Shown here in pieces: positions 1 through 64,000 of a stretch of 64,000 bases of DNA. The DNA lies in NCBI GenBank assembly GCA_020184695.1, contig JAANOX010000014.1, positions 302,149 to 366,148 on the forward strand, written 5' to 3'. Within the stretch, counting starts at the first letter, position 1, and the number at the start of each line of letters is the position of its first letter. A model generated the notes under the pieces. The model did not search any database. It was not told the origin of the DNA and saw only the letters and a list, made by a program, of their open reading frames with translations. The stretch comes from Histomonas meleagridis 2922-C6/04-290x. Taxonomy: Eukaryota; Protista; Parabasalia. Made by a program: the position numbers and the translations under genes.

Positions 1-1
1 A

Positions 2-679
2 TATAAAGTTTCAAAAATTCTTCAATCTGATGCAATTGCTAACGAAATCCACTCTAATTTTATATTTCTTCCTTTGGATGTTTCTTTTCCTGAAGGATGG
101 CATTCAGCTTGTGATCTTAAATTTACCGAGATTCCAATGATCGCAATCGTTAGACCAGAAGGCACAACATTGAATGAATCCCATGTCTTTGCCGAATTTA
201 AAGGAATCATTAGTGAAGATGATTTACTTTCCTCAATTAGAATTGAAAATCATCACAGATCACCAGATGTCGAAATCATTGAACAACAAAATGAAGAGTT
301 CAATGAAGCAATTCGACGAGATACTGAAGCAACAAGAGAAGAAGTCGAAGAGGAGCAAAGAGTTCAAAATCAGCAAGAAGAGGAAAAACGGGAAAAAGAA
401 AAAATCGAAAAAGAATTCGACGAACTTCCCGAAATCGAAGAAGGAATGGACGTGGCAACAATCAGATTCCAGTTTCCGGACAATGTTAGTCGCATTCATA
501 AGTTTCCAAGGGATCAAACAGTTAATCTGTTGTTTGTGTTTGCGAGGAAATTTATGTTCCCGAAGAAGTTCGTACTTGTGACTGGTTTCCCGCAATATAA
601 AATAGATGAAAATGGAAAGAAATTAAGCGACGTTTGTAGAGAAAAGAATTTCATCGTTCATGTGGAAGAAGATGAATGA
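2..679 (+). CDS. UBX-domain protein (UAS-like region + coiled coil + UBX; FAF1/FAF2-like p97 adaptor), 5'-truncated by the window edge
   Basis: Frame is open from base 2 (YKVSKILQSDAIANEIHSNFIFLPLD...). An E/Q-rich coiled coil is followed by the UBX signature TIRFQFPDN...HKF...LVTGFP. Confidence 0.85.
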   Translation, partial: YKVSKILQSDAIANEIHSNFIFLPLDVSFPEGWHSACDLKFTEIPMIAIVRPEGTTLNESHVFAEFKGIISEDDLLSSIRIENHHRSPDVEIIEQQNEEFNEAIRRDTEATREEVEEEQRVQNQQEEEKREKEKIEKEFDELPEIEEGMDVATIRFQFPDNVSRIHKFPRDQTVNLLFVFARKFMFPKKFVLVTGFPQYKIDENGKKLSDVCREKNFIVHVEEDE

Positions 680-900
680 AAACATATTTTTGTGTAACTA
701 AACAAAACTATCTCTTATCGATTTAAGAAATTTGTAATGACAAAAATATATTATCTTTTTGCTCTTGAGTGAATAATAATTCTCATTAATGATCACAGTG
801 TCTCAACATTCACAAGCAATATCGATTGAAGCTCATTTAAAAATATAAAATGATAAATCTCGAGTATGATTATTATTTATACAAAATGGAAATTTTTGGA

Positions 901-1320
901 CTATTTTCGTGAAAGCTTTGACTCTAAAAGGCGGTTGGTTTGTTCGAGTTCTTTGGCTTGCTTTTGGAGTTTGCTTATTTCATTTTTCTGATATACATAA
1001 TTATTTACAAGGCTGCAGTTTGAAATGGATTCTTGAGGTGTTTTGTTAGATTCTAATATTTCATTTTCAATTTTTGTTTGAAATTGATTTCTTCCAAAGT
1101 ATGGTAAAGTAGATATAAAATGAAAATAGTTTTCATCAACATTTCTTTCTGCTGCCTCAGAAATTGCTTCTAGCTCACGAATCTTTGAGCAAAGGTCTGC
1201 ATTTTGAAGTGCATTATTGTTGTTTTTCATTTTAGCCGTTTGTGCAGGTGTCACTTTTTTTGTAATTCGTTTCAAAACAAGAATCATATACAAGATATCC
1301 AGGTTTACGTAATTAAGCAT
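901..1320 (-). CDS. Hypothetical protein with C-terminal coiled coil; probably the 3' part of a frameshifted gene extending to ~1700
   Basis: 139-aa ORF. Coding-like but broken frames lie upstream on the minus strand. No family recognised. Confidence 0.35.
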   Translation of the reverse strand: MLNYVNLDILYMILVLKRITKKVTPAQTAKMKNNNNALQNADLCSKIRELEAISEAAERNVDENYFHFISTLPYFGRNQFQTKIENEILESNKTPQESISNCSLVNNYVYQKNEISKLQKQAKELEQTNRLLESKLSRK

Positions 1321-1849
1321 CCTTCAATGATTTCTTTAACTGTTTTGTCGGTCATATAGTTGATGTATGAGAAGATCCTGCACATTTTTCTTCACTGAAG
1401 ATTATATATAGCACAAAAAAAGTTGTTTCCAGTTTTTTATAGAAAATAACGGTTTGACCAAACAAATTTGTTGTGCTTCACTTTCAAAAGGTGCCACTCT
1501 CCATTATTGCTGAATATGAATATTGAGACTTTTGTCTTTTGTTTTTTGTTATACGAACTATTGAATGTTCTTCATTTTCATATGTTTGATCCCAAATGTA
1601 ACATCCGCGGATGTACTGAGTGAACATTTAAAAGTGTTTCAGCACTAATTATATGTCTGCATTGTAGTGCATATGGTGAATTTATATTTCGCAGCCATGA
1701 AACTATCGAAAATCAAACTTATAAAAGATATATTAAACAGCCAAGAGATTGGAGATCTTGTATTCGATCAACAACTATTTATAAACAACTTTATTTTATT
1801 TTTTATTGAATGCCTTAATCACGTATCAAAAGGTCATTAAGAAAAGTTC

Positions 1850-2700
1850 GTTGAAAACGACAAATAAATCGCCAACAAAATAATCTTATTAATCGCAGAC
1901 AAGCTGCTATACCAGTAACTCCTAGTCAAAACGTTAATTGGAATAATATTAATAGAATTAGAAATGCTAATGAAACCAAACAACAAGAACTAAATGAGAT
2001 CAGAACAAAAGAACATAGTTTTATTGCACAACGAAATGAATTAGACAACAGATTACACAAGCAAAAAAGTACAAGCTATTAAGAAAGCTAAGGAAAAAGA
2101 AGAATCACGTAAATTATTAGAACAATATAGACAAAAGACTTTAGAACTCAATGGTTTAAAAAATCAATATGATTTAAATGAACTTAAAAATAATCGAGAT
2201 ATTCTTATGGCATCTTTAAATGTAATGGATATGAATATACAAAATCAACAAGTTGCTATTGAACAGAGTGGTATTAAAAGACAGATTAATGAATTAGAAG
2301 CAAAAAATACAGAATTAGATCATAAAAAGAAAGAACTACAAGAATAATAGATATGTTGGTGAAACAGGATTAGCTAAATTAGTTAGAGTTAAACATCAGA
2401 ATAATTCAAAAAGAATGGCAATAGATAGACTTAAAAAAAAGTGAACTTTTAAAAGAAAATTATGGATTAAAATCAGACTATCAATTAGCATTATCAACAG
2501 ATGATGTTAATAAAATTGATGAAGAAGAAGCAGAGAGATTACAAGGAATTATTCAAGAAAATGCTATATTAAAAAAGAAAAGTAATAATCTTAATTCTGA
2601 TTATAGTATTTATGCTGAATCAAAAATATTAAATATGATAAAAAACACTAAAATGTTCATTCGAAAGCTAAAATTTTTGAATTCGAGAAAACTCAAGAAG
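1850..2700 (+). pseudogene. Degraded coiled-coil gene
   Basis: Long E/K/Q/N-rich open stretches (NEIRTKEHSFIAQRNELDNRL; KKAKEKEESRKLLEQYRQK...ELDHKKKELQE) broken by frameshifts and stops. Boundaries approximate. Confidence 0.45.
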
Positions 2701-2819
2701 AATTATCCAATTACAAAGATACTAATGAAAACATGAAAAAAGTTATTGAAGAAAATGCTATTGTGAACTTAGAATAAAACGAATGAATGAATTAAAAAAA
2801 TAATAATATTTCCAAATCA

Positions 2820-3783
2820 AAATATTCAGGAAACAGTTTCTAAAATAAAGAAAAAATTAAAATTACCAAATTTGAAATATTTACAAACATCAAATTCATC
2901 ATTGTCAAAACAAGAGAAAATTACCGAAAAATGGGGAAATGTCATATTATAAATATTTAATAATAATTTATTTGCAGGAAGAAGTTTTAATGATTTAACA
3001 CAACATCCGGTTTTTCTATTGATAATAAAAGATTAAACAAGTGAAACGATTGATTAAAATGATCCTGGATGCTATAACATCATCAAAGTTTTATGTTTTT
3101 CCATGATATTTAATTCATTCAAATTATCTGAATTAAATTTAAATCAGATGGAACTAAAATAAATGATGTAACATTACCGCAATGGAGTAAAAATGCTTAT
3201 GATTTCATAGAGGAACATCGTGCATCATTAGAAAGTGATTCTGTAAGTTTAAATTTACCTAAATGGAATGACTTTATATTTGGATATAAACAAAATGGGA
3301 AAGAATCAGTTTTAGAGAACAATACATTTCATCATCATACATCTTAAACAAATATCACGAAACAAGTATTAAAAGATCCAGAAAAGTTAATTTTATACCA
3401 ACAATTTAGTAAAAGTTTTGGTACAATCCAAAACAAGTCTTTAAGAATTCACAACCAATGAAAAGTAACTTTTCTACAATTAATTTTATCTTATCATTAC
3501 TTACACCAACATTACAAATTGAAAATATTTTGATATGGAATGTCCTTAAATAAAATCGAAGAATTGGAAATTCAAAGTCTGAAAATACGATGGTGTGAAA
3601 TGATCATTGCGCATAAGGATTACGTGTTGTCAGTGTCCGACTTAAATAACAAGTTGACATTGATAAGTTTGCCATGTTTGAGGATTTTAAGGACATTCTA
3701 GTTACAGGACGCAGTCGTAACGATGTACTTCGACTCAAGAACAAATGTACTCAATAGATTTCCATTAAACTTTAAGAGTAAAT
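2820..3783 (+). pseudogene. BEACH(-WD40) domain pseudogene
   Basis: Manual translation gives TEKW...FAGRSFNDLTQHPVF and LPQWSKNAYDFIEEHRASLESDSVSLNLPKWNDFIFGYKQNG, both BEACH motifs. Internal deletions and stops; WD40-like remnant at 3540-3783. Confidence 0.85.
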
Positions 3784-4163
3784 AATATAATGAATAATAA
3801 TTAATTTTTTATTGTTATTAATTTTTCATAATATTTTTCACAAAAATTATCATCAAATTATATGAAAATCATGCAATGAAATATGATATAAAATATTCTA
3901 TTTATCAAATATTGATTCATATATTTTATATTAATCAAATTTCATGCGTTAATAATAATGTATTAATAGTGGCTCCAAGTTATTATTCACATCAATTGAA
4001 ATTGCAAAATCGATGTATAGTTAGTACAATTGAAAGCTGTTAGGGTCTCTTATGTGATTTAACATTTTTGCAAAGCATCCGTTTACAATTTGAAACTTAA
4101 CAAATGAAATTTAATTTTTATAACTCAAAGTAATTACAAAAAGATATTAATGTTTAATGTGTT

Positions 4164-5729
4164 TTAAAACATAATTTCGTTTCTAAAAGAATTCAGCCTG
4201 TAATTTCCATCGTATACAAGGAGTGTATTCCAAAGTATCACCGACGCTACAATCAAAATGAATGTTGGCACGATGATGGCCACTGCTGAAACATTTTTGA
4301 AGAGTTTCTTTGACCTTTCTCGTTCACTGCAATATTCGCCATTGTATTCACTTTCGCAAATACATTTGTTATTGTACCACGTGCCATGAACGCACATCTT
4401 TTTGTTGTTCTGTGCTTGGATCCATTTCACAGCATGCGAAATTAATTTTTCTCTTGCATCAGTAATTTGTGCTGTTTCGTTGAACTTTTTATCCATCAAG
4501 TCTTGGTTAATGAGGCTGTAGTTCATTTGCTCTATATATAATTCGTTGTATGAGTCACTTTTCACATTGGCCATTAGAGAATTATATGCTCCATATGGAT
4601 CAACAGTGAAAATGGCATTGGATATCTGTGGCGAGTTACCATTGTATTCAATGTTATATAGAGAAAAGTCACCAATTTTGGATTTGCCAAAGAGATTTTG
4701 ACATATGTTTTCATAAAACTTAGAATCCACTAGAGGGGATCTGAAAAATATCGAGTGGGCTGTACCTTGAGGTGGTGGAACATGGAATCTTCCCAAATCA
4801 AAGCATCGAAGATGCCATGTTGACTTAACGTTCTTTTGATTGTCGGTTAAATCGGTTTCGTTCAGAAAAGTGGGATCGATTTCGGTTTGTGTTAATTTGA
4901 GGTATTCAAGTGTTGAGTTGAAGTAAGCCCCATACACGCGTGGAGTAAGTTGTAGTTCATCGCAAATTTTATCCATATAATGAGTGTCTTCGTTGATTTT
5001 GTCGAGCTCCCCGAAAAATTCGGAGATTAAATAAAATGCTGTGGAATCATTGATGGTTGGAGGGAGGCCAAAATATGAGAGGGAGGCGCTCCTGGTTGAA
5101 TAGTCTCCAAAAGAAATAGATTTATTGAGATCATAAATTAAATTTTGTATTTGCTCAAAACAGCTTTGATCCCTTTTGTAAAGTCTGTAGATAATGTTGT
5201 AGTCGTAGTCTGCAAATGTTGTCTGGAATAAGAGAGGAGATAACGAGGACCAAGAAGATGAAATATATTGTGGATATTTCGTTCGAAGAAATGAAGCAAT
5301 GGCTCCTGCATCTCCACCACCAATGACAAAGTTATGAGATGAATTTGGAAATAAGGAATTAACAATGGAAATGACATCAGCCATAATTTCATTAATTGAT
5401 AAATAACTCATATTTTCGGGTGAGTATACATCAAATGGTCTAGAATTTCCAAAATATCTGTTTTCTATTGTTAATAAAGTTGAATTTGTTAACTCTGCAA
5501 TTTTTGTTGTGGTTGAAAAAAACGGAGACTCTGTATTAAGCTTCCAAAGATCTGATATTTGGATGACAACTGTGCTATTTGGATCGCCATTCGAAAAACG
5601 ATCATCAATAATATAAGTTTGATTAAATTTCCCATTAGCAGTGCTGCGGAAGTGGCTTATATCTTGCTGAAAAGTTTTCACTTCAAAAGAACTTGCATGC
5701 GTAAGAATAAGAAGAAGCAAGATATTCAT
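4164..5729 (-). CDS. Peptidase S28 (serine carboxypeptidase) family homolog: signal peptide, EGF-like motif, C-terminal TM; catalytic motif degenerate
   Basis: FQQDISHF, FNQTY, IENRYFGNSRPF, ASFLRTKYP and WSSLSPL match S28 motifs. CVHGTW...CICESEYNGEYC is EGF-like. Hydrophobic C-terminal segment. Confidence 0.85.
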   Translation of the reverse strand: MNILLLLILTHASSFEVKTFQQDISHFRSTANGKFNQTYIIDDRFSNGDPNSTVVIQISDLWKLNTESPFFSTTTKIAELTNSTLLTIENRYFGNSRPFDVYSPENMSYLSINEIMADVISIVNSLFPNSSHNFVIGGGDAGAIASFLRTKYPQYISSSWSSLSPLLFQTTFADYDYNIIYRLYKRDQSCFEQIQNLIYDLNKSISFGDYSTRSASLSYFGLPPTINDSTAFYLISEFFGELDKINEDTHYMDKICDELQLTPRVYGAYFNSTLEYLKLTQTEIDPTFLNETDLTDNQKNVKSTWHLRCFDLGRFHVPPPQGTAHSIFFRSPLVDSKFYENICQNLFGKSKIGDFSLYNIEYNGNSPQISNAIFTVDPYGAYNSLMANVKSDSYNELYIEQMNYSLINQDLMDKKFNETAQITDAREKLISHAVKWIQAQNNKKMCVHGTWYNNKCICESEYNGEYCSERERSKKLFKNVSAVAIIVPTFILIVASVILWNTLLVYDGNYRLNSFRNEIMF

Positions 5730-6223
5730 TTTGCAGTTATCGTTTCAAAGAAGATGGCGGTTATACGATGGAACAAAAAATCGATAAATATTAAAAAAGT
5801 CATTATAGTACAACAAAGCTAAAAATATCAAAAAGCTATTAAAACGCTTGAAGAATGCAAAGGCCATAAAAATGTGTACATAAATTTTCATGATGCTTAA
5901 TCGAATTTATATGTAAATAATCATGAATATGATAACAATAATATATGGTTTAATTATCTTATATAGTTTCTCAATTTCTATATAACCATTTAGATGCATA
6001 CTTAAGTACTGTTCTAAATAGTTTTAATAATTTTCAATATGAAATATCGAATTGTCAGGGCAGATGAGATGGGTTGAGATATCTCAAGCATTACATCACT
6101 TTTATCTTGTTCAAGAGTGATTTTTCTTTTTTAGATGTAATTATAAGTGCTGTTCTAAATAATTTAAATAATTTCCAAATATCGATTTGCCACAACAATT
6201 TCCTTTATCTATATCTTTATTTA

Positions 6224-9200
6224 TTAATATCTCTTCCACATTTCGTCTTGTTGTCTGTAATCCTCTTTATATTGATTCGGGTCCTCATCTTGCTGTTGCA
6301 TGTTTGCGATTTGTGCCATTGTTAATCTTTTTTCGTTTGCCGGCTTTTTAATTTCTATTTCGTCATCTTTAAATATTTCTCCAGCGTTACCTTGCACGTC
6401 TTCATTTTCGTCGTTGATGATTGCTTGCGCGACTTTTCGTTTTTGTTTTTGTGTTTCCAAAATTCTGCTTTCGATTGTTTCATCTGTAATTAAGTTGAAC
6501 ACTGTGACTTGTTTCGTTTGACCCATTCGATGAGCTCTCGCAATCGCTTGGTCATCGTCAGTGAAGTTCCAACTGTTTTCCATAAATATTACGATGTTAG
6601 CGACTTGTAAATTTAATCCTAATCCACCGACAGATGTGGTCAACAATAATATGTCGGGGCCATCTTCTTTGTTAAAGTTATCGATGATTTTATGTCGATC
6701 TCGTTCAGCTACATTACCATCCAATATTGTATAAGTTAAGCCTTCGATTTTCGATAATAAAATTTCCACTGTAATTTCAATTGTTTGAGTTGACTGTGTA
6801 AATATTAAGACACGATTACGCATTGACGTTTTACCACCACCAAAACCTAATCGTGATAATAATAATGATTTCAATTCTTTAAGTTTCGCCGAATATTCTA
6901 ATAAATGTGGTATCGACGGATCGACTAAACATGGATGAATACATAACTTTCGTTCTTTCTTCATCTTGACAAATGTATGTTCATTAATTTCGTCATCTGA
7001 ATTGATCGCATGTTTAGAACGAATACTTTGTAATACTTCTCGTTGCTTATCAGTCATCTTAAAAACTTCATCATAGATAACCTTGGGAGGTAACTCTGAC
7101 ATGACATTGATTTTTAAACGTCTCATTATAAACGGTAGCACTTGATTGTGTAAACTTGTCAATATCTGTTGGCCCAATTCAGTCTCGAGTTCAGTCGCTT
7201 CTGGCTTAAACATCTTCTTGATTGGGCGTTGATATTTGGTTTGGAACTCTTCTTTAGTACCTAAGAAGCCAGGCATTAAGAAATCCATTAAAGTCCAAAG
7301 TTCAGTAACATTATTTTGGATGGGAGTTCCTGTTAATATTAAACGATGTTGTGCAATAATTTGTACTACAGCCTCGGAAACTTTTGTCGATTTGTTCTTA
7401 ATAATATGACCTTCATCTAATACACAATATACAAATTTCCTTTGTCTTATTATTGGTATTAAATTCCGAACGTTCTGATATGAAATAATTAACAAACCAT
7501 TCATCATATGAAAGTTTTGTACGTTTAATTCCGTTTTCGAGTAAATTGGATTCACATTAATTTGTGGATAAAATTGTTGCGTTTCAGAAGCCCAATGATG
7601 TATAATTGAAGACGGACAAACAATGATACTAAATGCGGAGTTAGAATTCGTTTCAAAATTTTCTTTTGTATGTGCATTCGATATAACAGATAAACATTGA
7701 AATGTCTTACCTAAGCCCATATCATCAGCTAAGATACCATTTAAACCATATTGGTATAAGAACCATAACCAATTAATACCATTGACTTGATAATCTTTAA
7801 TTTTCCCATTTGGTATTGATTCGAAGTTTGGTAATGGGTTTAATATACATTTTGGAGCTTGACTTATATCGAACAATGGCTTTAAATATTTCATTGATTT
7901 GATTTTAGCGTTATGTAAATTATCGGGGAATATACTTAAGTCGCCATCATCCAAAGGCAAAAGTTTAACAATTTGTGCTAATGAATGTGAAGCCATTCTT
8001 CGGATATAATCTTCTTGATTAGCGATATTATACATACAAGTTTCCACAAAGAACGACGCCCATTTTAATAATTTATCTGATTTGACGTCGAAATTTGTTA
8101 ATAATAAATCAATGAATTCGATACAACTTGCAGATAATTTATGTGTATTATCTTGGATAAATAAAACAAATAATGTTAAAAATTGGGAATAATTCTCCAT
8201 TTGACAATAACGATTTGCAATGAATGCTGAAAATGAACCAAAATATCGTTCAGCATTTTGCATTGTATCGATTAACATATATAAATAATTATTTGGTATT
8301 TTCATTTTGGATTCGACACAATAATAAAATTGTAATAATGAATGAATTGATAATAAGTTTTGTGGTGGTTTATATACTGCATTAATTGATATTAATTTCG
8401 ATGTTATTATAATCGGATCACTTTTTATAGTTTTAATTAGTTCTGAATAATGATCAGAATCTTTAAAATTATCATATATCGATTGTTCATTCATTACATT
8501 ACGAAGTATTAATTGTGATATTTCAGAATCACTTTCAGATTCTTTAAGATATCGTCCAACATATTTACAGACAAATAATCGAATCGATGAAAAAAGTTTC
8601 GACGTTGATATTAAAAATTTGTCTTCGATAATTTCCGATGTTTTTAATGTGAATAAACTTAATAATAATCGTAATGGGTCTTTGCTAAAGATATTTGGCT
8701 TAATTCCATCGAAGATTGGAGTAGATGTATCATTATGTAAACATAAAATAATGATAAAAGCAACACTCCAAATCGACTTACAATTCTTAAAGACTGGATG
8801 TTCATCATTAACTTCTAAATAATGTGCTAACTCAATTAATAATGGCATAATGTTTGGTAACTTTTGGATATCTTCGGCTAAATAATCACAAACTTTGACT
8901 GCAAATGTACTATCAAAATAAATACCGCGATATCGCATTAATTCTTGATATTTGTTAATGACATGGATTGATAATGAATATATTTCTTTGTCACGTTCAT
9001 TTAATGAACAATTAAATAATTGTAAAGTATATTGATGAAAATCAAAATCTTCATATACTTCATGATCCTTTAAAGAAAATAATGACTCTAACAATAAATA
9101 AGATGCTCTTCGTGTTGCAATTGATGGATATTGACAATGCGTGACGATAGAAAAAGTGTCTTCGTCAATAAATTCTGAAAATTGACACTTTTCAATGATG

Positions 9201-10159
9201 ACTTTTAAGGCTTTAAGACATGGATAATTATATGGATCGATGTCTTCCGAATTGATAAGAAGTTCCCAGATGCCAGAAGTGATTTGATCAATTTGTGAAA
9301 AATATGGTAAGATTTTCATTACAGCTTTAAGCGCTGCTGCAGTGACTTCATCTGCATCACCAGCTTCACTAAAGGCTTCAAAAAGACGTGGCTGAAGCCA
9401 ATTTGGATCAATACAATTTTTATCAACTTTAAGCATATGATGAACAACAATCCAAAAAGATTGACGAAGTCCCCAATCATCCGTAGATTTACGAAGTCGA
9501 AATTGTTCTAAAATATCTAACCCAGATTGAACATTTTGCATTAAACATCGAGCTAATAAATGTGAAGCAGGTTCTACAACAGGAAATACAACCATGTCAC
9601 CACTAAAGTCTTTAAACCGGTCAAGTGCTAAAAGAGTAAATACTCGAACTGATAAATCTTCTAGATAATCTGAAGGAACATGTGATTGAATAGATCGAAG
9701 TAAACATTGTACCGCACCATGTCTGAATTCCCAACGTTGAGAAGTTAGTTTTGGAATCATATCTTCTGAAATTTGACACAATTCGGATAACCTTGATTCT
9801 TCATCAACATGAAAAGAGGGTATTGAGGTTGATGTACCACGTAATAGTGGTTCACATTTTTGTATGATATCTTCTAGATTAAATGATTTTAGTTTCATAA
9901 AAGGTCGATTTACATTCCATGATTGAAAATTTGGACGAGATAATGGAATTAAATTTTCAAGAGCTATTCCTGCAGCTCTTCTACACTCAAAATCATTGTC
10001 TAAAAATAGTGGATACAATTTAAATAAAATGTATGATAAGTCATATGAAAATTCTTTTTGAAGGTGACCGATTTGTATGGCAGCAACAGTTCGAATTGCT
10101 CTTGTCTTGCCTTTGTGTATAAGATCAATGAGACGTTCGAATTTGTTTTTCTTCGCCAT
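6224..10159 (-). CDS. MOT1: Mot1/BTAF1 TBP-associated SNF2 ATPase
   Basis: N-terminal HEAT region (IRTVAAIQIG, WEFRHGA, LDRFKDFSGDMVVFPV). SNF2 motifs GILADDMGLGKT, LDEGHIIKN, LTGTPIQNN, LLTTSVGGLGLNL, QAIARAHRMGQ. Confidence 0.93.
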   Translation of the reverse strand: MAKKNKFERLIDLIHKGKTRAIRTVAAIQIGHLQKEFSYDLSYILFKLYPLFLDNDFECRRAAGIALENLIPLSRPNFQSWNVNRPFMKLKSFNLEDIIQKCEPLLRGTSTSIPSFHVDEESRLSELCQISEDMIPKLTSQRWEFRHGAVQCLLRSIQSHVPSDYLEDLSVRVFTLLALDRFKDFSGDMVVFPVVEPASHLLARCLMQNVQSGLDILEQFRLRKSTDDWGLRQSFWIVVHHMLKVDKNCIDPNWLQPRLFEAFSEAGDADEVTAAALKAVMKILPYFSQIDQITSGIWELLINSEDIDPYNYPCLKALKVIIEKCQFSEFIDEDTFSIVTHCQYPSIATRRASYLLLESLFSLKDHEVYEDFDFHQYTLQLFNCSLNERDKEIYSLSIHVINKYQELMRYRGIYFDSTFAVKVCDYLAEDIQKLPNIMPLLIELAHYLEVNDEHPVFKNCKSIWSVAFIIILCLHNDTSTPIFDGIKPNIFSKDPLRLLLSLFTLKTSEIIEDKFLISTSKLFSSIRLFVCKYVGRYLKESESDSEISQLILRNVMNEQSIYDNFKDSDHYSELIKTIKSDPIIITSKLISINAVYKPPQNLLSIHSLLQFYYCVESKMKIPNNYLYMLIDTMQNAERYFGSFSAFIANRYCQMENYSQFLTLFVLFIQDNTHKLSASCIEFIDLLLTNFDVKSDKLLKWASFFVETCMYNIANQEDYIRRMASHSLAQIVKLLPLDDGDLSIFPDNLHNAKIKSMKYLKPLFDISQAPKCILNPLPNFESIPNGKIKDYQVNGINWLWFLYQYGLNGILADDMGLGKTFQCLSVISNAHTKENFETNSNSAFSIIVCPSSIIHHWASETQQFYPQINVNPIYSKTELNVQNFHMMNGLLIISYQNVRNLIPIIRQRKFVYCVLDEGHIIKNKSTKVSEAVVQIIAQHRLILTGTPIQNNVTELWTLMDFLMPGFLGTKEEFQTKYQRPIKKMFKPEATELETELGQQILTSLHNQVLPFIMRRLKINVMSELPPKVIYDEVFKMTDKQREVLQSIRSKHAINSDDEINEHTFVKMKKERKLCIHPCLVDPSIPHLLEYSAKLKELKSLLLSRLGFGGGKTSMRNRVLIFTQSTQTIEITVEILLSKIEGLTYTILDGNVAERDRHKIIDNFNKEDGPDILLLTTSVGGLGLNLQVANIVIFMENSWNFTDDDQAIARAHRMGQTKQVTVFNLITDETIESRILETQKQKRKVAQAIINDENEDVQGNAGEIFKDDEIEIKKPANEKRLTMAQIANMQQQDEDPNQYKEDYRQQDEMWKRY

Positions 10160-10729
10160 TTTTAAATATTGAGAGACTTTGTTTGATTTAATGTTACTTC
10201 ATGTAAAAAGTTGATCAACTAACCAACTTCATATCCTTACATGTAATTACTAAAATTTTTTAATATATATTGTGTCTAATTTTGTTTTCATTTAAGTAAT
10301 TAATTTTTGTGAAAATAGATCTTTTGATTTTGAGATGTATTTCATTGTTTTATGAAAAATGTTGTGATAATTCTATTTATTAATGACATTAATATTCTTA
10401 TTGTTGAGTTAAGAATAGGATATAAATATGTTGTATATGTTATGTTATATATGTGTGATTTTCCCCTAGATAAATCTTGGTGTTCTTAACTTTTTGAATA
10501 CATTTTACAGAATGCAATTCGTGGCAAAAGTGACACTTATCATTGACACTTTTCTTCACACATAAATAAAAATATAAATATCTTGCTTAGATCATTAGCC
10601 CCCTTGGGAACGATCGAATGGTATGAATATAAATTATATCTTAATAATAAATATCGAATATTATTTTCCATTATGAGTTAGAATATTTGCCTCAAAATAT
10701 TGAGCTATTTAAATAGGTAAGAAAATTCA

Positions 10730-11380
10730 TTAAATAAGAAAAACACAGAGATATCTCTGATAAAAGTATAGAAAAATATTATATGAAAAAAATAAATAAA
10801 AATTAATTTTATTTACTAAATAAATATTAAAAATGGTATTAAAATTAAAAATTATTATAATAAATTTTAAATAAAACAAATAAATATCTTTAGCATTAAT
10901 ATCAATTCCTTTTTGTTCAAGAAGTAATTTAACTATTTCTGTATGACCTTTATAAAATGCCCAAATAAGTGCTGCATAAAATAAATTAAATAATTTCCAA
11001 ATATAATTTTGAAATAGAAAATTATTAAAATAAATATAAAATAAAAAAATAAATATCTTTAGTATTAATATTAATTCCTTCTTGTTCAAGAAGTAATTTA
11101 ACTATTTCAAAATATTCATTTTCTAATGCACGTAAAAGTGCGGTATCAAATAATTTAAATAATTTCCAAATATTATTTTGAAATATCAAATTATTAAAAT
11201 AAATATCAAATAAAACAAATAAATATCTTTAGCATTAATATCAATTCCTTCTTGTTCAAGAAGTAATTTAACTATTTCTATATAACAATTTCTAGATGCA
11301 TACATAAGTGCTGTCCATAATATTTTAAATAATTTCCAAATATTATTTTGAAATATAAAATTATTAAAATAAATTTGAAA
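10730..11380 (-). repeat. Inverted orphan fragment of a spacer-interrupted ankyrin array (3 modules)
   Basis: Minus-strand modules TALMYAS.., TALLRAL.. and AALIWAF..EIVKLLLEQ.GI.IN.KD start at 11314, 11144 and 10975 (periods 170 and 169; the latter has a T-run one base short). Same spacer family as 17713-18571. Confidence 0.85.
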
Positions 11381-12666
11381 TAATTGATGTTAATTCAAAA
11401 AATACAATAAACACAGGAGATAAAAAATTGAATAATCTATCAACCAGCTTGAAATTCTTAATCGAGCTTGAGAAAACTATATTCAGTTTAACCGAAAAAA
11501 ACATACAGCCATCCATTAAAAAAGTATTGGAATTATTCGATTCAAATTATCCCTATACATTTAATAGTATTATAAGTAACATGGTTTATAATGCATTTTC
11601 ATCACTAAAACATGAATTTGATATTTACTTAAATTTTTTAAAAACACTTCAAACGAAAGAAGAAGAAAATAATCAAAGTGTCGATAAACTAATTTCAATT
11701 TTTATCAAACGTATAACTGAAATCAACACACAAGAATCATATTATTTAATGGAGAAACTAATTGAACAAAATTTGATTGATAAAAATATTACCAAAAATA
11801 TTAAATCGAGATATTTTTCTCATTATCAGGCAAAAGAAGAAAACCAAATCCACATAGCATTTGGAAATGATCCAATAGAAAAATACTTTTTGGATCATTA
11901 TGAAGAACTTTCAAAGAATGATTGGGAGCTTCATAAGAAATATGTTAAAGAAGGACATAATCCAAATGACATTGCGAAAATAATTCGAAATGATGAAATA
12001 GAAAAACTTCAAGAAATATCATCACAAACAAATTTTGATTTTAATCAATTTATTATGCCATCACTTTATGAAAGATGTTCATTTATTAATCAAAAGAATG
12101 TTTCATTAATTGATTATGCAGCATTTTTTGGATCAATTAAATGTTTTAAATATTTACTTATGAATAATGCAAATGTAAATAATACAGGTAAATATGCAGT
12201 TGCAGGTGGAAATGAAGAAATCATTCATTTATGTGAACAAAATCATTCAACATTTGAAGATGCATATGAAGCTTCAATAGAATTTCATCGAAATAATATC
12301 TTTAAATATATTTATGATAACAAATTAGAAGAAATACAACCAAAGTCAATACTTCAAACGCCTGGAGATGAAACTAATCATTTGGTAAGTTTTTGTATCA
12401 AAAAAGATAATTATGATATTTCAGCGTTTTTGGAAGAAATAGGAATTAATGTAAATGCTGATAATTTAAATGAATCAGCAAGAAATGGAAATTTATTTCT
12501 CTTGAAATATTTCCTTCAAAATAATCAAATTCCAAAAAATATTTTGCCATTTGCTTCAGAATCAGGAAATAGTGAACTTGTGAAATATGTTTTAGAACAA
12601 AAAGAAATTGATGTTAATGCAAAAAGTATTCATTTGAATAATTTAGAATATGTTTTAATATTTTGA
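11368..12666 (+). CDS. DUF3447/ankyrin-repeat protein, N-terminal part; no in-frame ATG at the 5' end
   Basis: IAKIIRNDEIEKLQ, SLIDYAAFFGSIKCFKYL and YAVAGGNEEIIHLCEQ are DUF3447-type motifs. The frame ends in the first spacer after IDVNAKS. Frame opens at 11368; first ATG is at 11581. Confidence 0.85.
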   Translation, partial: NKFEIIDVNSKNTINTGDKKLNNLSTSLKFLIELEKTIFSLTEKNIQPSIKKVLELFDSNYPYTFNSIISNMVYNAFSSLKHEFDIYLNFLKTLQTKEEENNQSVDKLISIFIKRITEINTQESYYLMEKLIEQNLIDKNITKNIKSRYFSHYQAKEENQIHIAFGNDPIEKYFLDHYEELSKNDWELHKKYVKEGHNPNDIAKIIRNDEIEKLQEISSQTNFDFNQFIMPSLYERCSFINQKNVSLIDYAAFFGSIKCFKYLLMNNANVNNTGKYAVAGGNEEIIHLCEQNHSTFEDAYEASIEFHRNNIFKYIYDNKLEEIQPKSILQTPGDETNHLVSFCIKKDNYDISAFLEEIGINVNADNLNESARNGNLFLLKYFLQNNQIPKNILPFASESGNSELVKYVLEQKEIDVNAKSIHLNNLEYVLIF

Positions 12667-15404
12667 AACATGTTTTAATAATTTATAATATGTTTTAATA
12701 ATTTGTAATATGTTTTAATAATTTGTAATATGTTTTAATAATTTGGAATATGTTTGAATAATTTGAAATATGTTTTAATAATTTGAAACAGCACTTCATA
12801 TAGCAGTTAGAAATAATAATATAGAAATAGTAAAATTACTTTTAGATAAAGGAATTGATGTTAATGCAAAAACTATTCATTTGAATAATTTGTAATATGT
12901 TTTAATAATTTGTAATATGTTTTCATAATTTGGAATATGTTTTAATAATATTTTATATGATTCAATAATTTGGAATATGTTTTAATAATTTAGAATATGT
13001 TTTAATAATTTGTAATATGTTTTAATAATTTGTAATATGTTTTAATAATTTGAAATATGTTTTAATAATTTGAAACAGCACTTCATATAGCAGTTAGAAA
13101 TAATAATATAGAAATAGTAAAATTACTTTTAGATAAAGAAGGAATTGATGTTAATGCAAAAAATATTCATTTGAATAATTTGGAATATGTTTTAATAATT
13201 TAAAATATGTTTTCATAATTTGGAATATGTTTTCATAATTTGTAATATGTTTTAATAATTTGGAATATGTTTGAATAATTTGAAATATGTTTTAATAATT
13301 TGAAACAGCATATCATATAGCAGTTAGAAATAATAATATAGAAATAGTAAAATTACTTTTAGATAAAGAAGGAATTGATGTTAATGCAAAAAATATTCAT
13401 TTGAATAATTTGGAATATGTTTTAATAATTTAAAATATGTTTTCATAATTTGGAATATGTTTTCATAATTTGGAATATGTTTTAATAATTTGGAATATGT
13501 TTTAATAATTTGAAATATGTTTTAATAATTTGAAACAGCACTTCATATAGCAGTTAGAAATAATAATATAGAAATAGTAAAATTACTTTTAGATAAAGAA
13601 GGAATTGATGTTAATGCAAAAAATATTCATTTGAATAATTTGGAATATGTTTTAATAATTTAAAATATGTTTTCATAATTTGGAATATGTTTTCATAATT
13701 TGGAATATGTTTTAATAATTTGAAATATGTTTTAATAATTTGAAATATGTTTTAATAATTTGAAACAGCACTTCATATAGCAGTTAGAAATAATAATATA
13801 GAAATAGTAAAATTACTTTTAGATAAAGAAGGAATTGATGTTAATGCAAAAAATATTCATTTGAATAATTTGGAATATGTTTTAATAATTTAAAATATGT
13901 TTTCATAATTTGGAATATGTTTTAATAATATTTTATATGATTCAATAATTTGGAATATGTTTGAATAATTTGAAATATGTTTTAATAATTTGAAACAGCA
14001 TATCATATAGCAGTTAGAAATAATAATATAGAAATAGTAAAATTACTTTTAGATAAAGAAGGAATTGATGTTAATGCAAAAAATATTCATTTTAATAATT
14101 TGGAATATGTTTTAATAATTTGAAATATGTTTTCATAATTTGGAATATGTTTTCATAATTTGGAATATGTTTTCATAATTTGGAATATGTTTTAATAATA
14201 TTTTATATGATTCAATAATTTGGAATATGTTTTAATAATTTGTAATATGTTTTAATAATTTGGAATATGTTTTAATAATTTGAAATATGTTTTAATAATT
14301 TGAAACAGCACTTCATATAGCAGTTAGAAATAATAATATAGAAATAGTAAAATTACTTTTAGATAAAGAAGGAATTGATGTTAATGCAAAAAATATTCAT
14401 TTGAATAATTTGGAATATGTTTTAATAATTTAAAATATGTTTTCATAATTTGGAATATGTTTGAATAATTTGAAATATGTTTTCATAATTTGGAATATGT
14501 TTTAATAATATTTTATATGATTCAATAATTTGGAATATGTTTTAATAATTTGTAATATGTTTTAATAATTTGTAATATGTTTTAATAATTTGGAATATGT
14601 TTGAATAATTTGAAATATGTTTTAATAATTTGAAACAGCACTTCATATAGCAGTTAGAAATAATAATATAGAAATAGTAAAATTACTTTTAGATAAAGAA
14701 GGAATTGATGTTAATGCAAAAACTATTCATTTGAATAATTTGGAATATGTTTTAATAATTTGTAATATGTTTTAATAATTTGGAATATGTTTTAATAATT
14801 TAAAATATGTTTTCATAATTTGGAATATGTTTTAATAATATTTTATATGATTCAATAATTTGGAATATGTTTTAATAATTTGTAATATGTTTTAATAATT
14901 TGTAATATGTTTTAATAATTTGGAATATGTTTGAATAATTTGAAATATGTTTTAATAATTTGAAACAGCACTTCATATAGCAGTTAGAAATAATAATATA
15001 GAAATAGTAAAATTACTTTTAGATAAAGAAGGAATTGATGTTAATGCAAAAAATATTCATTTGAATAATTTGGAATATGTTTTAATAATTTGTAATATGT
15101 TTTAATAATTTGGAATATGTTTTAATAATTTGGAATATGTTTTAATAATTTGTAATATGTTTTAATAATTTGTAATATGTTTTAATAATTTGTAATATGT
15201 TTTAATAATTTAGAATATGTTTTAATAATTTGAAACAGCACTTCATATAGCAGTTAGAAATAATAATATAGAAATAGTAAAATTACTTTTAGATAAAGAA
15301 GGAATTGATGTTAATGCAAAAACTATTCATTTGAATAATTTGGAATATGTTTTAATAATTTGTAATATGTTTTCATAATTTGGAATATGTTTTAATAATA
15401 TTTA
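12628..15404 (+). repeat. Array of 10 near-identical ankyrin modules (TALHIAVRNNNIEIVKLLLDKEGIDVNAKN) separated by 20-bp minisatellite spacers
   Basis: Thr codons at 12788, 13075, 13305, 13535, 13765, 13995, 14305, 14635, 14965 and 15235. Spacer unit ATATGTTTTAATAATTTG(G/T/A)A. Confidence 0.95.
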
Positions 15405-15704
15405 ACTGCAATTCAAATTGCACAAGAAAAAGGTTACACAGAAATAGTAAATTTACTTCGTGAAAAAAGTATAAACGAAAATTTTCAATCAAAATCTTCT
15501 TTTGTAAGCATCAAATCTTCATTTTCAATACGAAATGGAAATGAAGCGTATATTGCTAATAATCAAAATCAACTTGAAGATCAAATTTTCGCAGTAAATA
15601 CTAAAAAGAAAATTACAAAAAGTGTTGATGTAAACACTCAAACATATGAAAACAAACATATTCGTAAAGCAAAATATAAATACATAAAAACAATAATATT
15701 ATAA
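15405..15704 (+). CDS. Putative terminal segment of the ankyrin gene (divergent last repeat plus unique tail)
   Basis: TAIQIAQEKGYTEIVNLLREKSINENFQ...IKTIIL* is open for 99 codons, exactly 170 bp after the previous module. It has no ATG. Confidence 0.6.
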   Translation, partial: TAIQIAQEKGYTEIVNLLREKSINENFQSKSSFVSIKSSFSIRNGNEAYIANNQNQLEDQIFAVNTKKKITKSVDVNTQTYENKHIRKAKYKYIKTIIL

Positions 15705-16521
15705 AGTGAATTATAAGAAAAACTTCAACAAATAATTATAGCAACAATAGTAAGATTTGATAAATTTTCACACAATTTAAACGATAATTCTCCAATCATT
15801 TGAGAATACCGCCACTGATAATAAACGGTCGTTTCAAAAACTTAAAATTCATTTTTCTTTTTTATTTCAAAAAAATATTTAAATTTTAGTGAATATTTTA
15901 AATTTATCTATATGATGATAGTAATATATTTTAATGGTACTGAATAATTTCCAAGAAATCATTCTGAGTATCACATATTGGAGATCCAATTTCACATACA
16001 AAAAATAAAATTTAAAACAGATTTTTAAGTTCACACTCGCTTAAAATCAACAAAGAATAAAATAATTTTTGATCAAGAGGAATCTATTGGCTGTTTTTGA
16101 AATATGGAATCATTGTGATTACTTTTGATATAAGCAAAATTTAAAAAATCTGTCTTGACAAAATTTTTAAAATTAGATAAATTTTGGATACAAGTATATA
16201 ATTTTGAAAAATATATCATATTCATTTCATGAATTAATTTCCAAAATTTGAGAGCTTCCATCTTTAATTGAATAGTTTCTAACTTGGATTTTAACTGGAT
16301 TTTGTTTAAAAGGAACAGTATATGCAGAATTAAATTATTTTGCAGTGAAACTGATTGAATTGGGTTTTATTGATTCACAAAAATTTAAATTTCAGAATAA
16401 TCCATATTTTATACATTACATGTCAATAAAAGAAATTAATTTTTTGAGTAAATCAATAAATTTTACGAATCATTTTCATAGTAATTATGTGTTTAGGATT
16501 GACACAAAAGTGTCATTTCAT

Positions 16522-17751
16522 ATGGAATTTCAAGCAAAAAGCCAAATTCATGGGAACGAATGGGAAACATTACAATATATTAAGAATTTAATATTCAATT
16601 TAAACAAAGAAAATATCATTCAATCTTCAAAATTAATTATAAGTAAATTTGATGATATTTATCCATTATCTTTTAATTTAATTATTGTTAGGATTACATA
16701 TGCAATTGTTATCATGCGAATGAAAGATATTGATTTATATTTGAATTTTCTTAAAGAAATAAAAAAACTAGAAATGAACATTCATCAAGAAATTGATATT
16801 TTTGATATATATGGACATTTTCTTGTTAGTAAGAGTACACAAGAATCATATTATCTTCTTTCCAAAATGATTGAAGATAATTTACTTGATAAAAAAATCA
16901 TTAAAAATATAAAACACTCGATTGCTTCTCAAGGATATTTTGTGCAATACATGCCAAATGAAACAATTAAAGAATTAGGGGATGATAAATTTACTGAATA
17001 TATTCAAAAAAATTATGAAGAACTTTCAAATAATGATTGGGAATTACATAAGAAATTAATTGAAGAAGGAGTTAATCCAAATGAAATTGCGAAAATAATT
17101 CGAAATGATGAAATCGAAAAACTTCAAGTAATATCATCACAACAAAATTTTGATTTTAATCAAACAATTGAACCATCACTTTATGAAAGATGTTCATTTA
17201 TTAATCATTCTAATGTTACATTAATTGATTATGCAGCATTTTTTGGATCAATTGAATGTTTTAAATATTTATTTATGAACAATGCAAATGTAGAAAACAC
17301 AGGTAAATATGCAGTTGCAGGTGGAAATCAAGAAATTATTCATTTATGCGAACAGAATCATTCATCATTTGAAGGTGCATATGAAACAGCAATTATGTTT
17401 CATCGAAATGATATTTTTAAATATATTTATGAAAATGAGATTATCGGAATTGATAATTTAGAAGAATTAGGGAAAAAATGTATTACATATCATAATTATG
17501 AACTATTATCATATTTACAAGAAAATGATATGAAAATTAATGACAATATTATTAATGAAGCCGCACAAACAGGAAATTTATTACTTACCAAATATTTTCT
17601 TAAATTCTATCAAATCCCAAAAAATATTTTAGTTTTTTCAACAATATCTGGAAATATTGAACTTGTTAAAACCATTTTAGAAAAAGAAGGAATTGATGTT
17701 AATACTAAAAATATTTATTTGTTTTATTCGAAATTTGAATTAATAATTTAA
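16522..17751 (+). CDS. DUF3447/ankyrin-repeat protein, paralog of 11368-12666, N-terminal part
   Basis: Same DUF3447 motifs. ATG 16522 follows the Inr-like TCATTTCAT, so it is preferred over GTG 16345. The frame stops inside the first spacer. Confidence 0.85.
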   Translation: MEFQAKSQIHGNEWETLQYIKNLIFNLNKENIIQSSKLIISKFDDIYPLSFNLIIVRITYAIVIMRMKDIDLYLNFLKEIKKLEMNIHQEIDIFDIYGHFLVSKSTQESYYLLSKMIEDNLLDKKIIKNIKHSIASQGYFVQYMPNETIKELGDDKFTEYIQKNYEELSNNDWELHKKLIEEGVNPNEIAKIIRNDEIEKLQVISSQQNFDFNQTIEPSLYERCSFINHSNVTLIDYAAFFGSIECFKYLFMNNANVENTGKYAVAGGNQEIIHLCEQNHSSFEGAYETAIMFHRNDIFKYIYENEIIGIDNLEELGKKCITYHNYELLSYLQENDMKINDNIINEAAQTGNLLLTKYFLKFYQIPKNILVFSTISGNIELVKTILEKEGIDVNTKNIYLFYSKFELII

Positions 17752-18571
17752 TATTTCAAAATAATAATTGGAAATTATTTAAATTATTTAATACAGCACT
17801 TCTATTAGCATCTGGAAATGGTTATGCAGAAATAGTTAAATTACTTCTTGAACAAGAAGGAATTGATATTAATGCTAAAAATTTTTATTTGTTTTATTTA
17901 ATATTTATTTGAATAATTTTATATTTCAAAGTAATATTTGGAAATTATTTGAAATATTTTGGTCTGCACTTATTTGGGCATATCTAAAAGGATACATTGA
18001 AATCGTTAAATTACTTCTTGAACAAGAAGGAATTGATGTTAATACTCAAAATATTTTTTTGTTTCATTTAATGTTTATTTTAATAATTTTATATTTCAAA
18101 GTAATATTTGGAAATTATTTAAATTATTTCAAACAGCACTTATGATTGCATCTGGAATTGGTCATACTGAAATCGTTAAATTCCTTCTTGAACATAAAGG
18201 AATTGATGTTAATAGTAAAAATATTTATTTGTTTTATTTAGAATTTATTTTAATAATTTTTTATTTCAAAATGTTGTTTGGAAATTATTTAAATTTTTTA
18301 GAACAGCACTTATTAATGCATCTGAAAATGGTTATACAGAAATAGTTAAATTACTTCTTGAACATGAAGGAATTGATGTTAATGCGAAAGATATTTATTT
18401 ATATTATTTAGAATTTTTTTTAACAATTTCATATTTCAAAATAATATTTGGAAATTATTCAAATTATTTAGAACAGCACTTGTGTATGCATCTGAAAATG
18501 GTCATACAAAAATAGTTAAATTAATTACTCAAAAAGAAAGGAATAAAAGTAATACAAAAAATATTTATTAG
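17713..18571 (+). repeat. Five diverged ankyrin modules, each preceded by an 80-nt AT-rich spacer (period exactly 170 bp)
   Basis: Module starts at 17623 (inside the ORF), 17793, 17963, 18133, 18303 and 18473. TAL..AS.NG..EIVKLLLE.EGIDVN.KN intact in all but the last, which has a divergent C-terminal half. Confidence 0.95.
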
Positions 18572-19771
18572 TTTTACTTGAAATATATTTTTACTATTTC
18601 TAATTTCAAAATAATATTTAATTCCCAATCTCTCATTTCTTCTAAATATATATCTTTCTAATCAATTTCTGATTGTGAAAAAGAATTTAAAAGAAAAATA
18701 ACTTTGTTTGATATAGTTTTAATAATTACGTGGACTGATATTTGTTGATATAAAATGAAAACGCATAATCCAAATACACTGTTAGTTATTCTAAAAGAAT
18801 TAAGTGGAAAGCTGTGTATTGCTGTGGAGCAAAGTGAAGTTGTTTTGGGCATTACTTGGATATTTTTATAGATTGATGTCGTTCCCAATACATAGCCCAG
18901 TAATTACAACTACAAACATCGATATTAATATTTCAGTCGATTATATCCCTGATGAAAGTAGTGAATTCTTTGAAATTTTGAGTTTTACACATTATAATTA
19001 TGTTTTTGTAATTTACAAAATATTTTGTAATTTGTAACTGCTTTTTTGATATAAAACATATAATCTCTTAATTGGTATATTAATTAGGGAATTTTCTTAC
19101 TTCAAAACATTGAATATGTTATTCAACTTGTGAATACTTTTTTGACTTTCAAAAAGAACACTTCCAGTATAAGACACTAAATTTACAAAGGAAAATCATA
19201 AACTTATTAGATGAATATTAAATAAAACATTTGCAATTTCAATCTAATTGACTCCATTTTCAATTAATTTTTTATGAAGTTCCCAATCATTCGATTTCTG
19301 TAGATTGAGAATTATTAATTTTTTTGTTTATTTGATAATGTCACTCGCAAAAAGAAAAAATAAAAAGTGACTTTTAAAAGTTTTCATAATTTCTTTGATT
19401 TGCCAAAAAAAAATAGTTGTTTACATATGTTTTTTGATTTTTTCTACATATAATACAGAAAATATGGAATTGATATGTTTCATAATATCTTTAGATCAAT
19501 ATAACTTTGTTAGGACATTTTAAAAAAAGGATAATTTACTTGTTTTTTAAATTTGATAGATCTTTATTTTGTTTTATGATTTTTTTCATGAAATGTTTGT
19601 TCATCTTGATCGGCTTTTTTTATTCAGAACTTTATATCATTCCTTCAAAGCTAGCTTTTTGTGTTAGCCTATGAAAACCGATCAAATTTGATTATGTTTT
19701 ATTCATTTTGATAATTTTAAATTGATAGCGATTGATAATTTTATTCTTAACGTTCGAAATATAAAAAGTCA

Positions 19772-20999
19772 ATGGAAAAACTTTGTAATTATGAATTTTT
19801 AGGGTGTTTAACACAAGGCGAGAATTATCGAATTATGAAAGCAACACATAAACCTACAGGGATCATCGTAATTGTCAAAATTTATCCCAAAAATTTAGAC
19901 GAAGTTCATCAACTTCGAGAAAAAATCGAGAATGAAGTTAATATTACACGTAATCTTCACCATCCTTTTTATTAATCGATTATTTGATTATTTTCAAGAT
20001 GAACAAAATTTTTACTTAGTTCATGAGTTTTTAGAGAACGGGGAGTTAACGAATTTTATCATTAATAATGAAAAATTAACCGAAGAAACGTCATTATTAT
20101 ATTTTTCACAGTTAGTTTCATCAGTTAAATATTTACGAGACCAAGGTTTAGTTCATTGTGACATTTGTTCTAAGAATGTTCATATTGATCATTATTTTCA
20201 TATTCGATTAACAGGGTTTAGTTTAAGTCAACATTTAAATGATAAATCTACTTTACATGATTCATATAGTCATATTGGATATCTTTCACCAGAAGTTCTT
20301 AATGGAGAACCATTTTCTACAATGAGTGATATCTGGAGTTTAGGTGTTTTATTATATTTAATGTGTTCAGGGACATTACCATTTCGTGGTAATAATGCAG
20401 GTCTTTTAGTATTTTCAATCATCAATACAGAACCAGAATATCCAGAATATTTTTTTCATATGAACTTTGTGATCTTTTAACACAAATATTTAAGAAATCA
20501 CCTATTGAACGTATTACACTTGAAAAGATTGTTCAGCATCCATGGTTTACGCAAGTTCATTATCCATTTATTAATGGTAATTCATTTGAAATTGATCAAG
20601 AAATTATCCAAAAAAATTCCTAAATATTCATTAGATACGAATAAAATCTCATTTTTTTACATGGTAATGAATTTATTAATAATGAAACTGTATCATATTA
20701 TTTACTTTCACGTGAAAAAGAAGTTATTCAAATATCAGAAAATTATCGCCAAACTCTTATTACGACATATTCCGATACTACGAGTAATAATAGTAATTTA
20801 GATAGTAATAATGGACATTCTAATAGTAGTAGTATTACACATATGATTTTATCTAAACGTCAACAAAAGTCACAGCCACTTGCAGCATCATTTATGCAAC
20901 ACAAAAATGCGCCACGAACATTCTATCGTTGCGAGAGCAGATAAACGACGTGGAAACGGTCGCCGCCCTATCAAAAAGATAAGCAACGCGGTTATATGA
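19772..20999 (+). pseudogene. CAMK/SNF1-like kinase homolog with five apparent frameshifts (copy 1)
   Basis: Kinase fold motifs VK, HPFI, YLSPE, DIWSLGV and HPW. Homopolymer expansions totalling +7 nt relative to the repaired frame, which may be consensus errors. Confidence 0.75.
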
Positions 21000-21063
21000 G
21001 GCACCTCAAAAATGTGTGAAAAATAAATATTTACTTTGAAATAAATATATCTTATTATAATTA

Positions 21064-21426
21064 TTATTCCTTATCAATGACTTGAACTAGAACTGGTAAA
21101 TCTTTGGATAATTGAAGTTTCTCATGATCAATATGAACTAAATTACTTGAAACTTCAAAACAAAGCATTTCATTCGTTTTATCTAAATGACAATATTTAA
21201 ATAATTCTTGACAAAGACTAATATAAAAAATATCTTCTTCATTAAAACTTTTCTTTAAAATTGTATTTTCTGTTGGACGAATTTGACCTTTTTGAACAAG
21301 TTCTTCAGCTTTTTTCATCGATAATACTTTAAGTTCTGCACGTATTTGTGAGAGATATTCAAATTCTTCAAGGCGATTTGTTATTACTTCCATTAAATTT
21401 GCTTCTTGTTGTTGGATTTCGCTCAT
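21064..21426 (-). CDS. FOP/FOPNL (CEP43/CEP20)-like LisH-type dimerisation protein (copy 1)
   Basis: LEEFEYLSQIRAELK and ISLCQELFKYCHLDKT resemble the FOP N-terminal LisH region. Confidence 0.6.
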   Translation of the reverse strand: MSEIQQQEANLMEVITNRLEEFEYLSQIRAELKVLSMKKAEELVQKGQIRPTENTILKKSFNEEDIFYISLCQELFKYCHLDKTNEMLCFEVSSNLVHIDHEKLQLSKDLPVLVQVIDKE

Positions 21427-21889
21427 ATCTTCGGTTTGTTTTGGGGTGTCCCATGAATTTGTCTTACTTTGTTCACATTTTGCTTTATTTCAAGTTTATT
21501 TATTCTCATATTTTAGCATCTAAATTTAAAAAATTTTGAATCAAATAATTTTTCTTTTTACTTATATTCTTAAATTTACTTGTTACTTTCGTTTGAGCTC
21601 AAAGATTTAATACTTGAAAAGCAAATTCAATAGCAAATGTAAATTGGTTGCGAACTCCGATATTTTTAAATATCCCTTGAACAAAATCATGAAACTATTA
21701 CCAATTTCTTGTGATTAGTTGAATGTATTGTTTGGGCATTAATATTCATAAAATATAAATAATCTGCTTCAACACTAGCTAACTTTGGATGATCAAAATT
21801 AGATTGTCAAATTACGATATTTTATCATTATAGACAAAATTATCAAAAATTTTAATGATCATTGTTTATTGAAACCTTGCTTTATTTTC

Positions 21890-24800
21890 TTAATTTTTCC
21901 TCATGCAAACCGCAAGAACTCCGATTATTATGATTACTGCTAAGAATGCAATAATAATTCCTACGATCAAGCCTGCATTTGATTTTTGTCCAGCTGGACT
22001 TGGTTGTGGGTTATCTGGGAATTGTACTCCAAGGCAAGTAATAAGTTTTTTATCTTGGTTTGAGAATATTACGTTACATGAACCATATAAGCTTGAAGCA
22101 TTGAGTTCTTTGTGATTTGAGTTGAAAGTCATTGTTTGATTATATTTGTTACATGTATCCAATGTAAATTTGTCATTTGGTGCGCAGTAAATGATTTGAG
22201 TTGTTCCGATGATATCATTTGAAATTTTTGATTCGTTTTCATATTTTACCAAAATTTGTTTTGGCTTTGTCATTAATTCGGTTGTATAAATCTTCGGGAA
22301 TTCACCTGTTGAATAATCAAATTCGATCATTTTATCAGTAAGATCAATTGAATCGGATATAAAAATCGATTTATTTTTCAGTGACATTTGGTTATTAACT
22401 ACTAAAGTACCTTTAATTGATGTTGCTGAATTAACATTTATGGTATCGACAATTGTCTTTTGAACTTTTTTACTTTCTTCAACAATTGAAGTTGTGAATG
22501 ATGATTTACCTACGAAATCAATTTGAGTAAATTTCATGACACCATTAACTTCATAATTTGTATCTTGAGTTACAGTTAATGGATTCTTGAGAGTAATTTC
22601 TGTTGCTCCTTTCAATCCGATTAAAACATTACCTTTCCCATTTAATACCAAATTGACATTACTTGTTAAATCTTTTAATTCTATGTCACCTAAGTTATTA
22701 ATTATTAAGCCATTCTTATAGTCTGTTAATTTATCCCAATTACCAGCAAATGTTATGACGAGTTTGTTAATACTTTTAGATGATTCTAATAAAAATCCAT
22801 TAAATTGTTTAACGGATGCATCAAGAGTTAAAGTAAGTGCGTCACCAGAGTCTAATTGGTTTTCAAGAGTTCCAGTTAATTTATCATTAGTAATAACTAA
22901 ATTACCAATTTCTGTTTGAGCATCTTTAAATGTAATATCTTCTTTATTTTCTGATATTATTCTTAAGTTATTATATTTAGCTTTACTTAAGTCTTGGAAT
23001 GCTTTAGGATCAAGAATCACTTTATTATTTTCGAATTTGATATTATTTTCAATTTTATCATTGAATGTAACCTTTGTTAATTGGATATTAGGGATTTTAA
23101 TTATGATATCTTCTTTATCTTTAATATCTTTGAATTTGATAGATAATGTACAATCAGAAATCTGAATCTTATTGATATGTTGATCATCTAATTGATTAAT
23201 ATCAATATTAACATTAGCATTAGATGATGAATTAATATAAACTTCCGAATTTAAGTTTTCGAGTTCAGATAATTTAATAGCATCATCAAGTTTATCATTA
23301 ATTTCTAAATATATTTTCTTAGTTCCTTTATCAACTTTTGATTTAATATCACACATTTCTTTGTTTTCGATCTTAACATAACCATCAGAACACTTTTGGC
23401 CAACGCAATATTTTTCAGGTATTATCTCGGGAAGACTTTTCAGAGACATTTGAACACATTTCTTATTATCAACTTGATTAATAGTAAACTGAGTAATATT
23501 TTCGAATAAGCCCAAGAAATCCATAGAATTTGTATAATCGAAAGTGTATTTCCAAGAATCATTTGGAATATCTTTTTCGGAACATATTAAAGATATTTTT
23601 GTATTTAAAGCTTTCTTTAATTCTTCAAAATTAAATGTTTGCTTAGGAGTTGGGAACATTAAGTTAATTTTTAAATTATATTTGTTATTTCCATCAAATG
23701 GAATAGGAGCTTTATAATTAATCAAATTATTTGTAATTTTACCATATTCATCAACATTCATATGAATTCCTAATTGGCCTCCAGGAAGTAAATTAAATTC
23801 ATCGAAATTTGATTCTTCGATTTTATCGAATAATTCATTCAAAATTTTGATTTTAATATTATCTGTTTTTTCGATTTTCTCAGTATATAATTTCAAGTAT
23901 AGATTTAATGGATTATTAGAATTTAATTTCGAACTTTTATCAATATTCTTTATTTGATTTACAGAAAATATTACATCCTTTAAATTTGAATTTATCGAAT
24001 CTTTATCAGTATTTAATGAAATATCACTTGTGATACTAACATTATCAGAGGTAGCTATGATATTTAGTGGATCTTTTCCTTTGTTTGTAATTGATGCAGG
24101 AATGTCTAATCCGCCAATTGATATTTCAGACTTAGTATTTTGAATAATTCTAAATAATGGCCCGCCCAAAATTTCAAGATTTCCTTCGTATGATAATGAC
24201 TTTTGCCAATTGCATTTTTCGGGGAATATAACTTTTCCTCCATCAAGTTCGAAAGTGTAGTTAAATAAGTTATAAATATTTAATGAATTCTCTGGAATTA
24301 TTGTTACCTTATTTTTGATTCCTTTAAAGTCTACGTCAACTGATGCTACATCTTTCTTGATTATAATCTTCTTTTTGATTTCATTAAGGACAATATCAAA
24401 TTCAAAATTATTTACATGAACTTCTAAATCATCTTTAATGTTGTTATATATTTGAACAATGCTTTTAACTGAATTTTGAGATAATATATTAATAGTTAAA
24501 TCCTTTGTTAGAGTTTTATCTACGTTAACTAAATCGAAATTAATTGCTTCAATTTTATTGAAAGCGATAAGAGAATTTGCATCGCTGATTAAATTGTTAA
24601 TAGAAACATCAACTCCATCTGGTTTTATAACTGTATTTTCTAGATGGAGACCATATCTCTTAATTGTTTTACTAGCAACATTAACTGTTATATCCTTTGT
24701 TAATAATGTGTTTTGATTCTTATCTTCACTTGGGAAATCAAGTGTAATTAATGCTTCAACTTTATCTTCTCCAGAGATTCCATAAATTTCAAGGTTATGT

Positions 24801-25009
24801 GTTAATTTAGTGCCATCAAGTTTTACTGAACTTGCATCACCGTATACATATAATTTACAGTCATCGGTAATGTCTTCTTGTTTGAAATTTTTGATTTCAA
24901 TGAATTTCATTCCTTGTATTTTTTTACATTGGTCTTCTTTGGTTCCAATACATATCGTTTGTTCTTCAATGCTTAAATATATTAATGTAATATAAATAAA
25001 CATTTCCAA
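21890..25009 (-). CDS. Type I membrane/surface protein, 1039 aa
   Basis: N-terminal hydrophobic signal, Cys-containing motifs (ICIGTKEDQC, YCVGQKC), beta-rich ectodomain, P-rich linker, TM GLIVGIIIAFLAVIIIIGVLAVC. Confidence 0.8.
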   Translation of the reverse strand: MEMFIYITLIYLSIEEQTICIGTKEDQCKKIQGMKFIEIKNFKQEDITDDCKLYVYGDASSVKLDGTKLTHNLEIYGISGEDKVEALITLDFPSEDKNQNTLLTKDITVNVASKTIKRYGLHLENTVIKPDGVDVSINNLISDANSLIAFNKIEAINFDLVNVDKTLTKDLTINILSQNSVKSIVQIYNNIKDDLEVHVNNFEFDIVLNEIKKKIIIKKDVASVDVDFKGIKNKVTIIPENSLNIYNLFNYTFELDGGKVIFPEKCNWQKSLSYEGNLEILGGPLFRIIQNTKSEISIGGLDIPASITNKGKDPLNIIATSDNVSITSDISLNTDKDSINSNLKDVIFSVNQIKNIDKSSKLNSNNPLNLYLKLYTEKIEKTDNIKIKILNELFDKIEESNFDEFNLLPGGQLGIHMNVDEYGKITNNLINYKAPIPFDGNNKYNLKINLMFPTPKQTFNFEELKKALNTKISLICSEKDIPNDSWKYTFDYTNSMDFLGLFENITQFTINQVDNKKCVQMSLKSLPEIIPEKYCVGQKCSDGYVKIENKEMCDIKSKVDKGTKKIYLEINDKLDDAIKLSELENLNSEVYINSSSNANVNIDINQLDDQHINKIQISDCTLSIKFKDIKDKEDIIIKIPNIQLTKVTFNDKIENNIKFENNKVILDPKAFQDLSKAKYNNLRIISENKEDITFKDAQTEIGNLVITNDKLTGTLENQLDSGDALTLTLDASVKQFNGFLLESSKSINKLVITFAGNWDKLTDYKNGLIINNLGDIELKDLTSNVNLVLNGKGNVLIGLKGATEITLKNPLTVTQDTNYEVNGVMKFTQIDFVGKSSFTTSIVEESKKVQKTIVDTINVNSATSIKGTLVVNNQMSLKNKSIFISDSIDLTDKMIEFDYSTGEFPKIYTTELMTKPKQILVKYENESKISNDIIGTTQIIYCAPNDKFTLDTCNKYNQTMTFNSNHKELNASSLYGSCNVIFSNQDKKLITCLGVQFPDNPQPSPAGQKSNAGLIVGIIIAFLAVIIIIGVLAVCMRKN

Positions 25010-25298
25010 ATTACAAATGAGATGACCAAATATTTTTCATTATAAAAACATTAAATATAAAAAAAACTTAATTCAAATCCAATTTTTGGGGTTTTCAACT
25101 GAAGTTAAAATTTTTTAGCGATTTATATAAAACATAAAACAATAAGGTTATAGTTTAAGATTTTTAAGAACTTTAAAATTTGGATCGAAATAATTATTTA
25201 CAACCATTAGAAGTTGCGAAGTTTTCAAAGAATAAATTACATCAAAATGTGAACAAAGTAAGACAAATTCATGGGACACCCCAAAACAAACCGAAGAT

Positions 25299-25661
25299 AT
25301 GGGCGAAATCCAACAACAAGAAGCAAATTTAATGGAAGTAATAACAAATCGCCTTGAAGAATTTGAATATCTCTCACAAATACGTGCAGAACTTAAAGTA
25401 TTATCGATGAAAAAAGCTGAAGAACTTGTTCAAAAAGGTCAAATTCGTCCAACAGAAAATACAATTTTAAAGAAAAGTTTTAATGAAGAAGATATTTTTT
25501 ATATTAGTCTTTGTCAAGAATTATTTAAATATTGTCATTTAGATAAAACGAATGAAATGCTTTGTTTTGAAGTTTCAAGTAATTTAGTTCATATTGATCA
25601 TGAGAAACTTCAATTATCCAAAGATTTACCAGTTCTAGTTCAAGTCATTGATAAGGAATAA
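25299..25661 (+). CDS. FOP/FOPNL-like LisH protein (copy 2)
   Basis: Identical to copy 1 except S2G. Confidence 0.6.
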   Translation: MGEIQQQEANLMEVITNRLEEFEYLSQIRAELKVLSMKKAEELVQKGQIRPTENTILKKSFNEEDIFYISLCQELFKYCHLDKTNEMLCFEVSSNLVHIDHEKLQLSKDLPVLVQVIDKE

Positions 25662-25725
25662 TAATTATAATAAGATATATTTATTTCAAAGTAAATATTT
25701 ATTTTTCACACATTTTTGAGGTGCC

Positions 25726-26947
25726 TCATATAACCGCTTTGCTTATCTTTTTGATAGGGCGGCGACCGTTTCCACGTCGTTTATCTGCTCTCGCAACGAT
25801 AGAATGTTCGTGGCGCATTTTGTGTTGCATAAATGATGCTGCAAGTGGCTGTGACTTTTGTTGACGTTTAGATAAAATCATATGTGTAATACTACTACTA
25901 TTAGAATGTCCATTATTACTATCTAAATTACTATTATTACTCGTAGTATCGGAATATGTCGTAATAAGAGTTTGGCGATAATTTTCTGATATTTGAATAA
26001 CTTCTTTTTCACGTGAAAGTAAATAATATGATACAGTTTCATTATTAATAAATTCATTACCATGTAAAAATGAGATTTTATTCGGATCTAATGAATATTT
26101 AGGAAATTTTTGGATAATTTCTTGATCAATTTCAAATGAATTACCATTAATAAATGGATAATGAACTTGCGTAAACCATGGATGCTGAACAATCTTTTCA
26201 AGTGTAATACGTTCAATAGGTGATTTCTTAAATATTTGTGTTAAAAGATCACAAAGTTCATATGAAAAATATTCTGGATATTCTGGTTCTGTATTGATGA
26301 TTGAAAATACTAAAAGACCTGCATTATTACCACGAAATGGTAATGTCCCTGAACACATTAAATATAATAAAACACCTAAACTCCAGATATCACTCATTGT
26401 AGAAAATGGTTCTCCATTAAGAACTTCTGGTGAAAGATATCCAATATGACTATATGAATCATGTAAAATAGATTTATCATTTTGAATGTTGACTTAAACT
26501 AAACCCTGTGAATCGAATATGAAAATAATGATCAAAAAGAACATTCTTAGAACAAAAGTCACAATGAACTAAACCTTGGTCTCGTAAATATTTAACTGAT
26601 GAAACTAACTGTGAAAAATATAATAATGACGTTTCTTCGGTTAATTTTTCATTATTAATGATAAAATTCGTTAACTCCCCGTTCTCTAAAAACTCATGAA
26701 CTAAGTAAAAATTTTGTTCATCTTGAAAATAATCAAATAATCGATTAATAAAAGGATGGTGAAGATTACGTGTAATATTAACTTCATTCTCGATTTTTTC
26801 TCGAAGTTGATGAACTTCGTCTAAATTTTTGGGATAAATTTTGACAATTACGATGATCCCTGTAGGTTTATGTGTTGCTTTCATAATTCGATAATTCTCG
26901 CCTTGTGTTAAACACCCTAAAAATTCATAATTACAAAGTTTTTCCAT
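25726..26947 (-). pseudogene. CAMK/SNF1-like kinase homolog with one frameshift (copy 2)
   Basis: ORFs 26477-26998 and 25726-26397 join into ~406 aa if one extra base near 26480 is removed (CATTCAAAATGAT versus CATTTAAATGAT in copy 1). Confidence 0.75.
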
Positions 26948-27848
26948 TGACTTTTTTATATTTCGAACGTTAAGAATAAAATTATCAATCGCTCTCAATT
27001 TAGAAACCGTAATGTTTGTTGTAAAATTTAATGTTCTTCGGCTGAAAGTTGTATGGAATAAATAGCTTTAGAAAATTATTCATGCTAAACAAAAACAACA
27101 TTCACTTATAATTTCTAATGAGTAATTAATATACATCGAGCAGAAAACATGTAAATACATTTCATTAAAAAAACATTAATGTTTTCTAAAAATATTTTTA
27201 CTAACTATCTATTAGTTATCATTATTCAGGCTAATTCGAACAATTTGGAAATAAGCTTGAAATTGTTATGATATTTTTCTTCTCGAATACTGTAAGTTAA
27301 ATTGTTAAAAAAATTTGAGCAGTAAGTGTTCGAATATATGTACATTTTATAATCAGTATTTTTTACTTAAATTTCAAATAATCTTATTCAATTTTGAATA
27401 AAAAAACAAATATATGAATTGATTAATATTCACTAAATTAAATATTATACACAAATAAGAATTTCAAAAAAATCAATGCAAAAATCTGGAAAATATATTT
27501 TTCATTTCGAAATGATACCATGTGATATTTGTGCCCCAAGTAAAATATTCAAAAAGTAATGTTAACCACTGGACAACAAAAAGTGCCTAATCGTTAGTCA
27601 TTGTTCTGAATACTGCTGTCAATTTGACAATACCAGTAAAATAAAAATGAAAATATCTTAACATATTATCAATATAATTTGTTTATACTGTTAACTAATA
27701 TATACAATTTGTTTTTTATCATTTTTAATGAACTATTAATAAGATATTTCTTTAATTTTAAAATATATTCTTGTTTCTTAAAAAATGATATTTGAGAGCA
27801 TTCGTTGCAGTCGTGCTATCAAAATTCAATACATCGATTTCCAAAAAA

Positions 27849-28757
27849 ATGTTTGCGTTTTTACTTGCATTAGGTGCATCAGTAACAACGTACACCGTCA
27901 AATCCGGCGACACACTTTCAGGAATCGCTGTTAAATTCGGTGTTACTGTTTCACAACTTTGCTCATGGAACGGAATTTCAAATCCCAACCTTATCTATGT
28001 TGGCCAAGTTCTTAAAGTTTCTGCTAGCAGCGGTGGTGGCAGCAGCGGCTCATACACAACATACACAGTTAAGTCTGGTGATACCCTTTCAGCTATTGCT
28101 GCAAGATACGGCACAACAGTCTCAGCAATCTGCTCCCTCAATGGCATTTCAAATGCTAACCTTATCTATGTTGGTCAAGTTCTTAAGATCCCAGGCGGCA
28201 GCAGCCCACAACCAACAGCAGCTCCACAACCAACATCAGGATCATCAGTTACAGCTTCCCAAATGCAAAGATTCGGATGGGTTGACACATCATCAACAGT
28301 TATCAACGACTTAAACAGCTGCCTTAGCAGATTCGGAATCACAAACCGTCAATCACGTCTTCACTTCCTTTCACAATGCGCTCACGAATCAGGTCTTGGT
28401 AAGTGGACTAAGGAACTCGCAAGTGGTTCAGCATACGAATATCGTTCCGACTTAGGAAACATTTATGCTGGTGATGGACCAAAGTATAAGGGTGGTGGTT
28501 ACATCCAATTAACAGGCCGTTACAACTACCAACAATTAGCCAACTACCTCGGTGATCAAAACGTCATGCAAGGTGTCGACTATGTTGCCACCCACTATCC
28601 ATGGACATCCGCTGGCTTCTGGTGGTACAGGAACGGAATGAACACACTTTGCGCAAACGGCGCTACAGTTGAGCAAGTTACAAAGAGAGTTAACGGCGGC
28701 TACAATGGTCTTGAATCACGTAGAGCCTACTACAACAAGGCATGTGGAATCTTCTAA
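27849..28757 (+). CDS. Secreted 2xLysM + glycoside hydrolase family 19 (chitinase/lysozyme-like) protein
   Basis: Signal-like [11 protein letters not shown]; two [12 protein letters not shown]...YVGQVLK LysM repeats; GH19 motifs [25 protein letters not shown] and [13 protein letters not shown]. Confidence 0.93.
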
Positions 28758-29205
28758 ACTGGCTCCTTTACTTTAATTTTGGAAATCGAATTTGTGCAGA
28801 TTAATTGAAATGTGTTTAATTAAGATTGCAACCAAAATGTATCTGTTTATTGTGTTGAATGTGTGCGAAATTGATATAAATACTTATGTTTTCGTGAGAT
28901 AAATCCCATTTCGCTTCTTTCTTGATCAAGAAATGAATGTGGTGCAGTTTCAATTTGTATGAGGTGTAAATCGGCGGTTATTTATTGGCTGCACAAAATT
29001 GAGAGGCAACGGTTTATACGTCAATCTGACGAAATGGTTTTTTTTAAAACATAAATTTCTCGACATGAAGAAGAAAACCAGTAAATTTAGTCGAAATGTT
29101 TTTTAAATAACAAAAATTATGTGTAATATTATAATAAGTTTTGATGATTTTGATTATTCTAAGATATAAACAAATTTTTATTTTTGAAAGCATTAAGTCA
29201 AAAAA

Positions 29206-30132
29206 ATGTTTGCGTTTTTGCTTGCATTAGGTGCATCAGCATCAACGTACACCGTAAAGTCCGGCGATACCCTTTCCGGAATTGCCAAGAAGTTCGGTGT
29301 TACCGTTTCCCAATTATGTTCATGGAACGGAATTAAAGATGCTAACAAAATCTATGTTGGCCAAGTTCTTAAAGTTTCAGCCAGCAGTGGTGGTGGCAGC
29401 AGCGGCTCATACACAACATACACAGTTAAGTCTGGTGATACCCTTTCAGCTATTGCTGCAAGATACGGCACAACAGTCTCAGCAATCTGCTCCCTCAATG
29501 GAATTAAGAATGCCAACAAAATCTACGTAGGTCAAAAACTTAAGATTCCAAGCGGCGGATCAAAGCCTCAACCAACAGCAGCTCCAAAACCAACATCAGG
29601 TGGTGGTGGCAGCGGATCAACTGTTACAGCATCTCAAATGAAGAAGTTCGGATGGGTCGACACATCATCAACAGTTATCAACGACTTAAACAGCTGCCTC
29701 AAGAAATTCGGAATCACAAACCGTCAATCACGTCTTCACTTCCTTTCACAATGCGCTCACGAATCAGGCCTTGGTAAATGGACTAAGGAACTCGCTAGCG
29801 GAAAGGCTTATGAAGGACGTAAGGACTTAGGTAACACTCAACCAGGTGATGGTCCCAAGTATAAGGGTGGTGGTTACATCCAATTAACAGGCCGTTACAA
29901 CTATCAAGCATTAGCTAACTATCTTGGTGACCAAAAAGTTATGCAAGGTGTCGATTATGTTGCTAAGCACTATCCATGGACATCTGCCGGTTTCTGGTGG
30001 TACAGAAATGGAATGAACACACTTTGCGCAAACGGCGCTTCAGTTGAACAAGTTACAAAGAGAGTTAATGGTGGTTACAACGGCCTTGAATCACGTAGGA
30101 AATACTACAACAAGGCATGTGGAATCTTCTAA
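29206..30132 (+). CDS. Secreted 2xLysM + GH19 protein, tandem paralog (Lys-rich)
   Basis: Same architecture and catalytic HES motif as 27849-28757. Confidence 0.93.
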
Positions 30133-30357
30133 AGCAGTTCTTGCTTTTGATTTCTTTTGAGAAAGCAAACCAAAATGATCTCAAATTAGCTCAATAAACT
30201 AGTGAAGATCAAAAACTTTTCCAATTTCATGCCGCTATATCAGAGACGACGAAAACTTTTTCTGTGATAATCCACTTTTCAAATGTAAAGAAAACAACAT
30301 TTTGAGTTATTTTTTCAGAGGAAACCGTGGTCACTTCACATTATAATTGAACGTGTT

Positions 30358-30381
30358 AAAACGATAAATATTTATCGTTTT
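30358..30381. promoter_or_regulatory. Perfect 24-bp palindrome AAAACGATAAATATTTATCGTTTT upstream of the malic enzyme gene
   Basis: Exact self-complementarity. It ends 7 bp before the Inr-like TCACTT (30388) and 19 bp before the ATG. Each arm matches ANAACGATA. Confidence 0.65.
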
Positions 30382-30399
30382 TTAAGTTCACTTTTCTCG

Positions 30400-31581
30400 A
30401 TGACTAATTACGCTCAAGAATCACTTAAGCTTCATCAAAAGCTCAGAGGTAAGCTCGAAATCGTTTGCCGTGCCCCAGTTACAAACAAAGAAGAATTATC
30501 CCTTGCTTATACACCTGGTGTTGCCCAACCATGCCTTGAAATCCAAAAGAACGTCGATCTTTCTTACGAATTAACAAGAAGGTGGAATACTGTCGCTGTT
30601 GTTACTGATGGTACTGCTGTTCTTGGCTTAGGTGATATCGGACCAGAAGCTGGCATGCCAGTTATGGAAGGAAAATGCGTCCTTTTCAAGTCCTTTGGTG
30701 ATGTTGATGCTATCCCACTTTGCATCCGTTCCAAGAATGTTGAAGATATTTGCCGTACTGTTGAATTATTAGCTGGTTCCTTCGGTGGTATCAACCTTGA
30801 AGATATCAGCGCTCCACGTTGCTTCGAAATCGAACGCCGCCTTAAGCAAACATGTGACATTCCAATCTATCATGATGATCAACATGGTACAGCTGTTGTT
30901 ACACTTGCTGCTCTTACAAATGCCCTTCGTATCGTTGGAAAGAAGATCGAGGATATCAAAGTCGTTACATCTGGAGCTGGTGCTGCAGGTATTGCTATCA
31001 TCAAACTTTTAATTGCTCGTGGTCTTAATCCAAAGAATGTTATCATGACCGATCGTATGGGAGCTATCTATGAAGGTCGTGAAGGTCTTAACCCAGAGAA
31101 GGAAGAAATCGCCAAGATCACAAACTCTGAAAAACTTTCTGGTTCACTTGCCGATGTTCTTAAGGGTGCTGATGTCTTCATTGGTGTTTCTGCTCCAAAG
31201 ACAGTCACTAAGGAAATGGTTAAGTCAATGGCACCAAATGCAGTTCTCTTCCCAATGGCTAACCCAACACCAGAAATCATGCCAAACGAAGCACTTGAAG
31301 CAGGTGCTGCTGTTGTTGGTACAGGACGTTCTGATTTCCCCAACCAAATCAACAACGTTCTTGCATTCCCAGCAATCTTCCGTGGTGCACTTGATGTTCG
31401 TGCTAAGGATATCAATGATGAAATGAACATTGCTGCTGCTAATGCAATTGCTGACCTTGTTTCCCCAGAAGAACTCAACAAGGATTACATCTTACCTAAG
31501 CCATTCGACCCACGTGTTAAAGATGCCGTCAGTAAAGCAGTCGCTGAAGCAGCACGTAAGTCTGGAGTTGCAAGAATTTAA
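30400..31581 (+). CDS. Bacterial-type NAD(P)-dependent malic enzyme (short ~390-aa form)
   Basis: LSLAYTPGVA, VTDGTAVLGLGDIG, PVMEGK, INLEDISAPRCF, HDDQHGTA, GAGAAG, TGRSDFPNQINNVLAFP. Confidence 0.96.
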   Translation: MTNYAQESLKLHQKLRGKLEIVCRAPVTNKEELSLAYTPGVAQPCLEIQKNVDLSYELTRRWNTVAVVTDGTAVLGLGDIGPEAGMPVMEGKCVLFKSFGDVDAIPLCIRSKNVEDICRTVELLAGSFGGINLEDISAPRCFEIERRLKQTCDIPIYHDDQHGTAVVTLAALTNALRIVGKKIEDIKVVTSGAGAAGIAIIKLLIARGLNPKNVIMTDRMGAIYEGREGLNPEKEEIAKITNSEKLSGSLADVLKGADVFIGVSAPKTVTKEMVKSMAPNAVLFPMANPTPEIMPNEALEAGAAVVGTGRSDFPNQINNVLAFPAIFRGALDVRAKDINDEMNIAAANAIADLVSPEELNKDYILPKPFDPRVKDAVSKAVAEAARKSGVARI

Positions 31582-31739
31582 GTAAAACAATGAAAAGGAT
31601 TTTATGGTACGATAGGAATGAATGAGAAATAATCGTTTTGTTTTCAAAAACCTGAAACTTTGATGTCAAAATCACATTGATGTTAATTGTGTTTACTTTT
31701 CCTTGACATAATCAGCTTTGAGGAAAAACTTAGTCAGGA

Positions 31740-32666
31740 TTAACTTTTGCGGCGAAGCAGTAATGCAATTAAAAGGATTGCAACAGCAATTACTATCCAA
31801 AACCTCTTCTTGGCCTGATCATAGTCTTCGCCCTTTTTTTCAGTGCTCTGTTTTGGATGTTCATATGCTTCTTTCCACTTTTGGATCAGTTGATTGGCTT
31901 CCTTCGACTTCTCCATACTTTGTAAGTCGCTGTCTGTGGGTTCTTTGACTCCAAAAACAATTTTATGGATCTCACAGACAATTGATTTGAATATGTTGCA
32001 TTTTTCAGTGATTGCATCGCGTTCTTTGACGACTTCTTGATAATCAGTAAGTGGAACTGTGTTTTCTGCATCATCACTTAAATCAAGAGTTATGTCACGT
32101 TCTACGATCTCTGGAGATTCTTCTTCGGCTGCCTTTGATTTAATTGAATCAATCTCTTGTTTGAGATTATTCATTTCATCATTTTGATCTTGAACCTTCT
32201 TTTGTTGTGAATTGATTTCTTCAGAAAGTTCAGCAAGCTTGTTATTAAGCAAAGTCACAGCTTCCATTTCTTGAGATGTTTCCTTATCTTGTAATTTGCT
32301 TAATTTCTTTTGTAAACGTTGGTTTTCTTTTTCATACAAATCAATCTTTTCCTTTAATATTTCGTTTTCCTTTGTTAAGTTTTGAATATGTTTTGAGTTT
32401 TCACCAGATCTTTTTCTATTTGCAATCAATTCGGCAAGTTCACGAAGTGGCTTAAAGTCGATAGAGTTTATATGTGCATTCCACGCATTTGGATCACTCT
32501 TTTCAGTTGCAATGTCGGAAATAATGCTAATAGGCCTTAGCAAAAGTGAATCCAATCTTCCTTGGATTTTGGAGTATTGCATAGATTCCCCAGGGAGGTT
32601 CTCTTCCATGAGCTTCATCCCTCTTTGGAACCTTTCCTCGTCTTGAGACGGAGGGTTTGTTTCCAT
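31740..32666 (-). CDS. Coiled-coil protein with a C-terminal TM (tail-anchored)
   Basis: Heptad-rich core; terminal FWIVIAVAILLIALLL followed by RRKS. Confidence 0.75.
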   Translation of the reverse strand: METNPPSQDEERFQRGMKLMEENLPGESMQYSKIQGRLDSLLLRPISIISDIATEKSDPNAWNAHINSIDFKPLRELAELIANRKRSGENSKHIQNLTKENEILKEKIDLYEKENQRLQKKLSKLQDKETSQEMEAVTLLNNKLAELSEEINSQQKKVQDQNDEMNNLKQEIDSIKSKAAEEESPEIVERDITLDLSDDAENTVPLTDYQEVVKERDAITEKCNIFKSIVCEIHKIVFGVKEPTDSDLQSMEKSKEANQLIQKWKEAYEHPKQSTEKKGEDYDQAKKRFWIVIAVAILLIALLLRRKS

Positions 32667-32709
32667 TGAGTAAACTTCAGAAACAAAAAAAGCCGATGAA
32701 ACAATTCAA

Positions 32710-34728
32710 ATGGAATTCTTTGTCCAAAAAGAGCTACTGGACTTTCAAGAAGATGACAAAGAAGTCCTTATAAGCTCAGCAACAGAAGCGAAGAAATTCT
32801 CGAATTTCACGCCAAACTTGTATTTGGCAAATGATTTAAGTAATTTTTGTAATTTTATTTTACAATTATGTACCGCTGCAAGAGCAAGTTACTTACTAAA
32901 CATGACGCTGATGGATGATTTCCAATTTTTCGAATCACCAACATTAGATGATATGTTAAAAAATATTATCGATTCACCACAGAAAATCTTAGATCATTTG
33001 GAAACAGAGACACTAATGCATTTTTCTCTTCTTATTCTGAGAATACATAGTGACATTGGTAAATTTTGTGAATTAGTTTATAACAATTTTTCAATCGATT
33101 CAACATTAAGTTTGGTTTTCTCTAATTCGACTTTTCCGGCGCTTTTTGGGTTCTTTTGTTTCGAAGATTTCTGTGTTCTTGGCGCTCAAATGATACATAA
33201 TTTATTACCGAAAAATGGAATGCAAACACTTGTTCAATCAATGATAGTTTCATTTTACTTTTCTGTGCAATTTTTCTATGAAAATCTTTGGGCCAATTTT
33301 TATTTTGAATATCGATCTAATTTTACTCGGTTTCAAATCTTCGATAGTTTTTCTAATTCGCTTAAAAAATCTGTTCAATATCTAACTCCGAGTCATGTAA
33401 AAGTTTTTAAAGAATTTAAAGAAATATATCCAGATAATGTTAAACAATTACTCATCGAAATTATCTTTGATCCATTAAGAAACAAAGGAATATTTGGTAC
33501 TAATGCTATGCCATGGAAAGACTTCAAATATTTATTTGATTTTTTCGAGAATCTTCCACCACGAGGTTATCATATTTTAGAGAATATAATATCATCGAAT
33601 GAAAATTTTGTACATTATTTACCAACACTTCCAAGTTCAAATGTATTACAACGAATTCCTTTTGTTATGTCTGATCGTGATGTTCATACATTAATTGAAA
33701 TAGCAATGGATGATGATACATTTGCATCTGATTTCAAACAATTAATTCATGAAATATTCGATATGTATAAGAAAGGATATTCTTCGTTTTATGTATATTT
33801 AATTACACCTATTTCAAAGAATAAAAATAATCAAACAAAACAAAATATTAATAATCAATATAAAAGAGAATTCATTGAACTTCAAAAGTTATGTACTAAA
33901 AATAAAGTTTCATATCTTACATTTTTGCCTAAAACGCCATTTTTTCAACCAAATCATCAACATATTCCTTCTTTTTGTTATAAGAAAAATTTCCAAGTAT
34001 TTGCACTTCAGAATTTTATCGAAGAAACTTCTAAAAAAATTGATACTTTGGATTGTGTTTTAGAACTTAGATATCAAATTAAACTTATTAAAAATCAATT
34101 ATATTATATGAACTCTATTAAGAAATCATTACTTAATCGATATGCAATTAAATATTTTAAAGGGATTTCAAATAACCCAAATAATATTTTAAGTAATCAA
34201 GAAATAATTTCAATTGCTAATGAAAAAATTGATCCAACAATTTTCGAAAATGTTTCTTATGTTTTATCTAATTTATATCATCCTGAACATGATCCATTGT
34301 TATTATATGTAAATGAATTCTTTAGTATATTTTTTGATGTTGAAAATAGAATCAAATTTTTAAAGGCAAGAAATCCTCAAATTACTTATGTATTAAAATT
34401 TTTTAAGAACAAAATGTCGAATTTCGTACAACTTAATCGTAGTAGACAAATTGCAAAATTATTTGAAATAACAGAAATAATATTATCTGCAAATATTTTC
34501 CAATTAGCAAATTCAGATGTGTTTGAATTGGCTTTGTTTAAATGTAGTAATATAGAATTACTTTTTGCTTTTGTTGTGTTTAGAAGATTAATATATCAAA
34601 ATAAAATCAGAAAAACACAATCAAAAGGTTATAATACTTTGGTGGAAAGTTTAAATTGTTTGATTTTATGCTTCTTCCATAGATGTAAAGAATTACAAGA
34701 GGCATATTTGGAAGTAAATGTAAGTTAA
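32710..34728 (+). CDS. Hypothetical protein, 672 aa
   Basis: Long intact ORF in AT-rich DNA; no domain recognised. Confidence 0.75.
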   Translation: MEFFVQKELLDFQEDDKEVLISSATEAKKFSNFTPNLYLANDLSNFCNFILQLCTAARASYLLNMTLMDDFQFFESPTLDDMLKNIIDSPQKILDHLETETLMHFSLLILRIHSDIGKFCELVYNNFSIDSTLSLVFSNSTFPALFGFFCFEDFCVLGAQMIHNLLPKNGMQTLVQSMIVSFYFSVQFFYENLWANFYFEYRSNFTRFQIFDSFSNSLKKSVQYLTPSHVKVFKEFKEIYPDNVKQLLIEIIFDPLRNKGIFGTNAMPWKDFKYLFDFFENLPPRGYHILENIISSNENFVHYLPTLPSSNVLQRIPFVMSDRDVHTLIEIAMDDDTFASDFKQLIHEIFDMYKKGYSSFYVYLITPISKNKNNQTKQNINNQYKREFIELQKLCTKNKVSYLTFLPKTPFFQPNHQHIPSFCYKKNFQVFALQNFIEETSKKIDTLDCVLELRYQIKLIKNQLYYMNSIKKSLLNRYAIKYFKGISNNPNNILSNQEIISIANEKIDPTIFENVSYVLSNLYHPEHDPLLLYVNEFFSIFFDVENRIKFLKARNPQITYVLKFFKNKMSNFVQLNRSRQIAKLFEITEIILSANIFQLANSDVFELALFKCSNIELLFAFVVFRRLIYQNKIRKTQSKGYNTLVESLNCLILCFFHRCKELQEAYLEVNVS

Positions 34729-34740
34729 ATTTTATTATCA

Positions 34741-35874
34741 TTAAATAATATCTTTTACGTATTCTTCTGAACATAAAAAAAATCTTTCGGTTGAGTTTCC
34801 TTTTCCTGTGTCGATTAAAATAATTGGTGAAAGTTTTGATATGGTTGTTTTCATATTTAAAAAAATGGTGTTTTGATCTGTTCTTTCCATTTGTATCCAA
34901 TTTTCTGGCTTATAACCTATCATTCGTTCAATAAGTAATGGTGAGATTTTTAAAATTAATCGATTTTTGCCATCTGAAATTATACAATTCATTGAATAAT
35001 AATATACATTTCCTTTGTTTTTTGCTATGGATAATGTACCATATGATTTAACTTTACAATTCTTTAATTCAATAAATGAGATTTTATCACTTTCGGATTT
35101 GTTAATAAGTTCTTTAATTTGCATAATATTTATTTTGTTTTGTTGTTCATTTGTATTATCATTTTCAATATATTCGAAATCACTTTCATCTGATGATAAA
35201 AATTGAGTTTTATTTATTGGTTCTTCAATTAATTTTAAAGTTGGATTTTGTTTAGTTGAATTCTTTTTTGTTTGCGTTTTCTTTTTGGTTGTGTTTTGTC
35301 TTTGAGTTTTTTTAATTTCTTTCTTTGGTTGTTGAGTTTGATAAAGTTTTGGATTATATTGTACAATGTTTTTCCTTTTTTCTGTTTTTATTGTTGACTT
35401 GCCGCCTATAATTTGGATGTGTTCATCATCTAAGAACACAACTCCATATTTTGCGATTGTACCTTTTAAGATTACAATTTTTATTCCAGGTGTTAATAAA
35501 GGATTTAATATTTTCATTTTGTGTTTGGAAATACCTATAAAAGTATTAAAGCCATCATCAAGTAAAAATTTTAAAGTTCCTTTTTCATCTGTCTCAAAAT
35601 TGATTCTTCTTGAATATGGAATTCCTATATCAACAATTTCATTTATTTGAACAAGACATGGATAATCAAAAATATAAGTTTCACTTCTAATCTGATTTTT
35701 ATCAATTATTGGTAATGATGTTTCACTTAAATCTGTGATTAAAAATGTTTCGATATTATTTCCATTATTTTGTTTTAGCCAATTTGGGTTTGGATTTGCA
35801 TAAATCATCTTCAATTGTTCATTCATAATAAATTCTAATTTAATTTGATGTAACACATCAAAGAAAAGTGACAT
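34741..35874 (-). CDS. RMI1: RMI1-like (RecQ-mediated genome instability 1) OB-fold protein
   Basis: LKFLLDDG...LTPGIKIVI...YGVVFL...IQIIGG matches the N-terminal OB fold; ISDG...ISPLLIERMIG matches the C-terminal OB fold. Confidence 0.7.
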   Translation of the reverse strand: MSLFFDVLHQIKLEFIMNEQLKMIYANPNPNWLKQNNGNNIETFLITDLSETSLPIIDKNQIRSETYIFDYPCLVQINEIVDIGIPYSRRINFETDEKGTLKFLLDDGFNTFIGISKHKMKILNPLLTPGIKIVILKGTIAKYGVVFLDDEHIQIIGGKSTIKTEKRKNIVQYNPKLYQTQQPKKEIKKTQRQNTTKKKTQTKKNSTKQNPTLKLIEEPINKTQFLSSDESDFEYIENDNTNEQQNKINIMQIKELINKSESDKISFIELKNCKVKSYGTLSIAKNKGNVYYYSMNCIISDGKNRLILKISPLLIERMIGYKPENWIQMERTDQNTIFLNMKTTISKLSPIILIDTGKGNSTERFFLCSEEYVKDII

Positions 35875-36236
35875 TTAACGATAGGAATTTCAAAAAGACG
35901 ATAGTTTTTTTCTGTGGAAAACAGTTTCTTGATCATTTAATTTGTCTATCGTTTTTCCACGGGATTTTTGAAATAATTGTTCCTAATAAATCAAATCTGA
36001 ATATAATTATGTGATGAAAAATTAGTATATCGATTTTAATATTCAATTTGTATAAAAAAATTAAATTTTTATTTTGAATCAAATTTGATCAATTAGATAA
36101 AAAATTATAAAATATTCTTAGGTACATTGTGAAAAATAACATATAAAATTCATTGATATATGTTTTACTTCATAATTTTTAAAAATGATTTTTTTTTTCA
36201 AGAAGAAATTTTAAAGTAAAATAAAAACGTTTTTAG

Positions 36237-37496
36237 ATGGAAGAATTTTACACACCTGAAGTTGAAGTAATAAATTCTCCACTTGTTGTAGAGGAACCAA
36301 TTGTTTCGTCCGCTAGTGAAGTAGAGGAGGAAGATCATGTTGATTTAGAAAAAACAAAACAATTAGTATACGATGCAATTTTTACAGAACTTAAATTTCC
36401 CCAAGGGTTTGACAAAGAAGATATGATTTTATTTATAAGAGATGTAGAATTTCCACAAGAAACCGATGATGAATCAATCGAAGAGTATAAACAAGAATGT
36501 CTTAATATTATTAAAGAGAAAATGTTTCCTTCCCAAGAACAAAATGAAGAAGAAGACACGTTAGAATTAACACCTGATTTTATTGCAGATCGTTTATCAG
36601 ATCTTCAATCAGTTGAAGGAGACAGTCTTTCTTTTGCATTCACAACTTTTTCTGTTTCAGAAGCTGACATAGCTAATGTGTCGGCGCTTTCCTCCTATCA
36701 AACCTTACGTTACATTAAATTAGAATCAAATCTTATTTCAGATATTTCACCATTAACAAACATTTCAGGTCTAAGGGAATTGTATTTAGCAGGCAATAAG
36801 ATCACTTCTTTTGATAATATTTCATTTCCTTGCCTTGAGATTTTGGATTTAAGACAAAACCAAATCAAAACAATTGAAAAATTATTAATTCCAAAACTTA
36901 AAAAACTTTTTTTGTCACAAAACAAAATATGTTTTATATCTCCAAATGCGTTTTCTGATCTGAATGAACTAAATGAATTAGATCTCACAGAGAACAAACT
37001 TCATAAGTTCAAAGAAAACACATTTTTAGGCTTAAACAAAATCGAAACATTTAATCTCAGTCAAAACTTAATTGAAGAATGTGATTTCGGTGAAATTCAT
37101 ACATTGAAATCATTAAGCATTGGCGGAAATAGTTTTGATACCATTAACGGAATAAGGTCATTAAAATCATTAGAAAAACTCGATTTGCAAATGTCTTCGA
37201 TTGCAAATATAAATGATTTAAAGGATTTGTCTGAGCTGAAACATTTGGAATCAATTGCTTTGGACGGTTCACCTGTTTGTGACGTCGAAGCATTTAGAAT
37301 CGAAATAATTTTATTAGTTCCTTCAATAGAAGAAATTAATGGCGAAGAAGTAAATGACGCAGAAAGACAAGAAGCAGAAGAAATGGAAGCTGAACGAAAG
37401 AGAAAGGAAGCAGAGGAAAGCGAAATAAATAATTCAACTGAAAATGCAGATGATGAAAATAATACTGTCTCGGATTCTGCTTATGAAAGTCATTGA
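36237..37496 (+). CDS. Leucine-rich repeat protein (SDS22-type repeats; LRRC23-like)
   Basis: Multiple LxxLxLxxNxI repeats, an LRR cap (GSPVCDVEAFR..IILLVPSIEEING) and acidic ends. Segment before the LRRs resembles LRRC23. Confidence 0.85.
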   Translation: MEEFYTPEVEVINSPLVVEEPIVSSASEVEEEDHVDLEKTKQLVYDAIFTELKFPQGFDKEDMILFIRDVEFPQETDDESIEEYKQECLNIIKEKMFPSQEQNEEEDTLELTPDFIADRLSDLQSVEGDSLSFAFTTFSVSEADIANVSALSSYQTLRYIKLESNLISDISPLTNISGLRELYLAGNKITSFDNISFPCLEILDLRQNQIKTIEKLLIPKLKKLFLSQNKICFISPNAFSDLNELNELDLTENKLHKFKENTFLGLNKIETFNLSQNLIEECDFGEIHTLKSLSIGGNSFDTINGIRSLKSLEKLDLQMSSIANINDLKDLSELKHLESIALDGSPVCDVEAFRIEIILLVPSIEEINGEEVNDAERQEAEEMEAERKRKEAEESEINNSTENADDENNTVSDSAYESH

Positions 37497-37630
37497 AATA
37501 AATATATATTATGATGTATTTGTATTTATATTGTTTGCATGCTTAAGTTCTTTTCGATATTAATTTTGTTTGAATAATATTTAATAATTTTTGTTTAAAT
37601 TTTTAATATAGATGGCCATCTACAGTTGTC

Positions 37631-37897
37631 TGTAGACCGACAACAAATTTGTTAATAAATATAAATTTTATCATATACTCAGTCTCAAAAACATGAATTA
37701 AAATATGTAAAAAAAAAATCGAGAAAAAAGATTTCTTCATGTTAAATTTCTCCTTAGTGAAGTGAGTGAAAATGAGAATATTGTGAAAATTACAAAATTA
37801 AATAGAAAAAAAATTTATTAAATATATATATCTAAATATGTTCTCTATGAATAATGCCACAGGGTAGGCGCGGGTTATGTTGAGGTGTCGGTCTACA
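37631..37897. mobile_element. Putative 267-bp MITE with 12-bp TIRs TGTAGACCGACA / TGTCGGTCTACA
   Basis: Perfect GC-balanced inverted repeat in AT-rich intergenic DNA with TGT...ACA ends. No TSD visible. Confidence 0.4.
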
Positions 37898-38200
37898 AGT
37901 TTTTCTTCCAGTCTATAACAATTTTATAGAAGAATGTATGAATCTTTTACAAATACCATAGAAGAAATGTTTTCAATGTTACAAGATCTTGTTATCAGGA
38001 AAGATTTTCCAGAGTATTTCCTAATAAATTTCATACTCTTCCACCAACGAAATCAGTTTTTTATCTATAATAAAAATCAAGTTTTAAAATTTTAATGAGT
38101 AAATACTTTCAACATGAAAAATGTATTTTATTCTATAGAAGTTCACTAAATTTTTTTTAAAAAGAAAATCAATTTTTTCATTCTAAAAATATATTCGTTT

Positions 38201-41200
38201 TTATTCAAAAAATTTAGTAATTTGTTGAGCCAATCGTTTCTGTTTGATATTATCACATTGCGAGAAACTCTGTACAATTAATTTCAATTTATTTTCACGC
38301 AATATTTTCACGTTATCCACGTTACTTTGGAACATCACTAACACCAATTCTAATAATGAAACCGGAACTTGCGATGTCATTTTGAACTTCTCTATAATTA
38401 TACCTATGAATTCCTTATTTAACAAGTTACTTAAGAACTCTACTGACTGCTGACATATTCCGATTAATTTTCCGATGAATGTTGGCGCGTTATCTTGATT
38501 CACCAATTTCAGTCCTTTTCTGAACTTTTTAATTGCTTCTTCTTTTACAATCATTTTTTCTATATGATATTCTTCTTTCATTAATAATGAATAAATTGCA
38601 GTGATTGCTTTAGTGCACCAATAAGGCTGAGGTAAGTTATCTAAATATATACCAATCAAATTATCCTCAATTAATTTCATCATTGATTCTTGATTAACAT
38701 CTGCTACAAGATACATTTCCATAATAACTGAAAGTGTTTGTGATTTAATTTCTGATTCTGTTTGAAGATATTCACATAAATATTTAAGAAGTCGACTTTC
38801 AGCTACAAAACAAATACGTGCGCGTGATAACTTACACATTTCTGCAAGTAATGTAATAAGATTTGAATGAATGTGTAACGTATCTGTTTTAGATGACGCT
38901 GAATTACCAAAATCAACTTTCAATAATTCGCATGTCATTTCCATTACACCGGAACTTGTTAAGTTATCACGTGTTTCAGGATCCATTCCAATAAACTTCA
39001 CTGTCTTACATAACTGTAATATATTCTGTGGTGCTAAAACTTGTCGTGCAGACCTTTCAGCTTTAGAATATAATGACTCTACTATCTTCTCCATTACATC
39101 TGGCTCACTCATTGCAATTTTAACTTTTGTGTCCGCTTGACTAAATATTAAATCAAGGTCACAAATGTTTTCAATCATTTTATTGACTTCTTGACTTCGA
39201 TTTTGTAATTCTGCAAGTTCATAAAGTATTGATGCAAGTGGTGGTAATACACCTGCCTTCATAAATAATCGACAAAAATCTGCTTGTTGTGTAGCTCTTT
39301 GTGATGAAAATATATCCATTGTTGTTTGTAATGCTATAGAAATCATTTGTTTTTCACTTTCAACATTATAATGAAGAATTTTAACAAGTGCTGAAACTCC
39401 ATTACAAGCTATAAACATTTGTGTGTTATCTTGAGATTTAGAACATATTTCAGTTAATATATTAACAGCACTTTGGCGACATGTAAAATCAATCGATGGA
39501 TCAAGAAACTTCATAACAGGTGGTATACCACCAAGTAAACAAAAGTTTTCTTTAATCTGTGATTGACCTACACACATTTCAAATATAATCGAAAGTAATG
39601 ATCGAGAGATTTCAACATCATTAACTTTCGAAAATTCTAAAATTTCGATTACAGGCATTACACCTTGTTGAGAAATTAATGTTGATCTTACTGATGGTTC
39701 TTCTTTAAGAATTGAGAGAATACGTTCTAAATATCCAAGTAATGTATGACTTGGAATTCCAAGTTTTAATAAATGAAGATTTGATATTAATTCACGTGTA
39801 AGTTCTTCAACACGAGAGCGCTGTGCAAATATCTTTTGTTCTTCTGGATCTTCATCATCAATAAATCCAAGATCTCCTTGATCACGTACAAAACTTTGTA
39901 TAGTAAGACTTTCTGTGCCAGATGAATCTTCACCAGATGTAACATCAAATCCACTTTCAGAATCATCTTCAGCAAATAACGCAAGTGCATTCTTCTCTGT
40001 ACTAGTAACACTTTTTAATGCACTATTAGGATTAACCATTTGTTTCTTATGAAGAGTAAGTGGTCGATCATCACTATCACTACCAAAGACATCACTGGAA
40101 CTATTTACATTGTTAAGTTGTATTAATGGCTTATTTTTATTGTTTTGTGGAAGTGCTAATGGTTTATCATCACTATCACTTCCAAAAACATTATCTGAAC
40201 TACTATCATTACCTGGAAGTTTAAGTAATGGTTGATTTTTGTTATTTGGAGGATTATTAATTTGAAGTAATGGTTTGTTTTTATTGTTTTGTGGAAGTGC
40301 TAATGGTTTATCATCACTATCACTTCCAAAAACATTATCTGAACTACTATCATTACCTGGAAGTTTAAGTAAAGGTTTGTTTTTGTTATTTGGAGGATTA
40401 TTAATTTGAAGTAATGGCTTGTTTTTATTGTTTTGTGGAAGCGCTAATGGTTTATCATCACTATCACTTCCGAAAACATTATCTGAACTACTATCATTAC
40501 CTGGAAGTTTAAGTAAAGGTTTGTTTTTGTTTGGTGCTATTTTTGGTTTATCACTACTACTTCCAAACATATCTGATGATGAATTTTCTTTTTGTTTTTT
40601 AGTTTTTGTTGGTGTAAGTTGAAGCAACGGAGCATTATTCTTTCGTGGAGGTTGAGGAGGAATAAAATCATCAGAATCCGAATCAATATCAAATTTATCA
40701 AGAGCATTGAAATCAGGTCCAAGTGATGCATTGCCTCTGTTATGATTAATTTGTAATTGTTCACCTTTCTGTTGTTCACTTTCACGCTTTGCAGCAGCTT
40801 CTTTTTCGTTATAAAGCCAAAGATAACTTTGAAGCTGTTTAGCAGAAGGACGTTCTGATGGATCTCTTTTAAAACACATTGTAAGAAAATCACAAAGATG
40901 TGTAGAAGCATTTGTTGGAAGAGGAGGCGATTCAGAAAGTATTCGCATCCTCGCTTCTTCTGGTGGAAGATCTTTAAATGGTGGTTTACCAGTCATAAGC
41001 TCAATAATTGTACATCCAAGTGACCATATGTCAGATTCTTTGGTAAATGTTTTGGAATTAAGAACTTCAGGAGCACTCCAATAAGGATTATCTTGAATAT
41101 TAAGATTTGTAATGGTAGCACTAAGACCAAAGTCAGTGATTTTAGGAACACCATTTTGAAGAAGAATATTGGAAGCACGAAGATTGTTATGTGTATTACC

Positions 41201-41569
41201 TTGTTCATGTAAATATTCAAGACCTTGAAGAATATCCCAAACATAACGAGCAACAAGTTTTTCTGGAATGGATTTAAATCGATCAATCGTAGTTCGTAAT
41301 GAATTTCCTTCACACCAATCCATAACAATAAAAACACCTGTAGTATTATAAATAACTTCGTGGTAATGAACAATGTTTCTGTGACGCATAGATGAAAACA
41401 TAGCAAAAAGACGTGATATAGCTGCCTTTTCTATTGATTCAATAATTTTTGGTGGAAAAAATTTAATTGCTACAAGAGTACCAGTCCTAGAGCTCATCGC
41501 TTGGAAAACTTGAGGATGATCCCCTGGAGTAATTGTCTGTTCAAAAGTATATTCATTAACTGATTTCAT
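38201..41569 (-). CDS. Cdc15/Cdc7(S. pombe)/SepA-like STE kinase homolog with C-terminal ARM/HEAT repeats; HRD motif replaced by HNN
   Basis: VAIK, DFG, YWSAPE, DIWSLGCT, GKPPF. The ARM region IKENFCLLGGIPPVMKF...MFIACNG is typical of this family. Confidence 0.85.
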   Translation of the reverse strand: MKSVNEYTFEQTITPGDHPQVFQAMSSRTGTLVAIKFFPPKIIESIEKAAISRLFAMFSSMRHRNIVHYHEVIYNTTGVFIVMDWCEGNSLRTTIDRFKSIPEKLVARYVWDILQGLEYLHEQGNTHNNLRASNILLQNGVPKITDFGLSATITNLNIQDNPYWSAPEVLNSKTFTKESDIWSLGCTIIELMTGKPPFKDLPPEEARMRILSESPPLPTNASTHLCDFLTMCFKRDPSERPSAKQLQSYLWLYNEKEAAAKRESEQQKGEQLQINHNRGNASLGPDFNALDKFDIDSDSDDFIPPQPPRKNNAPLLQLTPTKTKKQKENSSSDMFGSSSDKPKIAPNKNKPLLKLPGNDSSSDNVFGSDSDDKPLALPQNNKNKPLLQINNPPNNKNKPLLKLPGNDSSSDNVFGSDSDDKPLALPQNNKNKPLLQINNPPNNKNQPLLKLPGNDSSSDNVFGSDSDDKPLALPQNNKNKPLIQLNNVNSSSDVFGSDSDDRPLTLHKKQMVNPNSALKSVTSTEKNALALFAEDDSESGFDVTSGEDSSGTESLTIQSFVRDQGDLGFIDDEDPEEQKIFAQRSRVEELTRELISNLHLLKLGIPSHTLLGYLERILSILKEEPSVRSTLISQQGVMPVIEILEFSKVNDVEISRSLLSIIFEMCVGQSQIKENFCLLGGIPPVMKFLDPSIDFTCRQSAVNILTEICSKSQDNTQMFIACNGVSALVKILHYNVESEKQMISIALQTTMDIFSSQRATQQADFCRLFMKAGVLPPLASILYELAELQNRSQEVNKMIENICDLDLIFSQADTKVKIAMSEPDVMEKIVESLYSKAERSARQVLAPQNILQLCKTVKFIGMDPETRDNLTSSGVMEMTCELLKVDFGNSASSKTDTLHIHSNLITLLAEMCKLSRARICFVAESRLLKYLCEYLQTESEIKSQTLSVIMEMYLVADVNQESMMKLIEDNLIGIYLDNLPQPYWCTKAITAIYSLLMKEEYHIEKMIVKEEAIKKFRKGLKLVNQDNAPTFIGKLIGICQQSVEFLSNLLNKEFIGIIIEKFKMTSQVPVSLLELVLVMFQSNVDNVKILRENKLKLIVQSFSQCDNIKQKRLAQQITKFFE
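40110..40545 (-). repeat. Three in-frame 144-bp (48-aa) tandem repeats in the kinase linker
   Basis: TCACTATCACTTCC recurs at 40170, 40314 and 40458; peptide DSSSDNVFGSDSDDKPLALPQNNKNKPLL. Confidence 0.9.
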
Positions 41570-41837
41570 TTTATTTTAAACGAACGTTAATCACGGTTTG
41601 TTAACAAAAAGCTAAAATAAACGTACTTTTCCAACAGAAGATTTTTAAGCAAGAAGAATGTTTTCATTTTTTTTTTTTTTGAAGAAATTTTAGTTTTTAG
41701 CAAGGAAAAAATGGATATATCCATAAAATATATTGCATGAAAAAAAATATTTATTGGTTGGTTTTAAAAATCTCTTTGTAAAAGAGTTTTGCTGGAATTG
41801 TTCGTCTTAAACGTTCAACTATCGTCAAAATTTCCTA

Positions 41838-42371
41838 ATGACTGAAAAAAAATGTTTAATTTGTCATGAAACTGTTCGTGCTCCCTTGGTTTCCCCTTGT
41901 GGCCACACATTTTGCGCTTCATGCATAAAACGAAAACTAGAAGATGATCATACATGTCCAGAATGTCACCAACCTCTTAGACTCAGTGAATTAAAGCCAA
42001 CAACAGTAATAGATGTACCTGATGTTGATGAGCCAAGGTGGGAATGCCCAATTTGTTTTGAGCAATTAACATGTCCTGTTATCACTCCATGTGGTCATGC
42101 ATTTTGTCGAGAGTGTATTGAAACATGGCTAAATCGTTCTGATAAGTGTCCATCTTGTAATAATATCATTCATATAGCAGATCTTACACCAATAAATTTC
42201 GGAAACTCCACTTCACAGAATCAAAGAACAACAACACATGCAAGACCACGCTGGACAGATGTTAACAAAAATGTAATCGGACTTTTGCCTGTGAATGAAA
42301 ATACTCGGGTTGTTGTTTACTCAATTCTTGTATTTTCAATTGTTCTAATGGTCCTTTCTGTTGTTGTCTAA
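41838..42371 (+). CDS. Double RING (C3HC4) E3 ligase with C-terminal TM
   Basis: Two CxxC..CGH.FC..CI..CP.C domains and a hydrophobic tail. Confidence 0.9.
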   Translation: MTEKKCLICHETVRAPLVSPCGHTFCASCIKRKLEDDHTCPECHQPLRLSELKPTTVIDVPDVDEPRWECPICFEQLTCPVITPCGHAFCRECIETWLNRSDKCPSCNNIIHIADLTPINFGNSTSQNQRTTTHARPRWTDVNKNVIGLLPVNENTRVVVYSILVFSIVLMVLSVVV

Positions 42372-42626
42372 TAAACTAATCAACAATATCTCAAAAAAAC
42401 AATGGAATCGTAATGAATAAAAAAAGGAAAATGATAATATTTTTAAACAAATTTGTTTAAGTAAATCATAAAACTAAGGATAAGAAATATTTACATACAA
42501 AAATCTAAATTGATTGTTGACTTAAAACAATATAAGAAAAATTCATTATGAATTCTTCAAATGAAATATTTTGGGGTAATAATAAGTTTATAGATACTGG
42601 AAGTATGAAACAAATATACTTGCTAT

Positions 42627-43055
42627 TTAATGAAAAGGTGAATTATTGGGTTCTAATTTGAAAAGTTGATGTGAAATTACAAATTTATTATGAACCTTTT
42701 TTAAATGAAAGATCGAAGTAAAAAGCTTTGAACCTTCATATTTGAATTCTATACTTCCATTAACAATAATTAAAATTATTTCAAGTTTTTCCTCATTCGT
42801 ACAAATGTTTGAATTTTGGATATCAAAATTATCAAGATGAATTTTAGAAAATTCCTTGAAAGAATTATACAAATTTTGAATTTCAATAACACCTGTTCCA
42901 TTCGTTTTGAGCATATGATCATTTTCATAATTCATTAAATGAACTGAAGAACTTCCATCAAAAAATGAAGAAATTGAAGATTTGTTATTAACAAATGACG
43001 AAAAAAAACCTTCAATGAATTCTTTTGCAACACGCCTCTGGGAGAGGGTTTCCAT
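42627..43055 (-). CDS. NTF2/NXT1-like domain protein
   Basis: VAKEFIEGFF, LDNFDIQ, IIVNGSI and FVISHQLFKL follow the NTF2 pattern. Confidence 0.7.
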   Translation of the reverse strand: METLSQRRVAKEFIEGFFSSFVNNKSSISSFFDGSSSVHLMNYENDHMLKTNGTGVIEIQNLYNSFKEFSKIHLDNFDIQNSNICTNEEKLEIILIIVNGSIEFKYEGSKLFTSIFHLKKVHNKFVISHQLFKLEPNNSPFH

Positions 43056-43445
43056 GGTTGTTTTTCACAGACTTCGTTTGAATCGGAGTCTATCATGTTT
43101 CGAAACATGAAACAATATCAATCTCCATTTCTCTGCTTTAAAAAATTATTCGCGATATTTACATAATGTAAACATTGGAAGATTTTGTATTGATTTTAAA
43201 TATTTAATCTTTTTGCTGCTCAATTTTAAAAAAATTTGAAAGCTTGACAATATTTAATGACAAAATGATAAAAACTTTATATTAAAAACAATTTATGTAA
43301 TTGTTTAATGCTTTGATGAGCATAATGATGATTTTGAATCCTATTTGTGCCAGACTACAATTGAGTTAATTTTATTGAAAATTGCTTTGGCCATACAACT
43401 TTTTGAATTGAAATGTGGCCGCATGGTCGTGTTTCATTTTCTTTG

Positions 43446-45173
43446 ATGTCCTCGAAAGCTCCTGAACTTCCAGAGGGATATACAATTGATTCCGAAGGTG
43501 TTTACCATGACCCAGATGGTAATGTTGTATCTAAGTCTAAAATCAAAGCAGTTTTAAAAGCACAAAAAATCGCTGCAAACAAAGCAAAGAAGCAAGCTCA
43601 ACAACCACCCAAAAAGCAAGGAGAATCAGAGAAGCTTGAGGAACTTGATGAAAAGCAATATTATGAACGCAGACTTGCATTAATTACTCAACAATTAAAA
43701 GCAGCTCGTGCAGATAAATCTCTTGTTTCTCCATACCCACACTACTTCCCAGTCTCACACTCCATTCCAAAATACATAGAAGAATTTAGTGGCTTACAAA
43801 ATGGAGAAGAAAAGCCTGAAATCCCAGTTAAAGTTGCTGGTCGTATTTACAACATCCGTAGCTACGGAAAACTTCATTTCCTTGATTTATATGATGGTGA
43901 AAAGAAACTTCAACTTCTTTGCCGTGCTCAAAGCTGGCATGACACCTCCAAATTCAAGGACGAATTTGCTCGCTTTTACCTTGGTGACATTGTTGGCGCC
44001 GAAGGTTTTCCATGCCGCACAAAGAATGGTGAGCTTTCAGTTTGCTGCACAAATCTTACCTTACTTACACCATGCCTTCATCAATTACCACATTCTGTTA
44101 AAGACACAGAAGTTAGGTATCGTCAACGTTTCCTTGATCTCATTGTTAATAGAAAGAATCGTGAAATCTTTGAAAAGCGTGCTACAATCATTCGTGAGTT
44201 TAGACATTTCCTTGATGATCATGGCTTTATCGAAGTTGAAACACCAATTATGTGGCAATCTGCAGGTGGTGCTACAGCCAAACCATTTATCACACATCAC
44301 AATAGCCTCGATATTGATCTTTGGCTTCGTGTTGCACCAGAACTTTTCTTAAAGATGTGCGTTGTTGGTGGTATGAACCGTGTTTATGAAATCGGTCGTA
44401 ACTTCCGTAATGAAGGAATGGATCCAACACATAACCCAGAATTCACATCATGTGAATTTTACATGGCTTATGCAGATTACAACTTCTTAATGAGTTTCAC
44501 TGAAGAACTTCTCAGGAACGTTGTAATGAAAGTTAAAGGATCACTTAAATTTGATATTGATACTCCAAATGGAAAGGTAGAAATTGATTTCGAAAAGCCT
44601 TTTGGTCGTATTGACATGATTGCAGAACTTAAGAAACATGTTGGTGAACTCCCACCACTTGAGGATACAGAGGAAACTCGTAAGTATCTTGATGACCTTT
44701 GCGTTAAGTATGATGTTGAAGTTACACCACCACGTTCTGTTTCAAGAATGCTTGATAAACTCGTTGGCCACTTTGTTGAACCACAATGCATTAATCCAAC
44801 ATTCTTAATGAACCATCCACAAGTTATGTCTCCACTTGCTAAATGGCATCGTGATCTCCCAGGACAAGTTGAGCGTTTCGAATTGTTCATAAATGGCTTA
44901 GAATACTGTAATGCTTACACAGAACTTAATGCACCAATGGTACAACGCGAACTTTTCCTTGATCAAATTAAGCAAAAGGAAGCTAATGATGACGAAGCAA
45001 TGCCATACGATGATACTTTCTGCACTGCTTTGGAATATGGACTTCCTCCAACTGCTGGATGGGGACTTGGTATTGATCGTCTTACAATGCTTCTTACTAA
45101 CCAAGAATCAATTCGTGAAGTTTTATTATATCCATTAATGAAACCTCTTGATTCAACTGAACAAAAACAATAA
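43446..45173 (+). CDS. KARS1: Lysyl-tRNA synthetase, class II, cytosolic
   Basis: [68 protein letters not shown] 43446 follows the Inr-like TCATTTT; ATG 43413 is an alternative start. Confidence 0.97.
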
Positions 45174-45569
45174 AACTCAAGAATTTTTTAATTAATTTTT
45201 TTCTAAGAAGAATATGGATTAAAACAAAAAAATTTTGGGCAGAACCAAAGTGACGTTCAGGGTACCCCACAGTAATAGGAACCGTTTATTTTTTATAACT
45301 TTGAAGAATTCTTCATAAACTTTTGCTCCTCAGTTCATTTTTTATTGAGAATACAATATATTTTCTTGCTATTATACATATAAATTATGTATGACATTGC
45401 CCAGAGGCACTCGAGTGCCACTTTTAATTCAATATGTATTCAAATTTTGGCAAAACGATCATGGCTAAAAAGTAACACTTTATAATAAAGCATTCAATAT
45501 TTACCTAAAACCGAAAGTGGCAAAAGGGTAAATTTTGTGTTGAAAATATGGTTGAATAAACCACTTTCA

Positions 45570-46130
45570 ATGAGTTCGAAACCTGAGAACCCCATTCCAA
45601 AGCAAGCACAAAATAATGCACCACCTAAAAAAAAGATTATTTATGATTACACTGGTGACCGTGGAAATTATGATATGGGAAATATTAATGAATATAAAAA
45701 AACAAATTTTAATTCACAAAAAAGTCATAATGCAAATAAAAGTAATGACTCTAATTGGAGATATGTGTCAGGCCAGCAGAGTGATAATTCAAATTATCAA
45801 CAAAAATTCAATAGAAAAGAAAACGATTCAATCCAAAACTCTAAATCTGTAGACTCTATGCAAAAGCATGTATATCAAACTGGTGACAGAAACAATCGTT
45901 CTAAATCAATGAAAACTTCTGAATCGATCGATCAAATGCCAAACAGAAAGCCATCTAATCAAAATTATAGAGATAGAAATAATAAAAAATATTATTCAAA
46001 CCCTAAGAAATATTCAGAAACGAATTCTAATACAAGTGATAGTCAACATCAAGTTTACAAACCCCCTCATAAAAGAGAACCTACTGTACAGACAGCAGCT
46101 GAGACAGAATGGCGGCCAACCTCAATATGA
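45570..46130 (+). CDS. Low-complexity N/S/K/Q-rich hypothetical protein
   Basis: ORF with ATG after CCACTTTCA; appears disordered; no domain recognised. Confidence 0.6.
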   Translation: MSSKPENPIPKQAQNNAPPKKKIIYDYTGDRGNYDMGNINEYKKTNFNSQKSHNANKSNDSNWRYVSGQQSDNSNYQQKFNRKENDSIQNSKSVDSMQKHVYQTGDRNNRSKSMKTSESIDQMPNRKPSNQNYRDRNNKKYYSNPKKYSETNSNTSDSQHQVYKPPHKREPTVQTAAETEWRPTSI

Positions 46131-46383
46131 TAAACAATAATAATTTGTGAGTTTTTCATTTTCAAAATTGAATTTTTGAACAAATACTTTTTATAAATAT
46201 TTTAGAATATTACCCTAAACTTTGAATTCTTAATGTGTCCTCCATCTCTAGGAGGGAGTTGAAATATAAGCATTTACTCTTTTGGTTTTGACTTTTACAT
46301 GAAAAAAAAATATCATAGATTTTTGGGGTACCTCAAAACCGATCATGGTTATTATTTCATATCATATTTCTGGCGACTTTTGA

Positions 46384-46842
46384 ATGTCATTGCCCCAAGA
46401 AGATCACCACATAGAAAATGAAGAAATCAAACGAAAGGCATACAAGAGGCTTTCAAAAGAAGAGTTGGCTGAAATCTTGCGATTGAAATCAGAAGGAATA
46501 CCTGTTTCAATATTGGCAGAAAGATTTTCTATTACTGAAAGACAAATCCATCGAATATTTAAGAACTCCCAATACACCTATGATTTAATGTCAGTAGAAC
46601 CTAAGTCTAAAAAGAAAGTTCAATCTATTATCCAAGAACAACATTCTGCTTACATTTACGAGGAACTATTAATTGACCCTCACGTATCATTAGACTTTCT
46701 CTCTGAAGGTTTGTTATACTTTTTTGGAGTGAAAGTTTCACATTCAACAATTTGGCGTCATATTCGTGGTGGTGGTCTAGAAGCTCACGGATTCCCTGGA
46801 TTCACAAAAGTATCTTCTCATGAAGTAGAAGATCAATGCTGA
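46384..46842 (+). CDS. Small double helix-turn-helix protein resembling the Tc1/IS630 transposase DNA-binding region, without a DDE domain
   Basis: YKRLSKEELAEILRL..EG.PVS.LAERF.ITERQIHRI (HTH1) and LSEGLLYFFGVKVSHSTIWRHIR (HTH2). Confidence 0.6.
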   Translation: MSLPQEDHHIENEEIKRKAYKRLSKEELAEILRLKSEGIPVSILAERFSITERQIHRIFKNSQYTYDLMSVEPKSKKKVQSIIQEQHSAYIYEELLIDPHVSLDFLSEGLLYFFGVKVSHSTIWRHIRGGGLEAHGFPGFTKVSSHEVEDQC

Positions 46843-48060
46843 TAAAATTGTGTTAAAAGAATAATAATTTTAATTGGAAAATAGTTTTTTAATCATATTT
46901 GGAATATAGATAGGCCATCATGATGTTAAAACGCAAGAATAAAAGAAATCGCATCGGCCAATCCTTAAAAAAAGTAGATTGAAAAAAATTGGGAAATCGT
47001 TTTTTGCTACAAACAAACCTTGTCAATTTTACCAGCAAAATAATTATGTGAAATAAACTCTTTTATGGAAATGTTCTACGAATCTATTCAAAGCAATTCA
47101 AGAGAATCTGTGACATATTTTTTGTAATTAATTTAAAAATAAACCATAAATCAATAATAACTGAAATTCTATAATTTTTATATTTTAAAAACAATCTGGC
47201 AAAATAAACATATTCTGATGAATTTTTTGATTTTTATTAATTTTCTATCATCACTTAAACAAAAATCTGTTTTCAAATTGAGAAAAAAATATAAAGATCA
47301 AATTGAAAATTTCGGAATCATTTTTTCCAAAATATATATTTTTTAAGTCCAATCTTAATTATTTTTGAAGTATATGATATTTTATAGATGGTGGTTCTTG
47401 AAATCTTCAGGATGATTTTTTTTTCATTCAATTTTCTTTATTATATTATCACTTTATTTCAAACCGTATCTAAAAATTTCTCTGAAGTGGCGATAGTCTT
47501 TTTTTTTTCTATAATATCGAGATAAAGTAAATATTAAAATATATATATCATATTTTTTAATTTTAATGATTTACCAAGATATTTATATTCTGATGGTCAA
47601 AAAGTGCTCAAAAATTGGTTTTTTATGTGTTTTTTGTTATGTGATCATTTTCAATCAAAACTGTGGTAATTAAAAATGTTTTATTTGTTTTCGCAAATAG
47701 ATTGGTTAAAGAAAATATATAACTTCAATTATTCGATTTAATTATAAAAATTTAAGAGATGAATAAAACTAAACGCTTTTATGTGTCAAATAATCTATAA
47801 TTGATTAGAATGATTTTCATATATATGGTTTTGCATAATATGCATTTTTGATTGAAAAATATAAGATTTTTATTTTTTTGATGAAAAAAAAATTCATATG
47901 AATTTTTTCCACACACTATATATGGTATGTATATTATTAATTTAAATTTTCTAAGGGATCTGTGGGAACAATTTTTTTATCTCCCTTTCGAAAATAATGC
48001 TAAATAAGAAATTTCAGAAAGATTAAAATTAAAAATCAAAAATATATTAAATTCATCTTT

Positions 48061-51000
48061 TTAATTATATCTGTTTGATAATTTTTGATTTCTTAAATGT
48101 GGATAATTTGCATAAAATGTATCCAATTCGCTTTGACTTACACTCTCTCCTCGAACGAATTTCCTATAGTCAGGTGCTTCTACCCAATGTTTACTATTAT
48201 CCATGTGTTGATAACATTCAGTTGAAGAATTAAACAAAGCTCCGCAATAATAACAAAAATGTTTTCCGCAACTGCATGCAATGTGATTACATGCCATTGT
48301 TTTCTCCACAATTTTATTACAGTTTCCACAAATTCTATAACCACACGGAACAGATGTTGAGAGATTACAACAATTAATTTTATGCCATTGATTACATTCA
48401 GGACATAAAGCAAAATTACATCCAGTAGAAATACATTTCATAAATGTATGTGATGGAGGTGCCTTAAGTAATATAGTAGGATGATTCGGACAAAATGTTA
48501 TAAAAGGAGAAGATTTTAATGTTCTTATAGCATAAGCAGTAATGAATGCTCTTGCGACATTAGCAACATCGTTATCATTAATAAATGCCCATAACATTTG
48601 GCCTATAGGAATTATAGGATAAAAACAATCGGAATCTTCATAAGTTTCGAGTATTTGTATTGGTTGAACTAAATTTGTGTTTTCATACATTTTATCGATA
48701 CGAATCCTATCTGTGTCTTTATCATACATTTGACCAAGTTCATAAATTAATGAATTTCTTATACAATTTCTACAATAATTTCGATTTTTAATGACACCAT
48801 TTTTATAATACACATTAATTAATTGTTTCGATAATAACGCATTTTCTTCACACAACTCGATATAATCACCAAGAATTTCATCACCATTAACCATAGAAGT
48901 AGAATTTGTTGTTGATTCATTATCTTTAAATCGATATTTATTTATAAATGTTTTGATTTTCTTATCATTGATTTCATTTGGTACTGAAATAGTTTTATTT
49001 TTAATGTCTACAAACCATTTATTGCCACCTGATTTATTTCTTATTTTAATAGCTAATGATAATGATTGAATATTAATACCACCAGGAATTGATATAGTTT
49101 TATATGGAAATATTGGTGGTGAATCATGTAATAATTCTAATGCTAATTTAATTTGATCAGGTTTACCAACCCATTTATTACCATTTTGCATGATTTCTAA
49201 ATCATGAAGTTGAAGCCAATTCTTGAAGATATTAATAATCTTTCTGTCTTTAAATAATGCATTATTAACAACAGAATTTGGTATTTTAAGTATTTCGACT
49301 CCTTCTCCAAAGATTTCATCAGTAAACATTCCTGCTAATGGTATAGAAAATTCGGCTGTATACATATAAGTTATAACATTACCTTGATATAATGAATTTT
49401 TATTGATTATATTCTCATGATAAGGTGATATATGATATATAATTGCACCAAATTGTTTTGTTATTTGATAAACTTTTGTTGTAAATTCTTCCTTTGTCAA
49501 ATTAGAATCAACTGAATGTTTAAAATCGACTTCATAAATTGGTACAATTTGTGTTTTTAGAGGTGCATTCACATTAACAAAACCTGGAAGATCATTTTGA
49601 ATAAATTTACTTATATATTCATTTAATTCTGTTTCATTCATTTTTTCATTAACATCTATTGCAATTTCATGTTCTTTATTAATTGTTTTTAATTTTTTAA
49701 TTTCACTTAAATTAGAATTTTTATATTTTATTGCTGCTTCATATACACTATAAATCGGAAAATCCTTTTTAAGTTGTTCATCCCATTGCGTAGGTAAATG
49801 ATTTAATTGGTTTTGAAGAGAATTTGTTTCTTCTTTATTTGATGAATTATATCCTTGTTGTTTTCTTAGTTGACGTAATTGATATAATCTATCTTGAATT
49901 CTTAAATATTCAATATAATCATTTGGCACTTCATCAACTTTAACTTTTAATCTTTTTATATTATATTTATTAAATTTTGGACCATTAATTTGAAATGATT
50001 TTAAGTCAACTTGTTGAACTAAATGACTACCATTAATACAACCCATTGCAAATTTATCAAACATTGCTTCAATTGAACGATTTTTAGTAATTGTAGAATA
50101 ATAATTTTCATCTTCACCAAGTAAAACAGGATAATTACCATCAATTTTAATTTCAGAATTACCATTAGCATATTGAAAGAAAACTCTTTTACCACATGAT
50201 TTAACACTAATTAAATCAGGACATATTGTATTAACTACATTACATATATAATCACTTGGTGCATATTCTGCATAAATTGCATTTTTAGTCCAAGGAATCG
50301 GAGTTTGATTAGGGATTGGCGTTTCAGATATAATTATTAAATGTGAATATCCATAAGTATCTTTATCACTAAATACATAATTAAGTTTTGGATTAATTGT
50401 AGGTCTTTTATTTACATTATGATTTATATTCCTTTGAACAAGTGAAAATGAAAAAATTTCACCTGTAATTGCTATATGTAATTTATTTTCGTATGTATTA
50501 AGTTTATTAATATTATTTATCATATAATCTAAAGTACTTTTTGTTATTTGATATGGGTAACATTTATTATCTTTAAAGAAATATACACTTGAATTATATT
50601 TATCAGATCCAATTGATTCTACTGATATACAACATTGTAAAATAGGATGAGGAATTAATATTGATGATGGTGCATAAGGTAAAAGTTTTGTTACTTCTTT
50701 TACTGCAATTTGAAATATTTCATCACTTTCCTTATTTAATGGTGCATAAGTAATAACTCCTTTATCTTGAAATTCGGAAATATAAAAAAGAACTTTCCCA
50801 CTTTCAGAACCTGTATGTCTAAATGAATTAAATTTATGGAATCCTGATTCAATATATTCTAGAAGATAAGCTTCAAGTAAAGGAGAAACATAATGTTCTT
50901 GTGTATATATTGAATAATCAACACATATAGTTTTAGGTTTATAAATTTTATAATCATTATTTGTAGTGTATGGTTCTTCTTCAAGATTACGATGTACAAA

Positions 51001-54000
51001 TGAACCGAAATTAATTTTCATGCTTTCATTATGTGAAACATTAAATATATAAGCAGAACCTGGACATGATAAACCTTTTGAACCTGGTCGAATTGCCAAT
51101 GAAATTTCTGATTGCGTTTGTTCTTTATCAAATACTATATCTTTTCCTCCAATATAAACTATTAATGGAGTAGTAGTAATATTTTCTATTGTATAAAATC
51201 TAGCTTTTCGACAATCAATCCATTCTTTTTTAGCAATCTGAATGTTATTAATGATTTCTTGAATGAAATTCATTATATCAAATTTATTACATACGTCTCT
51301 AAGTTGTGAAAATATTTTATCATCTTTATTAAATCCTAAATTTTCAGCAATATTATTAACTGTACCTAAAACTTGTATTACAGTTTTCGAATTTAATCCA
51401 TAAGAAGTCGCTTGAATTTTCCATGTAGAAGGTTTTAATTTTGTAAGATCTAAAAGAGTTTTAAGTATAGTAATTATATCAGAATCATCACAAAAATTAT
51501 CTTGAAGTGGTTTAGAATATGGATTTACTACAAGATCATTTGAATTAAATATTAATACTATTAAAGAACCTAAAACTTCAAAAAGACTTTGCACATTATA
51601 ATATTTAGAAGATGCTTCAATGATAGCAAATGATAAAAATGGAGAAAGTGAATTAAATTTAGAAATTTTTTCACCAGTTTTTGTAATACTTTTAGTCGTA
51701 TAATCAATTGCATTAAATGAATATAATTCATTTATAAATTGATTAAGTTTAATTGGATCAATTTTTTCAGGTAAATTATCTATATCTTCAAGATTAATAC
51801 CAATTTTACGTAATGATAATATATTAATACTAATATCAGAGGTTTGAATATCTGGTGGTAATGATTCTTTAAATGGCATATCCTTAATTGATATTTGGAT
51901 GGAAATACCTGGTTGTATTCTACCTACACGTCCTGCACGTTGTGCTTGACTTTGTAATGATATTGTTTCTTCAGATAGTGTTGTTAAACCTTTAATTGGA
52001 TCAAAGTTTGGCTGATTAAAAATTCCTGTATCTACTACAACAGATAAATCTTCAATTGTTAATGATGATTCTATTGCATTAGTTGCCATAATAACTTTAA
52101 TTATATTCTTATGATCTTTAATTGGATTTTTAGCAATTTCTTTTTGTGTTATTGAAACAAAACTTAAGAATTTAATTGGGATAATAAATAATGTTTTCTC
52201 ATTATTCTTTGTAAGTGAATCAATTTTAGAATTAAATTCTTTTATGTCATTAAATGATATATCAGTAATAAGACGAATTTTATTTTGTTTATTTTCATTT
52301 GATGATTGAACTAAGTCACTTAAATATTTATCAATTTCATTAATTCGTGAATTACCTGAAGAAAATATTAATATATGCCCAACATTAATTTCATTGTTTG
52401 CCATTTTTTGTATTATATCAAATGTTTGGTTTGCTGCAAGTTTTGAAACATCATTTTTTCTTTTTGCTATTAATTTAATTGTTTGAACAGGGAATAATTG
52501 CGTTTCTTTCATTATAAGTTGTTTAACATTACCAAAACAATGTAATACATGATAATCAGGTGTTGCAGACATCATTAAAACTTGTAATGGAAATGTATTT
52601 CTTGAAAGCATTTGTTTTGATAACATAGCTATAAGTACATCAGTATCAACACTTCTTTCATGAATTTCATCAAGACAAAACCTTGTTCTTGAAATAATAT
52701 CAATTCCATACTTATTAGCTTTTGTTAAAAGTCGTAAAACATTATGAGGTGAAAATAATGCTACAATTGGTACTTGGAATGAAGATTTTTTATAAAGCTT
52801 TAACATTTCTGGAACACTATCTATAAGTATAACATTATTATCTAATATTTGTTGGAAATCTTTCATTTTATCAGCTATAATTGAAGCACTTGGCTGTGTC
52901 ATAATGAAAAATGGATATTTTAAATTATCCATTAATGCTTTGATTGAGAAGAAAAATGGTGCACACCTTGTTTTACCACTTCCAGTAGAACTTTTGAAAA
53001 TAACAAAAGGATCAGCATTAAATAGAAATTCGTCATGCATTTCATATACTGAATAAATCCTTGTATATGATGATTGATCTTCTGATGGTGAAAATACAAG
53101 TTTAAATAAAAGATTTTCAATTTCTTTAATTTTAGGATTGCTTTGATTATTCATAAAATTACAATATGTAGTTACTGCATTACAAACTTTCGTAGTATTA
53201 TCTATGAAAAGATCAATTTGTTCTGATTTAGCTTCATTAAACTTAAACTTAATTAAATTTTCAAATGATCTTAAAATTAATTGAATTTGTATTACGCTAT
53301 TAGTGTTGTTTTTAATAAATTTGCTATATAATAAAAATACATTGCTACAAATTTGTAATAAATGATTTATTTTTTGTTGTTTCTTAATATTATTTATATT
53401 TTTAAGATATTGTAAGACATTGAAAAGTTTTTTAGAAATTTTATTTGGATCAATCATATATTGAGATATAAAAACATTGCATTTGTTCTCTAACTGAGGA
53501 GATACTTTAATACAATTAAAAAGTTGATTAATTAATTGTTTTACTTGTTGAAATTCCTTTTTTTCAATTTTATATTTTCCTTTAATTCTAATAATTTCAT
53601 TAATGAAATTATTTCTTATTGGATATGAATAATTAAGCATAGATATTAATGATTTTATATTTCTAGTACTTAAATCTTGGAAATCAGGTGAAAGAAGAAT
53701 TTGTTCATAATTTTTTTCATCTTTTGAAAGTGGTTCAATTTCAAGTAAAAGTTGATATAATTCATCATATGAAATTTTTGGAAAATTCGAAATAAGTTTG
53801 TTAACATCTTCAATTAATTTGTTTGATATATCACCAATACTTAAACTTTTAGACATTTCATCAATATCAAAGCCTTGAGCATATTGAATTATAAATCCAG
53901 CATCTTGTAATTGTTGAATTTCATCTAAAGCATTTTGAGCAAATTTAAGGTTAAGATCAGGATTAATAGGAAGTGATAATATTGTAAACTTAGATGATAT

Positions 54001-55269
54001 TATTTGTGACATTGATATATTTTTAGGTAAATCAAAACTTGCTGGTTTATATTTTGCAAATGATGGCATTCTATGATTTCCTTTTTCTGGATCAATATTC
54101 CTTTCAATAGAATCAACATTAATAGCAATTTTAAGAGCTAAAAATAAAATTTTATCTTCATCTTTTGATTGTTGATCAATGTTTTCATTAATTTTTAATT
54201 GTGGATTAATTTTATTCTTATTTTGTTGATAGACTTGATCTGACATTAAAATTGTATTATTATTAATTTCCTTAATTTCTATATTTGTTATAAGTATACC
54301 AAAAGTTGTACCATATCCATAAAAACCAAAGAATTCTCCTGTTATATATGAATAACCATCATAAAATTTATCAAACATTGGCATAATATAAATATTTTCA
54401 TCTTCTTCATTAGGAATATAAACAACATTAGTTAATGGATGGTTCTTTATAAAGAAATAAGGAGTTTGATAACATTTTTGTAATGATTTTTGTGACTTAA
54501 AAAATAATCCAATTGTTTTCGGTGCAGCTATAAGAATTGGAACAAGCATAAATTCAGTAGCAGCCTTAAATGCTGCACATATAACTTGACCACATGTAAG
54601 ATATTTTGCATTCCAATCGGAACTCCGAATAACTTTGGGTCGAAAATTTGTATTTGACTTTCCTAAAAATAAACTTACTAAATAATCATAATTTCGTGGA
54701 TATCTTTTTGGAAAAATGTATCCGATATCTATATCAATTGCTTTAATGTCTTTTGATTGAGTATACTTTTGTAGCTTTTTAACTTTTTCATTTCCTTTTG
54801 TATAAAATGGCGTTTCTTTTATGAATTTAATTATCGCATTATTTTGGTTACTATTGTGAATGATTAAAACACCTTTTTTAGAACATATAATAAATAAGGA
54901 AATGAAAGTTTGTAGTGTCCATTCAATTTCAATTAAGACTTGATTTTGTTTATGACGAGTAAGATATTTTTGTAGATTAGAATCTGATGAATCAGTATAT
55001 ATTACAGGAACTTTAGCCCTTGGAAAAAAGTCAACAACAATCTCTTGATTCATTGGCCATGAATATTTGGAAAACGAATTTGATGAAGGACCTTTTCCAC
55101 CTGGAAAATTAATGAAGGATGGTAGCTTTGCAATGGGAAGTTGTTTATTTGGGGATTTCTGTGATTGTTTTTCATGATATCGAAGTGAATAATTCGGATT
55201 TTGGTCTTTAAATGGGGTCTTTCCCTGAAAATATCTTTTTTGTGTATGATTACTCTTCGGAGTGTTCAT
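48061..55269 (-). CDS. 2402-aa fusion: degenerate 3'-5' exonuclease-like domain + DEAH/RHA helicase + RBR (IBR-RING2) E3 ligase
   Basis: Helicase motifs TGSGKT, DEIHER, MSAT, ATNAIESSLT..VVDTG and QRAGRVGR. IBR CPNH...CPECNQWH. RING2 CGNCNKIVEKTMACNHIACSCGKHFCYYC. N-terminal IEIEW and SDWNAKYLT.GQV.CAAFKA. Confidence 0.88.
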   Translation of the reverse strand: MNTPKSNHTQKRYFQGKTPFKDQNPNYSLRYHEKQSQKSPNKQLPIAKLPSFINFPGGKGPSSNSFSKYSWPMNQEIVVDFFPRAKVPVIYTDSSDSNLQKYLTRHKQNQVLIEIEWTLQTFISLFIICSKKGVLIIHNSNQNNAIIKFIKETPFYTKGNEKVKKLQKYTQSKDIKAIDIDIGYIFPKRYPRNYDYLVSLFLGKSNTNFRPKVIRSSDWNAKYLTCGQVICAAFKAATEFMLVPILIAAPKTIGLFFKSQKSLQKCYQTPYFFIKNHPLTNVVYIPNEEDENIYIMPMFDKFYDGYSYITGEFFGFYGYGTTFGILITNIEIKEINNNTILMSDQVYQQNKNKINPQLKINENIDQQSKDEDKILFLALKIAINVDSIERNIDPEKGNHRMPSFAKYKPASFDLPKNISMSQIISSKFTILSLPINPDLNLKFAQNALDEIQQLQDAGFIIQYAQGFDIDEMSKSLSIGDISNKLIEDVNKLISNFPKISYDELYQLLLEIEPLSKDEKNYEQILLSPDFQDLSTRNIKSLISMLNYSYPIRNNFINEIIRIKGKYKIEKKEFQQVKQLINQLFNCIKVSPQLENKCNVFISQYMIDPNKISKKLFNVLQYLKNINNIKKQQKINHLLQICSNVFLLYSKFIKNNTNSVIQIQLILRSFENLIKFKFNEAKSEQIDLFIDNTTKVCNAVTTYCNFMNNQSNPKIKEIENLLFKLVFSPSEDQSSYTRIYSVYEMHDEFLFNADPFVIFKSSTGSGKTRCAPFFFSIKALMDNLKYPFFIMTQPSASIIADKMKDFQQILDNNVILIDSVPEMLKLYKKSSFQVPIVALFSPHNVLRLLTKANKYGIDIISRTRFCLDEIHERSVDTDVLIAMLSKQMLSRNTFPLQVLMMSATPDYHVLHCFGNVKQLIMKETQLFPVQTIKLIAKRKNDVSKLAANQTFDIIQKMANNEINVGHILIFSSGNSRINEIDKYLSDLVQSSNENKQNKIRLITDISFNDIKEFNSKIDSLTKNNEKTLFIIPIKFLSFVSITQKEIAKNPIKDHKNIIKVIMATNAIESSLTIEDLSVVVDTGIFNQPNFDPIKGLTTLSEETISLQSQAQRAGRVGRIQPGISIQISIKDMPFKESLPPDIQTSDISINILSLRKIGINLEDIDNLPEKIDPIKLNQFINELYSFNAIDYTTKSITKTGEKISKFNSLSPFLSFAIIEASSKYYNVQSLFEVLGSLIVLIFNSNDLVVNPYSKPLQDNFCDDSDIITILKTLLDLTKLKPSTWKIQATSYGLNSKTVIQVLGTVNNIAENLGFNKDDKIFSQLRDVCNKFDIMNFIQEIINNIQIAKKEWIDCRKARFYTIENITTTPLIVYIGGKDIVFDKEQTQSEISLAIRPGSKGLSCPGSAYIFNVSHNESMKINFGSFVHRNLEEEPYTTNNDYKIYKPKTICVDYSIYTQEHYVSPLLEAYLLEYIESGFHKFNSFRHTGSESGKVLFYISEFQDKGVITYAPLNKESDEIFQIAVKEVTKLLPYAPSSILIPHPILQCCISVESIGSDKYNSSVYFFKDNKCYPYQITKSTLDYMINNINKLNTYENKLHIAITGEIFSFSLVQRNINHNVNKRPTINPKLNYVFSDKDTYGYSHLIIISETPIPNQTPIPWTKNAIYAEYAPSDYICNVVNTICPDLISVKSCGKRVFFQYANGNSEIKIDGNYPVLLGEDENYYSTITKNRSIEAMFDKFAMGCINGSHLVQQVDLKSFQINGPKFNKYNIKRLKVKVDEVPNDYIEYLRIQDRLYQLRQLRKQQGYNSSNKEETNSLQNQLNHLPTQWDEQLKKDFPIYSVYEAAIKYKNSNLSEIKKLKTINKEHEIAIDVNEKMNETELNEYISKFIQNDLPGFVNVNAPLKTQIVPIYEVDFKHSVDSNLTKEEFTTKVYQITKQFGAIIYHISPYHENIINKNSLYQGNVITYMYTAEFSIPLAGMFTDEIFGEGVEILKIPNSVVNNALFKDRKIINIFKNWLQLHDLEIMQNGNKWVGKPDQIKLALELLHDSPPIFPYKTISIPGGINIQSLSLAIKIRNKSGGNKWFVDIKNKTISVPNEINDKKIKTFINKYRFKDNESTTNSTSMVNGDEILGDYIELCEENALLSKQLINVYYKNGVIKNRNYCRNCIRNSLIYELGQMYDKDTDRIRIDKMYENTNLVQPIQILETYEDSDCFYPIIPIGQMLWAFINDNDVANVARAFITAYAIRTLKSSPFITFCPNHPTILLKAPPSHTFMKCISTGCNFALCPECNQWHKINCCNLSTSVPCGYRICGNCNKIVEKTMACNHIACSCGKHFCYYCGALFNSSTECYQHMDNSKHWVEAPDYRKFVRGESVSQSELDTFYANYPHLRNQKLSNRYN

Positions 55270-56059
55270 AAATTAATGAAAAGACAAGCGAACCTCATTT
55301 GTTCTTCACAAAAATCTATGCCAAATTCAAAAAAAAATTTATCGTTTTTTTGGCAAAGAATATGAACGATAAAGAAACGGCCATCACTTGGCCAAGTAAT
55401 AGACATATTTCGTGAAAATTTTGTTTCAATAGGAAAATATTGTAGGATTTTTCAAATATGATAAACTGGTGAAAATAATACGGCATTAAGATAGATTGAA
55501 AAATGAGAGGAAGGTATGTAAAATTCTCATAATTTAAATATGGATTTTTGTCGATTTATTTTCGATAATCTCTTTTTCACTCAATAATATTTATTGATAA
55601 ATTTTCTAAATTTTTCCCCAATATTTCTGGCTGCTTCTTTCTTACACATGTGTGCCAGTGTTCTGTTTTAGGAGGTCGATACTGAAATCTCATTTCGGTT
55701 CTAATTTTTGAAACATATTGTGGCGAAATTGATTGATGAAAAATTTATTCTATTTGTTGTGATAATTTGACTGATGTTAATGATGTGTCTTGAAGTGTTA
55801 TAATTGCTATATATTATCTTATTTGATTATTAATTACTTGAGGATTACACGACACAGCACAACTACATGGGTATATATACGATTAACATATGTAATGTGT
55901 AATGTAAGTAATGTGATAATAAATCGCTATAGGAGTGAAAGTTATGAAGGGGTAGTGATGTATTACTAACATAACAATAATACATCATTATAAAGAAGTT
56001 ATCATTATAAAAAAGTTATCATTATAAAAACATCATTATAAAGACATCTATTTCTCCCC

Positions 56060-56810
56060 AAAATATACTTTTTCAATATTACTCATTTCTCCAGGTCGAT
56101 TTGCCCTTAAATATGATAAAGGAATGTGATCAGTAAAAGGTTCTCCTGAAGGAACTTTAAAAAAAACTTTATAACGGTTTTTGGTTTTAAAAATAATTAA
56201 TTTCTTCTTATTTTTACTAAAGGATGTTTATTAATATCGATATTAATTTCAATTTTAATAGTAATGATATTATAAAGAAATATCTATATGATATGAATAA
56301 ATCAAATGTAATATCAGATTATAAAAAAGTATTTTCAGGAAGTGATTAAACACCAGAAGTATTCCTATTCAAAGATTATGATGCTATAAATCGTTGTGTA
56401 GAAGTTAGTTATACTAAAATGAAAGATATGCTAAAAAAAGTTAATAAAAATAATTGTTGGAGAAAGAATTATAAATGAAGGTAATAAAAAAAGAAGCGAA
56501 AGTGTTTTTTTATGGGATATATATTTATAGAATACATTATTATTACCTGTTAAAGAATTAGCTTTTCATAGCGATGATTCAGAAATATTTTGTTATTATA
56601 GAGGTTATGATTATCGAATATTACCAAAAGTTGAATATGATATAATAAGACCTTTCTTAAAACATTTAGTAGAAGTCATTTGTGAAAACAATAAAGTGAA
56701 TTATATATATATATATTAGTTTGGATAGCATCAATTCTTCAACAACCTAATTTGAAAACTGGTGTAGCAATAGTAATATTAGGAAATCAAAGTGTTGGTA
56801 AAAACACTGG
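56060..56810 (+). pseudogene. Fragment of a D5-like/SF3 primase-helicase, probably Maverick-derived
   Basis: YRGYDY...IRPFLKHLVEVICEN...WIASILQQP..KTGVAIVILGNQSVGKNT (Walker A). Frameshifted at a TA microsatellite (~56710) and truncated just after Walker A. Confidence 0.75.
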
Positions 56811-57025
56811 TATTGTCCTACAACCGTGGGAAATTTGAATGGGCAGTATTCAAAAAGTGGCAACATTATTCAATCATAATGGAGAATTTGAATAAAGTGT
56901 AACTTGCATTCAAAAATTGGTTATCAATTTGTATTTTGAAGAAATATATTAATTCAATGTCATCACGAATTATGTACAATTTTCGACATGTTTTTAGAAC
57001 AAAAATATAATTTGGCAATAATGTT
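56811..57025 (+). repeat. ~210-bp dispersed repeat, copy A
   Basis: TATTGTCCTACAACCGTGG...ATGGAGAATTTGAAT...TTGCATTCAAAAATTGG aligns with 61202-61420. Confidence 0.7.
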
Positions 57026-57501
57026 GAAACAAATATTATTTAATAGCAAGTTATCGACATTATATACATTATACATTGCATTAATTATAATGAATCAAGA
57101 GAAAAAATTATTATATACAGATTTGCATATAAATGTACTGACCCCTGTTGCACTTTTTCAATTCACTATATTAAAAAAACTCAAATATCTATTTATCAAT
57201 ATATTCAATGAGTAAATAAAGAGGCGCACTTTTTGACACTTCACTTTTCGATCGGTTAACATTAAAAGTGGATTACTAAAAAATGACCGTTAAAAGGTCT
57301 TAACGTTTTCTGTTCAGCACTTTTTGATATCCAGTTTCGAACCGTTTACGAAAAGTGCTAATACCATATTTTCAAAGCATCTTAAGATTTTTTATACATA
57401 TACGTCCAAAAATTTCGATTAAAAATTGAATGAATTAATAGAAATTGAAACAATCGAATATTTGATAAATTTAGAACCAATATTTGTCAGGTTTACTTTA
57501 A

Positions 57502-58112
57502 ATGAGCTTCAGCATTGAAGAGTTCAAGTACGATATCTGTGCCAAAGGCGTAAAGGCAGTGATGAAGAAATACCACATCGGAAGAGATAGGGTACATGAG
57601 ATTTGTAAAATGTTCGAAATCCAAATCCGAAATTGTGGTCGTTCATCTACTCCTGTAACTCAAGAAGAACTCGCCTATATAATGGCATATAAGCAGGAAG
57701 CTAATGTTGGTTACCAAGCAATGGCAAATGTAGCCAAGAGAGATCAATTTGCATCAAAGTCTCTCACAATATGGAAATGCAAATCAATATATGAACAATT
57801 TAGCTTGTTCCAATTTAATCGTCCAGAAAAAAAGAAAGAGCACCTCAATAGGTTTGTAGCAAAGTATGTCAATCAAGCTTGGTATACTGACCTACATATA
57901 TGGAGCTTCTCCCAGAAGAAAACTATAAGCAATTATATTTAATTGCGTTTATTGATGACAGAAGCATACTGATTATTCATTATTAGATACTTGAGCAAAA
58001 GACAAGTATCTTGGCAATGAACGCCCTCTCTGCTGCTCTGCAAAAAGGAGGAGTTCCCAAAACCATTATAATAAATTATGGGACCGAATTTCGTGGACCT
58101 TTCGATCCTTTT
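57502..58112 (+). pseudogene. rve/DDE integrase-like transposase remnant (IS481/IS3-like)
   Basis: NRFVAKYVNQAWYTDLH, then a frameshift to YLIAFIDDRS..IIHY*ILEQKTS..AL...PKTIIINYGTEF. It has an internal stop, the second catalytic Asp is lost, and it is 3'-truncated. Confidence 0.8.
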
Positions 58113-58129
58113 GGTGTCGTTTGATTAAC

Positions 58130-58502
58130 CCAATTTAAATAAATGATTGAATATTGATTCTGGAAAATGGTTATATTGTGGGTCATTGTAAAGTTCTGCT
58201 ATTTTGGTTTGTATTTGTGTTTCGGAATAATATGGATTTTTTGTTAAATCATTGTTTAAACAATTATGTTCTGATATTAGCAAATATTTGAAATTCTCAG
58301 TATCTTGACTGAATTCTACTTATAGCTTTGCTGGACACTTGTGCAAAGAAAACCTACTTCCATGAATGCATCTGTAATATGCGCGTCTAAAGTTTTTCCT
58401 CCCATAGGTATCAAATGAATATGTAAAGTCATCTATGTCTATATGAGCAGGTGTCCAAGATTGTCGTTTCGTGTATCTATCAGGCCATTCGATTGTTTGC
58501 AT
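58130..58502 (-). pseudogene. WRKY/FLYWCH-type zinc-finger fragment, probably from a Mutator-like transposase
   Basis: YYRCIHG...CPAKL*VEF...SEHNC: C-C-H-C pattern continues across a premature stop. Confidence 0.55.
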
Positions 58503-58629
58503 GTGAAAGATAAACTAAAGAAAGTTAGTTAAAAAAAAGTCAAATCGACAGGACCAATGGAATGACAAAAATAAGATTAAAAATGAAAATATTAAATATT
58601 AATCAAAATAATTTGTGTTTGCATTGTGC

Positions 58630-60070
58630 TGTATAACAAGAGAGAATCAAAAATGACTCAAGAGAAAAAACAAGAAAGTAAACAAGAATAAACGAGAACG
58701 AGTAAGAACAAGGAGAATTAAAAATAAAAAACAAAAATAAATAATGAAGAAGAATAAACAAAGACAATAAAAATAACAGACAAGAATAAACAATCGAAAA
58801 TAATATATGAGAATAAGTGAGCAAAAAGAATAAATGAAAATAAACAAGAACGAACAAGAACAAAAAAAGAAAATAAATGAAGAAAATGATAAGAATAAAA
58901 GATAAAAAACAGTGAATATAAAAAAAAGAAGAAATACGAAAAAGCAAAGACAAGCAAGAAAAAACAATGAATGAAATCGAAAAAAGAGAAAAAAAAGTTC
59001 AAACAAAAATAAACAGGAATAAATGAAAACAAACAACGAATGATCAATAATCATCAGAATCGATTAAAATAAACATTCAAGAATGAATGACAACGAACAA
59101 TACATATAAACAAATCATAAAAATAAACGTCAACAAACAATGAATGAGAATGAATAAACAAGAATAATTGAGAATAAACAATAATAATCATAGAATAAAC
59201 AAGAATAATCGAGAATATATATTAAATTCATGAGTATAAACAAAAAATACACAATAAATATATGATAGCAAACAAAAATAAATGAGAATTAATGAGAACA
59301 AAGAATAATAATCAATGAATAAACAAGTTAAAACATGGATAATTACATACGAATAAAATTCATCAAGAATTATCAAGTACTATCAAGTACAAATATTGAA
59401 TAAATGATAAAATTTAATGAACAAATGAGAATAAATATAAATAATGAAGAATAATCAATAAATGAACAAGAATAATTGAGAATAAACAAGAATAATCAAT
59501 GAATAAAGAATAATATCAAATGCATGAATAGAAGTAAACAAGAATAAATGAGAATAAACGATAATAATCAAGATTAATTAGAAATAAACAATTGTTTATA
59601 ATCATTAATGAGGACGAATGATGAATAATCAAGAACAAAAAATCAATAAACATTAATAAACAATGAACAAATGAGAATAAAAAATAAATAAGTTTGAATA
59701 AATAAGATCAAACAAAAACATATGAGAATAAATTAGAATAAGCAGAAATATACAAGAATAATCTAGAGCAAACAATGAATGTAAAAAAATAAACTTTAAC
59801 AAACAATGAACAAAGAAGAATAAACAATAATGAGTGATAATGAATATAAGCAAACAAATGAATAACTGAATGAGAATAATCAATGAAAAATCAAGAACAA
59901 ACAATGAATAAACAAGAACAAACAATTAATAAACAAGAACAAACAAGAATTATTCAAGAAAATAAACAAGAATAAGCAAGAATAAATATAAATGAATCAA
60001 AAAAACAAACAAGAATAAATGAGAACAAACAATGAGCAAACAAAGATTGAACAATGAATGAACAAGAATT
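58630..60070 (+). repeat. ~1.4-kb strand-asymmetric A-rich degenerate satellite (GAATAAACAA / AATGAGAATAAA variants)
   Basis: Recurrent short A-rich motifs; C and G occur almost only within AAC and GAA/GAG. Confidence 0.85.
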
Positions 60071-61201
60071 CTATTAATTGCGATATTATATTATATTAAA
60101 TTTATTAATTTCTTATATTACAACATAATATTCATTTTTTGTTAATTAAAGTAAATTGTATATCAAGATGCCCTTGTCTCGTCCAAATTCGTAATTTTTT
60201 TTATCAGAAAAATTGATAGCATTGAGATATTATAGAAAATTGAATTGTGTCATAATTTTTGGCGCCAATATTGGCGGGTCCGATGGTAGCGAAAAATTTA
60301 CTGAAACTGCTCATGATTATATCAAATTCATGTGATAACCGTCGTTGATGCGAAATCATATCATTATCTTCATGTTTATTTATCTTTACGCAACTCCTGG
60401 ACCACCGGGGGATCAGTATGGCAGGGCTGAGAATGGATCGCCGGCACATTCACGCTACAGCTGTACTACTACGTCAGGTAGGTCAACAATAACAAATTAA
60501 TACAGTAATACATCAGTGAACATCTCAGAAGAATCGGAAAATTGAGACGATAACCGCAAAAAGTGCGTACAGGTTACGCATTTCCGATATTGACGATTAA
60601 GTTCATATACAAAATTTTGAACTTTTCTGTGATATATTATATATATAATATATTTTCATTTCGTTTGGAGGGGTTTTGGTTTCGACCCATCTGAAAATCT
60701 ATTCAAAAATAAATGTTGGTGCTATTTGATATTTGTTTTTGTTGAAGCATCTAATAATCTTCGCTTGAACTTGTTTTTCAATGAGAAATTGAATCTTAAT
60801 TGTGTTATTTTGAGCAAATGAATGTGCATTATTGATTTGATAATGAAATTTTTTTAAAACAGGAGCAAAATTGATTACTGCATAGCAAGGACAATGATTC
60901 TATACACTTCTATTCCCATAAATACATCTGTAAAATGTTCTTCTATATTTTTTCGGACCATAACGTTCGAATTGGTATTTGTAATTGTTAATTTGAATAA
61001 AATAACGAATTCCTGGTAAAATTGGGTCGTAACGAGATGGCCATTGGGGCAACATTTGAGTCAAAATAGTTCAAAAGGTTTATGTAAAGGGGTGCACCCA
61101 ATCAAATTTTCCTATGAATGAAAAAAATATTATTTATATTCCTGAGATTATTACATTTTATTCATGGCTACCTTTTATTTAGGGGTGATAGTAAGTTAAA
61201 A

Positions 61202-61420
61202 TACTATCCGACAACCGTGGTAAATTTGGGTACTACCTCTGCAAAAAATGGAGGCCCTATTCAATCAAAATGGAGAATTTGAATTAGGTGTAATTTGCAT
61301 TCAAAAATTGGCCCTCAATTCGTTTTATGAAGAAATATTCAAATTCAATTTAATTTTGAATAATTTAGAATTATCGCCATGTTTTTTCTGAATATAAATA
61401 AAATTCGGCAAAGATGGCGT
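61202..61420 (+). repeat. ~210-bp dispersed repeat, copy B
   Basis: TACTATCCGACAACCGTGG... is a diverged direct copy of 56811-57025. Confidence 0.7.
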
Positions 61421-62568
61421 GGAAGGAATGTTGTAATATTTCATTTTCTGCTATTGATTTTTTTTTTGCTATATGTTAATTCTCATATATATGTGTTCAT
61501 TTCATTGTCTTATGTTCATTCTCACACATATGTGCTGATTCTCATTTATTCTTATTAATTTTTTATTATATATGTTTATTCTCACTTATATGTGCTTATT
61601 CTCATCTATATGTATTTCTTTTCATTATTTTATGTACCAACATTCGCTCAAATCATTCAAATATAATTTGGCAAATATATAATTTGAACGACTTTCATTT
61701 GATATAGATAATACATAGTTAACATGGGGTTTAGTTAAAGATGAATTCAAACTTATTCTAATTTCAGAAATGGAGCTCATATGATTAATTATATTCAAAA
61801 AGAATACGAATCAATGTTTACATTATTATTTCAATGAGCAATTGATTTGATTATTTCCATCCAACCTCCACATAGCATCGTATATTTTTTTCTATTAATT
61901 TTAATTGCTTTGAACGTCGTAAATATTAAATTTCATAAAATTTTAAACTAATAAAACATAATTAATATGTAGAACATGACAATTCATAAAAATACACACA
62001 CACACACAGCGCTATTGAAGCTTCGCGTGATACGCTCGCTTCAAGCCGCGCTACATAAAAGAAAGCATTAACGACGAGAGGATGATCGAAAATTAGGATT
62101 AACGGTAGGTTTTAAGGAAACAAAAAAGAAAAATAAAAATATTAAAACCTTACTTACTCTTACCTAACTTACCTATAAAAACTAGAAATTTTAAGAAAGA
62201 GGATAAATACATGCAGACAAAAACCAAGGTAAGTAAGAGTAAGGTAAGTAAGGAAATTAAGCTTAGTTTTGAAGTAGTTTTTTGATTTTTTATTCTCATA
62301 AATCGGTTGGTTTTGATTGAAAGTAATAAAATATATTTAAATTCATGATGACATTTATATTTAAAATGTGTGAGGCATAAAAATACTACTACTACTAATA
62401 CTACTACTAAAAAAGTTATTAGCTAAAGGAAATTCGGAAGAGCTGAGTGAGTTTCTCAAATCTTGTGAAATCACTTGAAAATCGTGAGTTTGCAGCCGTA
62501 AATGCCAAAATGAAATTAAGCTTAATTTTAAAGTAGTTTTTTGATTTTTTAATTTGTATATAAAGAGC

Positions 62569-62576
62569 TAAATGGC
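62569..62576 (+). promoter_or_regulatory. TAAATGGC start motif (also at 63334-63341 and 63993-64000), each downstream of a T-rich TTTTTT(G)ATTTTT tract
   Basis: The identical 8-mer overlaps the ATG of all three element ORF starts. I did not see it at the host gene starts I checked. Confidence 0.6.
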
Positions 62577-63298
62577 GATTGTTAATTTTACGTGTGTAAA
62601 AGATGGAAAAACGAGCATTGTTACTTATAAAACCGAAGAACAAATTCAAAAATACATCGAAAATAAAATTAATAAATATGTTGCTGAGCATAAAGAAGAA
62701 GTAAAAAGAACTTATTTTCTTAAGAAAGAACATACAAAAGAAGATTATGAAAAGATTCTTGATGAAATAGAGTACAACATGCATCACATTCCCGAAAAGT
62801 ATTTAAAACCTGAAAATGAATTTATAACGGTCGATATGATTAAAGAACAATATAAAAAACAAGCTCAAGAAGAATATCAACTTGTTTTAAATGACATGAA
62901 GAAAGCAGAAAATTTTCAGAAATTTTTAATTCAAGAAAGAAAGAAATTAGAAAAATATCCTCGGTGTAATCAAAATGTTATTGATAATTTGACAGAATAC
63001 AGTAAGAAAGCGTAAAGGAGATATAACAGATAAAATAGATAAAATAGTTGATGCAGTTCCTGACGGTAAGATTAAAGACAAAATTAAACGAGCCGTAGAT
63101 AAAGGCAAAGAAGTAGCCGAACGTGTTTTAGACACAGGTCAAAAGATTTCGGATAAAACTCAACCGTGGATTCAAGCAGGCGATAAATTTAAACAATGGA
63201 TCGAACACGAACAAAATTTAGGTAAGCAACAAAGATATCAAATGAAACCTGCGGTAATGAAACCTCAACCAAGAGTAATGATTCCTGGATTAATGTGA
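62572..63298 (+). CDS. Putative Maverick hypothetical protein split by a +1 frameshift at ~63008
   Basis: ORF 62572-63015 overlaps an ATG-less frame open 62993-63298 (RKGDITDKIDKIVDAVPDG...VMIPGLM*). Confidence 0.6.
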
Positions 63299-63336
63299 TT
63301 CATTAAATGATTTTTTGATTTTTTTATATTTAATAA

Positions 63337-63969
63337 ATGGCAGAGAACGAGACTGAACGGCTCTACGAGCCTGAGCTCCTTCGGAGCGAAACAGAAATTG
63401 TATTAGGAGAAGAAAACGAAAATGTGAATGAAGAAAAAACTTCGGATGTTAAGATAACAAAGAAAGCAGTAAAAGATTTAACACAAGAAGAAAAAGAAAT
63501 TATAATTGCTAATGCTAAAAAAGGAATTGAAAATGAATTTTTTGACGTCAAATTTTTCAAGAACGGTAACGCTAGAGTTACAGCAAAGAAATCAAAAACT
63601 CCAACGGTTAGTCAAAAAATAATTAAAAACAACAACGACGGTAAAGTTTATTTATCAAATGATCAATTATTAATGGAGCATATAATTGAATTAAATTCAC
63701 GATTAGATAAATTAACAGGTAAGCATAAAAAGCTTAAGAAGAAGTATCATCGTTTGAGGGATGATATTTATATTGATGCTGAGGAAATTCCTTCGGTCGA
63801 ACAAACAAGAAATGACGAGCAAGTCTCGCTAGATGCTCGAAACTCACAAGGTTCGGAGCAAAAGGAAGATATAGTTTCGTCAGAAGCTCAAGTTTCGTCA
63901 GAACGTCAAGAACAAGTTTATAATGTGCCGGTACAACGCGGATGGAGAGCAAGAGTTCAATACTTATAA
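63337..63969 (+). CDS. Putative Maverick conserved hypothetical protein with coiled coil
   Basis: 210-aa intact ORF; LSNDQLLMEHIIEL...KHKKLKKKY..L..DIY segment. Confidence 0.7.
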   Translation: MAENETERLYEPELLRSETEIVLGEENENVNEEKTSDVKITKKAVKDLTQEEKEIIIANAKKGIENEFFDVKFFKNGNARVTAKKSKTPTVSQKIIKNNNDGKVYLSNDQLLMEHIIELNSRLDKLTGKHKKLKKKYHRLRDDIYIDAEEIPSVEQTRNDEQVSLDARNSQGSEQKEDIVSSEAQVSSERQEQVYNVPVQRGWRARVQYL

Positions 63970-64000
63970 ATTAATATTTTTTTATTTTTAATTAAATGGC

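Follow-up and report, generated by a model that had tools for sequence, protein, structure and literature searches.

Parabasalids, a group that includes the poultry parasite Histomonas meleagridis, are a textbook case of intron-poor eukaryotes, and the signals of the few introns they have are very strict; we know of neither nuclear dualism nor programmed DNA elimination in the group. Animal ankyrin genes with one repeat per exon have canonical GT–AG introns of unconstrained length. Among non-canonical introns, the Euglena type pairs its ends and the type found in the appendicularian Fritillaria derives from MITEs with inverted ends. Translational bypass, as in phage T4 gene 60 and the Magnusiomyces mitochondrial ‘byps’, spans gaps of 27–55 nt and involves hairpins and a landing codon that matches the take-off codon. 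The internal eliminated sequences (IES) of ciliates, absent from somatic DNA, have TA-bounded ends with a TAYAGYNR consensus. Spliceosomal introns of parabasalids fall into type A (56–196 nt) and type B (23–28 nt), read GT...AG with a 5′ GYAYGY or GTWYWD and a fused branch/3′ site (RCTAACACAYAG or TCTAACH(1-2)AACAG), and number one per gene in T. vaginalis and at most two in T. stableri (PMC12316389). Here, we analyse a 64,000-nt stretch of H. meleagridis 2922-C6/04-290x (GCA_020184695.1 JAANOX010000014.1:302149-366148; the window), in which a DUF3447–ankyrin open reading frame (ORF) runs into an array of ankyrin cores separated by spacers. We find that the array is built on a family-wide unit, that selection in the family keeps the cores but not the spacers open, and that canonical splice and frameshift signals are lacking.

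Pfam matches above the gathering score place the upstream ORF with Ank_2 (35 bits, threshold 27.3) and DUF3447 (31 bits, threshold 26.9); the neighbouring ORF, from 16345 onward, likewise has Ank and DUF3447 matches above that score (PF00023, PF12796, PF13606 and PF13637 for ankyrin; PF11929 for DUF3447). No gene is called between window positions 10164 and 15733 in the annotation of GCA_020186115.1 WSYJ01000052.1. Beyond the one core inside the upstream ORF, the array holds ten near-identical 90-nt cores (mutual identity 96.7–100%) that start at 12788, 13075, 13305, 13535, 13765, 13995, 14305, 14635, 14965 and 15235, with anchor motifs at 12800, 13087, 13317, 13547, 13777, 14007, 14317, 14647, 14977 and 15247 (Table 1). 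An earlier note on this DNA had given the periods as 250, 287, 230 (four times), 310, 330, 330, 270 and 170 nt, and the profile anchors bear this out: the 287-nt period is indeed a 290-nt unit less one codon, its core being shorter by that codon, and the periods modulo 3 take every value, so that all three phases are used. The last period, of 170 nt, leads as that note described into a 99-codon terminal frame (15405–15701, stop at 15702–15704). This segment is a real open frame: it is open from 15399 to 15701, as are only 2e-5 of composition-preserving shuffles. The terminal segment, 15405–15704, has no Pfam match, and its 99-residue tail has no homologue in a collection of 5.8 billion proteins.

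Table 1 Features of the focal array and its relatives within the window
Feature	Coordinates	Strand	Content and basis
Two decayed relics of the core-plus-spacer unit, intergenic	5965–6190	−	Sequence matches
Inverted orphan array, three 170-nt units	10848–11383	−	Adjoins the focal ORF at its 5′ end
Upstream ORF, 412 codons	11428–12666	+	Family-specific N-terminal region, DUF3447, ankyrin repeats; stop at 12664–12666 within the first spacer
Final ankyrin core still within the upstream ORF (NILPFASESGNSELVKYVLEQKEIDVNAKS)	12538–12627	+	Profile anchors, unit alignment
First spacer, 160 nt	12628–12787	+	ATTCA, seven full 20-mers and a 15-nt partial unit
Ten ankyrin cores encoding TALHIAVRNNNIEIVKLLLDKEGIDVNAKN, with intervening spacers	12788–15324	+	Cores of 90 nt, the first of 87 nt
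Last spacer, 80 nt (basic family length)	15325–15404	+	Ends TAA TAA TAT TTA directly 5′ of the terminal frame
Terminal segment: capping ankyrin-like core (TAIQIAQEKGYTEIVNLLREK) and hydrophilic unique tail	15405–15704	+	99 codons plus stop
Neighbouring paralogue	16345–18640	+	ORF to 17751, then five cores at exact 170-nt periods with 80-nt spacers, no 20-mer expansion

Spacer length varies in whole 20-nt units. From core end to next core start, the 11 focal spacers measure 160, 200, 140 (four times), 220, 240, 240, 180 and 80 nt, those from 200 to 180 lying among the ten cores, and each is composed of 5 + 20k + 15 nt, so that its length is always a multiple of 20. The 20-mer TTTTAATAATTTGGAATATG has 79 matches at up to three mismatches (0.16 expected), all but one within 12633–15389, and TRF returns a 20-nt period with 125.8 copies as well as higher-order periods of 230, 270 and 330 nt. 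The spacers thus consist of the tandem head-to-tail units of 10–100 bp that define a minisatellite. The variable copy number proposed earlier for the 20-mer is seen among the 11 paralogous spacers of this one array, which combine variants of the 20-mer in mosaics of the kind expected from slippage or unequal exchange. The 20-nt steps are most simply explained by neutral slippage in the never-translated DNA of a recently amplified copy, and the use of three reading phases is more plausibly a side effect of slippage than something designed. It is very unlikely that the irregular periods are an artefact of long-read assembly over a tandem repeat: near-identical 230–330-nt repeats are difficult to polish in an assembly of ONT reads corrected with Illumina data, as this one is (PMC8529796), but independent metagenome assemblies from short reads (L001, L008 and L009) also contain the 170-nt unit, untranslatable 80-nt spacer included, and the focal spacers differ by whole 20-mers in distinct variant orders, not by homopolymer errors. 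The exact copy numbers could still be wrong in the assembly.

The unit of 170 nt, a 90-nt core followed by an 80-nt spacer, recurs in the neighbouring gene, at the Histomonas locus L003 and on the metagenome contigs L001, L008 and L009. The architecture belongs to the whole family and is no special feature of the focal array. Family periods fall into two classes, 2 mod 3 (170, 173, 116 and 113 nt) and 0 mod 3 (153, 150, 102 and 99 nt); the 19 periods of the L003 gene array include none that is 1 mod 3. Across about 35 diverged units, the spacer is exactly 80 nt long (83 nt in one subclass) and retains TGG and TTT/TTC positions in a coding-like pattern; such a fixed length and such positions would not be expected of plain non-coding DNA or of ordinary introns, which counts against the reading favoured below. 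The frame of the next core, read across the spacer, encodes a conserved peptide, KYLFVLFxIYFNNFIFQNNIWKLFKLFxTAL (spacer peptide sequence, FQNNIWKLFKLF), and in the 153-nt units of some relatives the spacer-derived peptide is in frame and strongly conserved; AlphaFold modelled an ORF of such in-frame units with low confidence (pLDDT 64, pTM 0.31). A profile of the peptide found 50 short ORFs among 1.84 billion representatives. In the left frame, the tails have the sequence IYLFYLxFILII. Scanning the JGI metagenomes with the spacer peptide gave no match, and scanning them with the N-terminal domain gave only distant relatives, all with contiguous repeats. In distant relatives the repeats are plain contiguous 99-nt units with no spacer, and spacer-free junctions lie at the same site in L001 (KNVMFESAL, period 102) and in L003 (period 99).

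In the family, selection keeps cores open and not spacers. All 28 cores in diverged units are stop-free, where simulation gives a neutral expectation of about 27% for each (P about 1e-16), whereas only 11 of the 28 spacer inserts lack stops, where neutrality would give 28%, at a divergence (0.25) equal to that of the cores; stops occur in the spacers at about the neutral frequency. It is therefore improbable, in our view, that nothing past the first spacer is translated in any member, with proteins that end in a short, spacer-encoded hydrophobic tail and arrays that are non-coding relics or satellite-like 170-bp DNA whose cores stayed intact through recent duplication or gene conversion. Such an account would fit the stop that follows directly on GIDxNAK(D/N)I in each of the 13 closest ORFs from metagenomes and in the three from Histomonas, the absence of the arrays from the Histomonas annotation, the relic units scattered through intergenic DNA, the 170-bp period and phased T-tracts, which resemble satellite DNA, and a pN/pS close to 1 in the neighbouring array, across its five cores (0.55–0.62 elsewhere). 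However, cores within arrays are old (pS 0.52, identity between units about 64%), no functional copies turned up that could have served as gene-conversion donors, and 570, 450 and 150 core codons contain no stop and no frameshifting indel, against the 27% of cores that would be stop-free under neutrality. The sole array known to be dead, behind a mariner-disrupted copy, does carry such lesions, with six stops in cores and seven frameshifting indels. A role of the spacers in DNA, through helical-phase-sensitive, transposase-like excision of the kind seen with ciliate IES or through cores that act as silent gene-conversion cassettes, would suit the spacer lengths of 80 and 80 + 20n nt, which are whole helical turns, the T-tracts phased at about 10 nt, the mariner-type element active in the same family locus, and cores that pair a conserved framework with variable surface positions. 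We regard it as highly unlikely nonetheless: no TA-bounded consensus is kept at the spacer ends, which compared with those of ciliate IES show no conserved consensus beyond T-runs; no expression site for cassettes was found; and second-order selection on donors would be too weak to account for 0 stops in about 1300 codons.

The claim that no single frameshift or readthrough translates the focal array withstood inspection. The upstream frame stops 60–96 nt past the anchor in 11 of 11 spacers and the downstream frame is closed in all 11 by TAA TAA two codons 5′ of the core, so no single frameshift can link adjacent cores. Recoding at every spacer, whether by −1 or +1 frameshifting, shifts at stops, readthrough or ribosomal bypass, is already largely refuted, and we give it almost no credence. 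The confinement of family periods to 2 or 0 mod 3, the overlapping open frames in five of five spacers of the neighbouring gene and the coding-like conservation of the spacer 3′ part in the next core's frame would be in keeping with it, yet an overlap window is missing from 11 of 11 focal, 8 of 19 L003 and several L008 spacers, the windows that exist have no site in common, and focal spacers reach 240 nt, well beyond known bypass gaps. Programmed −1 frameshifting was rejected, as neither an overlap at a conserved slippery heptamer (X XXY YYZ) nor a conserved downstream stimulatory structure (RNAalifold, 22 spacers, 0 pairs) is present. A +1, −1 or +2 shift at every stop, as in Euplotes, restores the frame in about a third to half of units, which is the chance level. 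By reading, a GAA...GAA pair occurs in most focal spacers and is lost in the one starting at 12875, where TTG TAA replaces TTG GAA. Reassignment of stop codons is ruled out by window ORFs of 1000–2400 codons (up to 2402) under the standard code; some metagenomic proteins have Q or W where a stop stands, probably owing to gene calling under an alternative genetic code, because the metagenomic loci do not translate to the stored proteins. For overlapping mini-cistrons, another rejected candidate, the arithmetic fits (57 codons with a 1-nt overlap make 170 nt, with TGATG or TAATG junctions), but only a few units carry both stop and ATG in the alignment read by eye. The earlier note had gone on to say that, if the array is expressed, the spacers must be excised from RNA or DNA, and this step, from untranslatable to excised, stays conditional: no GT–AG or AT–AC end pair is conserved among the spacers at any offset or intron length. 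When frame-restoring GT–AG, GC–AG and AT–AC introns were enumerated per unit against shuffles, GT–AG solutions appeared in 3 of 11 focal spacers and, family-wide, in 15 of 50, where shuffling the spacers gives an expectation of 17.6. The parabasalid 3′ motif CTAACACAYAG has 0 matches in the 64-kb window at up to one mismatch; the spacer 3′ ends read ...AATAATTTGAA or ...AAATTATTTnnn. The spacers have no Rfam match at E up to 1. Removal from RNA as non-canonical intervening sequences is an unlikely reading, though it ranks ahead of the other rivals to the main one. The focal protein would then have about 11 repeats and a 99-residue tail, with repeats of 33–34 residues joined at about ...DVNAKNI(H)/FETALH..., and spacer length would be free to vary since the spacers are spliced out. 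The selection for open cores and not spacers is consistent with this, as are arrays that finish in a capping core and a hydrophilic tail resembling a true C terminus, the spacer-free junctions at the same site in L001 and L003, and a predicted focal junction that matches the contiguous 4-residue link, ending in E, of distant relatives. Against it stand not only the missing end pairs, the absence of the published 3′ motif RCTAACACAYAG (PMC12316389) and the lack of conserved structure, but also a candidate AG that falls in synonymously varying Thr-Ala codons (ACC GCA, TCT GCA), a spacer length that is fixed in other members although ordinary introns do not need this, and a focal ORF without a start codon. 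No spliced product occurs among the protein matches, and the matches to a 468-aa paralogue query were all ORFs of genomic or metagenomic origin ending at the first spacer.

We put at about 0.55 the probability that the interval forms the 3′ portion of a DUF3447–ankyrin paralogue that lacks annotation and whose untranslatable spacers descend from a loop, with recent amplification, neutral 20-nt slippage, and removal or skipping of the spacers. The family unit of a 30-codon core and an 80-nt AT-rich spacer (170 nt) would have arisen from a loop insertion of 21–27 residues, still in frame in some relatives and untranslatable in the 170-nt units. One core-plus-spacer unit would then have been amplified about ten-fold by unequal crossing-over, and very recently, because the focal cores are 96.7–100% identical and the spacers are mosaics of shared 20-mer variants. 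A 20-nt piece of the spacer, apparently a fusion of its two best-conserved motifs, may have expanded by replication slippage to give spacers of 80 + 20n nt, and the steps and three phases would be a neutral product of DNA that the ribosome never reads and not a recoding device. We infer that a route without GT–AG or ACTAAC signals removes or skips spacers across the family, because cores downstream of spacers stay open in other members; the splicing, frameshift, shift-at-stop and RNA-structure tests yielded no mechanism that joins cores. Tentatively, Histomonas-type parabasalids may possess lineage-specific intervening sequences, an intronised ankyrin-loop insertion of 80 nt without GT–AG or branch motifs, 5–19 per gene, that are removed or skipped by a novel mechanism. 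The focal array would in that case reveal a mechanism tolerating 20-nt insertions, that is, two helical turns. The focal copy itself no longer has the start codon expected ahead of the conserved N-terminal block: its first in-frame ATG is at residue 52, within that block, and homologues start 8–20 residues ahead of the block. The copy may therefore be dead, and its expression is doubtful. Loss of the start codon and the missing annotation are pseudogene features, but in-frame stops and frameshifts are not found; the 412-codon ORF, each of the ten cores and the 99-codon tail have stayed open. The copy therefore shows no visible decay and could be expressed from another start.

Dozens of open cores between fixed-length, signal-less spacers would point either to a core-joining route that is dropped by intron pipelines filtering on GT–AG and ACTAAC or to an unrecognised way of keeping non-translated repeats open. 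Either way, the Histomonas annotation misses a whole gene family, since every array seen here lacks annotation. The focal locus is quite possibly dead and tells the least of all members; more could be learned about core joining from the neighbouring gene (16345–18640) and the L003 array.

The focal spacers share with minisatellites and VNTRs the head-to-tail 20-nt units, the interspersion of variants and a copy number that differs between otherwise identical repeats, but here the repeat of higher order is protein-coding, and the minisatellite is nested in each of its spacers. The byps elements and T4 gene 60 likewise place short untranslatable inserts, many within one coding sequence; the focal gaps, in contrast, are 80–240 nt long, with no structure and no consistent codon pair. 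As in animal one-repeat-per-exon ankyrin genes, a putative intervening sequence occupies the same position of every repeat and exon length would equal repeat length, although those genes have canonical GT–AG introns of unconstrained length. The introns of Euglena and Fritillaria also do without GT–AG and some come from repeated elements, whereas the spacers have neither end pairing nor an inverted repeat. Parabasalid introns (PMC12316389) are short, fall into narrow length classes, belong to an intron-poor lineage and in some cases lie in repeat-protein genes, all of which recalls the spacers, but their end and branch motifs are missing here and the arrays have 5–19 spacers per gene. Other parabasalids have ordinary genes of the DUF3447–ankyrin kind (Tritrichomonas foetus TRFO_30244; JGI metagenome contig Ga0074193_1001977), in which, as in the focal family, the DUF3447 region (25–35% identity) leads into a C-terminal ankyrin array with a capping repeat. 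Their units are contiguous and of 99 nt (33 residues; ...DVNSKNKQNETALH...), with no spacer, whereas the focal family places an untranslatable spacer of at least 80 nt inside the 4-residue link of every repeat.

The focal array belongs to an ankyrin-gene paralogue whose upstream ORF stops 37 nt past its final ankyrin core (the 90-nt repeat segment). Ten more cores follow, all 90 nt long except one at 87 nt; they are 96.7–100% identical, translate as TALHIAVRNNNIEIVKLLLDKEGIDVNAKN and alternate with AT-rich spacers of 160, 200, 140 (four times), 220, 240, 240, 180 and 80 nt, giving periods of 250, 287, 230 (four times), 310, 330, 330, 270 and 170 nt. Every spacer consists of ATTCA, k full 20-mers and a 15-nt partial unit, and the 20-mer is matched 79 times against 0.16 expected. 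Roughly 17 variants of it, in related orders, make up the mosaic spacers, which is the pattern expected of slippage and unequal exchange. Each spacer has an early stop in the upstream frame, and the downstream frame is shut two codons ahead of the next core. At its 3′ end stand a capping core and a unique tail, which together form a frame open for 101 codons, as in only 2e-5 of shuffles. The earlier note had described this array correctly: periods, spacer lengths, 20-mer and terminal open frame were confirmed on re-measurement, and the 20-nt-stepped spacers are real. The steps and their three phases are best explained as a by-product of neutral minisatellite slippage, which would have acted on a never-translated spacer in a recently amplified copy.

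That copy may be dead. Its first in-frame ATG lies at residue 52, within the conserved N-terminal block, and its homologues start 8–20 residues ahead of that block. Immediately 5′ of its ORF and in frame with it, an ankyrin core of which only the 3′ half is present runs into the N-terminal region, beside the inverted orphan array; this suggests a rearrangement breakpoint. The public record annotates no gene at the locus, a search of 5.8 billion proteins found nothing similar to the tail, and the focal cores are too alike for any selection signal. The interest lies above the focal array, with the family and its open cores across signal-less spacers.

The core-plus-spacer architecture also flanks the focal array, there without 20-mer expansion, and the degenerate units near the SNF2 gene indicate that such units occur as dispersed relics as well (see table). 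At a second Histomonas locus, L003 (WSYJ01000186.1), a 475-codon ORF is followed by 19 cores, and a visibly decayed array lies behind a copy broken by a mariner-type element; this element has inverted ends (GGGGGTGGAAAAGTACC...) and stops that break its transposase ORF, and the interrupted gene resumes past it in decayed form. Within the 19-unit array, a unit of 116 (or 113) nt with one of 173 nt behind it is seen in three places, spaced by six to seven units, which means that a block of ~1 kb was triplicated. More family members occur on the short-read metagenome contigs L001, L002 and L007, and two further contigs, L008 and L009 (97.5% identical to each other), carry 15-unit arrays. Across the Histomonas and metagenome arrays, periods form discrete classes: 170/173 nt (90-nt core and 80- or 83-nt spacer), 153/150 nt (spacer 17 nt shorter, in frame), 116/113 nt (spacer 54 nt shorter) and 102/99 nt (spacer replaced by a 12- or 9-nt link). 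The Histomonas record carries no annotation for any of these arrays. Two metagenomic proteins, P0027 and P0063, are not reproduced by translating their contigs (L007, ERZ25039387 k87_78228; L008/L009, ERZ28614869/ERZ28614817) with the standard code; P0027 has Q at DNA TAG and P0063 W at DNA TGA, and gene calling apparently used alternative genetic codes for both, which masks real stops.

Features of the window and of the second Histomonas locus (L003)
Feature	Position	Strand	Description
Decayed unit relics, two	~5965-6190	-	between peptidase S28 and SNF2 genes; stops and internal deletions
SNF2-family gene	6224-10159	-	single unbroken 1311-codon ORF
Inverted orphan array	10848-11383		three units
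Segment 5′ of focal ORF	11374-11427		..FEIIDVNSKNTINTGDKK...
Upstream ORF of focal array	11428-12666		412 codons; DUF3447 and ankyrin matches
Neighbouring paralogue	16345-17751		then five cores, periods exactly 170 nt
GC-richer block	28001-32000		~40% GC
LysM-domain gene	29206-30132		in GC-richer block
Malic enzyme gene	30400-31581		in GC-richer block
Tandem repeat in kinase/armadillo gene	40109-40531		144 nt, 2.9 copies, 95% matches
A-over-T skew	58001-60000		strong; AT skew 0.37
Weak repeat	59428-59591		72 nt
Mariner/Tc1-like element	L003:11190-12490		within family member annotated 'cask-interacting protein (caskin) 1,2' (P0014)
19-unit array	L003:18069-20449		

The published H. meleagridis genome, built on ONT and Illumina reads, comprises 43 Mb at 28% GC, with a predicted intron in only ~5% of genes (PMC8529796). 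GC in the window is 18–33% apart from one richer block, whose base composition suggests a foreign origin, such as gene transfer. The annotation compared was that of the H. meleagridis assembly GCA_020186115.1, to which exact protein matches assign the window (WSYJ01000052.1; window position 1 corresponds to ~491,562); over the identical range of the SNF2 ORF it gives a 1060-residue product, so an intron was predicted within open coding sequence.

Selection was assessed in 28 diverged 170-nt units by comparing the core with the 63-nt insert portion of the spacer. Distance from consensus is equal (0.253 for cores, 0.252 for inserts), yet all 28 cores are stop-free, against 27% in a neutral simulation at the same divergence (P ~1e-16), whereas only 11 of 28 inserts are (neutral, 28%). 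Codon conservation in the cores follows a coding pattern, highest at second positions. Comparisons inside the L003 array give a pN/pS of 0.62, those between L008 and L009 give 0.55, and those among the neighbouring gene's five cores ~1. Decay is exemplified by the array behind the transposon-disrupted gene, with 6 core stops and indels of -1, +1, +17, -7, +11, +1 and -5 nt. These results argue that the cores past the spacers were read as protein while they diverged, and that the spacers were not. Against 28 open cores of 28, we consider it unlikely that cores past the first spacer were never translated and that the arrays are non-coding relics.

How the cores could be joined is constrained by several rejected routes. 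For GT-AG splicing, no conserved end dinucleotide pair exists at any offset, frame-restoring solutions occur in 15 of 50 units (17.6 in shuffles), and the apparent splice AG sits in Thr-Ala codons with synonymous variation. Parabasalid introns are defined by a branch site fused to the 3′ motif (PMC12316389); this motif was found nowhere in the 64-kb window. For frameshifting, all 11 focal spacers and 8 of the 19 L003 spacers offer no overlap window, no site is common to the windows present, and a shift at every stop performs at chance level. Codon reassignment is excluded because the rest of the window has long ORFs under the standard code. The eukaryotic proteins encoded by long uninterrupted ORFs in the window are an SNF2 helicase, a protein kinase, peptidase S28 and a class II aminoacyl-tRNA synthetase. 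No RNA structure or known RNA family was found in the spacers. Across ~35 diverged units the spacers are all precisely 80 nt long, apart from one subclass at 83 nt, and preserve a TGG and a TTT/TTC position, a further constraint on them. The family keeps dozens of ankyrin cores open across fixed-length, untranslatable spacers without splice signals, and we infer that the spacers may be removed or skipped by a non-canonical route.

The spacers themselves descend from coding sequence. Read in the next core's frame, they give a conserved peptide, KYLFVLFxIYFNNFIFQNNIWKLFKLFxTAL, which is in frame in the 153-nt units and in a single 171-nt unit. Across ten metagenomic ORFs the Q, N, I and K of this peptide are invariant and its Y, F, W and L at least 90% conserved, so that it surpasses the variable positions of the ankyrin repeat in conservation. 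The 170-nt unit differs from the 153-nt unit by an additional 17 nt of duplicated ATTTATTT motif at the 5′ end of the insert, and spacer stops are one-step changes of old codons (CAA to TAA, TGG to TGA, TTA to TAA or TGA). In the focal 20-mer, TTTTAATAATTT and TTTGGAA, the two spacer motifs with the highest conservation, are fused; loss of 20 nt between ATTT repeats would yield exactly this 20-mer. The spacer represents a former ankyrin-repeat loop insertion, now out of reading frame, as the in-frame peptide of the 153-nt units indicates together with the distant DUF3447 relatives, including P0015 (Tritrichomonas foetus TRFO_30244), in which 99-nt repeats run contiguously (...DVNSKNKQNETALH...).

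Follow-up and report, generated by a model that had tools for sequence, protein, structure and literature searches.

Ankyrin-repeat modules separated by frame-breaking, U-rich spacers in DUF3447 genes of Histomonas meleagridis

How can a row of intact ankyrin repeats be encoded when the reading frame is broken after each repeat? This question is raised by a 64,000-nucleotide stretch of the Histomonas meleagridis genome (contig JAANOX010000014.1, positions 302,149 to 366,148), here called the window, whose sequence is also represented by WSYJ01000052.1. Parabasalids are textbook intron-poor eukaryotes with rigid splice signals. The main array, at 17623–18562, is made up of six 90-nt ankyrin modules of 30 stop-free codons each, starting at 17623, 17793, 17963, 18133, 18303 and 18473, with a period of exactly 170 bp and 80-nt spacers in between. 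Tandem Repeats Finder reports it as 17680–18619 (period 170, 5.5 copies, 80% matches, score 1135), and the initial annotation, which had described six modules at this exact period separated by frame-breaking 80-nt spacers and had read their peptides as TALLLAS, SALIWAY, TALMIAS, TALINAS and TALVYAS, is borne out. As 80 is 2 modulo 3, each of these spacers breaks the frame; most of them contain stop codons besides. A 29-nt spacer motif occurs eight times and a 39-nt module motif six times, each against 0.00 expected.

The first module of the main array forms the tail end of an upstream 468-codon DUF3447/Ank open reading frame (16345–17751), which in its unbroken form continues to a TAA at 17749–17751 and has its first in-frame ATG at about 16420. 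Pfam matches in this frame are DUF3447 (6.7e-10) and Ank_2 (1.1e-8). Relatives of the first piece of this gene (gene B) share 44–58% identity with it, and homologues are present in H. meleagridis, Tritrichomonas foetus and metagenomes, placing the gene in a parabasalid DUF3447-ankyrin family. The last module (18473–18562) is a degenerate cap module that continues to the stop codon; a polar tail takes the place of the usual EQEGIDVN loop, and the Pfam Ank match covers the first two thirds of the repeat only. The first candidate intervening sequence is built of four 20-mers with a TTGGAA core. The features of the window are listed in Table 1.

Table 1. Coding pieces, candidate intervening sequences and arrays in the window
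Feature	Position	Strand	Description
Orphan inverted array	10886..11320 (within 10848-11383)	-	three intact modules, gaps of 80 and 79 nt
Gene A (paralogue of gene B), coding piece 1	11428..12666	+	55% identical to gene B; module 0 at 12538-12627
Array A	12628..15398	+	10 near-identical modules (TALHIAVRNNNIEIVKLLLDKEGIDVNAKN); TRF periods 20, 230, 330
Array A, terminal piece	15399..15704	+	101 open codons: cap module, polar tail of ~75 residues, then TAA
Gene B, coding piece 1	16345..17715	+	N-terminal domain, DUF3447/ankyrin, module 0 (17623-17712), one more codon (ATT)
Candidate intervening sequence 1	17716..17786	+	71 nt within the 80-nt spacer 17713-17792; very AT-rich
Coding piece 2	17787..17885	+	33 codons: F-N, TALLLAS...INAKN, one more codon; stop-free; Pfam Ank 33.8 bits
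Candidate intervening sequence 2	17886..17956	+	71 nt
Coding piece 3	17957..18055	+	F-W, SALIWAY...; Pfam Ank 28.2 bits
Candidate intervening sequence 3	18056..18126	+	71 nt
Coding piece 4	18127..18225	+	F-Q, TALMIAS...; Pfam Ank 36.4 bits
Candidate intervening sequence 4	18226..18296	+	71 nt
Coding piece 5	18297..18395	+	F-R, TALINAS...; Pfam Ank 33.4 bits
Candidate intervening sequence 5	18396..18466	+	71 nt
Gene B, terminal cap piece	18467..18571	+	F-R, TALVYASENGHTKIVK...; TAG at 18569-18571; Pfam Ank 18.8 bits

The design recurs in two further arrays of the window, in a further H. meleagridis locus, where two long arrays hold about 45 modules, and in five metagenome contigs, with up to 20 spacers in one Histomonas gene. 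Both other window arrays had been noted before, at 12628–15404 and 10730–11380. In the first (array A), which is more than a 20-bp satellite, the modules are present as described, but the spacers, all built from the 20-mer, are not fixed at 80 nt; they measure 160, 200, 140 (four times), 220, 240, 240, 180 and 80 nt, and to the array a terminal piece must be added, which is without a start codon and has two stop codons directly upstream. Its first module (12788–12874) is one codon short. In the second the three modules are also there, but on the minus strand; since it has neither an upstream gene nor a cap module, it is an orphan inverted copy, and it adjoins an inverted module fragment beside the 5′ end of gene A. 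All five complete arrays are closed by a distinct cap module, which carries a polar tail and is followed by a stop. Some junctions have no spacer (12 nt at locus L001, 9 nt at locus L003), and at four junctions the gap is 23–26 nt and breaks the frame. The design had been called widespread, which holds for its recurrence in other loci and contigs, so far within one DUF3447-ankyrin family in Histomonas and close relatives: a JGI metagenome scan of 80 loci of distant DUF3447 relatives (21–36% identity) revealed no such arrays. A T. foetus homologue (35% identity) shares the N-terminal part, and its ankyrin array then runs on without interruption.

The modules are under selection at the protein level and behave as coding sequence. 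At L003, 29 consecutive modules differ from their consensus by 25%, a divergence equal to that of their spacers, and contain no stops in 870 codons, with 78 and 137 in the other two frames. For these modules neutral simulation predicts about 45 stops, with at least 24 in every run. Their second codon positions are half as divergent as the first and third. Eight of nine single 33-codon pieces match the Pfam Ank profile (PF00023, curated cut-off 21.1 bits) with 28.2 to 43.1 bits, over profile positions 3–32 of 33. The initial annotation was therefore right in treating the modules as stop-free coding units, each piece being a Pfam ankyrin repeat. A decaying pseudogene or satellite array, which should accumulate stops and indels, can be rejected for this set, with none observed against about 45 expected at equal divergence and all modules 90 nt long; the exception is formed by the first six L003 modules, which lie behind a transposon-broken gene and carry three stops. 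Coding behaviour of this kind means that the spacers have to be taken out in one way or another.

The boundaries of the coding pieces follow from a map of stop codons in 42 distinct spacers. The first codon after the module is never a stop (isoleucine in 28, valine in 9, phenylalanine in 3), while the next two codons contain three to four stops each. On the other side, codon −1 contains no stops and codon −2 a single one (phenylalanine in 31), compared to 12 and 10 at codons −3 and −4. A coding piece thus consists of 33 codons, or 99 nt (F-x, the 30 module codons and I/V), leaving about 71 nt to be removed per 80-nt spacer, which fits the map better than the 68 nt per unit originally proposed. 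Spacers are 60, 63, 80, 83 or 140–240 nt long and all three classes modulo 3 are represented; such unconstrained length is what excision predicts and translation does not. Across diverged copies, spacer positions T35–37, T57 G58 G59 and T75–77 are conserved, as is the TTGGAA core about 20 nt upstream of the next piece, and the sense strand contains 52% T and 3.5% C. The candidate intervening sequences begin with A in 12, G in 6 and T in 3 of 21 spacers, and their 3′ end reads AAATTA before TTT. These candidate ends are not GT-AG, AT-AC or any other fixed dinucleotides, and microhomology at the borders is 1 nt only.

In the young arrays of the window, variation is concentrated in the x codon and in codons 1–12 of the module, with pairwise differences of 0.28–0.43 in this variable part and 0.13 in the spacers (permutation p = 0.0002). 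Silent cassettes such as Borrelia vls, Anaplasma msp2 and the trypanosome VSG genes with their 70-bp repeats likewise consist of open segments that lack start codons, vary mainly in particular regions and lie between conserved repeats. The arrays might then not be expressed as one protein, but be tandem copies of the last repeat and its 3′ flank, serving as silent donors in recombination or gene conversion or representing young, decaying relics. Public annotation contains no gene models over the arrays and the spacers carry no splice signals; array A is a very recent, satellite-like amplification with higher-order units that are 95% identical, the orphan inverted array has no gene, and stops occur behind the broken L003 gene. 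The mosaic of a hypervariable 5′ part and a homogenised 3′ half plus spacer is also what segmental gene conversion produces. However, in old, diverged arrays 29 of 29 modules are open where about 45 stops are expected, which exceeds what second-order selection on donors would achieve; each complete array is joined to a gene of its own and finishes with its own cap module, followed by a tail and then a stop; and the start-less 101-codon frame of array A has no place in a donor model. A separate, spacer-free expression site was not found in the window, in L003 or by protein searches. Since the spacer is the sole homology upstream of the variable part of a module, any expressed recipient would also lie behind a spacer, still in need of removal. 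The library of silent ankyrin cassettes, one of the two options put forward in the initial annotation, gains from the start-less segments and the focused variation and loses from the ordered layout, and we regard unexpressed arrays as a real but rather unlikely explanation.

Canonical removal signals are lacking in the spacers, as had been stated for GT-AG and for the trichomonad ACTAAC...AG. Of 46 junctions, 6 allow a GT..AG solution that keeps the frame and avoids stops, compared to 8.2 in shuffled spacers; the ACTAAC-type trichomonad motif is absent from the spacers and from the window; and of the U12-type AT-AC signals, neither the 5′ ATATCC nor the TCCTTAAC branch site is present in the spacers. 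RNAalifold predicted zero base pairs for 21 spacers with their flanks, single-sequence folding gave a mean z of −0.19, and Rfam has zero matches between 10.5 and 19 kb. A scan for bacterial promoters and terminators is not meaningful here. GT-AG splicing, trichomonad motifs, end-pairing RNA structure, frameshifting and matched-codon bypass each fail as a general solution. An apparent covariation between the first and last variable triplets of the spacer, in 5 of 21 cases against 1.8 expected, comes mostly from related copies in the window and was rejected. Start codons inside spacers were discarded, as stops follow them.

That the spacers are ordinary spliceosomal introns with very degenerate signals, in one version with the intron beginning at spacer base 1, which is a G in relative L006, appears improbable. 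Spacers of the L006 contig do begin with GT in five of six cases and with GC in the sixth, one L003 spacer starts with the trichomonad consensus GTATGT, and the U-richness and the conserved motif, which precedes the next piece by about 20 nt, are reminiscent of a branch region. In most H. meleagridis copies, though, the first base is A, and the same three bases form the conserved I/V codon. Neither AG nor any fixed pair is found at any allowed 3′ boundary, the ACTAAC motif is missing, and in-frame GT..AG solutions are no commoner than in shuffled spacers.

The spacers might also be retained in the mRNA and crossed by the ribosome through programmed frameshifting or bypassing (hopping). As in T4 gene 60 and the mitochondrial byps of Magnusiomyces, the inserts are short and non-coding and the frame is otherwise intact. 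Among 46 distinct gaps, 33 are 2 modulo 3, so one identical shift would serve most junctions; stops are scarcer in the frame that runs into the next module (13 in about 312 codons) than in the two others (21 and 40), and the 63-nt spacer of the relative L002 reads through in frame. Against this, 17 of the 37 gaps that break the frame cannot be crossed with a single shift without meeting a stop, seven of nine in-frame gaps contain stops, and a quarter of the spacers have stops at −3 and −4. Matched take-off and landing triplets, a feature of known bypassing systems, show a best excess of about 4 in 21, at invariant repeat positions, and are not clearly above the expectation between spacers. Gaps of up to 240 nt, in nuclear genes, would have to be crossed in up to 20 successive events per mRNA, and we consider such translation hardly credible.

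Removal at the DNA level is another possibility, with the assembly representing the unexcised form and the spacers being lost from certain cells or at certain stages, either through programmed excision or through recombination between the 20-nt subrepeats. Spacers are whole multiples of the 20-mer, with a changing copy number (60, 80 and 140–240 nt), and short AT-rich interruptions of coding sequence recall the eliminated sequences of ciliates. Deleting whole 20-mers from an 80-nt spacer would, however, also remove the conserved F-x and I/V codons, and a TA-to-TA excision, worked out from the spacer consensus, leaves 11 nt and a frame that is still broken. The same unexcised form is present in independent short-read metagenome contigs and, to our knowledge, a split between germline and soma is not known in parabasalids. 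This explanation is very improbable.

The reading we favour, with about an even chance of being correct, is that these are multi-piece DUF3447-ankyrin genes, from the transcripts of which the U-rich spacers would be cut by a non-canonical route; from the sequence, we infer removal at the RNA level. The first piece would encode the N-terminal domain and the first ankyrin module, and would be followed by a row of 99-nt pieces, each for one 33-residue ankyrin repeat (F-x, TAL...IDVNAK[DN], I/V), and by a final piece for the cap repeat, polar tail and stop. After removal of the U-rich intervening sequences (about 71 nt per standard 80-nt spacer, made of 20-nt subrepeats), one long ankyrin solenoid could be translated. 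The machinery could be a spliceosome of great tolerance or a cut-and-ligate pathway dedicated to the task. The unit of piece and spacer would multiply by tandem duplication, after which the binding face of the repeat would diversify. The terminal frame of array A, start-less and with stops just upstream, argues for multi-piece genes. More tentatively, histomonads may possess an RNA excision route, independent of the spliceosome or a radically relaxed form of it, which recognises U-rich elements with 20-nt subrepeats and a TTGGAA core whose distance to the next piece is fixed, and which would act up to 20 times per transcript. As the element is copied along with each repeat, such excision would allow the ankyrin repeats to be amplified and diversified unit by unit.

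Several observations speak against excised spacers. The four gaps of 23–26 nt are too short for any known intron, one spacer has a stop at −2, the ends are not fixed, and an end-pairing structure was not found. The minus-strand array of the window has intact modules although it is gene-less. Public annotation and protein searches contain no gene models or joined modules: homologue searches with the first open reading frame in full, with its C-terminal 117 residues and with a naturally occurring pair of modules did not return a joined or transcript-derived product, and a profile of the modules, run against 1.84 billion representative proteins, drew mainly generic giant ankyrin proteins, with no family-specific joined form.

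Multi-piece genes of the kind proposed would resemble those for animal ankyrins, which have one 99-nt exon per repeat, and also cases of tandem exon duplication. In both, a 33-codon piece equals one Pfam repeat; in Histomonas the unit of piece and spacer is likewise amplified in tandem, and the arrays close with a cap repeat. Animal ankyrin exons are flanked by ordinary GT-AG introns, whereas the candidate intervening sequences of Histomonas lack canonical ends, measure 71 or 20n−9 nt and occur in a lineage that is almost intron-free. Trichomonad introns (type A of 59–196 nt and type B of about 23–26 nt, GTAYGT...ACTAACACACAG) are also short, parabasalid and located within coding sequence, but their defining motifs are absent from the Histomonas spacers. 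Trichomonas has about 60 introns genome-wide, with one or two per gene, while a single Histomonas gene would have 20. In trichomonads, introns are rare, never exceed one or two in a gene and adhere strictly to the canonical form, and three Trichomonas ankyrin-repeat genes are among the genes that bear them (PMC12316389).

The non-canonical introns of Amoebophrya and nonconventional introns of Euglena, proven by RNA-seq, consist of repeated sequences without fixed terminal dinucleotides and are missed by standard annotation (PMC7789003, PMC11170887). The Histomonas spacers share the unfixed ends, the repeated sequence and the absence from standard annotation. Introns of Amoebophrya and Euglena typically have inverted repeats or terminal pairing and short direct repeats at their borders; in Histomonas, end pairing was not found and the border microhomology is a single nucleotide. 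Copies of the Histomonas spacer come from tandem duplication rather than transposition.

If the spacers are removed from RNA, parabasalid genes would exist with about 20 intervening sequences that obey none of the signals of the lineage, pointing to a new or very relaxed excision mechanism. If the arrays are unexpressed, open reading frames would have been preserved over the long term without being translated, which would be unusual. In the public gene set of this poultry pathogen the whole gene family, whose surface appears to be diversifying, is missing; gene finders require GT-AG and halt at the first stop codon. Elsewhere in the window, a suspected 79-nt intron in the kinase gene at 26.4 kb is really a one-base frameshift.

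The DUF3447/ankyrin gene B continues into a 170-bp tandem array (17680–18619, 5.5 copies, score 1135 in Tandem Repeats Finder) of 30-codon ankyrin modules separated by AT-rich spacers. Its first module forms the 3' end of an open reading frame of 468 codons (16345–17751) carrying DUF3447 and ankyrin domains, and its last is a degenerate copy reading into a TAG stop (18569–18571). Within the window the spacer motif recurs eight times and the module motif six times, with none expected. The initial annotation described six modules with a 170-bp period and 80-nt spacers; this is correct, since register, 80-nt gaps, end modules and motif recurrence all agree. The 170-bp unit (17623–18642 and the arrays of L003, a second H. 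meleagridis locus) is near nucleosome-repeat length, and its conserved GGAAT core recalls satellite motifs. Many centromeric satellites likewise have monomers of about 170 bp; the likeness may be coincidence.

Further copies were sought by a position-specific module scan, which bore out the two other occurrences proposed (10730–11380 and 12628–15404), as minus-strand and satellite-embedded modules, respectively (Table). L003 (WSYJ01000186.1) contains two arrays totalling about 45 diverged modules, each array behind a family gene, and one of the two genes is broken by a mariner-like transposon. In the module directly behind the transposon a lysine codon is replaced by TAA, and decay is confined to the first six modules. 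Five metagenome contigs carry family members with 44–59% identity, as diverged as H. meleagridis paralogues are among themselves, and contain the module-plus-80-nt design. In P0017 (ENA contig), a more distant member of the family at 36% identity, an unbroken ankyrin array runs into a spacer-like tail followed by a stop; 135 nt downstream lies an additional 106-residue ankyrin frame. Given this arrangement, interruption at the borders of repeats may predate the 170-bp arrays.

Table. Module arrays, array caps and an inserted transposon (window coordinates unless a locus is named)
Feature	Location	Strand	Remarks
Three intact modules, orphan inverted array	10886–11320	-	modules at 11314–10886, with 80 nt and 79 nt between them
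Ten near-identical modules inside apparent 20-bp satellite	12628–15398		spacers 80–240 nt, every one a multiple of 20
Six 30-codon ankyrin modules	starts 17623, 17793, 17963, 18133, 18303, 18473	+	exactly 80 nt after each
Cap	18467–18571
Cap	15399–15704
Cap	L003 15734–15895
Cap	L003 20738–20893
Cap	L002 1979–2056
Mariner/Tc1-like transposon	L003 11210–12480		inverted ends, degenerate 249-codon transposase frame; inside family gene annotated 'caskin' (P0014)

The modules are coding, as several independent tests agree. The absence of stops despite divergence, already noted in the main array, holds for 29 consecutive L003 modules, which differ from their consensus by 25%, as much as their spacers do: there are no stops in 870 codons, against 78 and 137 in the other two frames. 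Neutral simulation at equal divergence predicts about 45 stops (minimum 24 in 2000 runs). Divergence at codon position 2 (0.23) is half that at positions 1 and 3 (0.42 and 0.45), and spacers contain stops in all three frames. In the young arrays of the window, pooled pN/pS is about 1 and strongly uneven along the module, with variation focused on the codon preceding T-A-L and codons 1–12, which form the binding face of the ankyrin repeat. Mean pairwise difference is 0.28–0.43 in this variable part, 0.09 in codons 13–30 and 0.13 in the spacer (permutation p = 0.0002). Judged from sequence, the case for translation of the modules is strong.

The extent of the coding piece was determined by mapping stop codons from both sides in 42 distinct spacers. 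Directly 3' of the module no copy has a stop codon (I 28, V 9, F 3); stops appear in 3 copies at the second codon and in 4 at the third. Before the module, codon -1 is polar, variable and free of stops; at codon -2, 31 copies have F and one has a stop, and stops occupy codon -3 in 12 copies and codon -4 in 10. This puts the coding piece at 2 + 30 + 1 = 33 codons (99 nt), and 33 residues is the canonical ankyrin length. Single pieces exceed the Pfam Ank threshold on their own (28–43 bits versus 21.1). About 71 nt of each 80-nt spacer would thus have to be removed, rather than the 68 nt first estimated. Two junctions are spacer-free (12 nt in locus L001 and 9 nt in L003), and four have frame-breaking gaps of only 23–26 nt, the length of 26 being kept in three diverged copies.

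The 80-nt spacer is made up of four 20-mers, each a 17-nt core (consensus RTTTATTT...ATTT) plus three variable bases; in array A, the satellite-like row behind gene A, spacers contain 7–12 copies. The sense strand is 52% T, 36% A, 8.5% G and 3.5% C. Positions 35–37 (TTT), 57–59 (TGG) and 75–77 (TTT) are near-invariant across diverged copies, and one metagenome spacer matches the window consensus at 84% identity, with the neighbouring proteins at 54%.

As the initial annotation had it, spacers lack the marks of canonical introns. Stop-free in-frame GT..AG solutions exist in 6 of 46 junctions, compared with a mean of 8.2 in shuffled spacers, and a scan for trichomonad intron motifs (consensus from PMC12316389) found none. 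Spacers begin with A in 12 cases, G in 6 and T in 3, and this base together with the next two T's is equally readable as the conserved I/V codon; no fixed dinucleotide occurs at any allowed 3' border. That the spacers are merely a degenerate spliceosomal version is improbable; the reading is kept alive by the related locus L006, where five of six spacers begin with GT and one with GC. No conserved RNA structure pairing the spacer ends was found, unlike in Euglena nonconventional introns and Amoebophrya introners, which typically pair theirs (PMC11170887, PMC7789003), and an Rfam search of 10.5–19 kb of the window gave no match. Of 37 frame-breaking gaps, 17 could not be crossed by frameshifting; stops lie inside seven of the nine in-frame ones. 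Bypassing finds no matched codons and would need crossings of up to 240 nt, twenty per mRNA. As to how the modules get translated, the evidence speaks against every known mechanism. Spacers of 60, 63, 80, 83 and 140–240 nt occur, in all classes mod 3, and excision alone tolerates such lengths. With translation strongly indicated and known mechanisms negative, the best explanation, to which we give about even credence, is excision of the U-rich spacers from the transcript by a non-canonical route, which would join the ankyrin pieces.

In every complete array (five cases), the last module, or cap, keeps its two helices and has, in place of the EQEGIDVN loop, a polar tail that leads to a stop. 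The 15399–15704 piece, 3 kb past the first stop of gene A, has 101 open codons, no possible start codon and two stops directly upstream. The intact L003 gene would consist of a first piece (16222–17649), 19 internal pieces and a cap, and therefore have 20 interruptions. In a homologue from Tritrichomonas foetus, a matching N-terminal part leads into an uninterrupted ankyrin array. Taken together, caps, start-less piece, piece order and homologue indicate that the arrays are 3' parts of genes, not debris. The main rival, that the arrays are unexpressed cassettes or relics, is rather unlikely: it is opposed by the caps, the start-less frame and the strength of constraint on the modules, and the spacer is the sole homology upstream of a module's variable part. 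Literature searches found no description of the design in Histomonas, Dientamoeba or other parabasalids, and public annotation has no gene models over the arrays of the window or L003. Non-canonical intervening sequences and tandem one-repeat exons are each already known; their combination would be new here, and the design could be a new mechanism.

The window is AT-rich (22–42% GC), eukaryotic and nearly without introns, with long uninterrupted reading frames; the published genome is 43 Mb with 28.7% GC and few predicted introns (PMC8529796). Its malic enzyme and S28 peptidase have exact matches in H. meleagridis GCA_020186115.1 (contig WSYJ01000052.1), where window base 1 corresponds to about position 491562. 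The SNF2 helicase (6224–10159, minus strand) is a single uninterrupted 1311-codon frame; the public model of the same span has a 1060-residue product and seems to include an unsupported intron. A protein kinase gene (25726–26998, minus strand) is split into two frames matching Pkinase profile positions 4–147 and 178–263. An intron was rejected here: the reading frame shifts by one base around 26470–26490, in the activation-loop region, and the gene either is a pseudogene or carries an error left over from long-read assembly. A GC-rich island (27792–31581, 40–42% versus about 27% around) contains two LysM-domain genes and the malic enzyme; its composition and the LysM domains point to a bacterial origin or to very high expression. 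A 1122-codon kinase/armadillo gene contains an in-frame tandem repeat at 40109–40531, made of 2.9 copies of a 144-bp (48-codon) unit that are 95% identical. The frame at 46384–46842, with helix-turn-helix domains of Tc3/resolvase type, is probably a transposase remnant, and at 58680–60068 degenerate 10/20/41-nt repeats (GAATAAACAA type) form a long tract that is A-rich and skewed towards purines.

Follow-up and report, generated by a model that had tools for sequence, protein, structure and literature searches.

The GH19 enzymes described from Trichomonas were acquired laterally from bacteria and include class A proteins, without a binding module, and class B proteins, with two SH3b modules (Hart et al. 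2025, PMC12612818). HPLC-MS analysis of digested peptidoglycan identified two of the Trichomonas SH3b-GH19 proteins as muramidases without chitinase activity, and an E-to-Q mutant was inactive (PMC12612818). The same study stated that SH3b-GH19 is unique to the genus Trichomonas, named homologues in Histomonas, separately mentioned LysM domains in non-Trichomonas homologues, and left chitin activity open for GH19 proteins without SH3b (Hart et al. 2025, PMC12612818). GH19 muramidases are also lateral-transfer candidates in all five trichomonads covered by a 2026 preprint, including Histomonas (10.64898/2026.10.12.758501).

In Histomonas itself, a LysM protein with a GH19 domain was noted by Monoyios et al. 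2018 and tied to bacterial wall degradation or chitin (PMC6250841), and the roles proposed by the Histomonas authors include binding of host extracellular matrix or mucin, and cyst chitin (PMC6250841, PMC9610433). Two proteins, KAH0804812 and KAH0804813, were detected in the proteome, surfaceome and exoproteome of the parasite (PMC6250841, PMC9610433). Both are SignalP-positive and are lower in the proteome of the attenuated strain and higher in that of the virulent strain (log2 -2.43 and -1.77), and the published qPCR gave a Ct about 4 cycles below that of Fe-hydrogenase (PMC9610433).

We analysed a 64-kb window of the poultry parasite Histomonas meleagridis 2922-C6/04-290x, with all coordinates counted from its first letter. 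The two intact tandem genes claimed in a preliminary description of this DNA were borne out. Both ORFs lie on the + strand: copy 1 occupies 27849-28757 (302 aa) and copy 2 occupies 29206-30132 (308 aa), and they share 89% protein identity and 86.6% DNA identity. Their features are listed below.

27843..27848, + strand: 5' UTR of copy 1, 6 nt; transcript 5' end at 27843, from the adapter-joined cDNA contig of run X5 and the starts of X1 and X2 contigs
27849..28757, + strand: coding sequence of copy 1, 302 aa, 32.2 kDa, net charge +9, corresponding to KAH0804812
27849-27887, + strand: predicted signal peptide of copy 1, about aa 1-13
27888-28019, + strand: LysM1 of copy 1, aa 14-57
28000..28130, + strand: probable gene-conversion tract over LysM2, 98-100% DNA identity to 29357-29487 of copy 2 (sliding identity; dS 0.11)
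28059-28193, + strand: LysM2 of copy 1, aa 71-115
28194-28262, + strand: linker of copy 1, aa 116-138
28263-28754, + strand: GH19 domain of copy 1, aa 139-302
28386..28415, + strand: putative catalytic glutamates of copy 1, E180 (GAA 28386-28388, AHES motif) and E189 (GAA 28413-28415)
28758..28776, + strand: 3' UTR of copy 1, about 18 nt, with a poly(A) site near 28776; the loose end of the X5 contig passes into an A run after ACTTTAA
29200..29205, + strand: 5' UTR of copy 2, 6 nt, from the start of X2 contigs at 29200
29206..30132, + strand: coding sequence of copy 2, 308 aa, 32.7 kDa, net charge +23, corresponding to KAH0804813
29206-29244, + strand: predicted signal peptide of copy 2, aa 1-13
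29245-29376, + strand: LysM1 of copy 2, aa 14-57
29416-29550, + strand: LysM2 of copy 2, aa 71-115
29551-29637, + strand: linker of copy 2, aa 116-144
29638-30129, + strand: GH19 domain of copy 2, aa 145-308
29761..29790, + strand: putative catalytic glutamates of copy 2, E186 (GAA 29761-29763) and E195 (GAA 29788-29790)
30133..30150, + strand: 3' UTR of copy 2, 18 nt, with poly(A) after 30150; the loose end of an X2 contig passes into 19 A

The window is AT-rich, with GC mostly at 0.16-0.35 and a GC-richer stretch of 0.40-0.43 at 28-32 kb. A eukaryotic contig of 600 kb carries the GH19 pair, which has AT-rich flanks and is neighboured by a protein kinase on one side and a malic enzyme on the other. 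The malic enzyme, at 30400-31581 (+) directly 3' of the pair, is of the bacterial NAD(P) type and short (393 aa), and corresponds to KAH0804814; its GC is raised, as is its C-ending codon bias (0.56). On the other side, the CAMK-type protein kinase at 25726-26998 (-) is broken into two ORFs: within a run of A near 26476-26480 (TCAAAATGATAAA) its frame shifts by 1 base, and the kinase motif HIGYLSPEVL goes on in the other frame. An intron was rejected as the explanation of this gap because of the 1-nt frame change in the A run; the break is either a homopolymer sequencing error or a pseudogene. A scan for bacterial promoters and terminators did not outscore shuffled sequence, which is what one expects of eukaryotic DNA.

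Both genes could be matched to the published annotation. The published order of KAH0804812, KAH0804813, KAH0804814 (NAD-dependent malic enzyme) and, further on, KAH0804819 (lysine-tRNA ligase) is the order in the window, where LysRS was confirmed at 43413-45173. The published weight of KAH0804812, 32.2 kDa, equals the computed weight of copy 1, and the published qPCR oligonucleotides match the window exactly (forward 28118-28136, probe 28191-28208, reverse 28269-28288), the probe and the reverse primer being specific to copy 1. Copy 1 is therefore KAH0804812, on the agreement of weight, gene order and qPCR primers and probe, and copy 2 is KAH0804813, on the agreement of gene order. The preliminary description had left it open whether the system had been described. 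It has been: the genes figure in the Histomonas proteomics papers and the family was published in 2025 (PMC6250841, PMC9610433, PMC12612818). The genes are thus already known from annotation and three proteomic data sets, and the origin and enzymology of the family have been published as well. The proteomics papers concern the same genes, with no sequence difference. There the two proteins figure as putative factors of virulence or adhesion, and their tandem arrangement, catalytic residues, transcript ends and phylogeny are left unanalysed.

Public sequencing runs were mapped on 27700-30300. In a contig of a 2013 cDNA library (X5), a SMART-type template-switch adapter and a G run are joined exactly at 27843. 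Since this cDNA 5' end lies 6 nt before the ATG of copy 1, a TTG-started ORF at 27792 is not the true start. The initiator (Inr) is a known start-site element of trichomonads; the transcript start of copy 2 at 29200 comes directly after GTC, so that its context reads TCA(+1), and we infer that this GTCA context resembles the Inr. The transcripts of both copies are polyadenylated and carry 6-nt leaders. Contig k-mer depth reaches thousands to tens of thousands over both coding regions, and is 0-2.5 over the spacer in one run and 658 in another. The X1 contig 28729-29378 (depth 658) spans the intergenic spacer, reflecting either read-through transcription or DNA in the library. A chicken-gut metatranscriptome contig contains a fragment of copy 1.

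The C/(C+T) ratio in two-fold pyrimidine codons is 0.74 and 0.68 for the two genes, the strongest in the window, compared to 0.56 for the malic enzyme, 0.41 for LysRS and 0.09-0.39 for most other ORFs. The genes are thus C-rich, as had been observed earlier, but more strongly so than LysRS, to which they had been likened. The very high expression and the strongest C-ending codon bias fit each other, and we read the bias as the host-type bias of highly expressed genes, not as a relic of a recent transfer.

The modular architecture that the preliminary description had drawn, namely a signal-like N-terminus, two LysM repeats, a P/T/S linker and a GH19 domain retaining the glutamate of the HES motif, was recovered. 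The N-terminus is hydrophobic in both copies, disordered in the AlphaFold model and SignalP-positive in the literature (PMC9610433). Two stretches per copy matched the Pfam LysM model (PF01476, E about 1e-42) and belong to LysM / CBM50; in the model they show the beta-alpha-alpha-beta fold, with strands (E) and helices (H) at E14-16/H23-30/H34-41/E54-56 and E69-73/H80-86/H91-98/E111-115, and the LysM domains of 4uz2 were among the Foldseek matches. The linker is present in both copies as a P/T/S/G segment, of low confidence and disordered in the AlphaFold model. Pfam found no SH3b in either copy; hence neither belongs to class A or class B of Hart et al. 2025, and LysM-GH19 is a third architecture beside these classes, already mentioned for non-Trichomonas homologues (PMC12612818).

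The C-terminal domain of 164 aa was earlier likened to the bacterial or phage endolysin-like GH19 subtype, and the searches agreed: it matched PHROG 181 'endolysin' at 3e-36 and, in the PDB, the GH19 endolysins 9ms7 (1.5e-24), 9hqw (mycobacteriophage LysA, 2.9e-19) and 4ok7 (SPN1S, 3.4e-14), while true chitinases in the PDB reached E values of 1e-3 to 0.07 at best. AlphaFold pLDDT was 89-98 across the domain, and its predicted fold is lysozyme-like, largely alpha-helical and of GH19 type; the best Foldseek match was 9ms7 (TM 0.73), followed by other GH19 endolysins and then by chitinases (TM 0.58-0.67). The Pfam model PF00182 (Chitinase class I) scored 12.8 and 16.4 bits, below its gathering cut-off of 25.5, and NCBIfam gave no match for the catalytic domain. 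Because PF00182 stays below its cut-off, the GH19 call rests on the PHROGs, PDB and fold matches. The Pfam GH19 model is mostly built on chitinases; in the precomputed lists, PF00182 is also absent from the close bacterial relatives of this subtype, and only a more distant myxobacterial group has it. In our reading the Pfam model is not sensitive enough for this subtype, and its low score does not speak against the fold.

In an alignment of 44 homologues, the glutamate of the AHES motif and a second glutamate 9 residues on are invariant, and T228 of copy 2, the conserved Thr/Ser of the QLTGR segment, is nearly so. Every invariant residue of the catalytic domain, including both glutamates, is kept in both copies. 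The 9-residue spacing, and the roles of the HE[S/T] glutamate as general acid and of the downstream glutamate as general base, we take over from SPN1S-type endolysins.

For phylogenetic analysis, the GH19 domain was taken from 191 homologues for a quick tree, and a careful tree was built from 82 sequences and 164 columns. The quick tree held an 83-row group with a support of 81. In the careful tree, copy 1, copy 2, a third Histomonas paralogue on another contig (P0006) and a metagenome sequence (P0003) form one clade (100/99). It groups first, at 81/87, with a Histomonas SH3b-GH19 (P0085) and the sequences of T. foetus and Blattamonas; T. vaginalis follows at 82/82. The catalytic domain thus lies among Firmicutes sequences and metamonad GH19s, distant from plant chitinases, and the lateral acquisition put forward in the preliminary description agrees with this placement; the copies fall, with moderate support, within the laterally acquired metamonad GH19 clade of Hart et al. 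2025. The backbone of the tree is poorly resolved, with the bootstrap not converged and Monocercomonoides and Hexamita in a polytomy, and the putative donor can be named only as 'Firmicutes-like'.

The best annotated non-protist full-length matches are Bacillales LysM-GH19 proteins (56-58% identity), which form a separate clade (89/89). Forcing the Bacillales and Histomonas clades together costs 83.8 log-likelihood units (AU p 0.00135), and by this test a separate Bacillales-type transfer of the whole LysM-GH19 architecture was rejected. The transfer is neither Histomonas-specific nor recent: Histomonas has the family in common with Tritrichomonas, Trichomonas, Blattamonas and Monocercomonoides.

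In copy 2, the GH19-proximal LysM shares 87% identity with the only LysM of Monocercomonoides exilis and 91% with that of a metagenome LysM1-GH19, versus about 69-73% for named bacterial LysM and at most about 80% for unnamed metagenome LysM among the proteins compared. This high LysM identity across metamonads suggests that the LysM-GH19 fusion is common to metamonads and was not assembled separately in Histomonas. The Histomonas protein P0085, encoded on another contig, is an SH3b-SH3b-GH19 (SH3_3 at E 2e-34) with a catalytic domain 76% identical to that of copy 2; SH3b-GH19 is therefore not limited to the genus Trichomonas, against the statement of Hart et al.

P0003, the nearest relative from outside (83% identical), lies on metagenome contigs of about 1 kb without gene context. 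Dozens of further LysM-GH19 and SH3b-GH19 sequences on metagenome or metatranscriptome contigs of about 1 kb (within P0019-P0129) cluster with metamonad sequences; the sources of such metagenome proteins are probably unsampled gut protists. One metagenome protein, P0060, has both LysM and SH3b. An ESNG / ENGY(I) motif, at times preceded by RRHRH, follows the signal peptide in P0142, P0010, P0020, P0048 and P0007; its bearers are T. vaginalis SH3b-GH19, Monocercomonoides, Blattamonas and metagenome LysM-GH19 proteins, not the Histomonas copies, and these proteins may have in it a common propeptide or sorting signal.

Similarity between the two units of the tandem pair is confined to the CDS and about 15 nt upstream, and the flanks are unalignable. 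Between copy 1 and copy 2, dS is 0.43 and dN/dS 0.18, and within the gene dN/dS is lowest in the GH19 domain, at 0.13; such values point to an old duplication with both copies under purifying selection. In the tract 28000-28130, dS falls to 0.11 versus 0.47-0.55 elsewhere, and this tract is probably a gene-conversion patch over LysM2. In the GH19-domain tree, the first to branch off is copy 2, and copy 1 lies nearer to P0006 and P0003 (88/88); there are therefore younger duplicates than the two tandem neighbours.

The replacements between the copies are biased in charge: of 28 positions, 17 have lysine in copy 2 and none has lysine in copy 1 (two-sided sign test, about 1.5e-5). The charge per residue of copy 2 is above the 95th percentile of the 191 homologues, and net charge is +2 in the third paralogue, +9 in copy 1, +18 in the SH3b form and +23 in copy 2. 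Polarisation of the lysines with outgroups was mixed: about 6-7 were gained in copy 2 and about 5-6 were lost in the lineage of copy 1, and the idea that copy 2 gained all its lysines was rejected on this ground. That this Histomonas charge series reflects specialisation for different bacterial envelopes or compartments, and that LysM-GH19 rather than SH3b-GH19 is ancestral in metamonads, is a tentative proposal that we hold to be rather doubtful; the link from charge divergence to different bacterial targets is speculation. If it were true, the polycationic form might, for example, reach peptidoglycan through Gram-negative outer membranes or bind teichoic-acid-rich walls.

Taken as a whole, we consider it likely that the two copies are secreted modular peptidoglycan hydrolases, lysozyme-like in action, that go back to an old acquisition from bacteria or phages. 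A signal peptide of 13 residues would have the protein exported or sent to the phagosomal route, the two LysM (CBM50) modules would hold the enzyme on GlcNAc-containing glycan strands, and the flexible linker would join them to the endolysin-type GH19 domain. There, E186 and E195 of copy 2, or E180 and E189 of copy 1, would cut the beta-1,4 bond between MurNAc and GlcNAc in the manner of a lysozyme-like muramidase. The likely role would be to degrade the walls of bacteria on which the parasite feeds, or to compete with the microbiota. The family would have entered metamonads long ago from Firmicutes-like bacteria or their phages, and would since have been inherited, duplicated and re-fitted with different wall-binding modules.

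The antibacterial reading given in the preliminary description gains support, by analogy, because the assayed Trichomonas muramidases, which are of the SH3b type, belong to the same metamonad GH19 group (PMC12612818). The GH19 domain of the copies is 68% identical to that of the T. vaginalis SH3b-GH19 TVAG_021240 (P0142), to which a mapping of the published TVAGG3_0677660 was not achieved. By the same analogy, we infer for the Histomonas copies muramidase rather than chitinase activity, and bacterial walls would be their biological target.

LysM binds chitin as well as peptidoglycan and the GH19 family includes many chitinases, to which the fold matches extend (TM 0.58-0.67), so that the copies might instead be chitinases or dual chitinase/lysozymes acting against fungi, in the remodelling of a cyst-like stage with chitin or on host glycans rich in GlcNAc, for example mucin. 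Chitin, cyst and mucin roles were discussed by Monoyios 2018 and Ramires 2022 (PMC6250841, PMC9610433), and Hart et al. leave chitin activity open for GH19s without SH3b (PMC12612818). We nevertheless hold this to be improbable: in sequence, endolysins match better than chitinases by about 20 orders of magnitude, the short, loop-poor domain of 164 aa is of the endolysin subtype, and a chitin wall in Histomonas is undocumented in the literature cited here. Moreover, the sole assayed metamonad GH19s are muramidases that showed no chitinase activity (PMC12612818). The antifungal alternative of the preliminary description is the less likely one. A role mainly as surface lectins or adhesins, binding bacteria or host matrix via LysM with catalysis secondary or lost, would suit the enrichment of the proteins in the biotinylated surface fraction and their increase in the virulent strain (PMC9610433); the retention in both copies of all invariant catalytic-domain residues, including both glutamates, and the lowest dN/dS of the gene in the GH19 domain leave it very little probability.

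Bacterial contamination, or a very recent acquisition specific to Histomonas, might be suspected from the local GC of 0.40-0.43 versus about 0.25 around it and from the Bacillales LysM-GH19 proteins as best annotated non-protist full-length matches. It is refuted, and we give it almost no credence: the genes lie inside a long eukaryotic contig, their transcripts are polyadenylated with 6-nt leaders, their codon bias is like that of the highly expressed genes of the host, closer relatives exist in other metamonads, and a common clade with Bacillales was rejected by the AU test.

On the favoured reading, that of secreted peptidoglycan hydrolases, the pair has a bearing on the biology of the parasite. 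Histomonas requires bacteria for growth, in vitro as well as in the bird. A secreted, wall-cutting pair, highly expressed and more abundant in the virulent strain, would be a plausible part of feeding on, or reshaping, the caecal microbiota; for trichomonads, this idea of bacterial feeding and microbiota effects has already been published. With its divergent charges, the tandem pair is a natural experiment in substrate range, and the LysM module common to Parabasalia and Preaxostyla bears on the age of the LysM-GH19 fusion. Our additions to what is published are small: the grouping among metamonad GH19s with the AU rejection, the likeness to the Monocercomonoides LysM, the SH3b-GH19 of Histomonas, and the charge divergence.

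Several known systems are close to the Histomonas copies. With Trichomonas class B (SH3b-SH3b-GH19; T. gallinae TGA_001274700 and T. vaginalis TVAGG3_0677660) they have in common modules for wall binding, a GH19 domain of endolysin type that carries the pair of catalytic glutamates, a bacterial origin and membership of one metamonad cluster; the signal peptide of class B has its counterpart in the predicted one of the copies (PMC12612818). They differ from it in that class B has two SH3b modules and has been assayed, whereas the Histomonas copies have two LysM modules and form a tandem pair of divergent charge. The GH19 endolysins of phages and prophages (PWe2, 9ms7; SPN1S, 4ok7; PaGH19Lys, 9eoi; mycobacteriophage LysA, 9hqw) have the same catalytic fold and Glu-x8-Glu pair and are the best sequence and structure matches, the closest solved structures all being peptidoglycan-cleaving. 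Phage endolysins, however, act inside the bacterium at lysis and are without a signal peptide, whereas the Histomonas proteins would be secreted by a eukaryote and carry LysM. The LysM-GH19 proteins of Bacillales and Lactobacillales (Vagococcus fluvialis P0037; Bacillus sp. SM2101 P0005) have the same LysM(n)-linker-GH19 order and 56-58% full-length identity, but their catalytic domains form the separate clade whose union with that of Histomonas was rejected. The T. vaginalis NlpC/P60 peptidoglycan endopeptidases are said, in the work of Pinheiro in 2018 and Barnett in 2023, to be laterally acquired, secreted and used against bacteria. The parallel lies in the logic of an acquired, secreted wall hydrolase, but fold and target bond are unrelated: as cysteine peptidases, the NlpC/P60 enzymes attack the peptide stem, whereas the Histomonas GH19 enzymes would cut the glycan strand.
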